Of a stretch of 64,000 bases of DNA, positions 1 to 64,000 are shown one piece after another. The notes under the pieces were generated by a model that was not told where the DNA came from, did no database searches, and saw only the letters and a program-made list of their open reading frames with translations. How positions within the stretch are numbered: the first letter of the stretch is position 1; every line of letters starts with the position of its first letter. The stretch comes from Cyanophora paradoxa CCMP329 (Eukaryota > Plantae > Glaucophyta), in NCBI GenBank assembly GCA_004431415.1, contig QPMI01000010.1:124001-188000 (forward strand), read 5' to 3'. Position numbers and translations under genes: made by a program.

Positions 1-2632
1 CGCGGCTAGTGCCGTCGAAGGCGAGAGCGGGCGATGGCGTGACGCCCGCGGCGGCCGGCAGCGCACAGGCGGCCGCTGCTTCGGCAACGAGCGTAGAGCC
101 CGGGACGATCGCGGCGCCTCCCAAGGAGCCGCGGGTCCTCACCGTGTACTCGACGAAGCAGCGCGCGGTGCGCTGCCCGCTGCAGCCGCCAGCGCGTGCC
201 GCAAAGCTAACGGGAATCGACGCGCAGTGCGAACTGACGGAGGAGGACGCGGGAAAGATCTTCAGGATACGGGACTACAAGAAGGCGTTTCCCGAGGGCA
301 TCGCCGGCAAGGTTGATTTCGAGGTGCGGGCGGGCGGCAGGCGGCGGGCGGCGGGCGCCTTGCGGCCCGCAGCGGCGCCTGAGCTGTCTGCGCAGAACGA
401 ATCCGACCTTGGCATCATGCACCGGCGGGAGGCGATCGAGATCTTTGACGCGTTGCGCGAGGTGGACAAGGAGGTCCGGGCCGGCAAGCCTTCGAGCAAG
501 CCCGGGTTCTGCCTGAGTGCGTTCGCCTGAGCGACGCCTAGAGCGCCTGCCCGCATCGCCGCGCAGCGCTCACGCGCCCCGCCGCGCTCAGCCGGCTCGC
601 GCGGGATGGGTAAGAGCTACATCCTGAACAGTGTGGTCCAGGCCGCTTCCGACCTGGGCTGGTTCGTCATCTTCATCCCGGAGGGTGCGCGGCCCCCGGC
701 GCGTTCTCCCGTTTCCGGTCCCCGCCGGATTCGAACCCGCCCTCGCAGTGTTCAAGCTTACGGAGGGGCGGTACGCCATGCAGCACTCACCCACCCGCGA
801 GGGCCTCTGGGACATTCCCGAGATCTCCCAGGCAGGCCCCGCCCCCTTCTTCCATCCCTTCGCTCCGCGTACCCCCCTGACCTCCCCCGTCCCAAAAAAA
901 AGATGTTCCTGAAGGGTATCGAGGCCCGGAACAAGGAGCTCCTTTCCAAGACGAAGCGTACCCTGGAGTGGCCCTACGGAGACATTGAAGACAACCTGCT
1001 GGGGTACACCCGCCTCGGCATCGAGGAGGTCGAGGTCCGCGCAGAGCGATACCCCCCTCCGCCGTACCCCGGACCCGTTCCGACTCTGCCCCCAGGCCGC
1101 GCCCGAGGCCCTCTTGTTCCTCCTGGACGAGATTAGGGCCCTCAAGGAGTGCGTACCCCCGCAGCCGTTGCCTTTTTTCCCGAATTGACGTACCCCCCGC
1201 GCACCTGCAGTGTCCCCGTCCTGCTCGCCATCGACCAGTACAACGCTTTCTACGCGATGTGCAAGGGGTACATGGACGAGGCACGCGCCATTCCTCCCCC
1301 CCTCCATTTCAGTCCGTACCCCCTTGACCCGCGTGAGGGCAGGAGGGGAAGCACCTCCCCCCCCACATCTTCACGTGCTTCCGTCCCTTCGTTCGCTTCC
1401 CGGACGCCTCCATCGTGCGCCCCCGCCCCGCCCGGCTCGGCGGGCCCGCAATCCATTCCAGATCTCCAAGGCTTAGCGCAGCCTGGCCTGACCCCGCTCG
1501 CTTTGATGCGCAGAAGCAGGGCATGATGATCATCGCGACCTCCGAGGGCTGGATGGTGCGCGGCTCGCTTTTATCTATCGAGAAGCGGGCAGAGATGGGA
1601 GGGGCGGTGCTAGAAAAAAAGGAGCTGGGCGGGCAGGAGTCGGCGTGTGAGGGCAGGCCGTCGGCTCGACGCGCCCCGAGCGATTTCGATTCGCATTAGA
1701 ATCAGATTCGAGTTCGCCCCGTCCGACGCACGCCCCGCCGCCGATAAGTCTAAGAAGATCCAGGCACGAGGGGCTAAGAAAAGAAAAAGGCTGGAAGCGC
1801 CGATGATCAGTGAGTCACAACAGTTCGATAGACTGACTAACTGACTAGTGTTTCTGGTCCGGGCAGCAAGTTTTCATTTCGATTTCCATTGACTGGCGCC
1901 GCCCTGCTCCCGGACGCAGTGGCACAAGTCGCAGACGATCCGGGAGGCCCTCCTCGACTCGCCCCTCGCCCGCGAGGTTACGACCCTCACCCGCACCGAG
2001 CTCCAGGTCCGTCCGCAGGGGCGGGGCGAAGCTGAGCGTAGCTGAGCGGAGCGGGGCGGACGGGGCGGAGCTCGGGAGGGTGGAGGGGCCGGGGCGGGGC
2101 GGGGCGGGGCGGGGCGGGGCGGTTCGGGGCTCGAACCACTCTCTACTGCTTTCATATCTACCCTTAGGGCGGGAGGGACGCGTTTCTGCTCTCCGCAGGG
2201 AGCGGGGGTCGGGACGCCTTCACTCTCCCCCGCCCCCCTGTTTTTCCTTTACCCGGATTCCCTCACTTGTTCCCCCCTCCTCTCTCTCAGATCCTTCTCG
2301 CGCGGTACAAGACCGTCGGCGGCATGGGCGCCCGTGCGCCGTACCCCCCACTCCCGCCCCGCGCCCGCTCCTCCCCGCTGACCGCCCGCCGCCCCCTTCA
2401 GCCCTGGATCGGGCCCACGTAAACCAGATCTGGGCATACACTGGCGGCCTCCCTGGCGACTGCCTCAAGGTGTGTTTTTTGTGTACCCCCTCCACCGCCT
2501 GAATATCGAAGCCCCCCCCCGATCCGGCTCACCTGAGCGCAGGCCGCGGCGCTCTCCGGGATCGACGTACCCCTAGACGACGAGGACGCCCCGCTCTACG
2601 CCGCGCGCCTCCGCAAGGGCATCTGGAAGTGA
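1..2632 (+). CDS. DAP3: Mitochondrial small-subunit ribosomal protein mS29/DAP3, multi-exon, 5' end outside the window
   Basis: Spliced peptides GIMHRREAIEIFDAL, P-loop FCLTGSRGMGKSYILNSVVQAASDLGWFVIFIPEG, Walker-B-like VPVLLAIDQYNAFY and IWAYTGGLPGDCLK match the DAP3 family. Stop TGA at 2630-2632. Confidence 0.85.
2087..2121 (+). repeat. (GGGGC)n microsatellite in a DAP3 intron; the same pentamer recurs in introns near 14415, 33150 and 61250
   Basis: Directly visible tandem ggggc. Confidence 0.8.
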
Positions 2633-3648
2633 TCTTCGGCTGGCCGGCAGGCGCGGGCGCGGGCGCGCCGGCCGCTGCCGGGCCGGCGGGCCGGCGGGTA
2701 GCTTTGGGCGGCTCGTTCTCCGCGGTAGAGTTTCTCTGTGGCGGTCAACGCGGCTTGCCTTCGTTCGCCGACTCGGCGCGCGGTGCTCGGGCCGGGGCCG
2801 AGGGTCTGCAGAGAGCTAGGCCATAGCTATAGGCCATGATCATGATGCCGCAGTGCGCTGTATACAGCCTAGCAGTGCGCTAGCTTGCGCGAGCTCTGCA
2901 TGCGCAGCTAGCGGCCGCAGCTGCAGCCCTGGCAGCTGCCCAGCCCGCACTGCCAGGCTAGCCGGCGCCGCGCGCCCGGGCATGCGCAGGCAGCGGCACG
3001 CGCGCCGGCGCGCACTGCATGCGGCAGCGTGCAACTTGGCAAGCGCGGACGTCGACGGGCCGGCGACGGGCCATGGCCAAGCCTCGGAGCTCGAGCTCGA
3101 GCTCGATCGAGCTCGCAGAGGATCGATTCGGAAGGATCGCAAGCTTGACGACCGATGGCCCGGCGATGGGAATCATGGGATTGTTCCGAAAGGGGGTACG
3201 CGTGTTCGATTCACGTGGCGGAACCCAATGGTTGTTATGACAGTGTCTTATAGAGTGAATCGCGGCCAGCCAAAGTTCGCATTGCAACTTCGCAATTGCG
3301 CGCAAGTCTAAAGCTTGAAGCAGCTCCCAGCAAGCGATTGTCCGCAGGACTGCAGAAGCATCTAGTCGAGCAGCTCCTGGGGCGCCACCGTGTGCGATCG
3401 GTCTTGCTTAGGATCTTCCTGAGCAGCTTTGGATCGGCGTAAGGACATTGCGGAATCGGTGCCCCCTCGATTCCGGAATCGACGCGTCCACACAGCGATC
3501 TCGTTGTTTCTCACGCTCTAAGGTGCCTGCTGAGGTCAACGGGTCTATCGCTGCGAGCACTCTCGCTTCCCCTGAGTGCCTCGCTAAGATTCGCCACCGC
3601 AGGTCGGGTTTTACCGGGACGCCAGACCCCCGGGCCTTCCGCGGAGCT

Positions 3649-5370
3649 ATGATGTTCGATAGAAACGGGTTTCCCGTTCAGGGTGATGCACAGGAGCGTC
3701 CGGCCGCGACGGTAAGTCTCGTTTGATGACGCCGGTTACTCGGCCGTATCGGCATCGCCTAGCAGCTGGCGTCCCCGACTCCCTTCGTCCTTCTTTCGTT
3801 TTCGTCTGACATCCCTTGGCAGAATGGGGTCGTGTCGAACGGCGCGTACGCGGGCTACTACCACGTCTATCCGTACGGCAGCACGGCAGCAGGGCGAGCA
3901 GGAGTGGCAGCGGGCCAGCTAGAGCAAGCGAGCGCTGCTCGTCCTCGATCCCCGCAGCAGCAGTTCCAGCAGCACGCGGAAAGGAGAGATGATTTGAGCC
4001 AGTCGGCAACCTTCACAACAGCGTCCCAGCCGCAGAACCCTCCTTCTCCTCCTTTCTCCTCTTATCCTCCTCCCACTCCGTATCCATACCCGCCGTTCAA
4101 CTACCCGTATGCGCCGCCGCCGTTCCCGCACAGTGCACCGGTGTATTCTTCGCAGGGCGGCCGCGGCAGCAGCGCAAACGGCCGCGGGGGCAGCTCCGAA
4201 GCGTCCAACGCGGCTTCTTCTTCCTCTGCCGAAGCCGCTGCCAACCAAGCAGCTGCAGCAGCTGCGGCGGCGGCAGCTGCCGCCGCCGCTGCGGCCGCCG
4301 CCGGCCAGCCGCCTCCCTTCCCCTACGGCTCGTACCCTCCGCATCCGTACCCTTTCTGGCCCTACCCTCCTCCTCCGTACGGGTTCTACCCCCCGCCGAT
4401 CCAGGCAACGCGGCCCGCGTCGCCCAAGTCGAAGGCCCACGCGCTGCCCAACCCGAACTCGCCCGAGGCACCGGCGGCCGGCTCGAAGAAGAAGCGCGCG
4501 AAGCGGGCGGCGCCGACCTCGGACGTCGCCGCGGGCGCCGCGAGCCTTGTCGGGCTGCCCCAAGCCCCCATCGCCCTCGCCATACCCGAGCGACGGCTCG
4601 CGCCCCTCCGCAAGCCTCAGAACTCCTTCATGCTCTTCTCGGTAACCCCCACCATCACTCTCTCTCCCTTCGCCCCCGCGTTACCCTCCGGCGCTTACCT
4701 GCGCCGCTCCAGAACGAGTACCGGTCGGTCCTGCAGGCGAAGTACCGCAACTTGTCCAACCAGCAGATCTCTGAGTGAGCGGCTCCTTCCCTTTCCTTTC
4801 CCCTCCTCGCCTTGCTCTCTGTTTGACTGTCCCCAGACTGCTGGGCAACCTTTGGAAGAACCTGCCCGCGGAGAAGAAGCTGCCGTACCAGGAGCAGGCC
4901 AAGAAGCTGAAGGAGGAGTTCGAGCGAGCGTGAGCGACCCGACCGCCCGCCCGGCCGTCGCCGCCGCTCTCTGAAGGGGGGGGCGCAGGCACCCGAACCT
5001 CGTATTCAAGCGCCGGAAGCGGGGCGCGAAGGAGGCCGACGGCGCCGTCGGCTCGCCGGCGCGGCCGACGGTCGAGATCGACGACCTGGAGGTACAACGG
5101 CTGCTTCCCGTGCGCTTCAAGAGCTCGGTGGCCGGCGCCGAGGAGCTGGCGGCGCTCAAGGACGACATCGTCAGGCGGGCGGCCGAGGGCGACATCTCAG
5201 CGCTCGCCGTCGAGGAGGGGGACGCCGCTTCTGGGGGCGAACCCGTGCCCGTCGGCCAGGGCGACGAGGCGGCCACGGCGGCCGAGCAGCTCCGGGCGTA
5301 CCGCGCGCAGGCGGGGGCCTCGGCCGCCTCCAACCCGGCCGTCGACTCTGTCCCCACCTTCCGGCGCTAG
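3649..5370 (+). CDS. HMG-box transcription factor (SOX/TCF/MATA-HMG type) with a Pro/Tyr/Ala-rich N-terminus
   Basis: ATG at 3649, GTAAGT donor at 3712. The spliced HMG box reads RKPQNSFMLFSNEYRSVLQAKYRNLSNQQISELLGNLWKNLPAEKKLPYQEQAKKLKEEFERAHPNLVFKRRKR across three introns. Confidence 0.85.
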
Positions 5371-5992
5371 CCGGGCCGCCCGGGCCGGGTCGGGCGGTCG
5401 TAGCTGCTGGTGAATGTCTGCGTCCGAGTTTCAGTTGCGTTCGCAAATCCAACTCCCCGTCTTTGCGTTGGTCAGGAGAGGGCGGACAAAGGCGCACGTA
5501 GTTTAAAGGCAGATTAGACGTGGCTATGAACTCTATTCTTGCATGGATTCTTTCCCGGTGTCACAGTGTCGCCGATCGGCGAATTTGCCGTTTCCTTTCG
5601 AATTCTCGCAGTAGGACTCTTTTGCATACCAGCCGTCCCCGTCGCGTCCTAAAGCTGGCTAGCGCTAGCGCTGCTCAGCTCCGGATCCCGAGCTCGAGGC
5701 GCGCCATACGAGCCTTGTCCCAATTGTCGAATATGACAATTCCTCTTCCGGACATCCATGCCACAGAGCTTTTCTCGCAAGAGAGCCCGTGCGCAAGAGG
5801 CGTCCAAAGCGGTGGCAGGTGCGCATGTGATGAAGAAAGCTTAAGGATATGAATTACAACACACAAACTGTAAATTAAGCGGGGATAATCCTAAAATGGA
5901 GTCTTGGCGGCGCGTACGGGCGCGCCGGCACGGAAGCTTACCCTAATTCGCTACGGGCGGCACGCATCGTGCGTGCGTGCTCTGGCTGCTGA

Positions 5993-7690
5993 TTACTGGC
6001 GGTTGCCGACGTCCTTGGTGGACGACGAGCGCTTGTCCAGGACGGTCAAGACGAGCTGAATGAGGGTGAAGCACCAGGTGAGGATGGACATGACCTACAC
6101 CGACCGTGGAGTCAGCGGTTGAGTAGCGGCGGGAGGAGGCCGGAAAGGACGGACCATCATGCCGTACTCGGTGGCCGCGAAGGAGGAGATGGTTCCCTTC
6201 GAGAACTTGCGGGACCACTCGAGCGAGCGGCACGCGAAGCCTGCGGCCGGCCGCGTGAGCCCACGGCCGGCGCGGGAAACAAGCGCGGCGAGCAGGAGGC
6301 GGAGCGGCGAGCGAACCCATGTTGATGGTGTTGAAGATGAAGACGATCACGAGGAACTGCGCGAATTTGAGCACTCCTTCTCTTCCTCGACGGCGGGCGG
6401 GCGGGCGCACCATGAAGTGGGCCTCGACGACGCGGCTCTTCTTGTGGCCGCCCAGGGTCGCGAACCAGAACGCGTAGAAAGTGTACACGAAGGTCAGGAC
6501 CGCTGCGGGGCGCGGTCAGGCGGTGCGCCTGGCGGGCGGCGGGCGGGAAACGCACAGGCGGGGAACGCGGCGAGGTAGGTCATGAACGAGGTGAAGATCG
6601 GTCCCGGGAAGGACTGGCGGCGAAGATCAACTCGAGCAACTAAGAAAGTCCAAGAGAGAGGAAGCGCACGAGGGTGAGGAGGTTGTCGTTGTTGCGGATG
6701 ACGCCGCTCGAGTACACCTTCCACGCGTCGCCGACGGTGATGGTGGCGTCGAGGAGGTCGAACATGTCCTGCCAGTTGTACTGCTCGCCGAGAGAAGCCA
6801 ACCGGCGCTTGTTGTACCACGCGTTGCAGTGGCCGAGGTTGAACGGAGCGACCGCCTGCAGGCCGCGCGGGTTGCACGTCCCGGGTGCGACAGTGATCAA
6901 GCCCTTCGCGTCGTAGCCGGTCGGGTTGGCGCCGCAGGTCGTGAGGGCGGGCGACACAAGGTTCTCAAGGCAGCCGACGTTGTACATCCTGGCGCGAGTG
7001 GGTCAGAGCAGCGCGGCGTAACTATGGCGGAGGAGGCCAGGCGCACGCGTCGGTCAGGCTGCGAGTTCAAACGAAAGATCAGCGACCGCAAACAGGCTGC
7101 GGAATCGGTCGGCTAGCGGACCTCTGCGGGGTCCAGACGATGCCAGCGGAGCGGGTGAGAGGGCCGACGGTCTGACGGCCCATGAAGCCCTGAAGGACGG
7201 AAATAACGTCAATGAAGGCTAGAAAGACGGCCGAGGGCCGCCGAACGCACGGGGCCCTGGCCGTGGTGCTGGGCCATCAGGCGGAACTTGGTGGACTCGC
7301 TGAGACCGGCAAGGTAATCGCCAGTCGCATAGCCGCCCTCCCTGTGTGATATCGGACGGTCAGGAGGGGTCGGTGGCGGGGCCGAGAGAATTTGGATCAG
7401 CTGGGCTCCTAGTCGACTGGCTGGACCGGCCAGGCCCGCTCGGGAGAATCGATGGGTGAGAACGCACCAGAAGTCAATCCAGCGGTAGGTCTGTCGTAGG
7501 CGACGCCGCGGAGACGGCGAAATCGGGGCGTCAGTTTTAACGGCCCCAGAAAGGGCGGAACGGACGCACGAGGATCACATGGGTGATCGCGCACATCCAC
7601 AGGAAGACATTGGGGATGAAAACCCTACGGTTCGCGGCCACACCCATGGTGAAGAAGAGGGGCCTGGAACTCTCCCTGTACCCCTGATTC
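5993..7690 (-). CDS. Uncharacterised tetraspan-like membrane protein (one TM, large Cys-containing loop, three TMs; claudin/SUR7-like topology); start uncertain
   Basis: Spliced exons give RVFIPNVFLWMCAITHVIL (TM1), a loop including MYNVGCLENL...CNAWYNKRR, then hydrophobic segments IFTSFMTYLAAFPACVYTFYAFWF, FLVIVFIFNTINMG and VMSILTWCFTLIQLVLTVL. Stop TAA at 5993-5995. Confidence 0.6.
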
Positions 7691-8222
7691 TACCACTACT
7701 TCCGGTCAAGTTGGTCGCTTTTCCGGCCACAGCTGCGCATGCAGCAGCCATGGCCAGCGGAAGGGCACGGAGGCTTGAGTTCGGCCGCGCGCGGCGGCCG
7801 CGCGCGGCCCGCTCCGGCGCGGCGGCCGCGGCCGGCTCCGGATCGACGCCGCCAGGGCTCCCGACCCGGCCGCGGGCGCGGCGAGCTCCGAGGCCAAATT
7901 AAAGTAGTAAGAGTGCCGCAGTGCTCGAGCTTAAGCTTCAGCTTAAGCTTCAACTCAGGCCGGCGCCGCGGCGGATTCCAATCCAGCATTCTAAGCTAAA
8001 TTAAATTAATCACATTCTGCTCACTATAAGACTGCACGCACATGTACAGTGCAATAACTTAATCCTACAATATGCAAATGCGCGCGCGAAGATCAAAGAA
8101 AGAAAAGCTGCAGGACTGCGAGATTGAGGATCGGACGGAAATGTATACTATGATACGTAAGAGTGGGCGAAATCCGATGATCGTAGTTGGGAGGGTCGAT
8201 CAAGAATCGGGCGATATCGATC

Positions 8223-9083
8223 TCAGGAGAGGTCCACGGGGTGCTCGATCTCAAATGTCGTGGCGCCTCCGTTATTGGACCGGGGACGGGAAGCGTTGCT
8301 CTCGATCGCGCTCATGATCGTCTCGAGCTTCACGCCGAGCGCGTTCACCAGCCGCTCCTGCGTCCTCCCAAGCCGCCTGTCGGTGATGAAGGTGCCCGAG
8401 ATGCGCCGTATGCGGTCGCCAGGGAACACGTTCTTGCTCCTGTCGGCGGCGCCTCCGGGCTTCACCTCTGCACGGAGCGGGAAGGGGCGTCAACGTCAGA
8501 GTTCGAGCAGCGCGCGTGTGCGGGCTGCATTGAGCGCTGTGCGGGGGCGGGGGCGCACCGGCCACGTACACGTCCCCCGTTTCATCGTCCTCTTCGAGAA
8601 CCATGCCCATGGGGCGCCTGAGCGTCACCCTGAGCGCGCGGCGTGAGCGTGAAATGACCGATCGACGCCGAGCGCTAGCCCCGCAGGCCCGCAACCGGGT
8701 GGGCCGAGGCTAGGCTGCTTCGCGCTTGCGAGGCAAGCCATAACCCCTCATCTAAGCGCCCTTGGCGCGGGGAGCTCTCCAAGGACACGTGCCTCGCATT
8801 GCGCAATAAGCAGAGCTCACTTGACTATCGGGCCAGCGGGGAAGGTGGTCGCCGCATGACGATCAGTCGGTTTCAGATCAGGAAAAGCGTCGAACCCCGC
8901 GACCTCGAAGACCCTATGAGCTCTCTCTGATCGCCCGCCAGGCGATGGCGCAACTGAACAGGATCGCGGGAGCCGGTGACGCGGGCTGGAAGGCTGAGAG
9001 GCCGATTCACGATTCAACGGGGATGCATGCGCAGGGACGGGGTGATCGAGGCTGCGGCTAGTAACGGAGAGAACGAACGCCAT
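8223..9083 (-). CDS. Plastid-targeted PDZ-domain protein
   Basis: N-terminus MAFVLSVTSRS is Ser/Pro/Arg-rich like a transit peptide. The spliced domain VKVTLRRPMGMVLEEDDETGDVYVAEVKPGGAADRSKNVFPGDRI fits the PDZ consensus. Two introns. Confidence 0.75.
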
Positions 9084-9188
9084 TGCTCCGTTGCGAACTG
9101 GCCGGTGTACCTGCGAACGAAGTACGCTTAGTGTGCCGTCCGAGCTCGAGCTTGTTGTCCACCCCACGCGTATACGTCCTGCTCAGCG
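9084..9188. promoter_or_regulatory. Putative bidirectional promoter (PDZ gene / VMA21)
   Basis: About 105 bp between divergent start codons. Position only; no motif identified. Confidence 0.45.
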
Positions 9189-9732
9189 ATGTCCTACTTC
9201 GTGCGCACCGTAAACGACGGCATCTCGGGGCTCATGGCCGTCAACGGGTTCGACGCGCGGGCGGATGCCGCCGCGCCGCCTGACGCCCCCCGCGCAGCGT
9301 GCCCGAGAACAAGCCCGTGATACAGAAGCTGATACGCTTTTCCCTGGCAATGGTAACGGTGCCCGTCGGCATCTTTCTCGTCTCTTACTACGCAATCCTC
9401 GACTGTGCGCCGCTCGCTGTCCCGCGCGCCCTTGAACGATGCCGTCGTTTAATGCGGCTCTCTGCCCCGCAGCGGCGTTCCTGACTGTGGCGCGGAGGAC
9501 GGGATCGCAGTCGGAGAAGCTGGTGTGGAGCGCTGTCTTCTCTGTGATTGCAGTTAACGCGATCATCGTCATGTACATCCTCTCCGCCTTCGCCGAGGAC
9601 GTGCAGGGGGCCGCGCCGGCTCCCGCAGCAGCAGCAGGGACCGGCGCGGCGGCGCCATCAGCAGCAGCAGGCGCCAGCACTGCGGCGGGAGCGGCGGCGC
9701 CCGCCTCTGCAGGGCAGAAGAAGCGGGAATGA
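9189..9732 (+). CDS. VMA21: V-ATPase assembly factor VMA21
   Basis: VIQKLIRFSLAMVTVPVGIFLVSY and VWSAVFSVIAVNAIIVMYILSAFAED match the two-TM VMA21 pattern. C-terminal KKRE is a KKxx ER-retrieval signal. Start at ATG 9189 or in-frame ATG 9234. Confidence 0.85.
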
Positions 9733-10591
9733 TTACATCGGGGTCAGATCTTCGTTAGCACCTGTATATCTCAATGCAGTACTAATCCGACGAATCATGC
9801 ATTGCGCCGAACCCTGACCGTCGGACTCAGTGAGCGCATAGCCTGAGGCCGCCTCCCCGAGTCCTAGGCTACTAGGCTAGGCCCCGGCCCCCCCGGGCCC
9901 GCGGCCGGCCGCGGCCGGGGGGCATGCATGCGCATGCATATGCACAGGGCAAGGCTGTTCATGCCATCATGGCATCATGGCATGATGTTGCAGCCTGCCG
10001 CGGCGCTGGCAGGGCCCGCCGGCCCGCGGGCATGCGCACTGCGGCATGCAGAGCCAATCGCGAGCTGCCTTCTAGAACTGGTGACCACTGACCACAGTGA
10101 CCGGTACCAACTGGCAACTTGGCAACGCCCCCGGGCCCGAGGCCAGCCTGGCAGCGTGCATGCGCAAGGCAGCACATGCAATGGCACACTTAAGCTTCAA
10201 AAAGGCTTGGCAAGGTGACTCAGTGACGGCAGCAAGTTGTATCGCATCCTCATCTTATTGCAATTGAGAGTGGAAAAAAGCTGGCGCGGCGTAATAGCTG
10301 GCGCGGCGTAATACATGAAGACACCTCCAATACAGAACGAGAGACGAAAGCGCGCGGGCAGTGTGCTTCTAAACTGTCTAAAGCTACAGGCCCGACAGCG
10401 TATGATTTGCGCAAAATCGATCGATCCGGACGCAAGGCGAAAACGACGACAGCATAATATCGCAAGAGGACTTGACTACCTACTACGCCTAGGCCTAAGC
10501 GCATAAAAAAGGGGATGGAAAAAACTTCGGGAGGAGGGGGCGAACACGTGAAACGGCGGCCGGGCCGCGCCCGGCGCGGCGAGAAAGAAGA

Positions 10592-13089
10592 CTAAAAGCG
10601 CGGGGGTATGCCGAAGAACTGGCGCCAGTCCGGGGGCGAAGGGGGGTTCACGGTCCCGAGAGCCGCCCCCGGCCCCAGCCCGAGCCCGCGGGGCGGCAGT
10701 CCGACCTGGGCGTGGGCCGGCAGCGGGCCCGGGAAGCCGGCGGCCGGGTGCGGCGAGGCGGCCGAAGCGAGGGGGAAGGCGGGAGCGATGCCCCGGTGCG
10801 TGTAGGGCGGCCCGTCCCGCGCGTGGTGGTCCGCCCTCGCGGCGGCCGCCTGCTGCCTCAGGACAAAGGCGGCGGCGGCGGCGGCCGCCGCCGCCGCGGC
10901 CGCGGCCGCCGCCGCGCTCGCCGCCGCCGCGCTGTTGGGCTGCAGCGCGGCGGCGGCCGCGGCGGCGGCCGCCGCCGTGGCCGCCGGGGTACGCATGGAC
11001 CCGATGCCGCCGCCGAGGGGCGGCGGGAAGGCGGAGACGGGGGAGGGACCCGAGCCGGGCGAGAGGCTGACGGGGGTAGAGGAGGCGGCGGAGGGGGTCG
11101 GGGCGGACGAGGGGATCGGGGAGGAGCGCGAGGGCGGGGGCCGCTCGCCCGAGAGGATCGCCTCGAGGCGGGCCTGGAGCGCGGCGAAGCGAGGCGGCGG
11201 CTGAGGCTGGGCGAACTCGGCCGCGGCGCGGGCCAGCTCGGAGAGGGCGATCGAGGCGGCGGCGGCGGTCACGCCGGCGTTGGAGCTGCTGCGGGAGCGG
11301 CCGGCCGAGGGCGGCGCCGACGGCAGCGACGAGCCGAAGGAGCCGGACTGGACGACGGGCGGGCGCTGCGGCGGGCGCGGCGCGTGCCCCGCCGCGCGTG
11401 CCTGCATCAGGTCCAACGAGTTCAGCTGCGGGCCGAAGAGGCTGTACTCGCTGAAGCCGGCGCCGCCGAGCCCTCCCAGGGCGAGGCCCGGGAGGGGCAG
11501 GGAGGAGGAGAGCTGCTGCGAGGCGGCGGCGACGCCCGTGGGCCGCGGCGAGGACTGCCCTCCCGTCGTCGTCGACCCGAAGCTGTTGGAGTGAGAGAGC
11601 AGCGCCCCCCCGCGGGGCTGTTGCCGGGGCGTGAGGTCCCCTGTAGAGCCGAAGCTGTTCGAGTGGGAGACGGGCGGCCGCGCCGCGTGGTGCGACGAGG
11701 ACGAGGGCGTCGCCACGGGGTCGGGCACCGTCGCCGCGATCTCCCTGCCACACACACAACAGTCAGACGAATTGGAGAATCTAAGAATCTAAGATTGTTG
11801 TTTAGTTTAAGGGCGGCACCGCATGAGGGCCGCGAGGCGCTGGACGCAGGCGCCCTCGGGCACGGCCGTCGCCTCCGAGGCGAAGAACGAGTCGTCGAAT
11901 GCGACGCCGGCCGAGGCCGAGACGAGCGAGAGCTTGCAGAGGACCGGGGAGGCCGGGAGCCCGCGCGCCTGGTGCTGCTGCTGCTGCTGCTGCGAGGGCG
12001 GCGAGCCCGAGCCCGAGTCCTGGGGGGTGGGCGAGGCCGAGCGGGACCCGGGGGCCGAGGCGCCTCCGCCGTGGCCGTTTCCGTGGCCGTGTCCGTTTCC
12101 GTTGCCGTTGGCGCCGCCGCCCATCGGGGTCGGCGAGCTGGCGCGGGACGAGCAGGCCGAGGAAGCGCAGGCCGGGGAGGCGCAGGGCGGGCCCGGGGGC
12201 GCCTCGCCCGCCAGGAGGTTCACGGGGCGCGCGGGGCCCCCGAGGGGCACGCCGGCCCGGAACAGGAACGCAAGTGCGCGGCAGGCGTCGGCGCAGGCGC
12301 GCGCGGCGGCGGAGACCGCCGAGGCGCCGGCGGGGAGGGAGCCCAGGTGGCGGACGAGGTCGCCCAGGGGCAGGAGCTCCATCGCGAGGCAGACGGCCCC
12401 GCAGGCGGGGTCCAGATACGCCCCGTAGAACCGAGCCACGCAGGGGTGCCGCAGGCCCCTGCGAGCCAGTCAAATCATCGGGCCGTCGCGATGTTTAGAG
12501 CCGCTCAGATCGGATCAGCGCACCTGAGCGTCTGGAACGTCGTCATGCCGAGCCCCAGGGCGGCCACGCCGCGCTTCAGGCGGTAGATGGCCACGGGCTG
12601 GCCCTGGAAGCTCCCCTTGAAGACCGAGGCGGCCGCGCCGTCGGCGATCGGGCTGGCGTAGGCCTCCGGCTTGATATCGACGCTCCCGGGCGGGAGGATG
12701 CACCCGTCCAGCGCCCGCAGCGCCGCCGCCCGCTCCTCGGGCGTCGAAGTCGGGGGCAGCGCCGGGCCGACCCCCGCCGGCTGCGGCGCCGGGCCGGCCG
12801 GGCGCGCGGGCTCCGGCGCCGCCTCGGCCGGCTCCGGGACGGGCGGGGAGCCGGCGGTCGGCGGCTGGCGGGCGCGGACGCCTGCGCCAGCGGCACCAGG
12901 GCTGGGAGTGCCGCGGCCGGGGCCGGGACCGGGGCCAGCGGGGGCGTCGGGAGGAGGCCGGAGCCCGAAGCGTGCGCCCCGCCGGCGGCCGGCTGCGCGG
13001 CCACGGGCGCGACCGAGGCGGGCTGGAGGGGGCCCTTCAGGGCCGCCGCGAACGACACGACCGCCTTCGACTGGCTCGCGGCCGACGAT

Positions 13090-13124
<35 letters not shown>

Positions 13125-15875
13125 GGAGCCGGAGGGTGGAACCGAGGACGCGCGCGCCGGGGGCCCGCCGGCGGCGGGCGGGGCGCCGCGGATCGCGGCG
13201 GCGGGAGGGGCGGCGCCCGGCGGGGGCTTGACCTTCTCCGCCCGCGAGGCGGCCGATTTGGCCGGCGCCGGCGCCGGGGGCGTCGGGAGGGGCAGCCGGG
13301 CCGGGATGTGCGCCTCGCCGATGCTGCCGCGCTTGCGCCGGCCCGCCGCCATCGTGACCCACTGTCCGGCGCCGCCCTCCTCCTCCTCCTCCAGGGCCGT
13401 CGCCGTTAGGTACGTCGGGATGGGCGAGTGCCCGTTCTCGTGCCCGTTCCCCGCCTTGCCGCCCTCCTCGTCCTCGTCCTCGTCCTCGCTGCCCAGCTTC
13501 TCTTCCTCGTCCTCCTCCTCGTCGCTGATCTCGGCGGGCGCGGGCTTGGGTGCCTCCTTGGGCTTCGGGCGCGGAGGGGGCGGGGGCGGCGCGGACTGCT
13601 GCCTCCCCTTCTTGCGCTTGCCGGCGGCGCTCGCGCTCGGCGTGCAGAGGTCCAGAGCCGCGAGCGCCGCCGAGAGCCCGTCGTCTCCGGTCGCCTTGGC
13701 CGCCTTGCCCCGCGAGGATTCCTTCGCGGCGGCGGCGGCCGCCGCCGCCGCCGCTGCCGCCGCCGCCGCCTTGGCCGCCGCGCTGGCAGCCTGGACCTCG
13801 CTACGCTTCTTGACGGATACGCGCGTCTCCGAGAGCAGTTCGTCCGTTAGGTAGACGCGGTGCCACGTGACGATGGTCTCAGAGTCCGGGTCCTCGCGCG
13901 TAACGACGAACTGCGGGCGGGCGGGCGGGGCGGTTGGGAGGGGACGGGTCGGGCCTGGGCGGGAGGTAGATTTGTATGCGAACCTTGCCCTCGCGGCGGT
14001 CCCGGTCCCACGTGCCCACGAGCGTCTCGCCGTCGCGCGAGACAAGCGTGCCCGACCCGTGGCGCAGGTCCGCCTCCCAGTTGCCTGCGGGGCACGCCCG
14101 TGAGCCGCGCGGCCGCGCCGGCGCGCGCGCGTCCCGTACCCGTGAAGCTGGAGCCGTCTGGGTAGAACGCCTTGCCCTGCCCGCAGGCAAGCCCGTCCTT
14201 GAACGATCCCTCGTACGTCGATCCGTCCGGCTGCGCCCGCCCAGCGCTTAGCACAGGGCCCAAACGAGCCCAGCGGGGCCCCGGCGCGCGCGCCTTGATC
14301 AGGGTGCCGTGGCCGTCGCACTTGCCGGCGCGCCACTCGCCGTTGTAGACGCGCCCGTCCGTGTACTTCATGACGCCCTGCGCAAAGATAAGCGGATGGA
14401 AGTCCAAAGGCAGCGGGGCGGGGCGGGGCGGGGCGGGGCGGAGCGGGGCGGGGCGCGCCTTTCCCTCCTGCTTGCTTTTGACCCACGAGCCGGTGTAGAC
14501 GCGGCCGTCGGTCCAGACGTACGTGCCCTGGCCTTCCAGCTCTCCCGCTACAAACTCTCCCTCCTGCACAGGATTCAGCGGCGGGCGGCGGAAGCAGCGG
14601 CAGCGGTGGAAGGCGGCGCACGTAGTACTCGTTCGGGTACTTCGGGCCGTACGTTTCCGTGCCGTACCCGTTCGGCTTCGAGTCTTTGAACGGGCCCTCG
14701 TACTTGCGACCGCTGGGCCAGATCTGCAGCGCGGATCAGGCGGCGGACGCTGCGCGGGGCCTCGAAGAGAGCGCGCCTTGACTCCAGAGCCCTGCATCTT
14801 GCCGTTCACCCAGTTCCCGCGCATGACCGTCTCTGAACGCAGCAGCGAATGAGACGGGCGAGAACCGCGGCTCGGCCGACCAGAGCGCACCGTCTTTCCA
14901 GAAGTACTCTCCTTTGCCTGGGCGCGACGCGAGCTTCAGGACCGACAAAAGAAAGGTAGCCGGGAAGAATGTGTCACCTTCCCAGTTCCCGTTCTTATAC
15001 TCTCCGACGTAGCGATCTCCCTTGGCGAGGTACTCGGTCGCGCGGACGAGCTTGTCCTGTCCGCGGAGTGAGCCAAGATGCGCTGTGCACGCGCGCAACA
15101 GGCTGCCAGACCTTACGCCACTCTCCCTCCTGCGTCCCGCCGTTCGCGTAGATCGCCTTGCCCTTCCCGTGGCGCTTGTCCTTCAACCAGTCGCCTGCCC
15201 GACACGGCGTTCAGCGCTACGCTGCAGCAAGAGAGGGCACCTTCAAAAGAAAGAGATATGACTGCCGCACCTTCGTATATGTCGCCGTTGGGCCACGTGT
15301 ACTTCCCAAAACCCGAAAAGAGCCCATGCTCGAACTCTCCCTCGTACGTGGCCCCGTCGCTGGCGAAGACAATGCTTCCCTGCGTACAGATTAGTTCGGC
15401 GGATCGTCGCGATACCATCAGACGGCCAGCAATGAGCTGCAAGCTCTAAGATCCCAGCTTTCGAAGTCGGCGGATGTAGTGCTTAGACCCTCGCCGCCGC
15501 CGCGCGACGTCGTTACATACTAACCTTGCCATGGAACTTGCCTGCGGGCAGAGTTTGGTCGATGCTCGCTGGCACACAGGATTCACAGAGGCAGGCAGTT
15601 GCGCACCTCGCTGGAAGCCACCTTTGTAAACGTTGCCCTGCCTTCCCGAGGCCCCGATACCTCCCCTCCACTCACCTGCACAGCGGGCGAGCATGTGCCC
15701 CGTCATGGCCGGCCGGCGGGCGCAAGCGTCTCAAGGGAACGTCGGGGGGCGAACCGGAGCCGTGTGGCTTCCCGCCGAGGAGCTCGCCCGTGTAAGTTGA
15801 CTTGTCGCTGAGCACGTAGTTCGTCACAACCACGACCTCCTCCTCGACGACGGCCGCCTTGCCCTTGCCCGCCAT
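10592..15875 (-). CDS. MORN-repeat protein with low-complexity linker, degenerate (pseudo)kinase domain and Ser/Pro/Ala-rich tail
   Basis: Many MORN repeats (YTGELLGGKPHG, YEGEFEHGLFSGFGKYTWPNGDIYEG, YNGEWRAGKCDGHG, YVWTDGRVYTGSW) at about 13990-15875. Kinase-like segment IADGAAASVFKGSFQGQPVAIY...LRHPCVARFYG...MELLPLGDL...PVNLL at about 11810-12700. Confidence 0.75.
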
Positions 15876-16152
15876 TGGGCGGCCGCTTCGCGGGGCTGCC
15901 CACTAGAGAGCGATCGCCGCGCCCGGCCTACGCGGCGGCTCTGCGCCGCCCCGGCCAGTGCACGATCCACTTGGCAGACGCGGCCAGCTAGCAGTCCCGG
16001 GTACACGTCCCTCGAGCTCCCGACCAACGCGGTCAAAACTGGTCGCAGCCGGGCACAGCGAAGTCCGACGAGCGGTGTAGCGCCGACGCGTTGCTCCCCG
16101 ACAACCGCCGGGCGCCGGCAAGGAGCCCAGCGCTTTCCGCCGGCGGAGCGCG

Positions 16153-19100
16153 ATGGCCCCGAACGCGCGCCTCCTGGCGGTCGTGCTGGCGCTGCTAGCG
16201 GTGCTGCACGGTGCGGAGGCCGCGGGCGACTACAAGGCAGACACGCTCTCCGTGCTCCTCTTCACCGGTTAGTCTGCTTTCTTTCCAATCTGCGAGCGAG
16301 TGACTCGTTCGACCGCGGCGCTGACTTGCGTGACCACGCAGGAGTCTTCGTGCTGTGCCTCCTGATTACATATGTGCTCCTGCAGGTTCGCGCCACCCAG
16401 ATCAAATGCGCGGGCCGCATTAGCGCGCGCTGGCCGCGCTGCGGAGCGCTCCGGCCTGCGCGAACAGATTGTTTGATGCCGAATGCTCGCATCCATACCA
16501 CACGCTCGCCCCCAGAGATCTGCCGGCTTCGCTCGGCCGCCCGCTGACCCGCCGACGGCCGCAGAGCCGGCTCGCCTACCTTCCGGAGTCGCTTGTGCAC
16601 ATCCTCCTGGGGATAGTTATTGGCGGTGCGAGAATCGACCCGCCGCTCGCCGCGCTGCCTCGCTCTGCCCTCCGAGCCTGGGCGCAGGGATCATCTACGG
16701 GACGGGGCGCGAGATCGAGGATTTGATCGCGTTCAACCCGCGCACTTTCTTCCTCTTCCTCCTACCCCCGATCGTCTTCCACGCTGGCTACGACCTGCAC
16801 AAGGGAAACTTCTTCAAGTGCGAGCGGCCCCTCCCGATCCAGACGCCGCCCTGGCCTCCGCTCCTCACTAAGCCCGCAGGAACCTCGGATCAATTCTGGT
16901 CTTTGCCGTCCTGGGTACGCTCGTGTCTGCGTTCGTCTTCGGAGGTGCGCCGCCGGCCTGCGCTCCCCGCTCCGACCCGACCCCGCCAACTCGCCGCCCC
17001 GCCCGCAGGCATTATCTACGCGCTCGGCAAAGCGTGCGCTCCCTTATTTCATCCGACACCGTACCCTTTCCATCCCGCCCACGCCGCACCGTACCCCCCA
17101 GGCACCTCTCGAAGGACATCAACTTCCTCGATAGCCTCGTCTTCGGGTCGATCGTCGCCTGTATCGTGCGCCGTACCCGTCCCCGGCTTCGATTCGGTAC
17201 CATCCCCCGCGTTCAAATCGCGTACCCCAGGACCCCGTGGCGACGCTGGCTATCTTCACGGCGCTGAACGTGGAGCCGACCCTCCACATGCTCGTGTTCG
17301 GCGAATCCGTCCTGAACGACGCCGTCTCCATCACCCTCGTACCCCCCTTTCTCGCCCCTTCGTTCTCTCCTTTCCGCAAACTGAACCGCCCCGCGCAGTA
17401 CCGAACCTTCGCCGAGTACGCGGCTGGGGGGGCCGAGTTCAACCGTGAGCCCGCACTTCCATCATTCTCACTCGTACCCCTTCTTGCCTGACACGCCCGC
17501 CCAGTCCCCGAGCTCGGCCTGGCCACGCTGCATTTCTGTATTATGACCTTCGGCTCCGTATTTATCGGTGCCCGGCCCTGCAAACTCCGCACCGTGGATC
17601 CAAATTCAGCATCCATTAAACCGCTACCCCTCTCGTCAGGCGTTGCGACGGCCCTCGTGAGCGCCCTGGTCCACAAGTACATCCATCTTAAGATGTACCC
17701 CTCCCTCGAGGTCCGCGTGCTCGCGGAATCCAGTACCCCTCAACCCGGCCGCTCGATTTACGCTTCCTGCAGATCTCCTTCGTATTCGTATTCGCGTATA
17801 TCCCCTACCTCATCGCCGAGGTCCGTACCCCCCCGCTTTCTGTTCCCCTTCCCTCCTACCCCCCTCGCCCGACGCCGTACCCCCGCAGGTCCTGAAGCTC
17901 TCGGGCGTCATGTCCATCCTGTTCGGGGGTATCGTGATGGCCCACTACACGCACTTCAGTGCGCTACCCCCCGCGTCCCCCCGTTGTCGGAGCTTAGCTG
18001 AGGGCCGCCCCCCGCCAGACCTCAGCCCCGTCTCCCAGATCACTGTTCAGCAGTGCGTTCGCCCGCGCTCCCTTCCGTACCCGCGCCGTTTAAATCCCGT
18101 ACCCCCCGAAGGGCCTTCCACATGTTTGCGTACATCTGCGAGACGACGGTCTTCATTTATCTGGGGTACGCGGCATTTTTCTTATACCCCCGAGTCCGCG
18201 GGGCGCCGCGGCCCGGCCCGGCCCGACCGCCCGCGCCGCAGCATGGCGGTGTTCGGGTACACGCACTCGTTCCACGGCGGCCTCATCTTCTGGTCCATCG
18301 TGCGCCGTAGCCCCCCTCCGCCCAGGTCGTGCCCCCGGTCCGAGCGGGCGCCGCGCAGCTCTTGGCGTTCCTCGCCCGCGCGGCGAACGTGTTCCCACTC
18401 GGCGCTCTCGTGAACCAGTTCCGAACGTGCGCGTACCCCCCGGTCCGGGATACGCGCGCCCCGCGCTCCCGTGCCAATGCTTCCGCCTGCCTCAGGATCA
18501 AGATTTCGCGCGAGCACATGTTCGTGCTCTGGTTCTCCGGTGATTCTCTACACCCCCGCCATCCCATCCGGTTCCGCAGCCCGCCCCGGCCTCACGTACC
18601 CCCGCAGGCCTGCGAGGAGCCCTCGCCTTCGCAATGGCTCTCAACTTCGGCAACCCGCACATCATGTAACCCCCCTCTTCCCTTCGCCCCCCCCCCTCCT
18701 CCCTCCTTCGAGCCGCGTACCCCCGCAGGTCCGCGACCCTCATCATGTGCCTCTTCACTATCGTCACCCTCGTGCGCGAAACTCCGTACCCCCTCCGAAT
18801 CCCTCCCCCGCCTGACGCGGCTGTACCCCAAGGGCGGCTCGACGCTGCCGCTCCTCAAGTACCTGTCCCGAAGGGGCGGCCAGGTCTTCAACTCGAAGAT
18901 CAGCATCGGCATGACCGAGATGGCGCGCCGTACCCCTCCCCCTTCCCTTCCCCCCCTTTCCGAACCGCGTACCCCCAGGGTAAGCCGATGGACTTCGAGG
19001 CTGTGGAGAGCCTGGACCAGCACGCGTCGGCCATCGGCGAGCGCGAGTCCTGGTTCGAGAGGATCGACCGCAAGGTCCGCGGCTCGATTCCCGCCGGGCC

Positions 19101-19685
19101 CACTTCCGTCCGTTCGCCGATCGGCCCCGCCCCCTCCCTCGCAGTACATGCAGCAGTTTTTCAGGAGCTCCGTTACGCCCCCCTTCCTCATGCCCCACTC
19201 GATTCAGGTACCTCCCCCCCCCTCCCCCCCCCTTCTTCTTCTCTTCTCTTCTTTCTCCGGCTGAGACGCGCCGCCGCAGTCGCACCGCTGGGCGCGCTCG
19301 GCGCACGCGGGAAAGGACGTGCCCATGCCCCACTCCGCCTCCTCTCCCTCCATGTTCGAGAGCTCCCAGGCGGTACGCCCTTCCCCTCTTCCCCCCGCCT
19401 CCCCCCCCCTCCGAGTCCCTGTACCCCTCCTGGTCCGACCGGGGCGCGGCGCAGAGCGCGGAGGACTTGGCGCAGGACCGGGGGGCGATCCTGGCGGCAC
19501 TGGAGAACGCCATCCGCCCGCCGAACCCGCGGCGGCGGGGCGAAGTCGAGATGCGGACTATGCGCCTCTACACCAACGACGGCGCCGGGACCAGCAGCAG
19601 CGGCGGGGGCGGGGGCGGCGAGGGCAGCAGTAGTGCAGCAGGGGCGGGGGCGGGGGCGGGGGCGGCAGCCCCCCTGGGCTCTTGA
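16153..19685 (+). CDS. Na+/H+ exchanger (CPA1, NHE8/SLC9A8-like), about 25 short introns
   Basis: Signal peptide MAPNARLLAVVLALLAVL. Motifs FNPRTFFLFLLPPIVFHAGY, DPVATLAIF, LVFGESVLNDAVSI, LSGVMSILFGGIVMAHY and WFSGLRGALAFAMAL. C-terminal ESWFERIDRKYMQQFF is typical of NHE8. Confidence 0.93.
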
Positions 19686-20170
19686 GGGGCCCAAGGCCAC
19701 TATGTTTACTTTTGCACGTTAGATCGTTCTCCTTAGCTATGCACGTAGGTTGACCCCCTAGGCCTCTACCTGTACCGAGATCTTGTTCCTTGTTTCAAGT
19801 ATAAATTTGAGCTGCAATTCAAAATCGTGCGCTGTGCACGTGGGAGGGTGCGCGCGGCCGCGACCGAGGGTGCGGAGCGGCCATGTACAGTTCGAACTCC
19901 GTCATGGCGCGCGCGCTGTGCCCGCGGGCCGGGGTGCGCGCGGCGCGGGGGCCGGGTATACGTATGTAAATCCGAGAGGCTTGCGCGCTTCTACGAGCGG
20001 GCTTCGAATTCGACGCATAACCACGGATACGAAACAAGGATAAAGTCGATTTAACTATTTATATTTGTATCTATAGAATTAATTTAGCCCGGAACTTCGG
20101 AACTTCGGACGCCGCGCTGGAGAATTTCGGAACTTCGGAAGGCGCTGCACGCTGCCTATAACTAGTCAAG

Positions 20171-21296
20171 CTACAGCTGGGCAAAGGAGCTGGCTGGGGC
20201 CCCCACCGGGGCGGACTTGAGGCACATGCGTACGGATCCGGAGGTCGCCCGGCTGCAGCCGCTGCACGGATCCGCCGCCTCCGCCACCCGCCAATCGTAC
20301 ACGGCCACCGCCCTGCCCGAACGAACTCGAAACGTTAGCGTAATCTCTACCGTTCTGCCACCGCCCTTTAATCTCGCGCGCACCCGTAGGCGCCGCAGAA
20401 GGCGCCCTGTGGGGATCCGTACGGGCAGGCGGAGCTGCAGCCGGTGCCGGGGCCCTGGACGACGGGCCCGAGGCGCGAGGCGGCGTCGAGGCTGCTGGCG
20501 ACGAGGCACGACGCCGAAGAGACGCCGAAGAAGCGGAAGCCGAGGCGGGCCGCCTCCGCCGCGCACGCGTCGAAGCCGTAGGCGGGCGCCGGCGGGCTGA
20601 CCGCCTGCATCACCGGCGCGACCGCGGACGGGTCGAACGCGAAGCAGCCCCGGTACGCGTATAGGCTTGGGCTGGGGCTGGGGCTGGGACTCGGCGAAGG
20701 CGTCGGCCCGGCGGGGAGGGTGAAATTCTTCGTCTCCGTCCCGGAATATTGGCTGCCTGATGCAATTTGGGTGCCAGCTACATCCTGGTAGGCCGTCGAT
20801 GTGCAGCTGATGTCGAACTCCTGCGAGTAAGGCCCAGATATATTCTGCGCGTGCGTCCCATAGTACTAGTCAGACGTTAATAACGTTAACATACACATTC
20901 ACTATAGCTAGCTATGTATATACGTATACATGTACGTAGGGAAACATCTCACCACAGTTGTGGTCGTGATTCCGGTTTGGAGACACGAACCCGTCTGAGC
21001 CACGACGACGAGGCCGGAGTTGAAGGGCCCTGCTGGATCTTTGACCCCCGTCGGACTGGACACGCTGCAGACCGTCTTCACGCTGCAGGCTTTGGAGTTC
21101 GCGTTGGTGTCGCCTCCGCTCCACGAGACGGTGAGGACAATGGCGCTGTATGTCAGGGCAGTCGCCGTCTGGCTAACTGCGCACGCGCGCGTACGCCGAG
21201 CGATCATGAGCTCGCGAAGCTCGCGATCGCACGACCTCGAGGCCCTATATACATCTAGGCGTGCACGTGCGGTGCCACCGCACCTGTCGTGCCCAT
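20171..21296 (-). CDS. WSC-domain protein with a beta-rich (FN3-like) segment and (SP)n linker; start uncertain
   Basis: YAYRGCF...FDACAAEAARLGFRFFGV...CLV...CSSACP...FCGAYGAVAVY matches the WSC cysteine pattern. It is preceded by PTPSPSPSPSPS and a Thr/Ser-rich domain. Confidence 0.65.
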
Positions 21297-21669
21297 CGGC
21301 CCGTGCCTGTTTGCAACTGCAAGCCGCTGGTTCTCGAAGCTTAAAAGAAGCTTAAACGAAGCTTTTTTCGAGCGAGGGCGCCGCTCATGCACGTAGCTCC
21401 CTTCGGATCAGATTTGTGTACCCAAGCAGGCCCGGGCTCCGGCGGGCTGAGGCGGGCTCTCGCGGCTTTTGCCGACCATTGCCATCAAATCGCAGTCTCG
21501 AGATGAGTGACAACGCGGGGTCAGCAGCTTCGACGCGTACGGGCGCGGAGAGCGCCGCTGCACATCTCAAGGTGCGGCGAACGATGTCGTAAGCCTTGCG
21601 CATGCTCTTGCTCGGCCTGCGTTCAGCGCTGATGAATACGCACAGTCGACGAGGGCGGGCCGCTGAGAG

Positions 21670-24600
21670 ATGGGAGCGCATCAGGACAAGCTGCTTGCCC
21701 GCGTTGAGGAACCGCCAGCAGCTGCGGGAGCGTTCGATGTGCTGCCGGATGCCCTTCTGGGCGATGTGTTCAAGGCGCTCGGCCCGCAGGCGAGTTGGCG
21801 CCTGCGAGGCGTGTGCAGGTTCGCGTCCTCTCCTGCATGCTGCGCTGCGCTTCGTAGCTAACGTCGAAGCGGAGGCGGTGGCGGCGGGTGGTGGAGGAGA
21901 CGGAGTGGGCGAGCTTCGAGCTGCGGATCAAGGCCGCGGACGTCGACGTGTCTCCGCCAGCTGCAGCGGCAGATGCGGCAAGCGGTGCGGGACCCGAGCA
22001 GAGCGACGAGAGCGCGTACGGCGCACTCTCGGCGCTGTTCGAAAGGCGGAGGCTGCGGCTCAGCGCGGGCGCGAGCGTCTCGCTTAGGCCGGAGCTCTCG
22101 CGGCTCGTACCGTTCGACCGCATCAGCGAGAGAAGTCGCGATGCGGCGGAGCAGATCCACCGGCGCAGAGTAGAGGCGGCGTGCAGCCTTCTCAGCGCCA
22201 TCGCGCGCAGCGCTAGCCACAGCGGCTCGGCTCAGCCGCGCGAGGTGTCCATCGAGTTTTTCAAGAGCACAGAATACCTTTTCTGCGACCACGACTCCGA
22301 CGTCGACGAAGCAGTCGAGGCTGCGCGGTGTCTCGTTCGACAAGTGGGCCGCGGCTTCGTGCGCGACTCCCTGCTTGAAGCGCTGCGGGCGCTGCGCATG
22401 CGGCCGCCGGACGGGGCGGCGAGCGCTCTGGAGAGCCTTAGCGTCGGCTTCGGCTGCAGCTCGGCGACCGGTCGCGAGGCCTCTGCCAATTTTATCCCGT
22501 GGCCGGCCGCCGCCGAGCTGCGCGCTGCCTTCGCCCCCTTCAGCCAGCTGCGCTCCCTCTCCCTGTTCTTCGGCGACCTCGACGACGGCGCTGTCCCGGA
22601 GGGCGCGGCGGCGGCCGCCGCCGCCTGCCCCCTCCTCCAGTCCATCCGGGTCTGCGCCAGGCGCGACTCCGAGTCGGGGGTCCTGGCGGCCCTCGCGCCC
22701 CTGGCGCACCTCGAGCGGATCGCCCTGGTGTCGACGTCGGCAGTGTATTCCGACCTCACCGGCGGCCTTGTGGCGCTGGCCGACGGAGCCGCCGGAAAGT
22801 GCCTCCGCTCCATCGCGTTCGTGACCAAGACGGGGCTCGACAAGTGCGCGCGCCTCCTCCTCATCCTCGGCCTCGATCCGATCCGGATAGCCGCTGCTGG
22901 CTCCCCCATCGATCTTAAGTCTTCTTCGATCCGGCTGGCTCCTCATCGATCCGGATCGCCGCCCCAGCCAGGCTGCCCTGCCCTGCCCCTCCATCGATCT
23001 TAGGTCTTCTTCCTTCCTTCCTTAAGTCTTCTTCGCGCGCCTGCTCCTCGCCTCGGCCTCGATCCGACCCGGATAGCCGCTGCTGGCTCCCCCATCGATC
23101 TTATGTCCTCTTCCTCTCTTCGCTCGCAGGGAGCGCGCCCTCGCGGGCCGGTCGTCGAGGTTCTTCCCCGGGTTCCTGAAGCCCTTCTCCGACGGCGCCC
23201 TCGTCGCCCTCGGCCGCATGCCGCGCCTCGAGTCCATCCGCCCCCTGGAGGTCTCCGCCCGGTCTAAGCCTCGGGGCCTTCTGTGTGCCCGATATTAGAG
23301 CCCTTATGTCATGAAAGCCTCGCCTCTTTGGAATTAGAGTCCATCGTTAACAGTAGCCTTAGTAGTAGACGAAATTATTTAAGCCCTAGATCCTTAACGC
23401 TCCATACGCCCTCTCGAGGTCTTATGTCATTGAAGCTCGACGCGAAAAAGCTCGCCCCCTCGAGCCTTATATATGTGTTAATAAAAGCCCTTATGTCATG
23501 AAATTCTCGCCTCTATAAATTAGAGTCCATCGTTATCAAGCTTAAGCCCCGCCCGGCCCGCGGCCGGCGCCGGCCCTCGCGCGCAGCTCGACGCGGACAA
23601 GCTCGCGCCCTCGGCCGTCCTGGCCCTCGGGCGCGCCGCGGGCCTGCGCGAGGCGCTGCTCCGAATCGAGGCGAGCGGCGGCGACGCCTCCAGGAACTCG
23701 GCCTTCGCGCGCGCCCTCGCTGAAGCGATCTCGAGCCTGCCCCGGCTTGAGAGGCTCGGCATCGACTTCTACGGTGAGAGATCGCGAGCGCTCTAGATCT
23801 AGACAGGCCCTAGACGGATCAGACAGATCCTGGAGAGATCGAGCGCCGGGGAGCGTCCCCTGCGGGCCCCGAGCGCTAGCCTTCTCACCGCATCGGTGCT
23901 CTAGGATCTCTCTAGGCCCGCCGATGCAGGCAGATCCTAGACGGATCGAGCGCCCTCGGCCGCCCCTGCGGGCCCCGAGCCGAGCCGCTCACCGCCGCTC
24001 GCTCGAGCTCGCGCAGACATGCTCGCCGCCTGGAGCTCTGCGGACGTCTCCTCGCTCCTCGGGAGCCCCGGCGCGCGGCGGGCCCTGACCGACCTCTTCG
24101 TCGGAGTCACGGACGAGCACGGCCCGCTCCGGCTGGAGGCGGCCGCGGCGGGGGCGATCGCCGCCCTCCCCTCGCTCCGGCGCCTCCGCTTCCTCTGCGA
24201 CATCCGGTCCCTCGAGCCCGCCGCCAGGCGGTCCTTCGAGGTGCCCGAGACTCCGGCGCACTTGGGCGCACTTGAATTCAAGCTTAAGCTTATATAATTA
24301 AGCCTAGGTTGCCGCCCGACCTGCCTGACCCTAGGCCACCCCCCTAGCTTAAGCTGGGCGCACTTGAGTTCAAGCTTAAGCTTATATGATGAAGCCTAGC
24401 TATAGGTTGCCGCCCTACCTGCCTGACCCTAGGCCTCCCATCGATATGAAGCCTTACTTAGCGCGCCCCGGCCCGGCCCAGGCCCTGGCCCTCTGCGCGG
24501 GCACACTTCAAGCTTATATAGCCAAGCTCCGGCCCTCTCTGCCCTCTGAGCCTTGACGTTCCTTCGCGCCCCTGCGCAGGCCCTCTGCGCGGGCCTGCGC

Positions 24601-24717
24601 CCCGAGGTCGCCGTGGAGGTGGAGGTGAGCCACTACTGCGACGAGGAGGCGGGGGCGGCCTTCGAGGCCGTCTTCGCGGGGCGCACGCGGCCCTCCCCGG
24701 GGGCGCCGAGGGCGTGA
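21670..24717 (+). CDS. F-box / leucine-rich-repeat protein
   Basis: F-box FDVLPDALLGDVFKALGPQASWRLRGVCRRWRRVVEE, followed by RNI-like LRRs (FSQLRSLSL, CPLLQSIRV, LAHLERIAL, MPRLESI, LPSLRRLRF). Stop TGA at 24715-24717. Confidence 0.8.
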
Positions 24718-25059
24718 CGAGGGCGGGCGCGGGCACGTGTACCCCCTCCTCTTCGGCGCCAGTCTCCGCGAGCCCCTCCCGAGCTTCCGACCCCGCCGGC
24801 GCCCTGGTACTCCTACCATCCTGCATCTCAACCCCCTGCCCGTCTCATTGCTACCCCGGGCCCGGCCTTAGGCCTCCCGCCCCACGCCTTCCCCCCGGAG
24901 TCCTCTCCCCCGGCCCGTGTACCCCTCCCGCCCGTGCATCTCGGGTCCCATGTGTAATTTTATGGTACACTGTAGTGGTACATGCTGTACAAGGTCGGCG
25001 GCGCCGGGGCGCCGCCCGGCCGGCGGGCGGGCGAGCGGGGCGCCCCGGGCCGAGGCCTA

Positions 25060-26539
25060 CTAGAGGGCGGGGAGGGCGGCCTGGAGGGCGGCGTGGAGTG
25101 CGCGGTACCCCGGGCGCGCGTCCGGGTTCGAATCCCAGCAGCGGACGAGGAGGGCCCGCAGCGGCTCGGGCCAGGACGGGTCCACGGGCGGGGGTACGCG
25201 GCCCTTCTTGTGGCAGTCCTCGAGCTTCTCGTTGGGCGACAGCAGCTCCTGCATGCGATCAAATTCAGACGCCGGATCAAATTCGAATTCGAATTCGAAT
25301 TCGGAGTTGGCGTACCCAGATGACGAGGGCGAGGCTCCAGGCGTCGTACGCCTCCGTCTGGTCAAGGTAGTCGTCCGAGGCTGCCTCCTGCCCCGGGTAC
25401 GGCTGCTCGGCCGCATGGCGCGGCCGCGGGTGGGGGGGGTACTGCGTCCAAGGCGCACCGGGGGGGCGTACAGCTCCGAGTGGCCGCCGCTGAAGTCGCA
25501 GAGCTTCCAGAGCGGCCGGCCGTTCGCGGACTCGAACACGAGGATGTTCTCGGGCCGGATGTCCCCTGCGCCCGGATCAAATTAGATCGGCCCGGATCCA
25601 ATCTCGAATTTCGGATCAGATCAAATCCGGCTGACCGTGGACGATGCCGCGGGCCGCCAGATAGACCAGCGCCTCGGCAACGCACAGCATGCCGAGCACG
25701 ATCTCGCGCGGGCCGCCCAGCGGCCGCGCCGGGGTACGCAGCGTCCCCTCCGCAAGCTCCGTCACGATCAGCATAATCGACGGCGACGGGGAGCTTCCGT
25801 AGAACTGCATACCCCGCGGATCAAATTTCGATTCGGACCGAGTGCGGATCGATATTAAATCAAACTCGCCTTGACGATGTTCGGGTGATCGAGCGTGCGG
25901 AGGACCGCAATCTCGGCGTGAACAGCCGTTGGGCCTCGCGAAAGAGCGCCCTGCATGATCAGCTGCGCGTACGCTCGGGCTCAGCCGCAAAAGGGCGATC
26001 GGAGGGGGCGCGGGGGTCCAGGGGGGGGGCCGGACCCGCTTGATCGCCACGGGGTGGCCTCTCCAGCTGGCGGGAAACACCTTGCACCCGTACCCCTTCC
26101 CGATCTGCGCGACTGTCAGCGCGCGCGCCACGCTGCGTGCCCGCGCGAGGCCTCTCGGAGGCAAACCAGGTGCTCGTAGTCGATCTGCACGCGAGCGCGC
26201 GTTAGCACCATTACAAGAGGTACGATCGCATTGAAACTTGCGCGCGCACCTCGAGCTCTTCCTCGGGTATGATTCCGTCGGCGGGCAGCTCCGGCCGCGG
26301 CGCCGGCGCCACCTTCCGCTCGACGTCCGCGCCACTAGACTCCCGTGCAGGACTCGCGTCGGACGCCTGCCCGCCAGGATCCCGGTCACCGCACAGGGCC
26401 AGGTAAACAGCACGTATGCAATTCTGCCGGGGCGCCGGTGATTGAGCAAAGCGGCACGCACATCGCGCACGTCGCCCACCGGCTCAGGGTGCGTCGCCGC
26501 GTCGCTCTCGACCTGATCGGAGAGAAGGTCATCATTCAT
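25060..26539 (-). CDS. Protein kinase, TKL-like, non-RD
   Basis: IGKGYGCKVF (Gly loop), VAIK, AEIAVLRTLDHPNIVKFYG, IVHGDIRPENIL, KLCDFS, YAPP, DAWSLALVIWEL and CWDSNPDARP, across several introns. Confidence 0.85.
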
Positions 26540-27060
26540 GACCGCTTCGCGATGCGATGCGCGGCCGCGCCCCTAGCTCGAATTCCGCCGAGCGCAAGGC
26601 GTGCCGGCCGCGGGCCGCTGCGCATGCGGGCGCCGAAGCGCGCAGCAGCACGCACGCAGCTGCGCGCACCTTCGAGCATGCGGACAGTTCCCGTTGCTTC
26701 TGTACTTGAACCGGCCGGGCAGTAACCTGGCGGAGCATCGGAGCCGCTGGGCTGGTCCCCGCGATTACGCCTCGAGCTGCTGCGTGCGGCCGGTCGAAGG
26801 GCGAGACGGCGGCAGAAAGTCAAAAGAAGAGAGAGAAGTGCTAATGAGCGGCGGGACTTCGGCGCAGCATGCACGGGACCGCAGCAAGTATGAGCTGGAG
26901 CAGTATTGCGGCTGGTTATAGAGCGAACCGCTGCGAACGAAGGGATCGATACCCGTCGGAGACCCATGAACACAGACCAGACGTCCGTACCCTGGGAGCC
27001 GTGGCATAACACTGGCATTGGCAGCAACCTCAACGCCTATAGCTAGCGACAGCGCACTCG

Positions 27061-28198
27061 ATGCCCCGCCCGGTTGACGAGCGATCACTCGTCGCGGCCG
27101 AGAGGAAGCGGCGGCCGGAGCCCGACTCGCCGGCGTCCCCTCGCTGCCCCGCGAGCGTACGCGAGGAAGCGGTGGACGTTTCGAATGTGGAGTCAGAGTG
27201 CAGATCGAGCGCATCCACAGCGCACGCGCTCGGGGCGCGTCTCCGGCTCTTCTCCCGCTCGACATCGACGTCCCGATCCACCAGCGGCGAAAGGCTGGCC
27301 TGCCAGAGCTGTTCAATCGTAGATGTCGCTTCGCCTTCGGGCTCTGTCGCCAGAGTGCTTCCGCGCCGGCGCCGCACCTCTGCATTCCACCTTGAGCTTA
27401 AGTACCGCGCAGGTCGAGAGTAGCCTCGCGTACGAGCAAAATTCGGATGGAGAGTTCGTGATGTGAGTGCTTGCCACGGGATAATGCCTTCGGCTCTCCA
27501 TGTCCGGCGCTAGCAGCTCCCGCCTAATCAAATCCGTGCAGTCGCCTCGCGCTGAACTTCGATGTTCCGCGCAGAGATTTGGATATCGCGTTTCATCGGA
27601 CGGACGGGGAGGAGGAGAGCGTCGCGTACACTCGCCAGCACCGGCTCGCGCCCCTCGTCGTCGACCGGGAAGCAACGCTGGCGCTGGCCTCCTTGCTCGG
27701 CGTGCCGCCGAGGGAAAGCGCAGCTGCGGAACTCTTCCGCGGTCTGCTTGCGACGCTCGCGGAGCGGAGTGGCATCGACGCCGCGCCTTTCCTTCGGTTC
27801 TTCGAAGTGAGCGCTCGACCCGCCGGGGCTCTCCGCGGCCGCAGAGGGGAGCAGGCCACAGCAGCTGAGATCTGCATGCGCTCCCGCAGAAGCACGCGGC
27901 ACACCTGATGGCCGGCGCGGATGAAGAGGAGGAGGAAGCGGAGGAGGGCAAGCGAAGCGAGGGAGGTGGCGAGCGGGAGCCGCAGGCGGCCCCGCAGCCT
28001 GCCTCCGCCAGCGCCCAGCTGCAGCCCGCGGACGTGGGCGTGGCAGCGCTGCCGCAGCCGCCAGCCGCATCGTGCCCGTCGACGACGACGACGTACCCGC
28101 CGCGCTGCCCTGGGGGAGGGGATGGCTCGCCCTGCAGCCCCGGAGGAACGCGTACGCCCCCGCGCAAGCTACCCCGCTTCGCTGTGGCCGCTGGCTAG
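27061..28198 (+). CDS. Hypothetical protein (probably 4 exons, acidic and Pro-rich C-terminus)
   Basis: A frame-consistent GT-AG splice path joins ORFs 27061, 27579 and 27908 (...EQNSDGEFVIDLDIAFHRTDG...FLRFFEKHAAHLMAGADEEEEE). No family recognised. Confidence 0.5.
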
Positions 28199-28703
28199 CT
28201 AGCGGAAGGCCATCGACGTCCGTTCCGCTAGGCCTAGGCTGATTAGCATTGAACAGTGGTTAGATTACGTTCTTGTAGGGATTTTGAGCGGTATGGGACA
28301 TCTATTAAATTCTTCGATCGTAGCTATAGCTCAGGGCCTCGAGGTCGGGCTTCCGCACCGTACCCCAGGCCTAGGGAGCCGGGGCAGCCTTGGCGCCCAC
28401 GGCCAGCGGCAGGGGCTCGAGCGCACTGCGGCACTCGAAGCCCCGCCCGGCCGCGGTACTAGACGACGAGCGGGCCCCCAGAAACTCGGAAGCCTTCGAA
28501 GGCGGCACCTCGGCGGATCGTCGAAACAAAAAAGTAATGGAAAATAAGACACATGTACACGACTCGGCGAGCCGAGCATAAATTACACCAGCACGGGCAG
28601 ACTCCTCTTGAAACTAATCCCTGCACTACACTCAGTGAATTATCCTGCTGATCCGAAGGTTCTAAGAAAGCAAGGCGATCGTGGAAAAGATGCAAAGCAA
28701 TGG

Positions 28704-29798
28704 CTACGCCCAGTCCTTGAAGACGAGGCCCTTGCCCGTTGTCGCGGGCGCAATCTCCTGCGGGAGGTCGTGCAGGTTGACCCTGGCGGGTACAACGTCA
28801 GCAGTCGGCTGCGGGTGTGGGGGGGGGGCAGAAGGGGTCGGCGGGGTACAGCGCACTCGGGGTGGAGCATGCGGGCCCGGGTACGCCGCTTCCGCTCGAG
28901 AACGACGCCGACGAGCACCGCGGCGATCACGAGCGTCACGAGCATCGTCGCTGCGCGCGCGGGCGTACCCCCGTGAGGAGCGGTCGCGGGGGCGGCCCGG
29001 CGGGGGCGGGCGCCCGCACCGACAATGACGACAACGGGACTCGAGCCGGAGCCGCCGCTGCTGGCCGCGCTCTTCTCCTCGGCGGACTTGGCGGGATTGT
29101 CGAGCACGATGGAGAAGTATACTATGCGCACTTCCCCTGCGCTCGCGCTCAGCGGCGCGCGGCAGGGGCGCGGCGCGGCGTGGCGCGGGCTCACCGATCC
29201 CTGGGATGCTTAGGTGGGAAAGCTGGCCTGCTAGGGCGTCAGAGCGAAGCCGATCGGCGGCGGCGCATGCGGGCGCGCCTGACTGCTTCTGCTTCTCGAG
29301 GTTGCGTGCCGCGTCCAGCGAGGGAAGGGCGGCCGCGTCGCTGTCAGGCTTCGGCGTGATGCGGAAGTTCACGACGACGCTGTCCAGCGCCGGGACGATC
29401 TGCAACACGAGGCAGCGGTCCGCAGCGACGTTCATCAAGGTCGCCAGCGCCCTGCAGCCGCGCGGGTCGAAGGGGGGTCGGGGCCGGGGGTCGGGAAGGT
29501 CGGGCGCTCACCCTGCCATCGTCCGCTGCAAATCGCGGGAAGCGGTGAGCTTGGCAGCCGTAAACTCTCCTTGCTCCTGAAAGGTGAAGGCAACCGTCGT
29601 GCCCTGAGTTGCGAGGGCCGTCAGCTTGATTGCAGAGCTTCCGAACGAACGCGCGGGCCGGACTCGGCGCACGGGGATGGAAATGTCCGAGGACTGTGCC
29701 CAAGCCAGCGCCAGGCAGCTCAACAGCACCAGCGCGTGCAGCGCCGGGGCGCGGCTGGGAGGCCGCAGGCCCCGCCGGGGAGCTCCTCTCCCCGTCAT
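28704..29798 (-). CDS. Type I membrane protein with signal peptide and SEA-like ectodomain
   Basis: Signal ALVLLSCLALAWAQ; ectodomain ALATLMNVAADRCLVLQIVPALDSVVVNFRITP; TM VVVIVGATMLVTLVIAAVLVGVVL followed by ERKRR. Confidence 0.65.
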
Positions 29799-29931
29799 CT
29801 CCGAGTTCTTGGCATACGAAATGGTCAAGCGTAAAAACCGCCTGTAGCCAAGCAGCCTGGTTTTCTGCCGAGACCTCTAGGCAGGGTACACGGGTGCCCG
29901 GTTTGCGGGTGAAGCCGTCTGAAGAGCAGCC

Positions 29932-30093
29932 CTGGGTTCGTGTTGTGTGAAGGAAGAGTCGGCGTACTCAACAAGTGCGCCGGCTGCTTCACCTTCTCCG
30001 CCGCCTCCAGCCCCGCAAGTACAAAAACCAGCAAGCCAACCAGCGCCGCCAAGCGCCCCGCCACCCGCGCCCGTAGAGAAGCCGAACGCTCCA
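29932..30093 (+). CDS. UBA1: Putative alternative, CUG-initiated first coding exon of UBA1: (M)GSCCVKEES...PVEKPNAP
   Basis: gcagccCTGG Kozak-like context with an in-frame TGA four codons upstream. Open Pro-rich frame ending in a perfect phase-0 GTAAGT donor at 30094, compatible with the phase-0 acceptor at 30367. Confidence 0.5.
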
Positions 30094-30130
30094 GTAAGTG
30101 ACATCCTCCCTCCTCAGGTTAGGACGGGGC

Positions 30131-33100
30131 ATGCCTGAGGAGGAAGCCAAAGAGAGACAGCCCAAAAAGCAAAGAGTAGAAGTGCGTGCAGGACCCTCAT
30201 TACCGCCTTTTAAATGACTCGGAAACGCTAGCGTGCGCCCGCGAGGCGAGCGCTTCACGCGGGGCCTTAGCTAGAATGTTCATTCCCCGGTCATCCGAAC
30301 ACGACCACGCGAACGTCGCATCTCAAGCGCTCTCTCGCCGAACTGACAAGAGCCACTCTACGCGCAGGAACCGATGGCCGCCCCCAATGCTCCGGCTGCG
30401 CCGGCCGGCGAAATCGATGAGAACCTGTACAGCCGCCAGCTGTACGTCTTCGGCACGGACGCGATGAAGCGCATGCAGCGGAACAACATCCTCATGATCG
30501 GTCTTGGCGGCCTCGGCGTTGAGATTGGTGCGCCACGCGGTCGCCTTCGCCTCCGACCATTGGCGCCCATCGGGGCCCGCCGGGGCTTCCTAGAGCGGCG
30601 CACGCCTCATCTAGGGCCCGTTCGACCTCGCTAACGCGGCCGCGCGCCCCTGCACGCAGCCAAGAACCTTATTCTCATGGGCGTAAAGTCCGTGACCGTC
30701 CACGACGACGAACCGGTCACCATCAAGGACCTCGGCTCGCAGGCACTCCACCCCGCGCTTCGCCTGCCAGCCGGCGGCGCTGACGCCGCCCGCAGTTCTA
30801 CCTCACTGAGGCCGACGTCGGCAAGAAGCGGGCCGAGGCCTGCGTCCGCAAGCTCATGGAGCTCAACCGCTACGTCCCCGTCTCGCTGCACACCGGCCAG
30901 ATCAACGACGCTGCACTCGCGAACTTCCAGGCTCGCCCGGCTGCACGCATGCCTCCGGCCGCCCCGCGCGCTGAGACGCCCGCCCTCCCCCCCCGCAGGT
31001 GGTCTGCATGACGCAGGGCACGCTGGCGGAGATGCTGCAGATGAACGAGCTGTGCCACGCGCGCGGCATCTCGTTCGTCGCTGCGGAGCTGCGCGGCGTC
31101 TTCGGGTACATTTTCGACGACTTCGGCAAGGCGCGTCTCCTACCGTTCTTTCCTTTTCTGTCTGACACTCTCTCGCAGGAGTTCACCGTGACTGACGCCG
31201 ACGGCGAGGAGCCCATCATGTGCATGGTCGCCTCCGTCACGCAGGCGCGTACCCCCTGCATCGGGCTTCTTCCCGCGTACCCCTGAGTCGTTTCGCACCT
31301 CGCAGGAGAAGGAGGGCGTCGTCACGACCCTCGACGAGTCCCGCCACGGCTTCCAGGTGCCGCTTCCCCTCCCTCTCCTCTTCCTCCCCGATCTCAACGC
31401 ATGTACCCCTGCAGGACGGGGACTTCGTCACGTTCACCGAGGTCCAGGGTATGGAGGAGCTCAACAACTGCCCCCCGCGCAAGATCAAGGTCCTGGGTAC
31501 GCCGTCTCGGCCGCGCCTCCCCTCCGCATCTTCGTTCTCGTGTCGAGCTGCCGGCTCGCAGGCCCCTACACTTTCTCCATCGGCGACACTTCGGGCTTCA
31601 AGCGCTACGTCCGCGGCGGCAACGCCGTGCAGGCTCGCGGGCCCCATCCACTACCCCCCTCCCGCGCTTTCTGATCCTGTACCCTCCGCCCCGAGCAGGT
31701 GAAGATGCCAGTGAAGCACAGCTTCCTGTCCATGCGGGAGGCGCTCGCCAAGCCCGAATTCCTGCAGTACGACTTCGCCAACTTCGACCGCCCCAACCAG
31801 GTCCTTTCACAGAACTTTTCCCTCGTCTTTTTTCCTTTTTCTTACCTTTTTTCTTCCTCCCAGATGCACATCGCGTTCCAGGCGCTGGACTCGTTCCGCG
31901 CCAAGCACGGGGCCCTCCCCGCGCCCTACAGCAAGGAGCACGCTGCCGAGCTCGTCGCCCTCGCGAAGGAGATCAACGCCAAGGCAGGCGACGCGAAGGT
32001 ACTCCAGGCCAAGGCCCCTTGATCCATCCATCCCTCCGCCTCTTCTCCTTCGCTCCTTCCCCCCCCCCTCCTTTCTCACTGTACCCAGCTCGAGGCGGTG
32101 GACGAGAAGATCGTCGGCAAGCTCGCGAACGTCGCGGCCGGCGACCTTAGCCCCATGGCGCGCCTCCCATACCCCCGGGGCTCGCCCTCGGCTCGCGTCT
32201 CATACCCCCCCGCAGGCCGCCGTGCTGGGGGGTATCGCCGCGCAGGAGGTCCTCAAGGCCTGCTCCGGCAAGTTCACCCCGATCAAGCAGGCGCGCCCCT
32301 GTACCCCCCTCCGCACTTCCCCCCCTAGCACCTAACTCCGTACCCCCCAGTGGCTCTACTTCGATGCCGCGGACGCGCTCCCCGACGAGGAAATCTCCGC
32401 GGCCGACGCCGCCCCGGTGCGTCCCGTCAGGGGTACAGGGCTGCAGTTCGCGGGGGTAGGGGCCCCCGGGTCGCCGCGCGAGTGACGATACCCATCCTTG
32501 CGCTCAAGAGCGCCGCTCCGGCGGCCTGAAGAGAAAACCTCGAAAAGACCACAAACAGGGCCGGTCTTGACCGACGCGCTTGCATCCCCCCCCCCTACCC
32601 CCCCCCCACCCCCCCACCCCCCACCGCACCCCCACCCCCTCTCTCTCCCCGCCCCACCCCCCGCCGCCGCCGCGCGAGTGACGATACCCATCCTTGCGCT
32701 CAAGAGCGCCGCTCCGGCGGCCTGAAGAGAAAACCTCGAAAAGACCACAAACAGGGCCGGTCTTGACAGACGCGCTTACATTTCCACCACCACCACTACC
32801 CCCCCCCCCCCTCTCCGCCCCCAAGCTACCAGTGCCCCCCGCCCCCGCTCGACTCTGATCCCGTACCCCCGCAGACGGGCTCGCGGCACGACGGACAGGT
32901 GGCCGTCTTCGGCAAGGCGATCCAGAAGCGCATCGAGGAGCTCAAGTACTTCATTGCGCGTACCCCCCGCCCTCTCTCCTCGCCCTCGCTCGCCGCTTAC
33001 GGCCCCCCCGCAGGTCGGCGCGGGGGCCATCGGGTGCGAGCTGCTCAAGAACTTCGCCATGATGGGCATCGGCTCCTCCGGTGCGCCCGGCGCCTCTATT

Positions 33101-36100
33101 TCAGGCAGAAGTTGATAGTTAGATCAAACTTAGGTCTGCTACTAAATGCCCCGCCCGCCCCGCCCCGCCCCGCCCCTTGTTAGATCCAATCTAGGCCGGT
33201 CCGACGACGCCTGACGGCGCTCGCGCGCTCGCGCGCCCCCGCCTGGCCGCGCAGGCCCCGGGCGGGTGCAGGTGACGGACATGGACTCGATCGAGAAGAG
33301 CAACCTCTCGCGCCAGTTCCTCTTCCGCGAGTGGGACATCGGCGTGCGCCCGCGCCCCGCCCCCAGCACCGCCCGCCTTTGCGCCTCTAGGCTGGCGCCC
33401 CTCCGTCTATCCTGTAGAAGAAGGCTTTGGGCGTCTAGCGTTGAGCCTCGCTTCCTCCCCGCCCGCAGAAGATGAAGTCGTCGACGGCGGCGGAGGCGGC
33501 GCAGAAGATGAACCCCCGCATGCGCATCCAGGCCTACACGGTCCGCTCCCAGCCCAGCTCTAGCCTAGTACAGCTTGGCTTGGGTCTCCCCCGCCCCAGC
33601 AGGATAGGCCTTGCTTGGATAGGATGGCTTAGCTTGCCTGGCTTAGCTTGGATAGGCCTACACGGTCCGCGCCGCCCAGCAGCTCCCGGCTCAGATTGGA
33701 TCTCCTCGCTTAGCGCCGCCTCCTCTCCTAGATGGCCAGCTTAGCTCCCAGGCCTTCACGGTCCTCACCGCCCAGCATCTAGCCTAGTACAGCTTGGCTC
33801 GCTTGGCTCTCCTCGCTTGGCTCACCTCCCTCGCGGGCCGCAGGTGCGGGTGGCGCCGGAGACGGAGGAGGTGTACGACGACGACTTCTTCGAGGCCCTC
33901 GACGGCGTCGCCAACGCCCTCGACAACGTCCAGGCGAGCGAGGCCGCCCCGGAGTCCAGCGATAGAACGCCGATAGAGCGCAGAGATAGCCGGGGGCTTA
34001 GAGCGTGGCCACCACTTGAGCTTAGAGCCGGGGACTTAGAGCGTCGCCAGCGCCCTCGACAACGTCCAGGCGAGCGAGCGAGCACGAGCGAGGCCGCCCC
34101 GAGGTCTTAGAGATAGCCGCCTTAGAGCGTAGAGCTTCGCAGCCTTCGATAGAGCGATAGAGCGCTGGACAGTAGAGCGCGGGACTCGCGATGGCGGCGG
34201 CCCGCCTCTCTCTCCGATCCCACTGACGCCGCCCTCCCCTCCCCTGCAGGCGCGGCTGTACGTCGACCGTCGCTGCGTCTACTACCGCAAGCCCCTCCTC
34301 GAGTCCGGCACCCTCGGCACCAAGGGCTCCACCCAGGCCCGTCTAAGCCGTCCGAGCCTTCCTTCTGAGCCTTCCTTGCCGTCTGAGCGGCCCGGGCAGG
34401 TGGTGGTCCCGGGGATGACGGAGAACTACGGCGCCTCGCACGACCCGCCGGAGAAGCAGATCCCCATCTGCACCCTCAAGGTGAGAGGGGCGGGCTCCTA
34501 GAAGAAGCCTTCGTATTATGTAATTAGCTCGCGTTGGGGTCTGGTCCGCTCCAGTTTAGGTCGTTTAGTTCGGTTTAGGGAACCCTGGAGAGGGTTTGTT
34601 TGTTTGGGGGCTTCGGTTTGGCGTGGGCTGACCTTGATCGCAGAACTTCCCGTACGCGATCGAGCACACCATCCAGTGGGCCCGCGACCAGTTCGAGGGC
34701 CTCTTCAAGCAGGCGCGTCGTAGTCATAGTCGACTCCCTCTTCGATTCGATCCGATCCGAGCCCGTACTCCGCCCGCAGGGCGCCGACGAGACGAATTCG
34801 TACCTCAACGGCCCGGACGCTTTCCTCGCGGTACCCCCGCCTTGACCCGCCCCCGTCCGTACCCCCCGATGACAAGAACGCCGTACCCCGCAGGCCCTTG
34901 AGAAGCGCAACGCGTCGGAGAAGGTCGCGACGATCGAGGTCGGGACCCGTACCCCTCCTGGCGCCTTCGCCCCCGTCCTGACCCTGTACCCCCCTTCTCC
35001 AGGTGCTGCGCCAGTGCCTCCTGAAGTCGAAGCCCTCGACCTTCGAGGACTGCATCGTCTGGGCGCGCCTCAAGGTGCCCCGTACCCCGTCATCGAAACC
35101 GTCATCGTACCCCCCGCCGATCCCCCCCCCCCCTCCGCCCCGCCCTCAGTTCGAGGAGCTCTACGACAATATGATCCGGCAGCTCCTCTACTCCCTCCCC
35201 CTCGACATGATCACCTCCTCCGGCGGTGCGGTACCCCCCCCTCTCTCTTTGAAGTACCCCCCGCTGATCTCCTTTTGCAGTGCCCTTCTGGTCCGGCCCC
35301 AAGCGGCCGCCCGCGCCGGTGCCCTTCAGCGCCGACGACCCCGGTAACCCCCCCCCCTTATCCCCTGTACCCCCGCACGTTTTGAACGCGGTACCCCCAG
35401 TGCACCTGGACTTCGTCGTCGCGGCCGCGAACCTGCACGCCTTCAACTACGGCATCCCCCAGAGCCGCGACCGCAACTACATCCGCACCCAGGCGCGCCC
35501 GCGTACCCGTCATCGCCCCCGTCCCCACCTGACCTGAGCGAGCGGGCGCAGGCGTTGGGAGTCATGGTTCCGGAGTTTACGCCTCAGGCCGGCGTGAAGG
35601 TGGCGACGACGGACGCGGAGGCGCAGGCGGCGGGCGGGGCCGGCTCGAGCGGCGGCGGCGCCGGCTCGGACGCGGACGAGGGCCGCGTGAAGGCGCTCGT
35701 CGCGGAGCTGCCGCAGCCGGCCGCGCTCGGCTCCTTCCGCATGGTCCCCGCCGAGTTCGAGAAGGTGAGAGAGAAACGCCACAAGCTTGGAGAACCCTGA
35801 AGAAGAAGAGCGGAGAAGCGAAGCGGTCCGATCCAGTCTGACGCAATCTATCGGCAGGACGACGACGAGAACTTCCACATCGACTTCATCGTCGCCTGCT
35901 CGAACCTGCGCGCCCGCAACTACAAGATCACCGAGGCCGACCGCCTCAAGACCAAGGGCATCGGTGCGCAGCGCGCGCGCGCTCGCCCCGGCCCTCCCCC
36001 TCGCACTCCCTAGCGCTCCCTGGCACTCCCTAGCGCCCCCAAGCACCCCCTATCACTCCCTGGCGTTCCCGGCCGCCGCTCACGCCCGCGCCCGCAGCGG

Positions 36101-37423
36101 GGAAGATCATCCCGGCGATCGCGACGACGACCGCCGTCGTCTCGGGCCTCGTCTGCCTCGAGCTCTACAAGGCGAGCCCGGGGCCCTCCTTCCCCCCCCC
36201 CCCCCTCCCCTTCATCCCGCTCCGCTCGGCTTGGCTTGCCTTAAGCTTAGCTCTACAAGGCGAGCCCGGGGCCCCGGGGCTAGAAGCTAGGGGGCCTAGA
36301 AACTAGAAGGTAGAGGGCTTAGCTTAGCTCTACAAGGCGAGCCCGGGGCCCTCCCGCCCCCCCCCCCCCCCCCCCCCCCCCCAGGAGCCAGCCCGACGAG
36401 ACCCGTTCTAGAATCCAAACAAGAGCCCGGGCCCTCCCCCCGCTTAGCGTACCTTGCGCGGCTCCTGCGTCGCCCAAGATCCCCTCGGCTGATTTCTCCG
36501 CGACTAATTTCTTGTCTTGTCGCCTCCGGCGCGCAGCTCATCCAGGCGGGCAAGAAGCTGGACCAGTTCAAGAACGGCTTCGCGAACCTCGCGCTCCCCT
36601 TCTTCGGCTTCTCGGACCCCATCGCCTGCGCCAAGGTCAGGAGAGGCCCCGGGGGGTACAGCCTAGAAGCCGCCTTGAGTTCCCTCCCTCCAGAGCTCCA
36701 GGGGCACTCTTAGTCCGAAGGCCCTTAGCTAAGGACCGGTTTAGGCCCCTCGTCCGTGGCGTTTCGTGCCTCTCGTCCCCTTAGAAATGGGCTCCAGAGC
36801 TCCCCCCGCCGCCTGCTTCCTGCCCCCCTTCCCCATCTGAGCCCCCTCGCGCGCAGAACAAGATGGGCAGCCGTGCGGAGACGTGGACTCTCTGGGACCG
36901 CTTCGACATCGACGAGGGCCGCGACATCACCCTCGGCGAGCTCCTCGAGTTCTTCAGGGTACCCCCCCACCCACCCATTCCCCCCCCCCCTTCCCTCATC
37001 TGAGGCGCCGTCTCCCCCCCCCCGTGCAGAACAAGCACCAGCTGGACGTCTCCATGATCTCGTGCGGGACGACGCTCCTGTACTCCAACTTCTCCGCGGC
37101 CGCCAAGCAGCGCCTGCCCATGAAGTGAATAATAATCCATTCATTCCAGATCCGATCCCTCTTTTCCTGTCCTGAGCCCGTACCCCTCTCTTCTCCTCCT
37201 CGCAGGCTGAAGGACATCGTGGAGCAGCTCTCCAAGACGCCCGTCCGCCCCAAGCAGCGCCACTTCGTCTTCGAGGCGCGTACCCCCTCCCCTCTTTTTT
37301 TCTCGTCCCGGTTCGTTGTACCCCCTGACGCGGGCGCGACTTCGTGCGCAGGTGTGCTGCTCGGACGTGAACACGGACGAGGACGTGGAGGTGCCGTACG
37401 TCCGGTACAAGTTCGCGCACTAG
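30131..37423 (+). CDS. UBA1: Ubiquitin-activating enzyme E1, with 34 introns downstream of Met 30374 and alternative upstream exons
   Basis: [55 protein letters not shown], active site [44 protein letters not shown] and DVEVPYVRY. Every exon can be spliced in frame. Stop TAG at 37421-37423. Confidence 0.98.
32476..32579 (+). ncRNA. Putative intronic C/D-box snoRNA guiding U6 snRNA methylation, copy 1
   Basis: Terminal stem GCGCG/CGCGC, C-like box AGTGACGA (32481-88), D-like box CCGA (32571-74), internal CTGA. CATCCTTGCGC (32493-32503) is the exact complement of conserved U6 GCGCAAGGAUG. CAGGG at 32556. Confidence 0.65.
32672..32775 (+). ncRNA. Putative intronic C/D-box snoRNA guiding U6, copy 2
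   Basis: Direct repeat of copy 1 at +196 nt, identical except that the D box is CAGA rather than CCGA. The copies are separated by a C-rich spacer. Confidence 0.6.
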
Positions 37424-38565
37424 AGCCTCGCCCTGTGTTCGTGGACCTGTACCCCTGCAGCCGTCCGTCGGGGCTGTCTTTGCTTTGCGCCCCGGCCTGT
37501 TCCCTGCATCGAGTAAATGAATGGATGGATTCCCCGCCTCGGCCGATCGGCGATCGCCATGGCAAAGCGCACGGGCTCCGGATCTAGTTTGATCAGAACC
37601 GTATTCGAATTCACACCCGTGTTCCCTCGCACCCCTTATTCCCTCACGCTCAAGTATCGAAGTATGCCGTTTTCACTAAGTATCTTATCTGCTGTCTTCG
37701 CCCCGATCGCGTGGCTCAGGCCCGGCCTACATAGCTAGGGCCCCCGAGCCCCGGGCCCCCTCTTGCAATTGCTATCGATCAGGGCCCTCGTGAGCCCGGC
37801 CCCTTCGAATTCACTGCGGAGCTCGAGTTGACTGAAATCAAACTTGAGAATCATAATCAATTGCAAGCACCGAGTAATGTACACGGAGCCGCTGAGCCAA
37901 ACCCCTTCGAATTCGAGGCGAATAGGAAAAAAGTACTGCACTGTGCTGCGAGAATAACTTAGAACTAGTCACTGAATGCAAGCAAACGATCAGATCATCG
38001 GATATCGATACACTACTACGGTACAATAATACTCAGTACTATCGATGGAAGGCAAATGAATTCCGAAGTACAGGATGCCACTGCTTCATGCATCGTGTCA
38101 TCATGTGCATCGTGGCATCTAAATCTGCTTGCGCTAATCTCACTGAGTCAAGGCCGTCACGGCGTGCTGCATGCGAAACGAGAGCTAGCTACGGGCTGGG
38201 GCCCTGGGAGCCGCCGGGCCGAAGCAAATTGCTAGCGAGCTACGCGTACTACTCCGCGATTATCGTGAGAAGACCGCTAAGCTCTATCATAGGATGCAAG
38301 TAGATACGCTTGAAATCGCTGATTATTATAAATAGTATTGCTACGTTATGGAATGAACACCGAGGGGTGCTTGAAATGAGAGAAACGATCAGAAGCTCCT
38401 GCAAAGATAAGCACTTACGAGGACACTTAGAAGACGGGATTAGTATACAGCACTAGCATATGTATAATTCAGTATAATTCGAGAAAGCTAAGGAGAAAAA
38501 GCTAATGAGAGGCCGCCGGCGCCGTGGGATCCGACGCCTAAGGAGGCGGCGGAGCGGAGCAGATT

Positions 38566-39777
38566 TTAGCACTCTGCGGTCAGAGCCCCGCGCGCCCGCC
38601 CCTCGTCGATCAAGCGCCGGTCCAGCTTCTGGGTCTGCCGATCGCGAGCCGTGCCGGTCAGCGGGAGCGAGGGAGGAGAGGGAGGGGCCGGGGTGGGGAG
38701 GGGTGGAGGGAAGAAGGAGGGGGGTACGCACGTCCTCGACCTTCTCCAGGTACGACTTAAGGGCGAACTGAGGGTACAAGGTCAAGCGGGGTAGGGCCAA
38801 CGTAAAACAGAGAAAGGGGGTTCAAGATCAAGGGGGGCAAGGGGGGGGGGGGGGGGGGGGGGGGGCGGTCGGAGAGCTTCGGAGGGGGTACGAGGTCTAG
38901 GGTAAGGCTTCCGGGAGAAGCTCGGAGGAAAAGGCTATGGGGGAGGACGGGGACAGATTTAGAGGCCTAGGGGTACGCTTGATCAAGGTTAGGAGGGCAG
39001 GGGCGGCCGGCGGCCGGGAACGGATCGAGGCGGGGGAAAGAGAACGCTCAGCTGAACGCCCGGTGGAACGCTCACCTTCTCGACGAGGGCGTCGATCGGG
39101 GCGGGGACCCCGTGCACCTCGATCTCGCAGCGCTGCACGAGCCACGTCCAGTCGCGGCGCAGCGGGTGCCGCGTCCACACGCACTCGTCAGTCACCCGGA
39201 AGTGCGCTGCGGAAAACGAAGCGAGGCGAGGCGAAGAGCAGCGTCAGAAAGCTTCGAATTCGAGAGACGCAAGGAGCGGGTGGCGACGGCGACGGCGCGT
39301 GCGCACAGGACAGGGAGGCGTTGGTGGAGCGCGCGGTCATGAAATGGGCCGCGCGGTCCAGCTCCACCTTCACGTGGATCACCAGCGCCGAGGCGCCGAG
39401 GAGCTCCTTTACGAAATCCGGCGCGTCGATGTCGATGTAAATCTGCGGTGGGCCAGGGCCGCACGGGTCAGGACGTCGGCCGGCGACGAACGTGAACCGC
39501 AAGCACGGATCAAATGTGCGCACGAGCTTCTCGTGCTTCTCCCGTCCGCTGTCGTCGACTTGCTCGAGGATAGATTCTACTTTAAGAACGTAGGGGACTG
39601 TGCGGAGGGGCGGCGGGCGGCACGACCACGGGAGATCAGCATGCAGCCGCGGGAGCGAATGCGGCGGGCAGGCGGCGCACGGAGCTCGTGATTTGACAAG
39701 CTCAAGCGCCGGAGGAAGGCATCGACGACGAGGTCCCAGCCCGCCTCATGGCAGTGATCCACCGTGTGGCCGATCAT
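38566..39777 (-). CDS. PRELI/MSF1-domain lipid-transfer protein
   Basis: HTVDHCHEAGWDLVVDAFLRR, IYIDIDAPDFVKELLG, VELDRAAHFMTARSTNAS, VTDECVWTRHPLRRDWTWLVQRCEI and IDALVEKFALKSY follow the PRELI/MSF1 pattern. Stop TAA at 38566-68. Confidence 0.75.
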
Positions 39778-40468
39778 TGCCGGGCCGACTCGTGCCGGCG
39801 GTGAGGGCGGCTCGGGCCGCGCTCAACCTCGGCGTGTTATCGTAAATCTGAATCGGGCCGGGAGAAGTCGGGACTCCAGAGAGAGCGCCCGCGCCGGTCG
39901 AAGCCGATGCGTGGAGCGCACGTGATGCCCCGCTGATGCGCGCCGCCCGCCCACTGTTGCGTTTGCTGCTCGGCTGATGATGCGCTGTGCGCCGCCGTGC
40001 TGGTCGACGGGCGGTTCGACGGCAAACAGGCTGGCGGCTAACGCGCGCTTCGAATTCCCGGTACCGGTCCCGGCCACTACTTGGGATCCGGATCCGCAGG
40101 TGCGGTGCAGAGCTGCAAGCTCGCTTCTGCCGCGAGTGTGCACGCGTGTACGGGAAGCCGATGCTCCCTGCTCAGCGCACCGCGCTGCCAATGCTGGTGT
40201 TAACCTCCGCAATTTGCGGTAGCCCATAATTTGGTCTACAGCTGCAGCCTACAGGCTACGGCACTGCCCCTGCCTGCACCACCACCGCGGCCAGCGCCCC
40301 TTCAGCACAAGATCAGCATCGTGGAAGCATAAACAGCTGAAACACACCGCGCCTCCGCGCCCGGTGCTCGCGATCGCTGGTGCGCGTGCGCGTGCATCGC
40401 GATTACAGCGCAGGGGAGGGAGGGCGGCCCTAGGCCTGGGCGGGCCGCGGTGTACGCTACTGCCGCTG

Positions 40469-42599
40469 CTACCTCCGCGTGCCCTTGCCCTTCGAGGCGG
40501 TGGTACGCCGCGCCGTGGCGCTCGCGGCGTTCGTGGCCGTCCCGAAGAGCCCGGGCGAGCCGGCCGCCGGGGTACCGAACGCGGGCGTCGAGGCCGCCCC
40601 GAACAGACCGCCCGTGGTCGAGGCGGGGGTACCGAAAGCCGGCGTCGAGGAGCCGAAGAGGCCCCCCGTGGCGGGCGGCGTCGACGCGGTACCCGTGGCG
40701 CCTCCGAAGAGGGAGGGGGTCGTGGAGCCGGCGGGGGTGCCGAAAAGGCCGCCGGTAGTGGTAGTCGGGGCGGGGGTAGAGGGGGTGGAGAGGCCGAAGA
40801 ACGATCCCGTGGGGGCGGGGGTGGTCGAGGTACCCCCCAGGGAGAAGGGGCTGGATGTGGGGGCTCCGAAGGGGCTGGCGGCGGGGGCGGCGGGGGTGGC
40901 GGCCGGCGGGTTCGCGCCGGGGAGGAGGGCCGCCGGCTGCGACGACCCGAAGCCTGCGCCGAAAGTCTGAGCGGGGCGTGGAGAGGTGCGGGAGGGTACA
41001 GCCGCACCGATGTAGAGGGGCTTCTTCGCAACAGCGGAGGGTAGGGGCGCGTCGAAGGGGTTCGGGGCGTCTGTACCCGCCAGCGCCATGTTCCGAAGGT
41101 ACCCCTCCTTCAGATCCTGTACCCGGTCGTGCACCTGGGCGACCTGGGGGCGGGGGAAGGGGCTCGGGCGGGGCAGGGGGCGGCGCGGGACGGGGGGGTG
41201 GAGGGCGTGGGGGGTACCTGAGCGGCAACCTTCACGAAGAGCTCGTGCTGGTTCTTCATGATGAGCTTGAGCGCTGCGCCGCGCGGCAGCGTCGGGCTCG
41301 CGCGCGAGGACGGCACGAAGCAAAGGCGGCGGGCGGCGGCGGCGGGCGGGCGGGCGGACCGTGGGGCGAGTGCGCGTGTCCTCCCGCCTTCGACGCGGCG
41401 ACGTGCCGCTCGAGCTCCTCTATTTGGAGGCGGATGAGCCGCATTCGCTCCCTGAAGCTCGCCTCCATCTCCCAGTAGTACCTGGCGCGACCGCGCGCGC
41501 CCGGTCGGTGCGCTGCGGGCGGCGGCGCCGGCGGCGGCAGCGGAGCAGGAGCAAGAGGAGGACGGGAGCGGATGCGCACTTGGATGGGAGGTACATGGGA
41601 GGTGCGGCGTAGGCGGCGGGGTTGGACTTGGCGTGGACGGTGCGGGCGGCCGTGTCGGCGTGGTCGATCACGCGGCGCGCTTCCTGCTTCAAGTCCAACA
41701 CAATCTTTCGCTCTCGTTCGATCCAGTTAAGCGCCGCACTCGCCGCCTGCAGGCGGCCTTCAGCGGCCGCGGCGGCGCCGCGGGGCGGGCGGCCGGGCGG
41801 GCGCTGGCCTGCGACAAGCTCTCGACCTGCTGCTTGATCTTGCTCAGCTCTTCGTTCTGTTTCTTCTCGCCCAGCTCCACGATAATCTGCTTCTGCTGTT
41901 TCCGGAAGGTCCTGAACAAGCGCGCGTCAGGCTAGGGCCCGAGCGGAGAAAGGAACGGGTGGCGCACTCAAACTCCTCGAGCTGCTTCTTGTAGTTCTCC
42001 GGCAGGTCCTGGGGAGAGCCGCGCGCTCAAGATACCTGCAGGGCGCGCGAGGCAAAAGGAGAGGCGCACGGCGAAGCGCATGGGGCCCCAGTTGACGGGC
42101 GCCGGCGCGGGGGCTGGCTGGCCCAGCTGCTGCTGCTGCTGCCCGAACAAGCCGAAGGAAGAGCCGCCCCCGAATGGGTTCGAAGTGTTCGCAGCGGTAG
42201 CGGCGGGCGTGGAGAATGAGAAAGTGGAAGTGGAAGGCGCCGCTGCTGGTGCCGCGGTGCCGAAGCTGAACGAGGACGTCGTGGTTGCGGGCTGCTGCGT
42301 TGCAGGGGTTGAGGAGAAGGAAAACGAAGGGGTGGATGTGGTCGTTGCAGCCGCGGGCGCCGACGAGGTGCCGCCGAAACTGAACGAGGACGTGGCTGTC
42401 GCCGCGGGCGCTGCAGGCGTCGAAGTTCCGAAGCTAAAGGAGCTCGCTGGCTGCGCCGGTGCCGGCGTGCTCGTTCCGAAGCTAAAGGAGGGGGTGCTCG
42501 CGGGCTGGCTCGCGGCCGGCGCGGCCGTGCCGAAGCTGCAGCGGCGCGGTTAGCATGCTTGAGGCGTTCTCTGCGCGAGCGGGCGCCGCACCTGAACAT
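40469..42599 (-). CDS. NUP58: Nucleoporin p58/p45 (FG repeats at both ends, central coiled coil)
   Basis: 8-nt first exon (ATG TTC AG), FSFG repeats, coiled-coil core with YLPSKYYWEMEASFRERMRLIRLQIEELERHV, IMKNQHELFVKVAAQVAQVHDRVQDLKEGYL and NPFD, then C-terminal GLFG repeats. Confidence 0.85.
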
Positions 42600-42728
42600 C
42601 GCGCGATCGACCGCTGCACCTCGCCCCCGAACGCGTACCCCGCAAACGGCGGGAACTCGCCGGGAAGTCAAAAACGTGGCTTGCGAGCGGGCGGCGGCAC
42701 CGGGAACGTCGAGACGCAGTAGCTGCAG
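42600..42728. promoter_or_regulatory. Putative bidirectional promoter (NUP58 / POLE3)
   Basis: 129 bp between divergent ATGs. Contains GGCGGGAA, which resembles an E2F site. Confidence 0.45.
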
Positions 42729-43488
42729 ATGGCCGACGACGAGGAGGAGCTGAAGCCGAAGGCGACAGGGAGCGCGCCAGACATCTCGGAGTATGAGCTG
42801 CCAAAGAGCGTGATCCTGCGCCTCATCAAGGACGCTACCGATGGGGATGTCAATGTGCGCTTCGCGCTGCGGCGCAAGTACTGGTCGCTGACCTCGCATC
42901 GCGCAGGTGGCCAAGGACGCCAAGTCGGCCTTCGCGAGGGCATGTAGGTGAGGCTGCGGCGAGCGCTGGCTATCTGTTAGCTGCGCAATGATCGCTGACG
43001 CGCCCCGCCCGCAGCGTCTTCATCCTGTACCTCACAGCAACGTCCGCGCCCCTGTGCAGCGAAGCCATCCGCTCCGCTTGCGCCGACGGCGCTTGTCTCG
43101 CAGAGCAAACGACATAGCAAAGGAGCGGGGCAAGAACCAGCTCTCGGCAGACCACGTCCTGGCGGCGCTGGACGAGCTAAACTTCCCCGACCTGCGGGAG
43201 CAGCTCAAGAGCTTCCTCGACAGTGCGCGCGCGCGCGCGCTGCGAATCCGCCGCCGATCTCGGAGCTCAGGCGCCGCCCCGCGCGCAGCGTTCCGGGAAG
43301 AGCAATCCGCGAAGAAGAAGGCAGCGAAGGAGCGGAAGCAGCAGGAGAAGGCCGCGGCGGGCGGCGGCGAGGAAAAGGCGGCGGAGGCCGAGGGCGAGGG
43401 CGGCGAGGGCGGCGAGGAGGACGGCGACGGCGACGCGGAGGCCGAGCATGCCTCGGGGGCGGAGGGAGGCGACGCGGACGACTCGTAG
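42729..43488 (+). CDS. POLE3: Histone-fold protein DNA polymerase epsilon subunit 3 / CHRAC17 / DPB4
   Basis: YELPKSVILRLIKDATDGDVNVAKDAKSAFARACSVFILYLTATANDIAKERGKNQLSADHVLAALDELNF, followed by a basic then acidic tail. Confidence 0.88.
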
Positions 43489-43635
43489 ATGGGGGTACAG
43501 CGACCGAGTCGACGTCGACACCGCACGCGAACCGATCACTGTTATGTATAGTAGGACAATAGCAACTACACCCCCTTCGCATAACGCTGACTAGACTAGG
43601 ATACATGCGCGTGCGCCTGCGTGTGGGGCGCGCCC

Positions 43636-46600
43636 TCACGGCCAGTCTGCGGCGAGCGCCGGGGCGTCAGCGGCCCGAGAGGGATGCATGCAGGGGGAGG
43701 GGAGCGGCGCCGCGCACAGAAGCCGGGCCCCGGCGTCTCCTCGCCGCCCTTTTCGACGCGCTTTGTGGCCATACTGAACGCCGGCCCGCTGGGGTCCGCG
43801 GGGGTACCGTACGCCCCCGGCCTGCCGTGACGTCACGACCATGCAGAGCATTTAAGAGACAAACAGGCGGAGCGTACCCCGGAGTGGGATCGGTCTGGCC
43901 CTCGGGATGGCGCCCCGTAATGCTGTACGCGACGCCGGGGTCCAGGGGCCAAAGGTACTGGCCGGGCCCTGGGCCGGTGTCGCCCGCGTTCGGGTCCGGC
44001 GAGCGGGCCCGGAGCGTGTACGAGGGGCCGCCCGGCGCCGCCGGCTGCCCGTACGCTCCCGGCCCCGGCACCACCTCCTTCGACGCCGGGTCGCCCGCCT
44101 TGCCCACGATCGTGTAGCTGGGCGTCGTCGGCCGCTCCTGCGGGTTGTACGCCCCTGCGCCCCCGCCGTCGGCCCTCCCGCGGCGGCGCTGGCGGCCCTG
44201 CGCCCCGCACCTGGCCCCGGCGACACGTCCGATGCGCCGCCATCCGCGTGCCGCGCCGCCATCGAGAACGCCGGCCCGCCCGGCGCCGCCGGCTGCCCGT
44301 ACGCTCCGGGCCCCGGCACCACCTCCTTCGACGCCGGTCGCCCGCCTTGCCCACGATCGTGTAGCTGGGCGTCGTCGGCCGCTCCTGCGGGTTGTACGCC
44401 CCTGCGCCCTGCCGTCGGCCCTCCCGTGGCGGCGCTGGCGGCCCTGCGCCCCGCACCTGGCCCGGCGACACGTCCGATGCGCCGCCATCCGCGTGCCGCG
44501 CCGCCATCGAGAACGCCGGCCCGCCCGGCGCCGCCGGCTGCCCGTACGCTCCGGGCCCGGCACGACCTCCTTCGACGCCGGGTCGCCCGCCTTGCCCACG
44601 ATCGTGTAGCTGGGCGTCGTCGGCCGCTCCTGCGGGTTATACGCCCCTGCGCCCCCGCCGTCGGCCCTCCCGCGGCGGCGCTGGCGGCCCTGCGCCCCGC
44701 ACCTGGCCCGGCGACACGTCCGATGCGCCGCCATCCGCGTGCCGCGCCGCCATCGAGAACGCCGGCCCGCCGGCGCCGCCGGCTGCCCGTACGCTCCGGG
44801 CCCCGGCACCACCTCCTTCGACGCCGGGTCGCCCGCCTTGCCCACGATCGTGTAGCTGGGCGTCGTCGGCCGCTCCTGCGGGTTATACGCCCTGCGCCCC
44901 GCCGTCGGCCCTCCCGCGGCGGCGCTGGCGGCCCTGCGCCCCGCACCTGGCCCCGGCGACACGTCCGATGCGCCGCCATCCGCGTGCCGCGCCGCCATCG
45001 AGAACGCCGGCCCGCCCGGCGCCGCCGGCTGCCCGTACGCTCCGGGCCCGGCACGACCTCCTTCGACGCCGGGTCGCCCGCCTTGCCCACGATCGTGTAG
45101 CTGGGCGTCGTCGGCCGCTCCTGCGGGTTGTACGCCCTGCGCCCTGCCGTCGGCCCTCCCGTGGCGGCGCTGGCGGCCCTGCGCCCGCACCTGGCCCCGG
45201 CGACACGTCCGATGCGCCGCCATCCGCGTGCCGCGCCGCCATCGAGAACGCCGGCCCGCCGGCGCCGCCGGCTGCCCGTACGCTCCCGGCCCCGGCACCA
45301 CCTCCTTCGACGCCGGGTCGCCCGCCTTGCCCACGATCGTGTAGCTGGGCGTCGTCGGCCGCTCCTGCGGGTTGTACGCCCTGCGCCCCGCCGTCGGCCC
45401 TCCGCGGCGGCGCTGGCGGCCCTGCGCCCGCACCTGGCCCCGGCGACACGTCCGATGCGCCGCCATCCGCGTGCCGCGCCGCCATCGAGAACGCCGGCCC
45501 GCCCGGCGCCGCCGGCTGCCCGTACGCTCCCGGCCCCGGCACCACCTCCTTCGACGCCGGGTCGCCCGCCTTGCCCACGATCGTGTAGCTGGGCGTCGTC
45601 GGCCGCTCCTGCGGGTTGTACGCCCCTGCGCCCCCGCCGTCGGCCCTCCCGCGGCGGCGCTGGCGGCCCTGCGCCCCGCACCTGGCCCCGGCGACACGTC
45701 CGATGCGCCGCCATCCGCGTGCCGCGCCGCCATCGAGAACGCCGGCCCGCCCGGCGCCGCCGGCTGCCCGTACGCTCCGGCCCCGGCACCACCTCCTTCG
45801 ACGCCGGGTCGCCCGCCTTGCCCACGATCGTGTAGCTGGGCGTCGTCGGCCGCTCCTGCGGGTTGTACGCCCCTGCGCCCCCGCCGTCGGCCCTCCCGCG
45901 GCGGCGCTGGCGGCCCTGCGCCCCGCACCTGGCCCCGGCGACACGTCCGATGCGCCGCCATCCGCGTGCCGCGCCGCCATCGAGAACGCCGGCCCGCCCG
46001 GCGCCGCCGGCTGCCCGTACGCTCCGGGCCCCGGCACGACCTCCTTCGACGCCGGGTCGCCCGCCTTGCCCACGATCGTGTAGCTGGGCGTCGTCGGCCG
46101 CTCCTGCGGGTTGTACGCCCCTGCGCCCCTGCCGTCGGCCCTCCCGTGGCGGCGCTGGCGGCCCTGCGCCCCGCACCTGGCCCGGCGACACGTCCGATGC
46201 GCCGCCATCCGCGTGCCGCGCCGCCATCGAGAACGCCGGCCCGCCCGGCGCCGCCGGCTGCCCGTACGCTCCGGGCCCCGGCACCACCTCCTTCGACGCC
46301 GGGTCGCCCGCCTTGCCCACGATCGTGTAGCTGGGCGTCGTCGGCCGCTCCTGCGGGTTGTACGCCCCTGCGCCCCTGCCGTCGGCCCTCCCGTGGCGGC
46401 GCTGGCGGCCCTGCGCCCCGCACCTGGCCCCGGCGACACGTCCGATGCGCCGCCATCCGCGTGCCGCGCCGCCATCGAGAACGCCGGCCCGCCCGGCGCC
46501 GCCGGCTGCCCGTACGCTCCGGGCCCGGCACGACCTCCTTCGACGCCGGGTCGCCCGCCTTGCCCACGATCGTGTAGCTGGGCGTCGTCGGCCGCTCCTG

Positions 46601-49600
46601 CGGGTTGTACGCCCCTGCGCCCCTGCCGTCGGCCCTCCCGTGGCGGCGCTGGCGGCCCTGCGCCCCGCACCTGGCCCCGGCGACACGTCCGATGCGCCGC
46701 CATCCGCGTGCCGCGCCGCCATCGAGAACGCCGGCCCGCCCGGCGCCGCCGGCTGCCCGTACGCTCCGGGCCCGGCACCACCTCCTTCGACGCCGGGTCG
46801 CCCGCCTTGCCCACGATCGTGTAGCTGGGCGTCGTCGGCCGCTCCTGCGGGTTGTACGCCCCTGCGCCCCTGCCGTCGGCCCTCCCGTGGCGGCGCTGGC
46901 GGCCCTGCGCCCCGCACCTGGCCCCGGCGACACGTCCGATGCGCCGCCATCCGCGTGCCGCGCCGCCATCGAGAACGCCGGCCCGCCCGGCGCCGCCGGC
47001 TGCCCGTACGCTCCGGGCCCCGGCACCACCTCCTTCGACGCCGGGTCGCCCGCCTTGCCCACGATCGTGTAGCTGGGCGTCGTCGGCCGCTCCTGCGGGT
47101 TGTACGCCCCTGCGCCCCTGCCGTCGGCCCTCCCGTGGCGGCGCTGGCGGCCCTGCGCCCCGCACCTGGCCCCGGCGACACGTCCGATGCGCCGCCATCC
47201 GCGTGCCGCGCCGCCATCGAGAACGCCGGCCCGCCGGCGCCGCCGGCTGCCCGTACGCTCCCGGCCCGGCACCACCTCCTTCGACGCCGGGTCGCCCGCC
47301 TTGCCCACGATCGTGTAGCTGGGCGTCGTCGGCCGCTCCTGCGGGTTGTACGCCCCTGCGCCCCCGCCGTCGGCCCTCCCGCGGCGGCGCTGGCGGCCCT
47401 GCGCCCCGCACCTGGCCCCGGCGACACGTCCGATGCGCCGCCATCCGCGTGCCGCGCCGCCATCGAGAACGCCGGCCCGCCCGGCGCCGCCGGCTGCCCG
47501 TACGCTCCCGGCCCCGGCACCACCTCCTTCGACGCCGGGTCGCCCGCCTTGCCCACGATCGTGTAGCTGGGCGTCGTCGGCCGCTCCTGCGGGTTGTACG
47601 CCCCTGCGCCCCTGCCGTCGGCCCTCCCGTGGCGGCGCTGGCGGCCCTGCGCCCCGCACCTGGCCCCGGCGACACGTCCGATGCGCCGCCATCCGCGTGC
47701 CGCGCCGCCATCGAGAACGCCGGCCCGCCCGGCGCCGCCGGCTGCCCGTACGCTCCGGGCCCCGGCACCACCTCCTTCGACGCCGGGTCGCCCGCCTTGC
47801 CCACGATCGTGTAGCTGGGCGTCGTCGGCCGCTCCTGCGGGTTGTACGCCCCTGCGCCCCTGCCGTCGGCCCTCCCGTGGCGGCGCTGGCGGCCCTGCGC
47901 CCCGCACCTGGCCCCGGCGACACGTCCGATGCGCCGCCATCCGCGTGCCGCGCCGCCATCGAGAACGCCGGCCCGCCCGGCGCCGCCGGCTGCCCGTACG
48001 CTCCGGGCCCCGGCACCACCTCCTTCGACGCCGGGTCGCCCGCCTTGCCCACGATCGTGTAGCTGGGCGTCGTCGGCCGCTCCTGCGGGTTGTACGCCCC
48101 TGCGCCCCGCCGTCGGCCCTCCCGCGGCGGCGCTGGCGGCCCTGCGCCCGCACCTGGCCCCGGCGACACGTCCGATGCGCCGCCATCCGCGTGCCGCGCC
48201 GCCATCGAGAACGCCGGCCCGCCCGGCGCCGCCGGCTGCCCGTACGCTCCCGGCCCCGGCACCACCTCCTTCGACGCCGGGTCGCCCGCCTTGCCCACGA
48301 TCGTGTAGCTGGGCGTCGTCGGCCGCTCCTGCGGGTTGTACGCCCCTGCACCCCCGCCGTCGGCCCTCCCGCGGCGGCGCTGGCGGCCCTGCGCCCGCAC
48401 CTGGCCCGGCGACACGTCCGATGCGCCGCCATCCGCGTGCCGCGCCGCCATCGAGAACGCCGGCCCGCCCGGCGCCGCCGGCTGCCCGTACGCTCCGGGC
48501 CCGGCACCACCTCCTTCGACGCCGGGTCGCCCGCCTTGCCACGATCGTGTAGCTGGGCGTCGTCGGCCGCTCCTGCGGGTTGTACGCCCCTGCGCCCCCG
48601 CCGTCGGCCCTCCTCGGCGGCGCTGGCGGCCCTGCGCCCGCACCTGGCCCCGGCGACACGTCCGATGCGCCGCCATCCGCGTGCCGCGCCGCCATCGAGA
48701 ACGCCGGCCCGCCCGGCGCCGCCGGCTGCCCGTACGCTCCCGGCCCGGCACGACCTCCTTCGACGCCGGGTCGCCCGCCTTGCCCACGATCGTGTAGCTG
48801 GGCGTCGTCGGCCGCTCCTGCGGGTTGTACGCCCCTGCGCCCCCGCCGTCGGCCCTCCCGCGGCGGCGCTGGCGGCCCTGCGCCCCGCACCTGGCCCCGG
48901 CGACACGTCCGATGCGCCGCCATCCGCGTGCCGCGCCGCCATCGAGTACGCCGGCCCGCCCGGCGCCGCCGGCTGCCCGTACGCTCCGGGCCCCGGCACC
49001 ACCTCCTTCGACGCCGGGTCGCCCGCCTTGCCCACGATCGTGTAGCTGGGCGTCGTCGGCCGCTCCTGCGGGTTGTACGCCCCTGCGCCCCCGCCGTCGG
49101 CCCTCCCGCGGCGGCGCTGGCGGCCCTGCGCCCCGCACCTGGCCCCGGCGACACGTCCGATGCGCCGCCATCTGCGTGCCGCGCCGCCATCGAGAACGCC
49201 GGCCCGCCCGGCGCCGCCGGCTGCCCGTACGCTCCGGGCCCCGGCACGACCTCCTTCGACGCCGGATCGCCCGCCTTGCCCACGATCGTGTAGCTGGGCG
49301 TCGTCGGCCGCTCCTGCGGGTTGTACGCCCCTGCGCCCCCGCCGTCGGCCCTCCCGCGGCGGCGCTGGCGGCCCTGCGCCCCGCACCTGGCCCCGGCGAC
49401 ACGTCCGATGCGCCGCCATCCGCATGCCGCGCCGCCATCGAGAACGCCGGCCCGCCCGGCGCCGCCGGCTGCCCGTACGCTCCGGGCCCCGGCACGACCT
49501 CCTTCGACGCCGGGTCGCCCGCCTTGCCCACGAGAGTGAACGCCGGAGCCCCGCTCTTGTCGTTCGGGTTGTACGCCCCTGCGCCCAGCCGCGTCAACGG

Positions 49601-52600
49601 AAATCCTCGACAGCTCTTTTCTCGCCCAAGCCACGTACCCGGCCCAGGCGACAGATCCGTCGACCCCGTGTCGACGTATCGCGCCGCCATCGAGTACGCC
49701 GGCCCGCCCGGCGCCGCCGGCTGCCCGTACGCTCCGGGCCCCGGCACGACCTCCTTCGACGCCGGGTCGCCCGCCTTGCCCACGAGAGTGAACGCCGGAG
49801 CCCCGCTCTTGTCGTTCGGGTTGTACGCCCCTGCGCCCAGCCGCGTCAACGGAAATCCCCAACAGCTCTCTACCCGCCGCAGCCACGTACCCGGCCCAGG
49901 CGACAGATCCGTCGACCCCGTGTCGACGTATCGCGCCGCCATCGAGTACGCGGGCCCGCCCGGCGCCGCCGGCTGCCCGTACGCTCCGGGCCCCGGCACG
50001 ACCTCCTTCGACGCCGGGTCGCCCGCCTTGCCCACGAGGGTGAACGCCGGAGCCCCGCTCTTGTCGTTCGGGTTGTACGCCCCTGCGCCCAGCCGCGTCA
50101 ACGGAAATCCCCAACAGCTCTCTACCCGCCGCAGCTGCGTACCCGGCCCAGGCGACAGATCCGTCGACCCCGTGTCGACGTACCGCGCCGCCATCGAGTA
50201 CGCCGGCCCGCCCGGTGCCGCCGGCTGCCCGTACGCTCCGGGCCCCGGCACGACCTCCTTCGACGCCGGGTCGCCCGCCTTGCCCACGAGAGTGAACGCC
50301 GGAGCCCCGCTCTTGTCGTTCGGGTTGTACGCCCCTGCGCCCAGCCGCGTCAACGGAATTGCCCAACCGCTCTTTCCCCGCCGCAGCTGCGCACCCGGCC
50401 CAGGCGACAGATCCGTCGACCCCGTGTCGACGTATCGCGCCGCCATCGAGTACGCCGGCCCGCCCGGCGCCGCCGGCTGCCCGTACGCTCCGGGCCCCGG
50501 CACGACCTCCTTCGACGCCGGGTCGCCCGCCTTGCCCACGAGAGTGAACGCCGGAGCCCCGCTCTTGTCGTTCGGGTTGTACGCCCCTGCGCCCAGCCGC
50601 GTCAACGGAATTGTCCAACAGCTCTCTCCCCGCCGCAGCCGCGTACCCGGCCCAGGCGACAGATCCGTCGACCCCGTGTCGACGTATCGCGCCGCCATCG
50701 AGTACGCCGGCCCGCCCGGCGCCGCCGGCTGCCCGTACGCCCCCGGCCCTGGCACGACCTCCTTCGACGCCGGGTCGCCCGCCTTGCCCACGAGAGTGAA
50801 CGCCGGAGCCCCGCTCTTGTCGTTCGGGTTGTACGCCCCTGCGCCCAGCCGCGTCAACGGAAATCCCCAACAGCTCTTTTCCCGCCGCAGCTGCGTACCC
50901 GGCCCAGGCGACAGATCCGTCGACCCCGTGTCGACGTATCGCGCCGCCATCGAGTACGCCGGCCCGCCAGGCGCCGCCGGCTGCCCGTACGCTCCGGGCC
51001 CCGGCACGACCTCCTTCGACGCCGGGTCGCCCGCCTTGCCCACGAGAGTGAACGCCGGAGCCCCGCTCTTGTCATTCGGGTTGTACGCCCCTGCGCCCAG
51101 CCGCGTCAACGGAAATCCCCAACAGCTCTCTCCCCGCCGCAGCTGCGTACCCGGCCCAGGCGACAGATCCGTCGACCCCGTGTCGACGTATCGCGCCGCC
51201 ATCGAGTACGCCGGCCCGCCCGGCGCCGCCGGCTGCCCGTACGCCCCCGGCCCTGGCACGACCTCCTTCGACGCCGGGTCGCCCGCCTTGCCCACGAGAG
51301 TGAACGCCGGAGCCCCGCTCTTGTCGTTCGGGTTGTACGCCCCTGCGCCCAGCCGCGTCAACGGAAATCCTCGACAGCTCTCTCCCCGCCGCAGCTGCGT
51401 ACCCGGCCCAGGCGACAGATCCGTCGACCCCGTGTCGACGTATCGCGCCGCCATCGAGTACGCCGGCCCGCCAGGCGCGGCTGGCTGCCCGTACGCTCCG
51501 GGCCCCGGCACGACCTCCTTCGACGCCGGGTCGCCCGCCTTGCCCACAAGTGTGTAGGCCGGAGTCCCTGGCCTCTGGACGGGGTTGTACGCCCCTGCGC
51601 CCAGCCGCGTTAACGGACTTGCCCAACCGCTCTTTCCCCGCCGCAGCCGCGTACCCGGCCCAGGCGACAGATCCGTCGACCCCGTGTCGACGTATCGCGC
51701 CGCCATCGAGTACGCCGGCCCGCCCGGCGCCGCCGGCTGCCCGTACGCCCCCGGCCCTGGCACGACCTCCTTCGACGCCGGGTCGCCCGCCTTGCCCACG
51801 AGAGTGAACGCCGGAGCCCCGCTCTTGTCGTTCGGGTTGTACGCCCCTGCGCCCAGCCGCGTCAACGGAAATCCTCGACAGCTCTTTTCCCGCCGCAGCT
51901 GCGTACCCGGCCCAGGCGACAGATCCGTCGACCCCGTGTCGACGTATCGCGCCGCCATCGAGTACGCCGGCCCGCCAGGCGCCGCCGGCTGCCCGTACGC
52001 TCCGGGCCCCGGCACGACCTCCTTCGACGCCGGGTCGCCCGCCTTGCCCACGAGAGTGAACGCCGGAGCCCCGCTCTTGTCGTTCGGGTTGTACGCCCCT
52101 GCGCCCAGCCGCGTCAACGGAAATCCCCAACAGCTCTCTCCCCGCCGCAGCCACGTACCCGGCCCAGGCGACAGATCCGTCGACCCCGTGTCGACGTATC
52201 GCGCCGCCATCGAGTACGCCGGCCCGCCCGGCGCCGCCGGCTGCCCGTACGCCCCCGGCCCCGGCACGACCTCCTTCGACGCCGGGTCGCCCGCCTTGCC
52301 CACGAGAGTGAACGCCGGAGCCCCGCTCTTGTCGTTCGGGTTGTACGCCCCTGCGCCCAGCCGCGTCAACGGAAATCCTCGACAGCTCTCTACCCGCCGC
52401 AGCTGCGTACCCGGCCCAGGCGACAGATCCGTCGACCCCGTGTCGACGTATCGCGCCGCCATCGAGTACGCCGGCCCGCCAGGCGCGGCTGGCTGCCCGT
52501 ACGCTCCGGGCCCCGGCACGACCTCCTTCGACGCCGGGTCGCCCGCCTTGCCCACGAGAGTGAACGCCGGAGCCCCGCTCTTGTCGTTCGGGTTGTACGC

Positions 52601-55600
52601 CCCTGCGCCCAGCCGCGTCAACGGAAATCCTCGACAGCTCTCTACCCGCCGCAGCTGCGTACCCGGCCCAGGCGACAGATCCGTCGACCCCGTGTCGACG
52701 TATCGCGCCGCCATCGAGTACGCCGGCCCGCCCGGCGCCGCCGGCTGCCCGTACGCCCCCGGCCCCGGCACGACCTCCTTCGACGCCGGGTCGCCCGCCT
52801 TGCCCACGAGAGTGAACGCCGGAGCCCCGCTCTTGTCATTCGGGTTGTACGCCCCTGCGCCCAGCCGCGTCAACGGAAATCCCCAACAGCTCTCTCCCCG
52901 CCGCAGCTGCGTACCCGGCCCAGGCGACAGATCCGTCGACCCCGTGTCGACGTATCGCGCCGCCATCGAGTACGCCGGCCCGCCCGGCGCCGCCGGCTGC
53001 CCGTACGCCCCCGGCCCTGGCACGACCTCCTTCGACGCCGGGTCGCCCGCCTTGCCCACGAGAGTGAACGCCGGAGCCCCGCTCTTGTCGTTCGGGTTGT
53101 ACGCCCCTGCGCCCAGCCGCGTCAACGCAAATCCTCGACAGCTCTCTCCCCGCCGCAGCTGCGTACCCGGCCCAGGCGACAGATCCGTCGACCCCGTGTC
53201 GACGTATCGCGCCGCCATCGAGTACGCCGGCCCGCCAGGCGGCGCCGGCTGCCCGTACGCTCCGGGCCCCGGCACGACCTCCTTCGACGCCGGGTCGCCC
53301 GCCTTGCCCACAAGTGTGTAGGCCGGAGTCCCTGGCCTCTGGACGGGGTTGTACGCCCCTGCGCCCAGCCGCGTTAACGGACTTGCCCAACCGCTCTTTC
53401 CCCGCCGCAGCCGCGTACCCGGCCCAGGCGACAGATCCGTCGACCCCGTGTCGACGTATCGCGCCGCCATCGAGTACGCCGGCCCGCCAGGCGCCGCCGG
53501 CTGCCCGTACGCCCCCGGCCCTGGCACGACCTCCTTCGACGCCGGGTCGCCCGCCTTGCCCACGAGAGTGAATGCCGGAGCCCCGCTCTTGTCGTTCGGG
53601 TTGTACGCCCCTGCGCCCAGCCGCGTCAACGGAAATCCTCGACAGCTCTCTCCCCGCCGCAGCTGCGTACCCGGCCCAGGCGACAGATCCGTCGACCCCG
53701 TGTCGACGTATCGCGCCGCCATCGAGTACGCCGGCCCGCCCGGCGCCGCCGGCTGCCCGTACGCCCCCGGCCCCGGCACGACCTCCTTCGACGCCGGGTC
53801 GCCCGCCTTGCCCACGAGAGTGAACGCCGGAGCCCCGCTCTTGTCGTTCGGGTTGTACGCCCCTGCGCCCAGCCGCGTCAACGGAAATCCCCAACAGCTC
53901 TCTCCCCGCCGCAGCTGCGTACCCGGCCCAGGCGACAGATCCGTCGACCCCGTGTCGACGTATCGCGCCGCCATCGAGTACGCCGGCCCGCCCGGCGCCG
54001 CCGGCTGCCCGTACGCCCCCGGCCCTGGCACGACCTCCTTCGACGCCGGGTCGCCCGCCTTGCCCACGAGAGTGAACGCCGGAGCCCCGCTCTTGTCGTT
54101 CGGGTTGTACGCCCCTGCGCCCAGCCGCGTCAACGGAAATCCTCGACAGCTCTCTCCCCGCCGCAGCTGCGTACCCGGCCCAGGCGACAGATCCGTCGAC
54201 CCCGTGTCGACGTATCGCGCCGCCATCGAGTACGCCGGCCCGCCCGGCGCCGCCGGCTGCCCGTACGCTCCGGGCCCCGGCACGACCTCCTTCGACGCCG
54301 GGTCGCCCGCCTTGCCCACGAGAGTGAACGCCGGAGCCCCGCTCTTGTCGTTCGGGTTGTACGCCCCTGCGCCCAGCCGCGTCAACGGAAATCCCCAACA
54401 GCTCTCTCCCCGCCGCAGCCACGTACCCGGCCCAGGCGACAGATCCGTCGACCCGTGTCGACGTATCGCGCCGCCATCGAGTACGCGGGCCCGCCCGGCG
54501 CCGCCGGCTGCCCGTACGCCCCGGCCCCGGCACGACCTCCTTCGACGCCGGGTCGCCCGCCTTGCCCACGAGAGTGAACGCCGGAGCCCCGCTCTTGTCG
54601 TTCGGGTTGTACGCCCCTGCGCCCAGCCGCGTCAACGGAAATCCTCGACAGCTCTCTACCCGCCGCAGCTGCGTACCCGGCCCAGGCGACAGATCCGTCG
54701 ACCCCGTGTCGACGTATCGCGCCGCCATCGAGTACGCCGGCCCGCCAGGCGCGGCTGGCTGCCCGTACGCTCCGGGCCCCGGCACGACCTCCTTCGACGC
54801 CGGGTCGCCCGCCTTGCCCACGAGAGTGAACGCCGGAGCCCCGCTCTTGTCGTTCGGGTTGTACGCCCCTGCGCCCAGCCGCGTCAACGGAATTGTCCAA
54901 CAGCTCTCTCTCCGCCGCAGCCACGTACCCGGCCCAGGCGACAGATCCGTCGACCCCGTGTCGACGTATCGCGCCGCCATCGAGTACGCCGGCCCGCCAG
55001 GCGCCGCCGGCTGCCCGTACGCTCCGGGCCCCGGCACGACCTCCTTCGACGCCGGGTCGCCCGCCTTGCCCACGAGAGTGAACGCCGGAGCCCCGCTCTT
55101 GTCGTTCGGGTTGTACGCCCCTGCGGCCCATCGTTAGACCGCCATTCAACCCCCCGTCGATGCCAGCGCGCGCTGACCTGGCCCTGGTCCCGTGTCGCTG
55201 GCGCCTGGGTCGGCCGTCCTGTGCGCCATGCTGAACGCGGGCCCGGGCGACGGCGCTCCGACCGCGTATGCGCCGGGGCCCGGCACGACCTCCTTCGACG
55301 CTGGGTCCGGCGCCTTTCCGAGCAGAGTGTACGCGGGCGTGCCGGGCCTCTCGAGCGGGTTGTACGCCCCTGCGGCCCATCGTTAGACTGCGATTCAATC
55401 CTCCGTCGATGCCAGCTCGCGCTGACCTGGCCCTGGTCCAGTGTCGCTGGCGCCTGTGTCAGCCGTCCTGTGCGCCATGCTGAACGCGGGCCCGGGCGAC
55501 GGCGCTCCGACCGCGTATGCGCCGGGGCCCGGCACGACCTCCTTCGACGCTGGGTCCGGCGCCTTTCCGAGCAGAGTGTACGCGGGCGTGCCGGGCCTCT

Positions 55601-58600
55601 CGAGCGGGTTGTACGCCCCTGCGGCCCATCGTTAGACTGCGATTCAATCCTCCGTCGATGCCAGCTCGCGCTGACCTGGCCCTGGTCCCGTGTCGCTGGC
55701 GCCTGGGTCGGCCGTCCTGTGCGCCATGCTGAACGCGGGCCCGGGCGACGGCGCTCCGACCGCGTATGCGCCGGGGCCCGGCACGACCTCCTTCGACGCT
55801 GGGTCCGGCGCCTTTCCGAGCAGAGTGTACGCGGGCGTGCCGGGCCTCTCGAGCGGGTTGTACGCCCCTGCGGCCCATCGTTAGACTGCGATTCAACCCT
55901 CCGTCGATGCCAGCGCGCGCTGACCTGGCCCTGGTCCCGTGTCGCTGGCGCCTGGGTCGGCCGTCCTGTGCGCCATGCTGAACGCGGGCCCGGGCGACGG
56001 CGCTCCGACCGCGTATGCGCCGGGGCCCGGTACGACCTCCTTCGACGCCGGGTCGCCCGCCTTGCCCACGAGAGTGAACGCCGGAGCCCCGCTCTTGTCG
56101 TTCGGGTTGTACGCCCCTGCGGCGTCGGCGTAGCCGCTTTCGACGACGCGCAGCAAAAGCGGGGCACGCGAGAAGCCGGCCCGTACCTGGCCCTGGCCCC
56201 GGCTCCTGCGCCCCTTGCACCGGAGACTTCCCGCGCATCGTGTAAGCTGGCGTGTCCGGCCCCATTCGCGTGTCGTAGGCCCCTGCACGCTGTGAGGGCG
56301 AGCTCTGACGCCAGCGCCTGCGGGAGCTGTGGGGTACCTGGCCCGGGGGACGCGTCTGCGGAGGCGGCGGCGGGGTCGGAGTGCCTCCCGATGAGCGTGA
56401 AGGCAGGTACGCGGGGCGCCGGCGCCGGCCTGCGCGCGCGCGCAAGTCAGACCGCGCGGCGCGGCGCGGCGCGGCGGTAGGCGGCTCGCAGAGCGGAACG
56501 CACGCGTATGCGCCGGGGCCCGGGCCCGTGTCGGTACCCCCCGGGTGCGCGGTCTTCGGGCGCATGCTGAACGCCGGGCCGCCGGCGCGGACGCCCTCCG
56601 AATTGTACGCGCCTGCGGCGGAGAGGGGGCTTGGGAGCGCCCGGGCGGATCGGCGAGGCCTGCAGAGCCGGCCCCCCGCACCTGGTCCGGGCGAGGTGTC
56701 GGCTGGGGCCGACTTGGCCGACGTAGGCCGCCGCCCGATCAGCGAGAAGGCGGGGGTAGACCCGGGGCGCGCCGGCGTGTACGCCCCTGCGCGCGCGCCC
56801 GTCAGCCGACGGCGAGGCGGGCCGGACCCGAAGTGGCGTGCGCATGCACCCGGGCCCGGGCCTCCGTCCATCGAGGCGCGGAGAGAGGCCGGCCGGCCGC
56901 CGCCCATGCTGAAAGCTGGGCCGCTGGAGCCGCCCGGCGCGTAGGCGCCCGGCCCCGGCCCCTCGTCCGAGCCCGCGCTGCGGTATGTGCGCCCCACGAG
57001 CGAGTACGCCGGCGACTGCGGGCGGCTCTTCGAGTCGTAGGAGCCGGGACCAGGGCTGACGGCCGGGGGTACAGTCGGAGATCGAATGGGAAGAGAAGCG
57101 AAGGGGTACGCACCCATAGTAGACGGTCGAGCCGGCCGAGTCGGGGCGGTACCCCCGGCGGCGGGCCATGGAGTACATGGGGCCACCCAGCGGGAGGCGA
57201 AGATCGTACGCTCCTGGGGGTACGGCATTACGGCGTGACGGACGAGAACGGCCCCGCGGGGATTCGAACCCGGGCCGGGCGTGGTCCCGTCGCGGTCGCC
57301 GCCGGCGCCGCCGGTCCGGCCCTGCAGGCTGAAGCCCTTCTTCGGAGAGCCCGCCGCCGCAGGGTTGTACGCGCCTGCCGAGAAGAGATCAGTCCCTCGG
57401 GGGTACGCGGCGCCGGCGGGGGTACTGCGGCACCGGGACCAGGGCCGCCGTCCTCCTGTTCGATTCGGCCGTTGGCGGACTGGGGGCGGTTGCGGATCGT
57501 GTACGAGGGCCCCCCTACCCCCCCGTTGGGCCTGCGCGAAGGCACCTCAGGAGAGATCCTCTGCAGGGAGGGGGTACGTGCGCAAACGCACCCGTAGGCC
57601 CCCGGGCCCGGATCGCCGTCCTCCTGGGAGCCCTGGGGGTACTTCCCCGGCATGCTCCAGGCCGGTGCCGCTTCCTGCCGGACTCTTGTTAGCTCTGTCA
57701 AGCTTTAATAGCGCTTCTTGTTATGAGCTTATTAGCTTATTAGCTTGTTGAAGAGCGGACCTTATCAGGGAACAGGTTCTTGCGGGGCTCGGGGGCCGCC
57801 GCCCCGCGCCGCGCCCCAGCGCTCGCCGACTGCGGCCGGCGGGCCGGCCCGCCCGTGCCGGCGCCCGGGCCGGCCTGCCGCGCCGCGCGTGGCGGGTTGT
57901 ACTCCTTTCGCCCGTCCGAGGCCCCGCGGTTCGCGATGGGGCCCGGCCTGCCCGACCGGAACGACCCGCCCCGGCTCGCTCGCGCCCGCGGGGAGGAAGG
58001 GTGGGGAAGGGCGGGCAAGGACGCACCGGTCGCGCCCGGGGATTCGCCCCCGCTCCCGCCCCGCCGCTGGGGTCGCCTGCGCCGCCGCCGGCGGCGGCGA
58101 CGCGGCGCGCGGCGGCCCCGACGCGCGCTTGCGCCACGGCGTCTGCCGCCTCTGGCCCGTACTCCACTGCGAAGGAGGTAGCCCGCGATCGATCAGAAAA
58201 GGGGGAGGTACGACGGAGCGAGAGGGAGGCCCGCGCACCCGATGTGACGGCCGCGACCGCGACGACGGGCCGGCCCGCTCCCGCGCCCGAAGCTGCGGGC
58301 GAGCCGCGCCGCCGCGTCGCCCTGCGGCGCCCGCCCGCCGTAGAGCCGCTGCAGCTCCTGCTTGAGGCGGCCCACGGCAGACGCCGAAGACCCGGCGGAG
58401 GAGGACGAGGAGACGGAGGCCGTGTCCGAGAAGCGGCGGCCGGCCGCCGAGGGCGGCCGCGGGCCCGCCGCGTGGCCGGGCGCCCCTCCCCCTCCTCCCC
58501 CGCCCTTGGCAGCCTCCAGGGTCTTCATGAGGCGGGCCTTGAGGCCCGGCGGCGAGGCGAGCTGCGCCCGCGCGTGCGCGAAGCCCGCCGCGGCGAGCTC

Positions 58601-59400
58601 GGCGAACACGGCCTGCGCGTGGAATGAGCGACCGGGGGGTACGCGAAGCAACGCGGGGCGCGCCGCGGCGTTGGGGTCCGCCTCGGTGCGGCAGACGGTG
58701 GAGCCTGAGCCGGCGTAGGACGGGGCGTTGGAGGAGCGGCCCGAGGCGCTGGAGCGCGCGTCCTCTCCCTCGTCCTCCTCGGCCGGACCCGAGGCGAGCC
58801 GCTCGTCGAGGAGGGCGGCCGCGGCGCCGGCGGCCTGGGCGAGCCCGCGGTCGGCGGCCGGCGAGGGCGGGAAGCTGTACTCCACCGCGTGCATGCGCGA
58901 CCCGCGCTGGAAGGCGCGCCTGCGCGGGGCGGGCGGGTTGGGTGGCGCTGGCGGGCGGGCGGGCGCGGCGGCGGACCAGAGGTCGATGTGGCGGAGCTCG
59001 CGACCCTGTATCACCCGCGCGCGGACGCCGGTCCACGACGGGAACCACGAGGTGACCGAGTCCTGCGGGCGCCTTGAGCGGCCGGCGCTCGGAATTCGCA
59101 CCGCGGGGCTGCGCTCGGAGGCACCTTGAAGTAGGGGTCGCAGGCGACGATGCGCACGCGGGAGCGGAGAGGCTGCTGGTCGTTGAGCGCCTTGATCCCC
59201 TCGGTCGCCGCCGTGAGCACCACGCGCGAGGCCGGGCCGGTGCAGACGCCGGAGAAAGTCTGCGCCGGGTGGCCCGGCCTGGAGAGGATCGCCGTCCAGG
59301 CTCCCACGCCCGCTCCAGCATCGCTCGAGCACACGCCAGCGACGTGGATCACCGCGAGAGGCAGCGTGGCTGAGCCCGAGCCTGCAGGCTGGTCCGCCAT
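43636..59400 (-). CDS. Giant SHIPPO-repeat (ODF3/STPG-like, PGPGxY) protein, roughly 4000 aa, with an apparent N-terminal inactive RNase H domain
   Basis: About 110 repeats of 32 aa with pattern PGPGAY...PA[FY][ST][MLI]. Last exon ends ...TPGPGFYWP-stop at 43636. ATG at 59400 begins an RNase HI-like domain. The linker splice path at about 57950-58350 is ambiguous. Confidence 0.8.
43963..49530 (-). repeat. Tandem block A: 22 units of about 248 bp (192-nt exon + 56-nt GT-AG intron)
   Basis: Period 244-248 bp. First intron at 44155-44210 (GTGCGG...GCGCAG on the minus strand). Exon peptide GAYNPQERPTTPSYTIVG...SDVSPGP. Confidence 0.95.
49531..55120 (-). repeat. Tandem block B: 22 units of 252 bp (192-nt exon + 60-nt in-frame GT-AG intron)
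   Basis: Exact 252-bp period over most of the block. Intron e.g. 49579-49638 with TTGAC branch site. Exon peptide GAYNPNDKSGAPAFTLVG...TDLSPGP. Confidence 0.95.
55121..56116 (-). repeat. Tandem block C: 4 units of 249 bp (192-nt exon + 57-nt stop-containing intron)
   Basis: Introns GTCAGC...CTAAC...CCGCAG starting at 55121, 55370, 55619 and 55868. Exon peptide GAYNPLERPGTPAYTLLG...SDTGPGP. Confidence 0.93.
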
Positions 59401-59670
59401 CGTGGCGGCGGGCCCAGGCGGCTCTCCCAATGCACTCAGACACTAGGATGCGCGGTGCTCAGTTCAGAACCGGTCAGAGATCCCTCCAGCGGGGTCCAGC
59501 GCCTCAGCTCCGGGCCACGCGCTCACTAAGCGAGGCCGTCCAGCGAGCAGCTGATCTCGTGCCACCTGCTTCCAGAAAAAGATTGCACCAGGGCCGTCTG
59601 TCGGGTTGAGCAGGCCACGACTTGAGCCTCTGTACCCGTCCTTGCAAAGAAAAAAAGCACCGGCCTAGCG

Positions 59671-62600
59671 ATGGCGGACAGCGACGACGAAGGAGCGGAG
59701 CAGGTAGCGGCACAGGCGAACAAGGAGCGGATCTTCTATGGCTCCATCGAACTTCAGGAGCGGCAACGAAGACAGGAGGCGAGCGTCCACGCGAGCTTCC
59801 CGCGCGCTTCGACGCATCCGCGGGACGCGTTCGTTGACTGGCGGGCGCGACGCAGGCCGCTGGTGGAGGGGGCGATGGCGAGGGCGTGTCGCCCCCGCCG
59901 GCCGCCTTCGACCAGCAGATGGCCGCAGCGAGGGCAGCGGGCAACATCAACTACGCCCCCGCAGGTCCGATGGCGCGATGCCGCGGCCGTCCCTCCCGCG
60001 GCCGACCGACCGCGCTTCTCTCTCAGAGGCCGAGACCATGGAGCTTGACTTGAAGAGCCAGGCGAGCATAGAGAAGCACAAGATGCTCATGGACCAGCTG
60101 GATCAGCAGAAGCGCGCGCGATCGCTGTACGTGCCTACGAACGACGCGGAAGTGCGGAAGCGGCTGCGGGAGCTAGAAGAGCCGATGACGCTCTTCGGAG
60201 AGGGGGTGCGACCGCCCGCCGAGCCCCGCTCGCACGCAGCGGCTGACGCGGCGGCAGCCCGGGGAGCGGAGAGACCGTCTCAAGGCCATTCTTGTCCGGA
60301 TGCACCCGGAGGCGGCCGCGCAGATCACGGGGGCGGTCGGCATCGCGCCGCCGCCGCCCGGCAAGGGCCGCGCGCAGGAGATTGAACCCAAAGAGCCCAC
60401 CGTGAGCGCCGGCCCGGGCGCCCGCCCGCCCGCCCGCTGCCGCCCCGCCCACCGCCCCGCCCTCAGAAGGTCGAGCTTTTCTACACGCCCGGCACGGAGG
60501 ATCTCAAGCGCGCGCGTGTGGAGATTGCGAACTGGTCCCTGCCTCGGTACCCTCCCCTCCTTCCCCCCCCCCCCTCGCCCTCCCCCTCCCCTTCCCCCCC
60601 GCTCTGCTCAGCGCGGATCGCAGCGCGCAGAAGCGGATCGTCAAGCGGCGGAAAGAGCTGGAGACCCCGGGGTACTACGTGGAGGAGAAGGAGCGCTACA
60701 CGCAGCTGCACGCCCAGCTCAAGGTGCGTCCGTCGGCCCCGTACCCCCCTTTCTCCTGGACCCAAGGCTGACTGGGCGGGCCCGGCCCCGCGCAGCACAT
60801 GTCGAACATATCCAGCCAGATCGGGGACGACCGTGCGCTCCCTCTACGCTCCCGCTCACTCCCTCTGCCCCTCTCACTCTCTTTCTTCGCAGGCCCGCTC
60901 TCCTGCTGCGCCCTCTCGCCGGACGACCGCCTCGTCCTCACGGGCTCCTGGTCCACACTCATCAAGGTGCGGGGGGGGCGGGGCTAGGCGCCTGGGGCGA
61001 GGCCAGCCAGAGGGGGCACGGGTCCGGGCGTCCGTCCAGGCCACGGGGTGGAGGGGCTAGAGGGGACGCCCGCCGCCCGCCCGTCTCCAGGGGGGGGGTT
61101 ACTCTCCGCTCTCCCGCCGCCCTTCTTCTCACCTTAGAACCGCCTCGCCTAGCTCCCTTCTTCTTCTTCTTCTCACCTAGCGCTGCGCTGCGCTGCGCTC
61201 GCCTGCCGCCGTCGCCCTTCTCCTTCTACTCACCTTGGACCCGCCTCGCCCCGCCCCGCCCCGCCCCGCCCAGGTATGGGACCGTGACACGGTGGAGCGG
61301 AAGGCGACCTTCAAGGGTACGCGCGGCGACCCTCTCCCTCGCCCCCTCTCTCTTTCGCCTCTGACTCTCTTTCCTTCCGCCTCCCCACAGGCCACAAGGA
61401 GCGCGTGATCGACGTCGCCTGGCACCCCTCGGCCTCCTCCTCCTCCATAGAAGCCGACCCGGCCGCTATGATGGACACGGGGGAGGGCGCCCCCTCCACG
61501 GTGGCCTTCGCCTCGTCCTCGGCGGACGGAACGGCTCGACTCTGGAGCCTGGGCAAGACCACGGACATCGGGGTCCTCGAGGGCCACGCCGACCGCCTCG
61601 GCTCGCTGGGCTTCCACCCCTCCGGCCGCTTCCTCGCCACCGCCAGGCGCGCTTGTACCCCGCCCTTCTTTCCTCCCCCCCTCCCTCTCAGCTTCTTCTT
61701 CTTCGTTCGCAGCTTCGACAAGACGTGGCGCCTGTGGGACGTGGAGACGCGGAAGGAGCTGCTGCTCCAGGAGGGACACTCCCGCGCCGTCTACGGCATC
61801 GCCTTCCACCCGGACGGATCCCTCGCCGCCTCCAGGTTGCTCCTGTTCTCCTGTACCCCTCTTGGGTCCGGCGCCCCGAGGGCTCAGCGGCGCCGCGCCC
61901 CGCAGCGGCCTGGACTCGATCGTCCGATGCTGGGACCTCCGCACGGGCAAGTCCGTCCTGACTCTCGAGGCGCGTACCCCCCCGTTCCGCGCCTGTACCC
62001 TTCCTCGCCCGGCCCGAGCCGTCGGTCGCGCAGGGCCACGTCAAGCAGGTCATCTCTGTCGACTTCAACCCGATGGGGTACCCCCTCGGCCTTCCCCCCC
62101 CCCGCCGCTGCAAGCTCGCCCCCGACGCGACGCGTACCCCCCCGCAGGTGGTTGCTGGCCAGCGCCTCGGATGACCACACCGTACGCATCTGGGACCTCC
62201 GCAAGCAGGTGCCGCCTGTACCCCCCGCTGCCGCACCCTGTACCCCGGCTGACGTTCGGGGGTACGCAGAAAGCGAAGTACACGATCGCGGCGCACACGG
62301 CCCTCATCTCGAAGGTCAAGTTCCAGGTTCGGGTCCCCGCGGCCGCCCTTTCCGCGCCCCGGCTAGCTAAGGGCCCGCCCGCCCAGCCCGAGCACGGCCA
62401 GTACCTCGCGTCCTCCTCCTACGACGGGACCGTGAAGACCTGGTACCCTTCTTTCTTCCCCCCTCCTCCTCCCGGCCCCGCCCGGCCCGAGGTCCTTCCG
62501 CAGGGCGCCCGATCACCTTTACGACAATTGGACCCTCCTCCGGACCCTGGCCGGGCACGAAGGGAAGGCGCGTACCCCCCCCCCCGCTCTCTGCCCGCTT

Positions 62601-62815
62601 TTCGCGGTTTTGAATAGCTTACCCCCCCCCCCCTTCCACAGGTCATGTCCGTGGACGTGGCGCGGAGTGCGGCCGCCCCCCAACTCGCCTTCCCGTACCC
62701 CTCCGCCGCCACTGACGCGCGTGTACCCCTCCCAGGGACGGACCACGTGGTGTCGTGCTCGTGGGACCGGACGTGGAAGATCTGGGCGCACGAGGCGGAG
62801 TTTCTCAAGGCGTAG
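59671..62815 (+). CDS. PRPF4: U4/U6 snRNP protein Prp4 (SFM/PRP4 motif + WD40 repeats), about 18 introns
   Basis: [81 protein letters not shown] and SWDRTWKIW. Stop TAG at 62813-62815. Confidence 0.96.
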
Positions 62816-64000
62816 GGGTACAAGATATGCTGTGGAGGCGGAGCGGCGGCCCCCTACCCCACCTCCTACCCCTGCTCCGCCAGCTTCGGCTCTGTCGCGA
62901 CCAATGGAAGGGAAGGCGGGCAAAGCGAAAGCCTTGCGAGCCGCGCGCGCTAGAGCGGCCATCGCCGGCTTCCAGTGGGAAGCTCATGCCCGGAGGTAGC
63001 CAGCCCCCGGCCCCGCGGCCTGCGCGCGTCCACGCTATGCGAGCGTGTGTCGAGCGGGATTGGCGAGCACGTGCACCTGGGCGGCTAGGCCCCGTGACGC
63101 GGCGCACGGGGCGAGACCGCGAGGGTCCGATCACGAAGGGGGCACGCGGCACGCCGGCGGCGCCGCGGCGCCGGATCGGACTCCGGGACACCGACTCCCA
63201 CGGAGTCCCACCTCCGATTCCCTTCACTGCCCCCGCTGACGTGATCATCATTCATGACTGACCGCCATTGACCGGCCCACCGGGGGCTCGAAATTTCATT
63301 GCTGGAATAACCGAGGCGGCTGCGCTGCCTGCGCACCGTGGCACGCGAGCGTGCACGTGCGCGTGCGGTGCTAGCTACTAGGGGCTATAGCGCTGCACGC
63401 GCGGGCCGCGCCGGCGAGGCGGTTCAACTTTGGCAATTGCGCCGCGGTTGTGCACACTGCACAGAGATCGTCAACGTCGATCGTCGACGTCGACCAAATC
63501 GATTCCCGCGCGGTCGCAGACGGGTACGCCGATTCGGAGCATTGCGATAGGGGAACTTGGTGCATCGTTCCGCTGGCAGCTGCGCAAGCCTGCAGCCGCC
63601 GCGCCGCGTCGATCCGGTCCGCGAGCTGCTGGTTACAATGGCTTTCGGCCGGTTGCATGCACGCGGATGAGCTGTTGGCTCGATCAGATCTTTCGGAAAT
63701 CTATCTTCAAGAGCTCGAGTTGAGCGCACGCGCGCACGCGGCAGCAGCGGCGCGTACGCTCTGTCACAGTGTGAATCGTCACTTAGCTGGCGCTCGCACA
63801 CGGCACGCGCATTCGTAACCGCAGTCGCGTGTCAGATAGCAGCAGCTCGCGGCGGGCCGCGGCCTGAACAGCAACCGCATTGTCGGAGCTCAGCAATTCC
63901 GACGCGGCGGCAGTGGCGCGAGCCGCGATAGCAACTCGTGACGACGGCGCGCTCGCTCCAAGATGTGCCGCGGGTCGGATTTCGCCTCCGCCGCTTTCGT

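Follow-up and report, generated by a model that had tools for sequence, protein, structure and literature searches.

A spliced array of exon–intron units encoding about 110 SHIPPO repeats in the glaucophyte Cyanophora paradoxa

Solved members of the ODF3/CIMAP1/STPG (SHIPPO, PG-rich repeat) family are 250–360 aa long and have 5–12 motifs, spaced by about 40 aa in Tetrahymena. Kubo 2023 published an 8-nm binding rule for these proteins, with one motif per tubulin dimer in the outer wedge (PMC10105768), which bears out the statement in the original prediction for this locus that PGPGxY motifs follow the 8-nm tubulin repeat. MARP-1 of Trypanosoma brucei is a high molecular weight MAP with tandem microtubule-binding repeats of 38 aa (PMC2289396). 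Nebulin is a giant chain of 35–40 aa repeats, one per filament subunit, that extends over about 1 micrometre, has been proposed as a ruler and is encoded by duplicated exon blocks with copy-number variation (PMC7109182). The gene described here lies on the minus strand of a window of 64,000 nucleotides from C. paradoxa CCMP329 (contig QPMI01000010.1, positions 124,001 to 188,000; coordinates below are those of the window). Its features are as follows, with the basis of each call in brackets:

59125–59400, minus strand: probable first exon with an RNase HI-like fold, ATG at 59400 (weak PDB match, open splice chain)
57761–59062, minus strand: probable further head exons 59062–58977, 58919–58239 and 58166–57761, low-complexity linker (GT-AG chain)
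57675–57760, minus strand: phase-0 intron of 86 nt, 43% GC, with a CTAAC branch-like site, linking head and repeats (sequence)
56117–57674, minus strand: nine unique exons, which encode ten diverged SHIPPO repeats at a spacing of 32–37 aa (sequence)
55121–56116, minus strand: block A, 4 units of a 192-nt exon and a 57-nt intron (sequence, Pfam)
49579–55120, minus strand: block B, 22 units of a 192-nt exon and a 60-nt in-frame, stop-free intron (sequence, RNA-type contigs)
44155–49578, minus strand: block C, 22 units of a 192-nt exon and a 56-nt intron, 12 of the exons being 1–3 nt short as assembled (sequence, RNA-type contigs)
43878–44154, minus strand: unit 49, a 277-nt exon leaving the array and bearing unique repeats (sequence, contig loose ends, Atlas)
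43636–43821, minus strand: last two exons, 43821–43718 and 43646–43636, with the final motif (sequence)
43638–43636, minus strand: TGA stop codon (sequence)

From exon 57674 to the stop codon we counted 110 PG-x-G-x-Y motifs (10 + 96 + 4), as many as had been claimed, and the repeat region is about 3,530 aa long, or about 4,000 aa with the probable RNase H-like head. The three blocks of the original prediction (4 units of 249 bp, 22 of 252 bp and 22 of 248 bp) were recovered, with 49 array acceptors, all on the minus strand; however, the 49 tandem units are precisely 48 exon–intron units followed by the longer last exon, and the 32-aa spacing applies inside the array only, the unique repeats being 30–37 aa apart. 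The array introns are GT-AG introns of phase 1 that split the second glycine of PGPGAY, at the one codon predicted for them, and six introns of the unique exons fall at the same PGPG codon. The three intron types appear unrelated, as predicted, their alignments being no better than shuffles (p 0.07–0.22). Among the 48 units 43 are distinct, and the longest exact repeat is 465 nt. The predicted span of 43636–57676 is correct at the TGA, but 57676 is an acceptor and the open chain goes on to the ATG at 59400.

The head exons form a stop-free GT-AG chain up to this ATG, in phase with exon 57674, from which we infer that the head is joined to the array in one gene. This is one possible chain, since the internal splice sites are not unique, and it gives a head of 483 aa. 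The probable first exon had no Pfam match and a weak match to RNase H 1ril in the PDB (E 0.027). Among the RNase HI catalytic acids, the first Asp (DG to AG) and the Glu (MEL to VVL) are replaced, and the weak alignment excludes the later residues.

Block A introns carry in-frame stops, whereas all 22 copies of the 60-nt block B intron stay in frame and lack stops, so that sequence was inadequate to call it an intron and the call came from RNA-type contigs. Contigs from four runs were compared with a 435-nt B/C junction containing one copy of each part; two of the runs, X15 and X17, were classed as RNA-type by an automated guess, and their splice joints support this status. The 56-nt C intron (49331–49386) was skipped in X15 and X17 (two studies) and the B intron (49579–49638) in X15 (one study), both joints having GT-AG ends, and zero RNA contigs were located on the B intron. 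In X17, a 222-nt loop contig joined C exon to C exon, and the unique 3' continuation of unit 49 was a contig loose end in all four runs, DNA and RNA. The array is therefore spliced at its B and C introns, with tandem exon-to-exon order in RNA. An unspliced 84-aa repeat in block B was ruled out, as the intron is skipped in RNA and varies neutrally. The exon variants comprised 16 synonymous and 1 non-synonymous changes (p ~1e-8 with each variant taken as independent), with 12 and 0, respectively, in block B, whereas the B intron translated as code had 3 synonymous to 16 non-synonymous variants. The array exons are thus under purifying selection, and what appears to be a 12-kb satellite is a spliced gene.

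The array profile matched ODF3 and CIMAP1A/B in the PDB (8snb, 8otz, 8iyj) with E values from 7e-11 (ODF3) to 2.5e-6, CIMAP1B reaching 1e-7, and STPG1A weakly. Atlas matches, those of unit 49 included, were SHIPPO in 30 of 30 cases (features 0.96). With Pfam SHIPPO-rpt (PF07004), 4 of 14 pieces matched, and the best single exon scored 18.8 bits, the cut-off being 20 (block A exon: E 0.0034, below the cut-off). Homology searches were run exon by exon, and the joined translations served to count length, motifs and stops. These profile matches place the gene in the ODF3/CIMAP1/STPG family, and together with the RNA-type contigs and the 16:1 variants they uphold the view of a transcribed, spliced and selected SHIPPO gene. 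Word-indexed searches with a B exon found no homologue; one of them also overlooked the T. brucei protein in this size class, and such blanks say little about relatives. Rfam gave no match across 40–64 kb. None of the protein libraries searched contained the array protein, a gap that probably reflects the satellite-like look of the DNA. A single-sequence AlphaFold model was uninformative, giving an unfolded chain at low confidence (pLDDT 42, without an alignment).

Long relatives with 13–49 motifs and 740–2,400 aa were identified in T. brucei (XP_846340), Diplonema, Hexamita (CAL6101793), Trichomonas (XP_001581839.2), Stentor (OMJ68979), Volvox and Monosiga (XP_001749603), those of 1,000–2,400 aa (49 motifs at most) being from Trypanosoma, Diplonema, Hexamita, Trichomonas, Stentor and green algae. 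The expected size of a few hundred aa for ODF3/STPG proteins therefore fits the solved members, but long members (up to 49 motifs and 2,395 aa) are common in flagellated eukaryotes and make up a broad and apparently unstudied class, which includes the protein of T. brucei, a species in which function can readily be tested. The size of the present gene is accordingly less exceptional than had been supposed. Within the reach of one profile across 1.84 billion representatives, the 110 motifs found here, against 49 in the longest relative, form the longest putative microtubule-binding PG-rich array.

The length of the array depends on the assembly, in which 1–3 nt are missing from 13 of the 48 exons, block C accounting for 12, so that the spliced frame as assembled hits a stop at residue 1168. 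The 192-nt exons with scattered 1-nt losses of the original prediction were confirmed insofar as all losses are single bases within G/C runs of 3–5, but individual exons are short by up to 3 nt. The deletion rate per run is similar in exon and intron, and at some sites deletions recur in up to 7 units. The broken frame and the shared deletion sites would be expected of a partly broken or mis-sized locus, in which the C deletions are real or the units over-counted and the product is far below 110 repeats, and the unit number is that of the assembly. However, the deletions are confined to homopolymer runs, full-length exons contain no nonsense change, the units bear their own diagnostic variants and the C exon is full length in RNA contigs. 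No exon deletion was seen in the contigs. These lose variants, however: a substitution shared by 10 B units is missing from the contig variants, and deletion-free contigs are therefore weak evidence. The likely source is a PacBio RSII/Canu/Quiver assembly with short-read majority correction (PMC6704402), which also argues against a broken locus. We regard such a locus as very unlikely, and long-read consensus errors, in a repeat beyond short-read polishing, are the probable source of the short exons. Simple assembly stutter is unlikely too, since there are differences between units and an independent run shows variants of the array again.

The locus probably carries an intact, spliced gene whose product is an unusually long ODF3/CIMAP1/STPG member and a multivalent stabiliser of the microtubule surface. 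By analogy with structures from Tetrahymena and sperm, the chain would run unfolded along an outer groove formed by two protofilaments, and successive PGPGxY motifs would dock on successive tubulin dimers (32 aa per 8 nm, or 0.25 nm per residue); the motif spacing of 30–37 aa is long enough to span 8 nm. Together, some 110 weak sites would make the protein a very tightly bound stabiliser of stable microtubules, as in a flagellar doublet, a root or a cortical array, the behaviour of 110 motifs being an extrapolation from solved family structures with 5–12. The mosaic units (1, 12, 19 and 27) point to an ancestral gene of some 15–20 repeats, which may have grown through rounds of unequal crossover within the exon middle, where blocks B and C have nt 49–134 in common, each copying tail, intron and head. 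Such crossover would by itself leave introns in one phase and exons of one length, so that skipping need not have been selected, and in-frame tandem duplication necessarily gives symmetric exons. No skipping was seen in the collapsed contigs, where near-identical exons would hide it. Selection probably tolerates or favours length in bulk and does not fix a particular number. The C intron has two haplotypes in the assembly (9:13), both present in run X1, and one X1 contig contains a variant absent from every assembled unit.

A molecular ruler or cable, a head-anchored chain that measures about 0.9 micrometre of microtubule and is tuned by exon skipping or copy number, would be consistent with 110 × 8 nm = 0.88 micrometre, the cover expected if all motifs bind one groove in a row and a distance within the contour length of the chain. 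The distinct head could serve as an anchor, and the spacing is never under 30 aa; however, that spacing is the family norm, as 59% of 1,556 family spacings fall at 31–34 aa (median 34; 7 below 30). The fixed exon length, previously taken as a sign of selection on repeat spacing, does not point to a special ruler, since 32 aa is within the usual range and reflects ordinary family constraint and recent homogenisation. Every array exon is of phase 1-1, but this symmetry is a by-product of duplication, the near-identical repeats hold no positional code, and the mosaic units suggest an unstable unit number. Kubo 2023 brought up the possibility that ODF3L proteins with 12 motifs span 96 nm (PMC10105768), and nebulin on actin provides a precedent, although its own ruler role is disputed (PMC7109182). 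We therefore consider a ruler unlikely. Its most specific form, a chain of about 4,000 aa with a dead RNase H head as anchor that sets flagellar, root or cortical length over some 0.9 micrometre of one groove, tuned by skipping or unit number, appears distinctly improbable. The flexible Gly/Pro/Ala-rich chain, predicted to be unfolded, might alternatively lace neighbouring microtubules together (root bands, multilayered structure, cortical array), different stretches binding different microtubules; Giardia SHIPPO proteins are found on the disc and median body besides the axonemes, and trypanosome MARP-1 is a repetitive cortical MAP (PMC2289396). This cross-linking role is very doubtful, given a spacing of 30–37 aa without any long spacer and solved family members that keep to one groove (PMC10105768).

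The preferred stabiliser resembles ODF3/CIMAP1A-B and STPG1A/ODF3L in the P-[AS]-[YF]-[ST] segment that precedes PGPGxY, and differs from the solved members in its 110 motifs, 32 aa apart, its homogenised exon–intron array and its probable RNase H-like head. The long proteins of Hexamita, Trichomonas and Monosiga also have recent internal duplications. However, array exon identity to any long protist protein, none with more than 49 motifs, is at most ~48%, the Hexamita gene spans its coding length only, and the Monosiga introns are not one per unit. MARP-1 has tandem repeats of similar length, but their sequence is unrelated by description and they are not exon–intron units. Titin consists of folded Ig/FN3 domains and has an elastic function; the giant modular gene with duplicated exons is common to both, but no Ig or FN3 domain was matched in the array with Pfam or the PDB. 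The predicted unfolded repeats, lattice-binding by analogy, are closer to nebulin or MARP, so the titin-like label was dropped and the array protein is best read as nebulin-like. Nebulin differs in that it binds actin, has seven-repeat super-repeats and shows splice isoforms, and the likeness is one of analogy, not homology. Since each motif is known to occupy a single tubulin dimer, it can be tested whether repeat number sets a length along microtubules, as proposed for nebulin on actin, or adds grip only; if the ruler reading were true, this protein would be a nebulin for microtubules.

Tandem Repeats Finder identified about 44.0–56.1 kb of the window as a tandem array, with 49 matching acceptors on the minus strand, arranged in the assembly as follows:

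Block A, minus strand: 4 units of 249 bp, intron of 57 nt
Block B, minus strand: 22 units of 252 bp, intron of 60 nt
Block C, minus strand: 22 units of 248 bp, intron of 56 nt, then a longer last exon (unit 49)

Each array exon has 192 nt and encodes two 32-aa repeats, and the GT-AG, phase 1 introns interrupt the PGPG motif in the codon of its second glycine. Unique exons flank the array (nine upstream, three downstream), and the frame is kept across all junctions to a TGA stop at 43638–43636; from 57674, with full-length exons assumed, the gene encodes 110 motifs in 3,533 aa (~340 kDa). The three intron types were no more similar to each other than shuffled sequences. The unit counts, exon length, intron phase and unrelated intron types of the original prediction were all found again; of its bounds (43636–57676), the stop at 43636 was retained, but 57676 is an acceptor rather than the 5' limit. 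In block B the intron length is divisible by three and 22 of 22 copies are stop-free, so the sequence alone would have allowed an unspliced 84-aa repeat for this block.

Twenty public runs contain part of the window, every one as assembled contigs. Fourteen DNA-type runs contained 0.59–0.64 of the words sampled. Retention of the unique and multi-copy words with loss of the rare ones would predict a similar share, 0.68. Four runs were aligned to a 435-nt B/C junction with a single copy of each part. The 56-nt intron was skipped exactly in two RNA-type runs from two studies (X15 and X17) and the 60-nt intron in X15, so spliced transcripts, whose absence had been named beforehand as counting against the gene, do occur at B and C introns. 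No RNA contig lay on the 60-nt intron at this junction in the runs aligned, and both introns were covered in the DNA runs. A 222-nt contig of X17 looped from C exon to C exon, and contigs of all four runs reached the unique sequence of unit 49. The distinctness of 43 of the 48 units and a longest exact repeat of 465 nt argue against assembler stutter, and the two C-intron haplotypes (9 and 13 copies in the assembly) are both present in the DNA-type run X1. An X1 contig at 49428–49511 differs in four places, one of them (49481) with a base found in no assembled unit; it may reflect a difference between strains, a copy that was collapsed, or a paralogue. Loose contig ends at 49341–49347 and 49456 come from other loci of the same organism; the X15 end at 49456 gives a PGPG-type motif when read on the minus strand and may derive from a second SHIPPO gene.

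The array gene is real and expressed, and it is probably intact. As assembled, 13 of 48 exons are short by 1–3 nt, all but one of these in block C, and the spliced frame meets a stop at residue 1168. The deletions are of single bases only, all in G or C runs of 3–5, and their rate per run is about the same in C exons and C introns. The exons are under selection: variants in full-length exons were 12 synonymous and 0 non-synonymous in block B, and 4 and 1 in block C; the B intron read as code gave the neutral ratio of 3 to 16. Contigs on the B/C junction had no indels, yet a substitution carried by 10 B units was also unlisted there, making this absence weak. The probable source assembly combined PacBio RSII, Canu, Quiver and short-read majority correction (PMC6704402), a pipeline that would leave homopolymer-run errors in repeats. 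We consider it very probable that the short exons are sequencing or assembly errors.

A stop-free GT-AG chain from an ATG at 59400 into the acceptor at 57676 would add 483 aa, and its first exon weakly resembles RNase H, with the catalytic positions replaced. Because a stop lies just inside the 86-nt intron and an internal ATG at ~57653, this probable head and the repeat region could be two separate genes, a reading of the sequence that we regard as rather unlikely. The start at 59400 is supported by a divergent U4/U6 snRNP PRP4 gene (~59670–62400, plus strand) ~270 bp away, by way of a likely shared promoter. The intron at 57675–57760 is rich in AT (GC content 43%) and contains short repeats of AAGCT type, similar to those within the tandem repeats at 7928, 21336 and 24263–24439; it may hold a small inserted element. 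Two genes lie beyond the 3' end:

42729–43490, plus strand: spliced gene for a histone-fold-like protein, of DPB4/POLE3/NC2 type as judged by eye; it converges on the array gene, with ~150 bp between the stop codons
~41500–42600, minus strand: FG-repeat nucleoporin-like gene, PSFSFG-type repeats then a coiled-coil-like part (by eye)

The array gene belongs to the SHIPPO family. Homology searches used individual exons or a profile built from them. Single exons matched Pfam SHIPPO-rpt below the cut-off; a seven-exon profile against PDB retrieved ODF3 and CIMAP1A/B (E 7e-11 to 2.5e-6) and, weakly, STPG1A, and an Atlas search returned SHIPPO clusters only. The profile search matched 1,390 representatives among 1.84 billion, and the best 150 of these included nine proteins with 34–49 motifs and 1,200–2,400 aa. 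These nine include proteins of Trypanosoma brucei (XP_846340, 2,395 aa), T. congolense (2,067 aa), Diplonema (1,849 aa), Diphylleia (1,770 aa), Hexamita (1,424 aa) and Stentor (1,208 aa); Trichomonas, Volvox, Chlamydomonas eustigma, Tetraselmis and Ginkgo have further long members. Several have recent internal duplications, and those of Trichomonas and Hexamita have higher-order homogenised repeats. In the seed plant Ginkgo biloba, whose sperm are flagellated, the SHIPPO proteins matched have 1,182 and 589 aa (search handles P0008 and P0010). A literature search for studies of four long members of 1,400–2,400 aa (P0025, the T. brucei protein, P0031, P0006 and P0168) found none. Long SHIPPO proteins are thus a recurring theme, of which the array gene, with 110 motifs, is the extreme; its size stands out less than first claimed. 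No match exceeded ~48% identity to any array exon, so the array is not represented among the proteins matched, and no orthologue was identified.

Spacing in the family was 31–34 aa in 59% of 1,556 intervals and below 30 aa in seven. A spacing of 32 aa is thus typical, and so sharp a lower bound agrees with an 8-nm step. Over nt 49–134 the exons of blocks B and C are near-identical, but their heads and tails differ; a B head is joined to an A tail in unit 1 and to a C tail in unit 27, and units 12 and 19 have a fourth head type. These mosaic units, with variant patterns recurring at lags of 4, 7, 9 and 11 units, are best read as traces of unequal crossover within the middle of the exon, which would have built the array by copying tail, intron and head. 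The codon interrupted by the array introns is already the site of six introns among the unique 5' exons. With such an origin, neither the uniform exon length nor the symmetric phase requires selection for exon skipping. Fixed exon length had been taken as a sign of selected repeat spacing; it reflects the usual constraint in this family together with recent homogenisation rather than a special ruler.

PGPGxY motifs dock on the outer wedge of doublet microtubules at consecutive tubulins, spacers of ~40 aa correspond to 8-nm steps, and ODF3L proteins with 12 motifs may span 96 nm (Kubo 2023, PMC10105768); in Giardia, SHIPPO proteins are found on the disc, axonemes and median body (10.1101/361105). 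A model without alignment (pLDDT 42) was uninformative on the fold. An unfolded chain would lie along the protofilament groove, one motif per dimer, and would span ~0.88 µm if all motifs bound in a row, a possible but unlikely measure of the length of some structure. So many motifs would give very high avidity, stabilising a long-lived microtubule, and the head may anchor the chain. The gene stands out for its record repeat number, its absence from the protein libraries searched and its probable odd head. Rather than the titin likeness originally proposed, we prefer nebulin, whose own role as a ruler is debated (PMC7109182), and trypanosome MARP-1 (PMC2289396) as analogies for the array protein.

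What the first reader, a model, noticed from the sequence alone, without database searches (positions are those of the whole stretch)
58815..59400. Catalytically dead RNase HI domain apparently fused to a giant microtubule-binding SHIPPO array
Seen: the first three exons splice to AVIHVAGVCSSDAGAGVGAWTAILSRPGHPAQTFSGVCTGPASRVVLTAATEGIKAL...VRIVACDPYFKDSVTSWFPSW...GRELRHIDLWRAFQRGSRMHAVEYSFPPSPAADRGLAQAAGAA. By eye this aligns colinearly over about 140 aa with E. coli RNase HI (VEIFTDGSC..GGYGAIL..KTFS..NRMELMAAIVALEAL..ILSTDSQYV..ITQWIHNW..VKNVDLW..H.IKWEWVKGH..NERCDELA). The catalytic positions are replaced: D10>A, E48>V, D70>C, H124>P, D134>A. The structural residues are kept, the frame is intact and the introns are spliceosomal, which suggests a maintained pseudoenzyme. 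Same-strand exons continue without an obvious intergenic gap into KNLFPDK|EAAPAWSMPGK and the first PGPGAY repeat. Established: SHIPPO-repeat proteins coat axonemal microtubules. Inference: a nuclease-dead RNase H fold tethered to flagellar or cytoskeletal microtubules, acting as a nucleic-acid-binding or scaffolding head. I do not know of this architecture.
Basis: partly seen in the sequence, partly recalled or inferred. Interest (0 to 1): 0.9.

Follow-up and report, generated by a model that had tools for sequence, protein, structure and literature searches.

The report
Dead RNase H heads microtubule-repeat giant
An alga (probably Cyanophora paradoxa) expresses a spliced gene that starts with a bacterial-type RNase H domain lacking all its cutting residues and very probably runs on into about 100 microtubule-binding repeats, a pairing I found described nowhere and most likely a structural flagellar or cytoskeletal protein, not an enzyme.

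Summary
The domain is real. Three minus-strand exons (59400-58809) each match a profile of 112 active bacterial RNase HI proteins in consecutive register; exons 2 and 3 match without gaps. RNA contigs from three runs (two studies) splice both introns. D10, E48, D70, H124 and D134 are all replaced. N16, the T43-N44-N45 motif, W90, N100 and K122 are lost too, while the hydrophobic core is kept, so nucleic-acid binding is doubtful.

The fusion to the SHIPPO (PGPGxY) array is likely (about 0.8) but not shown by one molecule. As assembled, the GC-rich linker is out of frame. RNA restores two missing bases in exon 4; a second shift in exon 5 is inferred from codon usage only. RNA contigs tile the region at similar depth except for gaps of 26 and about 150 nt. 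No ATG lies between 58527 and 57654, and the only later Met sits inside a repeat motif.

No close homologue was found among 1.84 billion protein representatives. Dead RNase HI domains exist in bacteria, but I found none joined to SHIPPO repeats. Best reading: a roughly 3,900-residue microtubule-lining filament with a folded pseudo-nuclease head. Function is untested, and it is seen in one species only. The scan had not reported this pairing on other DNA.

The parts
59125..59400 (-). Exon 1 (92 codons from ATG 59400): strands 1-3, helix A and strand 4 of an RNase HI fold; D10>A, E48>V, D70>C
   Evidence: RNA contigs cover it and start at 59610-59615
59063..59124 (-). Intron 1, GT-AG, 62 nt
   Evidence: joint shown in X1, X3, X4
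58977..59062 (-). Exon 2: helices B-C, basic protrusion and start of helix D; W81, W85, D102, L103 kept; W90, N100 lost
58920..58976 (-). Intron 2, GT-AG, 57 nt; splits the W104 codon
   Evidence: joint shown in X1, X3, X4
58664..58919 (-). Exon 3: end of the RNase H domain (to about 58809; H124>P, D134>A), then acidic and Ser-rich linker
   Evidence: RNA contigs reach 58745 and 58704
58613..58663 (-). Intron 3, GC-AG, 51 nt, in frame
   Evidence: inferred: X1 record 3 piece ends at 58610 with 82 nt left; depth arithmetic gives 2.18 against 2.18 observed; joint not displayed
58239..58612 (-). Exon 4: linker with four short predicted helices and a Gly/Ser-rich stretch; the assembly lacks two bases seen in one RNA contig (58273, 58285); in-frame ATG at 58528
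   Evidence: no fold match
58027..58166 (-). Exon 5 (modelled): Ala/Pro-rich linker, 85% GC; codon usage places a frame shift near 58131, probably an assembly error
   Evidence: RNA support only for about 35 nt at its 5' end, inferred from X4 record 11
57761..57947 (-). Exon 6: linker ending in KNLFPDK
   Evidence: codon score 39.5 in one frame; RNA contig on 57900-57760
57675..57760 (-). Intron 6, GT-AG, 86 nt, unusually AT-rich (43% GC) with one ATTAAA at 57709
   Evidence: splicing inferred from X1 record 2 (piece stops at 57760; depth arithmetic 2.54 against 2.54 observed)
57592..57674 (-). Exon 7: half repeat (PAWSM motif at the usual 18-residue distance from PGP) and the first PGPGAY
43636..57531 (-). 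SHIPPO / PG-rich repeat array: about 48 tandem exon+intron units of 244-252 nt, each coding two 32-residue repeats, plus about ten unique repeats; roughly 95-110 PGPGxY motifs
   Evidence: four introns in the unique part spliced in RNA contigs; 3' end read by eye

Best explanation
One gene of a GC-rich, intron-dense alga (Cyanophora paradoxa by the scan's notes) encodes a protein of about 3,900 residues: a folded but catalytically dead bacterial-type RNase HI domain (about residues 15-158), a mostly disordered linker of about 280 residues, and about 100 PGPGxY repeats. The repeats bind successive tubulins along the outer groove of flagellar or flagellar-root microtubules, as Tetrahymena STPG1A and ODF3L do, so the chain acts as a long stabilising strap (about 0.4-0.9 micrometre if fully bound at 4-8 nm per repeat). 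The head has kept its hydrophobic core and lost both its metal site and most of its hybrid-binding surface, so it most likely works as a compact protein-protein or anchoring module at one end of the strap. Shown: the fold, the loss of catalytic residues, splicing and expression, the repeats. Inferred: a single transcript (about 0.8), microtubule binding, and the head's anchoring role.
For: Fold: (alignment-assisted model pLDDT 90 and E. coli RNase HI top in Foldseek, not independent). Core kept, polar surface lost: 14/19 conserved hydrophobic positions identical or similar against 9/26 polar ones, Fisher p=0.016; R46 and D102 both kept. One gene: RNA contigs at depth 3.3-6.9 tile head, linker and repeats with two gaps; no ATG between 58527 and 57654; the Met at 57653 is inside a repeat motif; a codon model blind to the RNA predicts the exon-4 shift that RNA shows and, with one more shift, makes all exon phases join; the assembly drops 1-2 bases in G/C runs in at least ten array units. 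PGPGxY is a microtubule-binding motif (PMC10105768); SHIPPO proteins also line non-axonemal microtubules in Giardia (10.1101/361105).
Against: No single RNA contig joins head to repeats; 105 nt of exon 5 and 47 nt of exon 6 have no displayed RNA cover. The exon-5 shift is unverified, and the exon-4 correction rests on one contig. No orthologue was found, so selection on the head cannot be measured. Per-exon SHIPPO scores stay under Pfam's cut-off, and the 32-residue period is shorter than in the solved STPG1A. No localisation data.
Confidence: 0.5

Rival explanations
1. One fused protein, but the dead RNase H head still binds nucleic acid (RNA:DNA hybrid or duplex RNA) and tethers it to microtubules.
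For: W81, W85, C13 and four arginines in the basic-protrusion region are kept; net charge +3. Catalytically dead RNase HI mutants can still bind hybrids (my own knowledge).
Against: N16, T43, N44, N45, W90, N100 and K122 are lost; T43 at the start of helix A, the phosphate-pocket site (PMC4132731, for the location), is proline. The dead bacterial domains P0001, P0004 and P0007 keep these residues, this one does not.
Confidence: 0.13
2. One fused protein, but the head is a passenger: an RNase HI gene of bacterial type that died and was captured as extra 5' exons, now drifting and doing little.
For: Only 36 of 136 positions match the consensus and 44 of 65 near-invariant positions are changed; the end branch is very long; no orthologue found; the scan's notes list many dead-domain fusions in this genome (unchecked).
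Against: Open frame, no gap in exons 2-3 relative to the profile, two gained introns, GC3 of 0.88-0.96 and preferential retention of the core point to long selection for a folded domain.
Confidence: 0.19
3. Two products: a short gene or short isoform (dead RNase H plus linker, ending at the stop at 57765 or at a poly(A) site in the AT-rich intron 6) and a separately started SHIPPO protein.
For: The assembled frames do not join; with only the RNA-seen correction, the frame stops at 57765. Intron 6 is 43% GC with an ATTAAA. Genes in this genome are packed end to end (PMC6704402). RNA gaps lie in exactly this zone.
Against: Exon 6 is spliced to the first repeat in one contig (inferred), codes strongly in the frame that runs into the repeats, and has no upstream ATG nearer than 58528. 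The gaps are 77-92% GC with no promoter-like stretch, and the DNA run also drops to zero at 57942-58075.
Confidence: 0.18

Closest known systems
SHIPPO / sperm-tail PG-rich repeat proteins (Pfam PF07004; ODF3, ODF3L, Tetrahymena STPG1A and STPG2)
   Same: Tandem PGPGxY motifs with a PxF/YS/T-hydrophobic motif between them; STPG1A and STPG2 also carry a non-repeat domain (PMC10105768).
   Different: About 100 motifs against 5-12 in the Tetrahymena proteins; 32-residue period; built from tandem exon+intron duplications; N-terminal pseudo-RNase H head not reported in my searches.
Bacterial RNase HI (rnhA; PF00075, NCBIfam NF001236)
   Same: Same order and spacing of elements including the basic protrusion; G11, C13, W22, R46, Y73, W81, W85, D102-L103-W104 kept.
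   Different: All four DEDD carboxylates and H124 replaced, substrate-contact residues lost, score far under the family cut-off (17.4 against 160 bits for exon 1), spliced eukaryotic gene.
Degenerate bacterial RNase HI domains (P0001, a metagenome singleton; second domains of 291-293 aa tandem RNase HI proteins, one labelled Chloroflexota: P0002, P0004-P0010)
   Same: RNase HI fold with an incomplete catalytic set. P0001 shares E48>V and D134>A and is the best hit (E 4e-5, 41%).
   Different: Most keep the T43-N44-N45 motif and N100; they stand alone or behind an active domain; none has repeats. Common descent with P0001 is not shown (unstarred long-branch pairing; no family found).
Degenerate RNase H folds used as scaffolds (Prp8 RNase H-like domain, retroviral RT connection domain; from my own knowledge, not tested)
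   Same: RNase H fold reused as a structural module.
   Different: Those act in nucleic-acid machines; this one is attached to a predicted microtubule-binding array.

Membership tests
RNase HI (type 1 RNase H) | RNase H fold with colinear strands 1-5 and helices A-E | tested here: met
   (independent of folding); for exon 1 only, alignment-assisted
RNase HI (type 1 RNase H) | DEDD carboxylates (D10, E48, D70, D134) and H124 | tested here: not met
   A, V, C, A and P; DEDD requirement from PMC9719913
RNase HI (type 1 RNase H) | Hybrid-binding surface (N16, T43, N44, N45, W81, W85, N100, basic protrusion) | tested here: not met
   only W81 and W85 kept; net charge +3 against mean +5.1; residue roles from my own knowledge
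RNase HI (type 1 RNase H) | Family score above curated cut-off | tested here: inconclusive
   exon by exon only: no Pfam hit, NF001236 17.4 bits against 160; joined domain not searched
RNase HI (type 1 RNase H) | Cleaves RNA in RNA:DNA hybrids | not testable with these tools
   needs an assay; predicted inactive
SHIPPO / PG-rich repeat proteins (PF07004) | Tandem PGPGxY motifs at regular spacing | tested here: met
   about 95 counted by pattern, 32-residue period
SHIPPO / PG-rich repeat proteins (PF07004) | Pfam score at or above 20 bits for the whole protein | tested here: inconclusive
   single exons give 8.9-19.8 bits; the whole spliced protein was not searched
SHIPPO / PG-rich repeat proteins (PF07004) | Binds the outer surface of microtubules | not testable with these tools
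   shown for STPG1A (PMC10105768), inferred here
Single RNase H-SHIPPO fusion protein | One transcript and one open frame from exon 1 to the repeats | tested here: inconclusive
   RNA tiling with two gaps, one shift RNA-supported and one inferred, no alternative ATG

The most novel reading that the evidence does not exclude
A nuclease-derived head that still grips RNA or RNA:DNA hybrids is strapped to flagellar or root microtubules by a near-micrometre repeat filament, giving a direct link between nucleic acids and the ciliary cytoskeleton.
Probability: 0.1. Interest if true: 0.85.

Novelty: new variant of a known kind. Interest (0 to 1): 0.52.

Why it matters
If the fusion holds, it is a clear case of a bacterial-type nucleic-acid enzyme recycled as a part of a cytoskeletal protein, and a PG-rich microtubule binder about ten times longer than the Tetrahymena ones described in PMC10105768. 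It predicts an RNase H-shaped density on glaucophyte doublets or flagellar roots, a handle for anyone assigning unknown densities there. It also shows how standard annotation misses such domains: the head has no Pfam hit per exon and the linker is broken by assembly errors. It does not yet touch an open mechanistic question, it is seen in one species, and dead-domain fusions look common in this genome.

Tried and rejected
Pfam and PHROGs on single exons of head and linker: nothing. Word-index homologue searches with exon 1 and with the exon 2-4 read-through: nothing; they see only proteins of 0.55-1.75 times the query length, so they say nothing on long fusions. Contig scans with exon 1, P0001 or their pair in metagenomes, genomes and viruses: nothing. 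Atlas on exon 2 plus intron plus exon 3 start: not recognised. I suspected a dsRNA-binding motif in exon 4-5; the exon-4 model is low confidence (pLDDT 60, pTM 0.20) and matched nothing, so I dropped it. The exon-1 tree is uninformative on the donor (end branch 10). P0003 (RHS protein) is a chance low-complexity hit. The PcRGLX hit on an intron read-through is an artefact. A retrotransposon source (the genome's LINEs carry RNase H by the scan's notes) could not be tested; no second RNase H lies in the window. Literature searches for SHIPPO with RNase H, and for inactive RNase H-like proteins on doublets, gave nothing relevant.

Full report
Setting. The window is GC-rich, gene-dense eukaryotic DNA with short introns. 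The scan's notes name the genome as Cyanophora paradoxa; I did not test this, but the features fit the published assembly, where places without Illumina cover were filled from the PacBio sequence (PMC6704402). The gene lies on the minus strand, head to head with a PRP4-like WD40 gene that starts at 59671; the RNA contigs of the two genes begin about 35 nt apart.

The observation. Both introns are skipped in contigs of runs X1, X3 and X4 (two studies; 'RNA' is the tool's guess, but they are spliced), and not in X8.

The fold, tested exon by exon. Exon 1 alone finds Thermus RNase HI first in the PDB (E 0.027), RNase H clusters in the Atlas (0.92-0.93), rnhA in NCBIfam (E 0.0025) and two Pfam RNase_H proteins among 1.84 billion representatives (E 4e-5 and 1e-4). 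On a profile of 112 active bacterial RNase HI proteins it scores 22.5 bits, against 5.1 for the best of 2000 shuffles. The exon-1 tail, exon 2 and the start of exon 3 each choose, independently and ungapped, registers 65, 77 and 106, which abut exactly; at those registers 5, 0 and 1 of 2000 shuffles reach the score. An AlphaFold model of exon 1 has pLDDT 90 and matches E. coli RNase HI, but it was built on an RNase H alignment and is not independent. The W22, D102-L103-W104 and H114 pattern is that of the bacterial enzymes; I had no eukaryotic or LINE sequences to compare, so the donor is open, and the tree is uninformative.

What is lost. D10>A, E48>V, D70>C, H124>P and D134>A are confirmed. 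The enzyme needs the DEDD set to hold its metals (PMC9719913), so it cannot cut. Of positions at least 85% conserved, 14 of 19 hydrophobic ones are identical or similar against 9 of 26 polar ones (p=0.016). This is the pattern of selection for a fold and not for the hybrid-binding face. Dead RNase HI domains are not unique: P0001 and the second domains of tandem bacterial RNase HI proteins lack catalytic residues as well, but most of them keep T43-N44-N45 and N100.

The array. From 57674 down to about 43636 lie about 48 tandem exon+intron units of 244-252 nt, each coding two 32-residue repeats, after about ten unique repeats. My pattern counts 95 PGPGxY motifs and misses damaged units. Single exons hit PF07004 at 8.9-19.8 bits. 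At least ten units have lost 1-2 bases in G/C runs, the usual long-read error.

Is it one gene? As assembled, no: the natural frames of exons 4, 5 and 6 do not join. Five lines say the breaks are assembly errors. (1) An RNA contig carries two extra C's at 58273 and 58285, which puts exon 4 in phase with exon 5. (2) A codon model trained on other exons and blind to the RNA predicts that shift, predicts one more near 58131, and then gives phases that join exons 4, 5, 6 and 7. (3) RNA contigs at depth 3.3-6.9 cover 59615-58704, 58743-58488, 58461-58132 and 57900-57434; the links across introns 3, 6 and 7 were not displayed but follow from contig lengths and bin depths (2.18 and 2.54 predicted and observed), and the link across intron 4 is inferred from 35 spare letters. 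The gaps are 26 nt and about 150 nt of 77-92% GC, and the DNA run also has zero depth at 57942-58075. (4) There is no ATG in any frame between 58527 and 57654. (5) The Met at 57653 is the internal Met of a repeat motif at the usual 18-residue distance from PGP, so translation starts further up. Against this, no molecule spans the whole, the second shift is unverified, and intron 6 is AT-rich with an ATTAAA, so a short isoform is possible. I put the fusion at about 0.8.

How it probably works. PGPGxY binds microtubules, and spacers let successive motifs bind successive tubulins along a protofilament (PMC10105768). SHIPPO proteins also sit on Giardia's disc and median body (10.1101/361105). About 100 motifs would make a strap of 0.4-0.9 micrometre (my arithmetic at 4-8 nm per repeat). 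The head, about 280 residues away through a linker with only short helices, most likely docks on another protein or caps the strap. Nucleic-acid binding is less likely, and a passenger role remains possible. All of this is inference.

Novelty. No close homologue of head or linker was found, and no paper joins SHIPPO repeats with RNase H. It is a new variant of the PG-rich repeat family with a new head. It is not an RNase HI family member in the enzymatic sense, because the defining residues were tested and are absent. The scan's own notes describe the array on this window (s1-554054) and another dead RNase H-like domain on a PIF1 helicase (s1-525255), neither checked beyond what is said here.

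Limits. Only contigs, not raw reads, were available, so strand, ends and expression level are not measured.

Noticed in passing
window:57675-57760 (-): Intron 6 is 43% GC in an 80% GC setting, with a doubled AAGCTAAT unit found nowhere else in the window and one ATTAAA. It lies exactly between linker and first repeat and could hold an alternative poly(A) site.
   Followed up: partly
window:58613-58663 (-): Probable GC-AG intron, 51 nt, in frame and without a stop, so retention would add 17 residues.
   Followed up: partly
window:59401-59670: 270-nt divergent spacer shared with a PRP4-like splicing factor gene (+ strand from 59671); RNA contigs of the two genes start about 35 nt apart, contig depth about 5 against 56-71.
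   Followed up: partly
window:44028-56123 (-): The array has three homogenised blocks with different intron sequences (units of 249, 252 and 248 nt) and two alternating repeat types per exon. In the 252-nt block the 60-nt intron has no stop, giving long read-through ORFs. At least ten units carry 1-2 nt losses in G/C runs.
   Followed up: partly
L001:404-907 (P0001): A stand-alone metagenomic RNase HI with D10>G, E48>V, H124>Q and D134>A but an intact T43-N44-N45 motif and N100: a candidate dead hybrid-binding protein; singleton cluster.
   Followed up: partly
P0002, P0004-P0010: Tandem RNase HI proteins of 291-293 aa (one labelled Chloroflexota) with an intact first domain and a degenerate second domain.
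   Followed up: no
window:42730-43490 (+): A short convergent gene ends about 150-200 nt from the array's stop codon; by eye it looks like a histone-fold protein of the CBF/NF-YB type (not tested).
   Followed up: no
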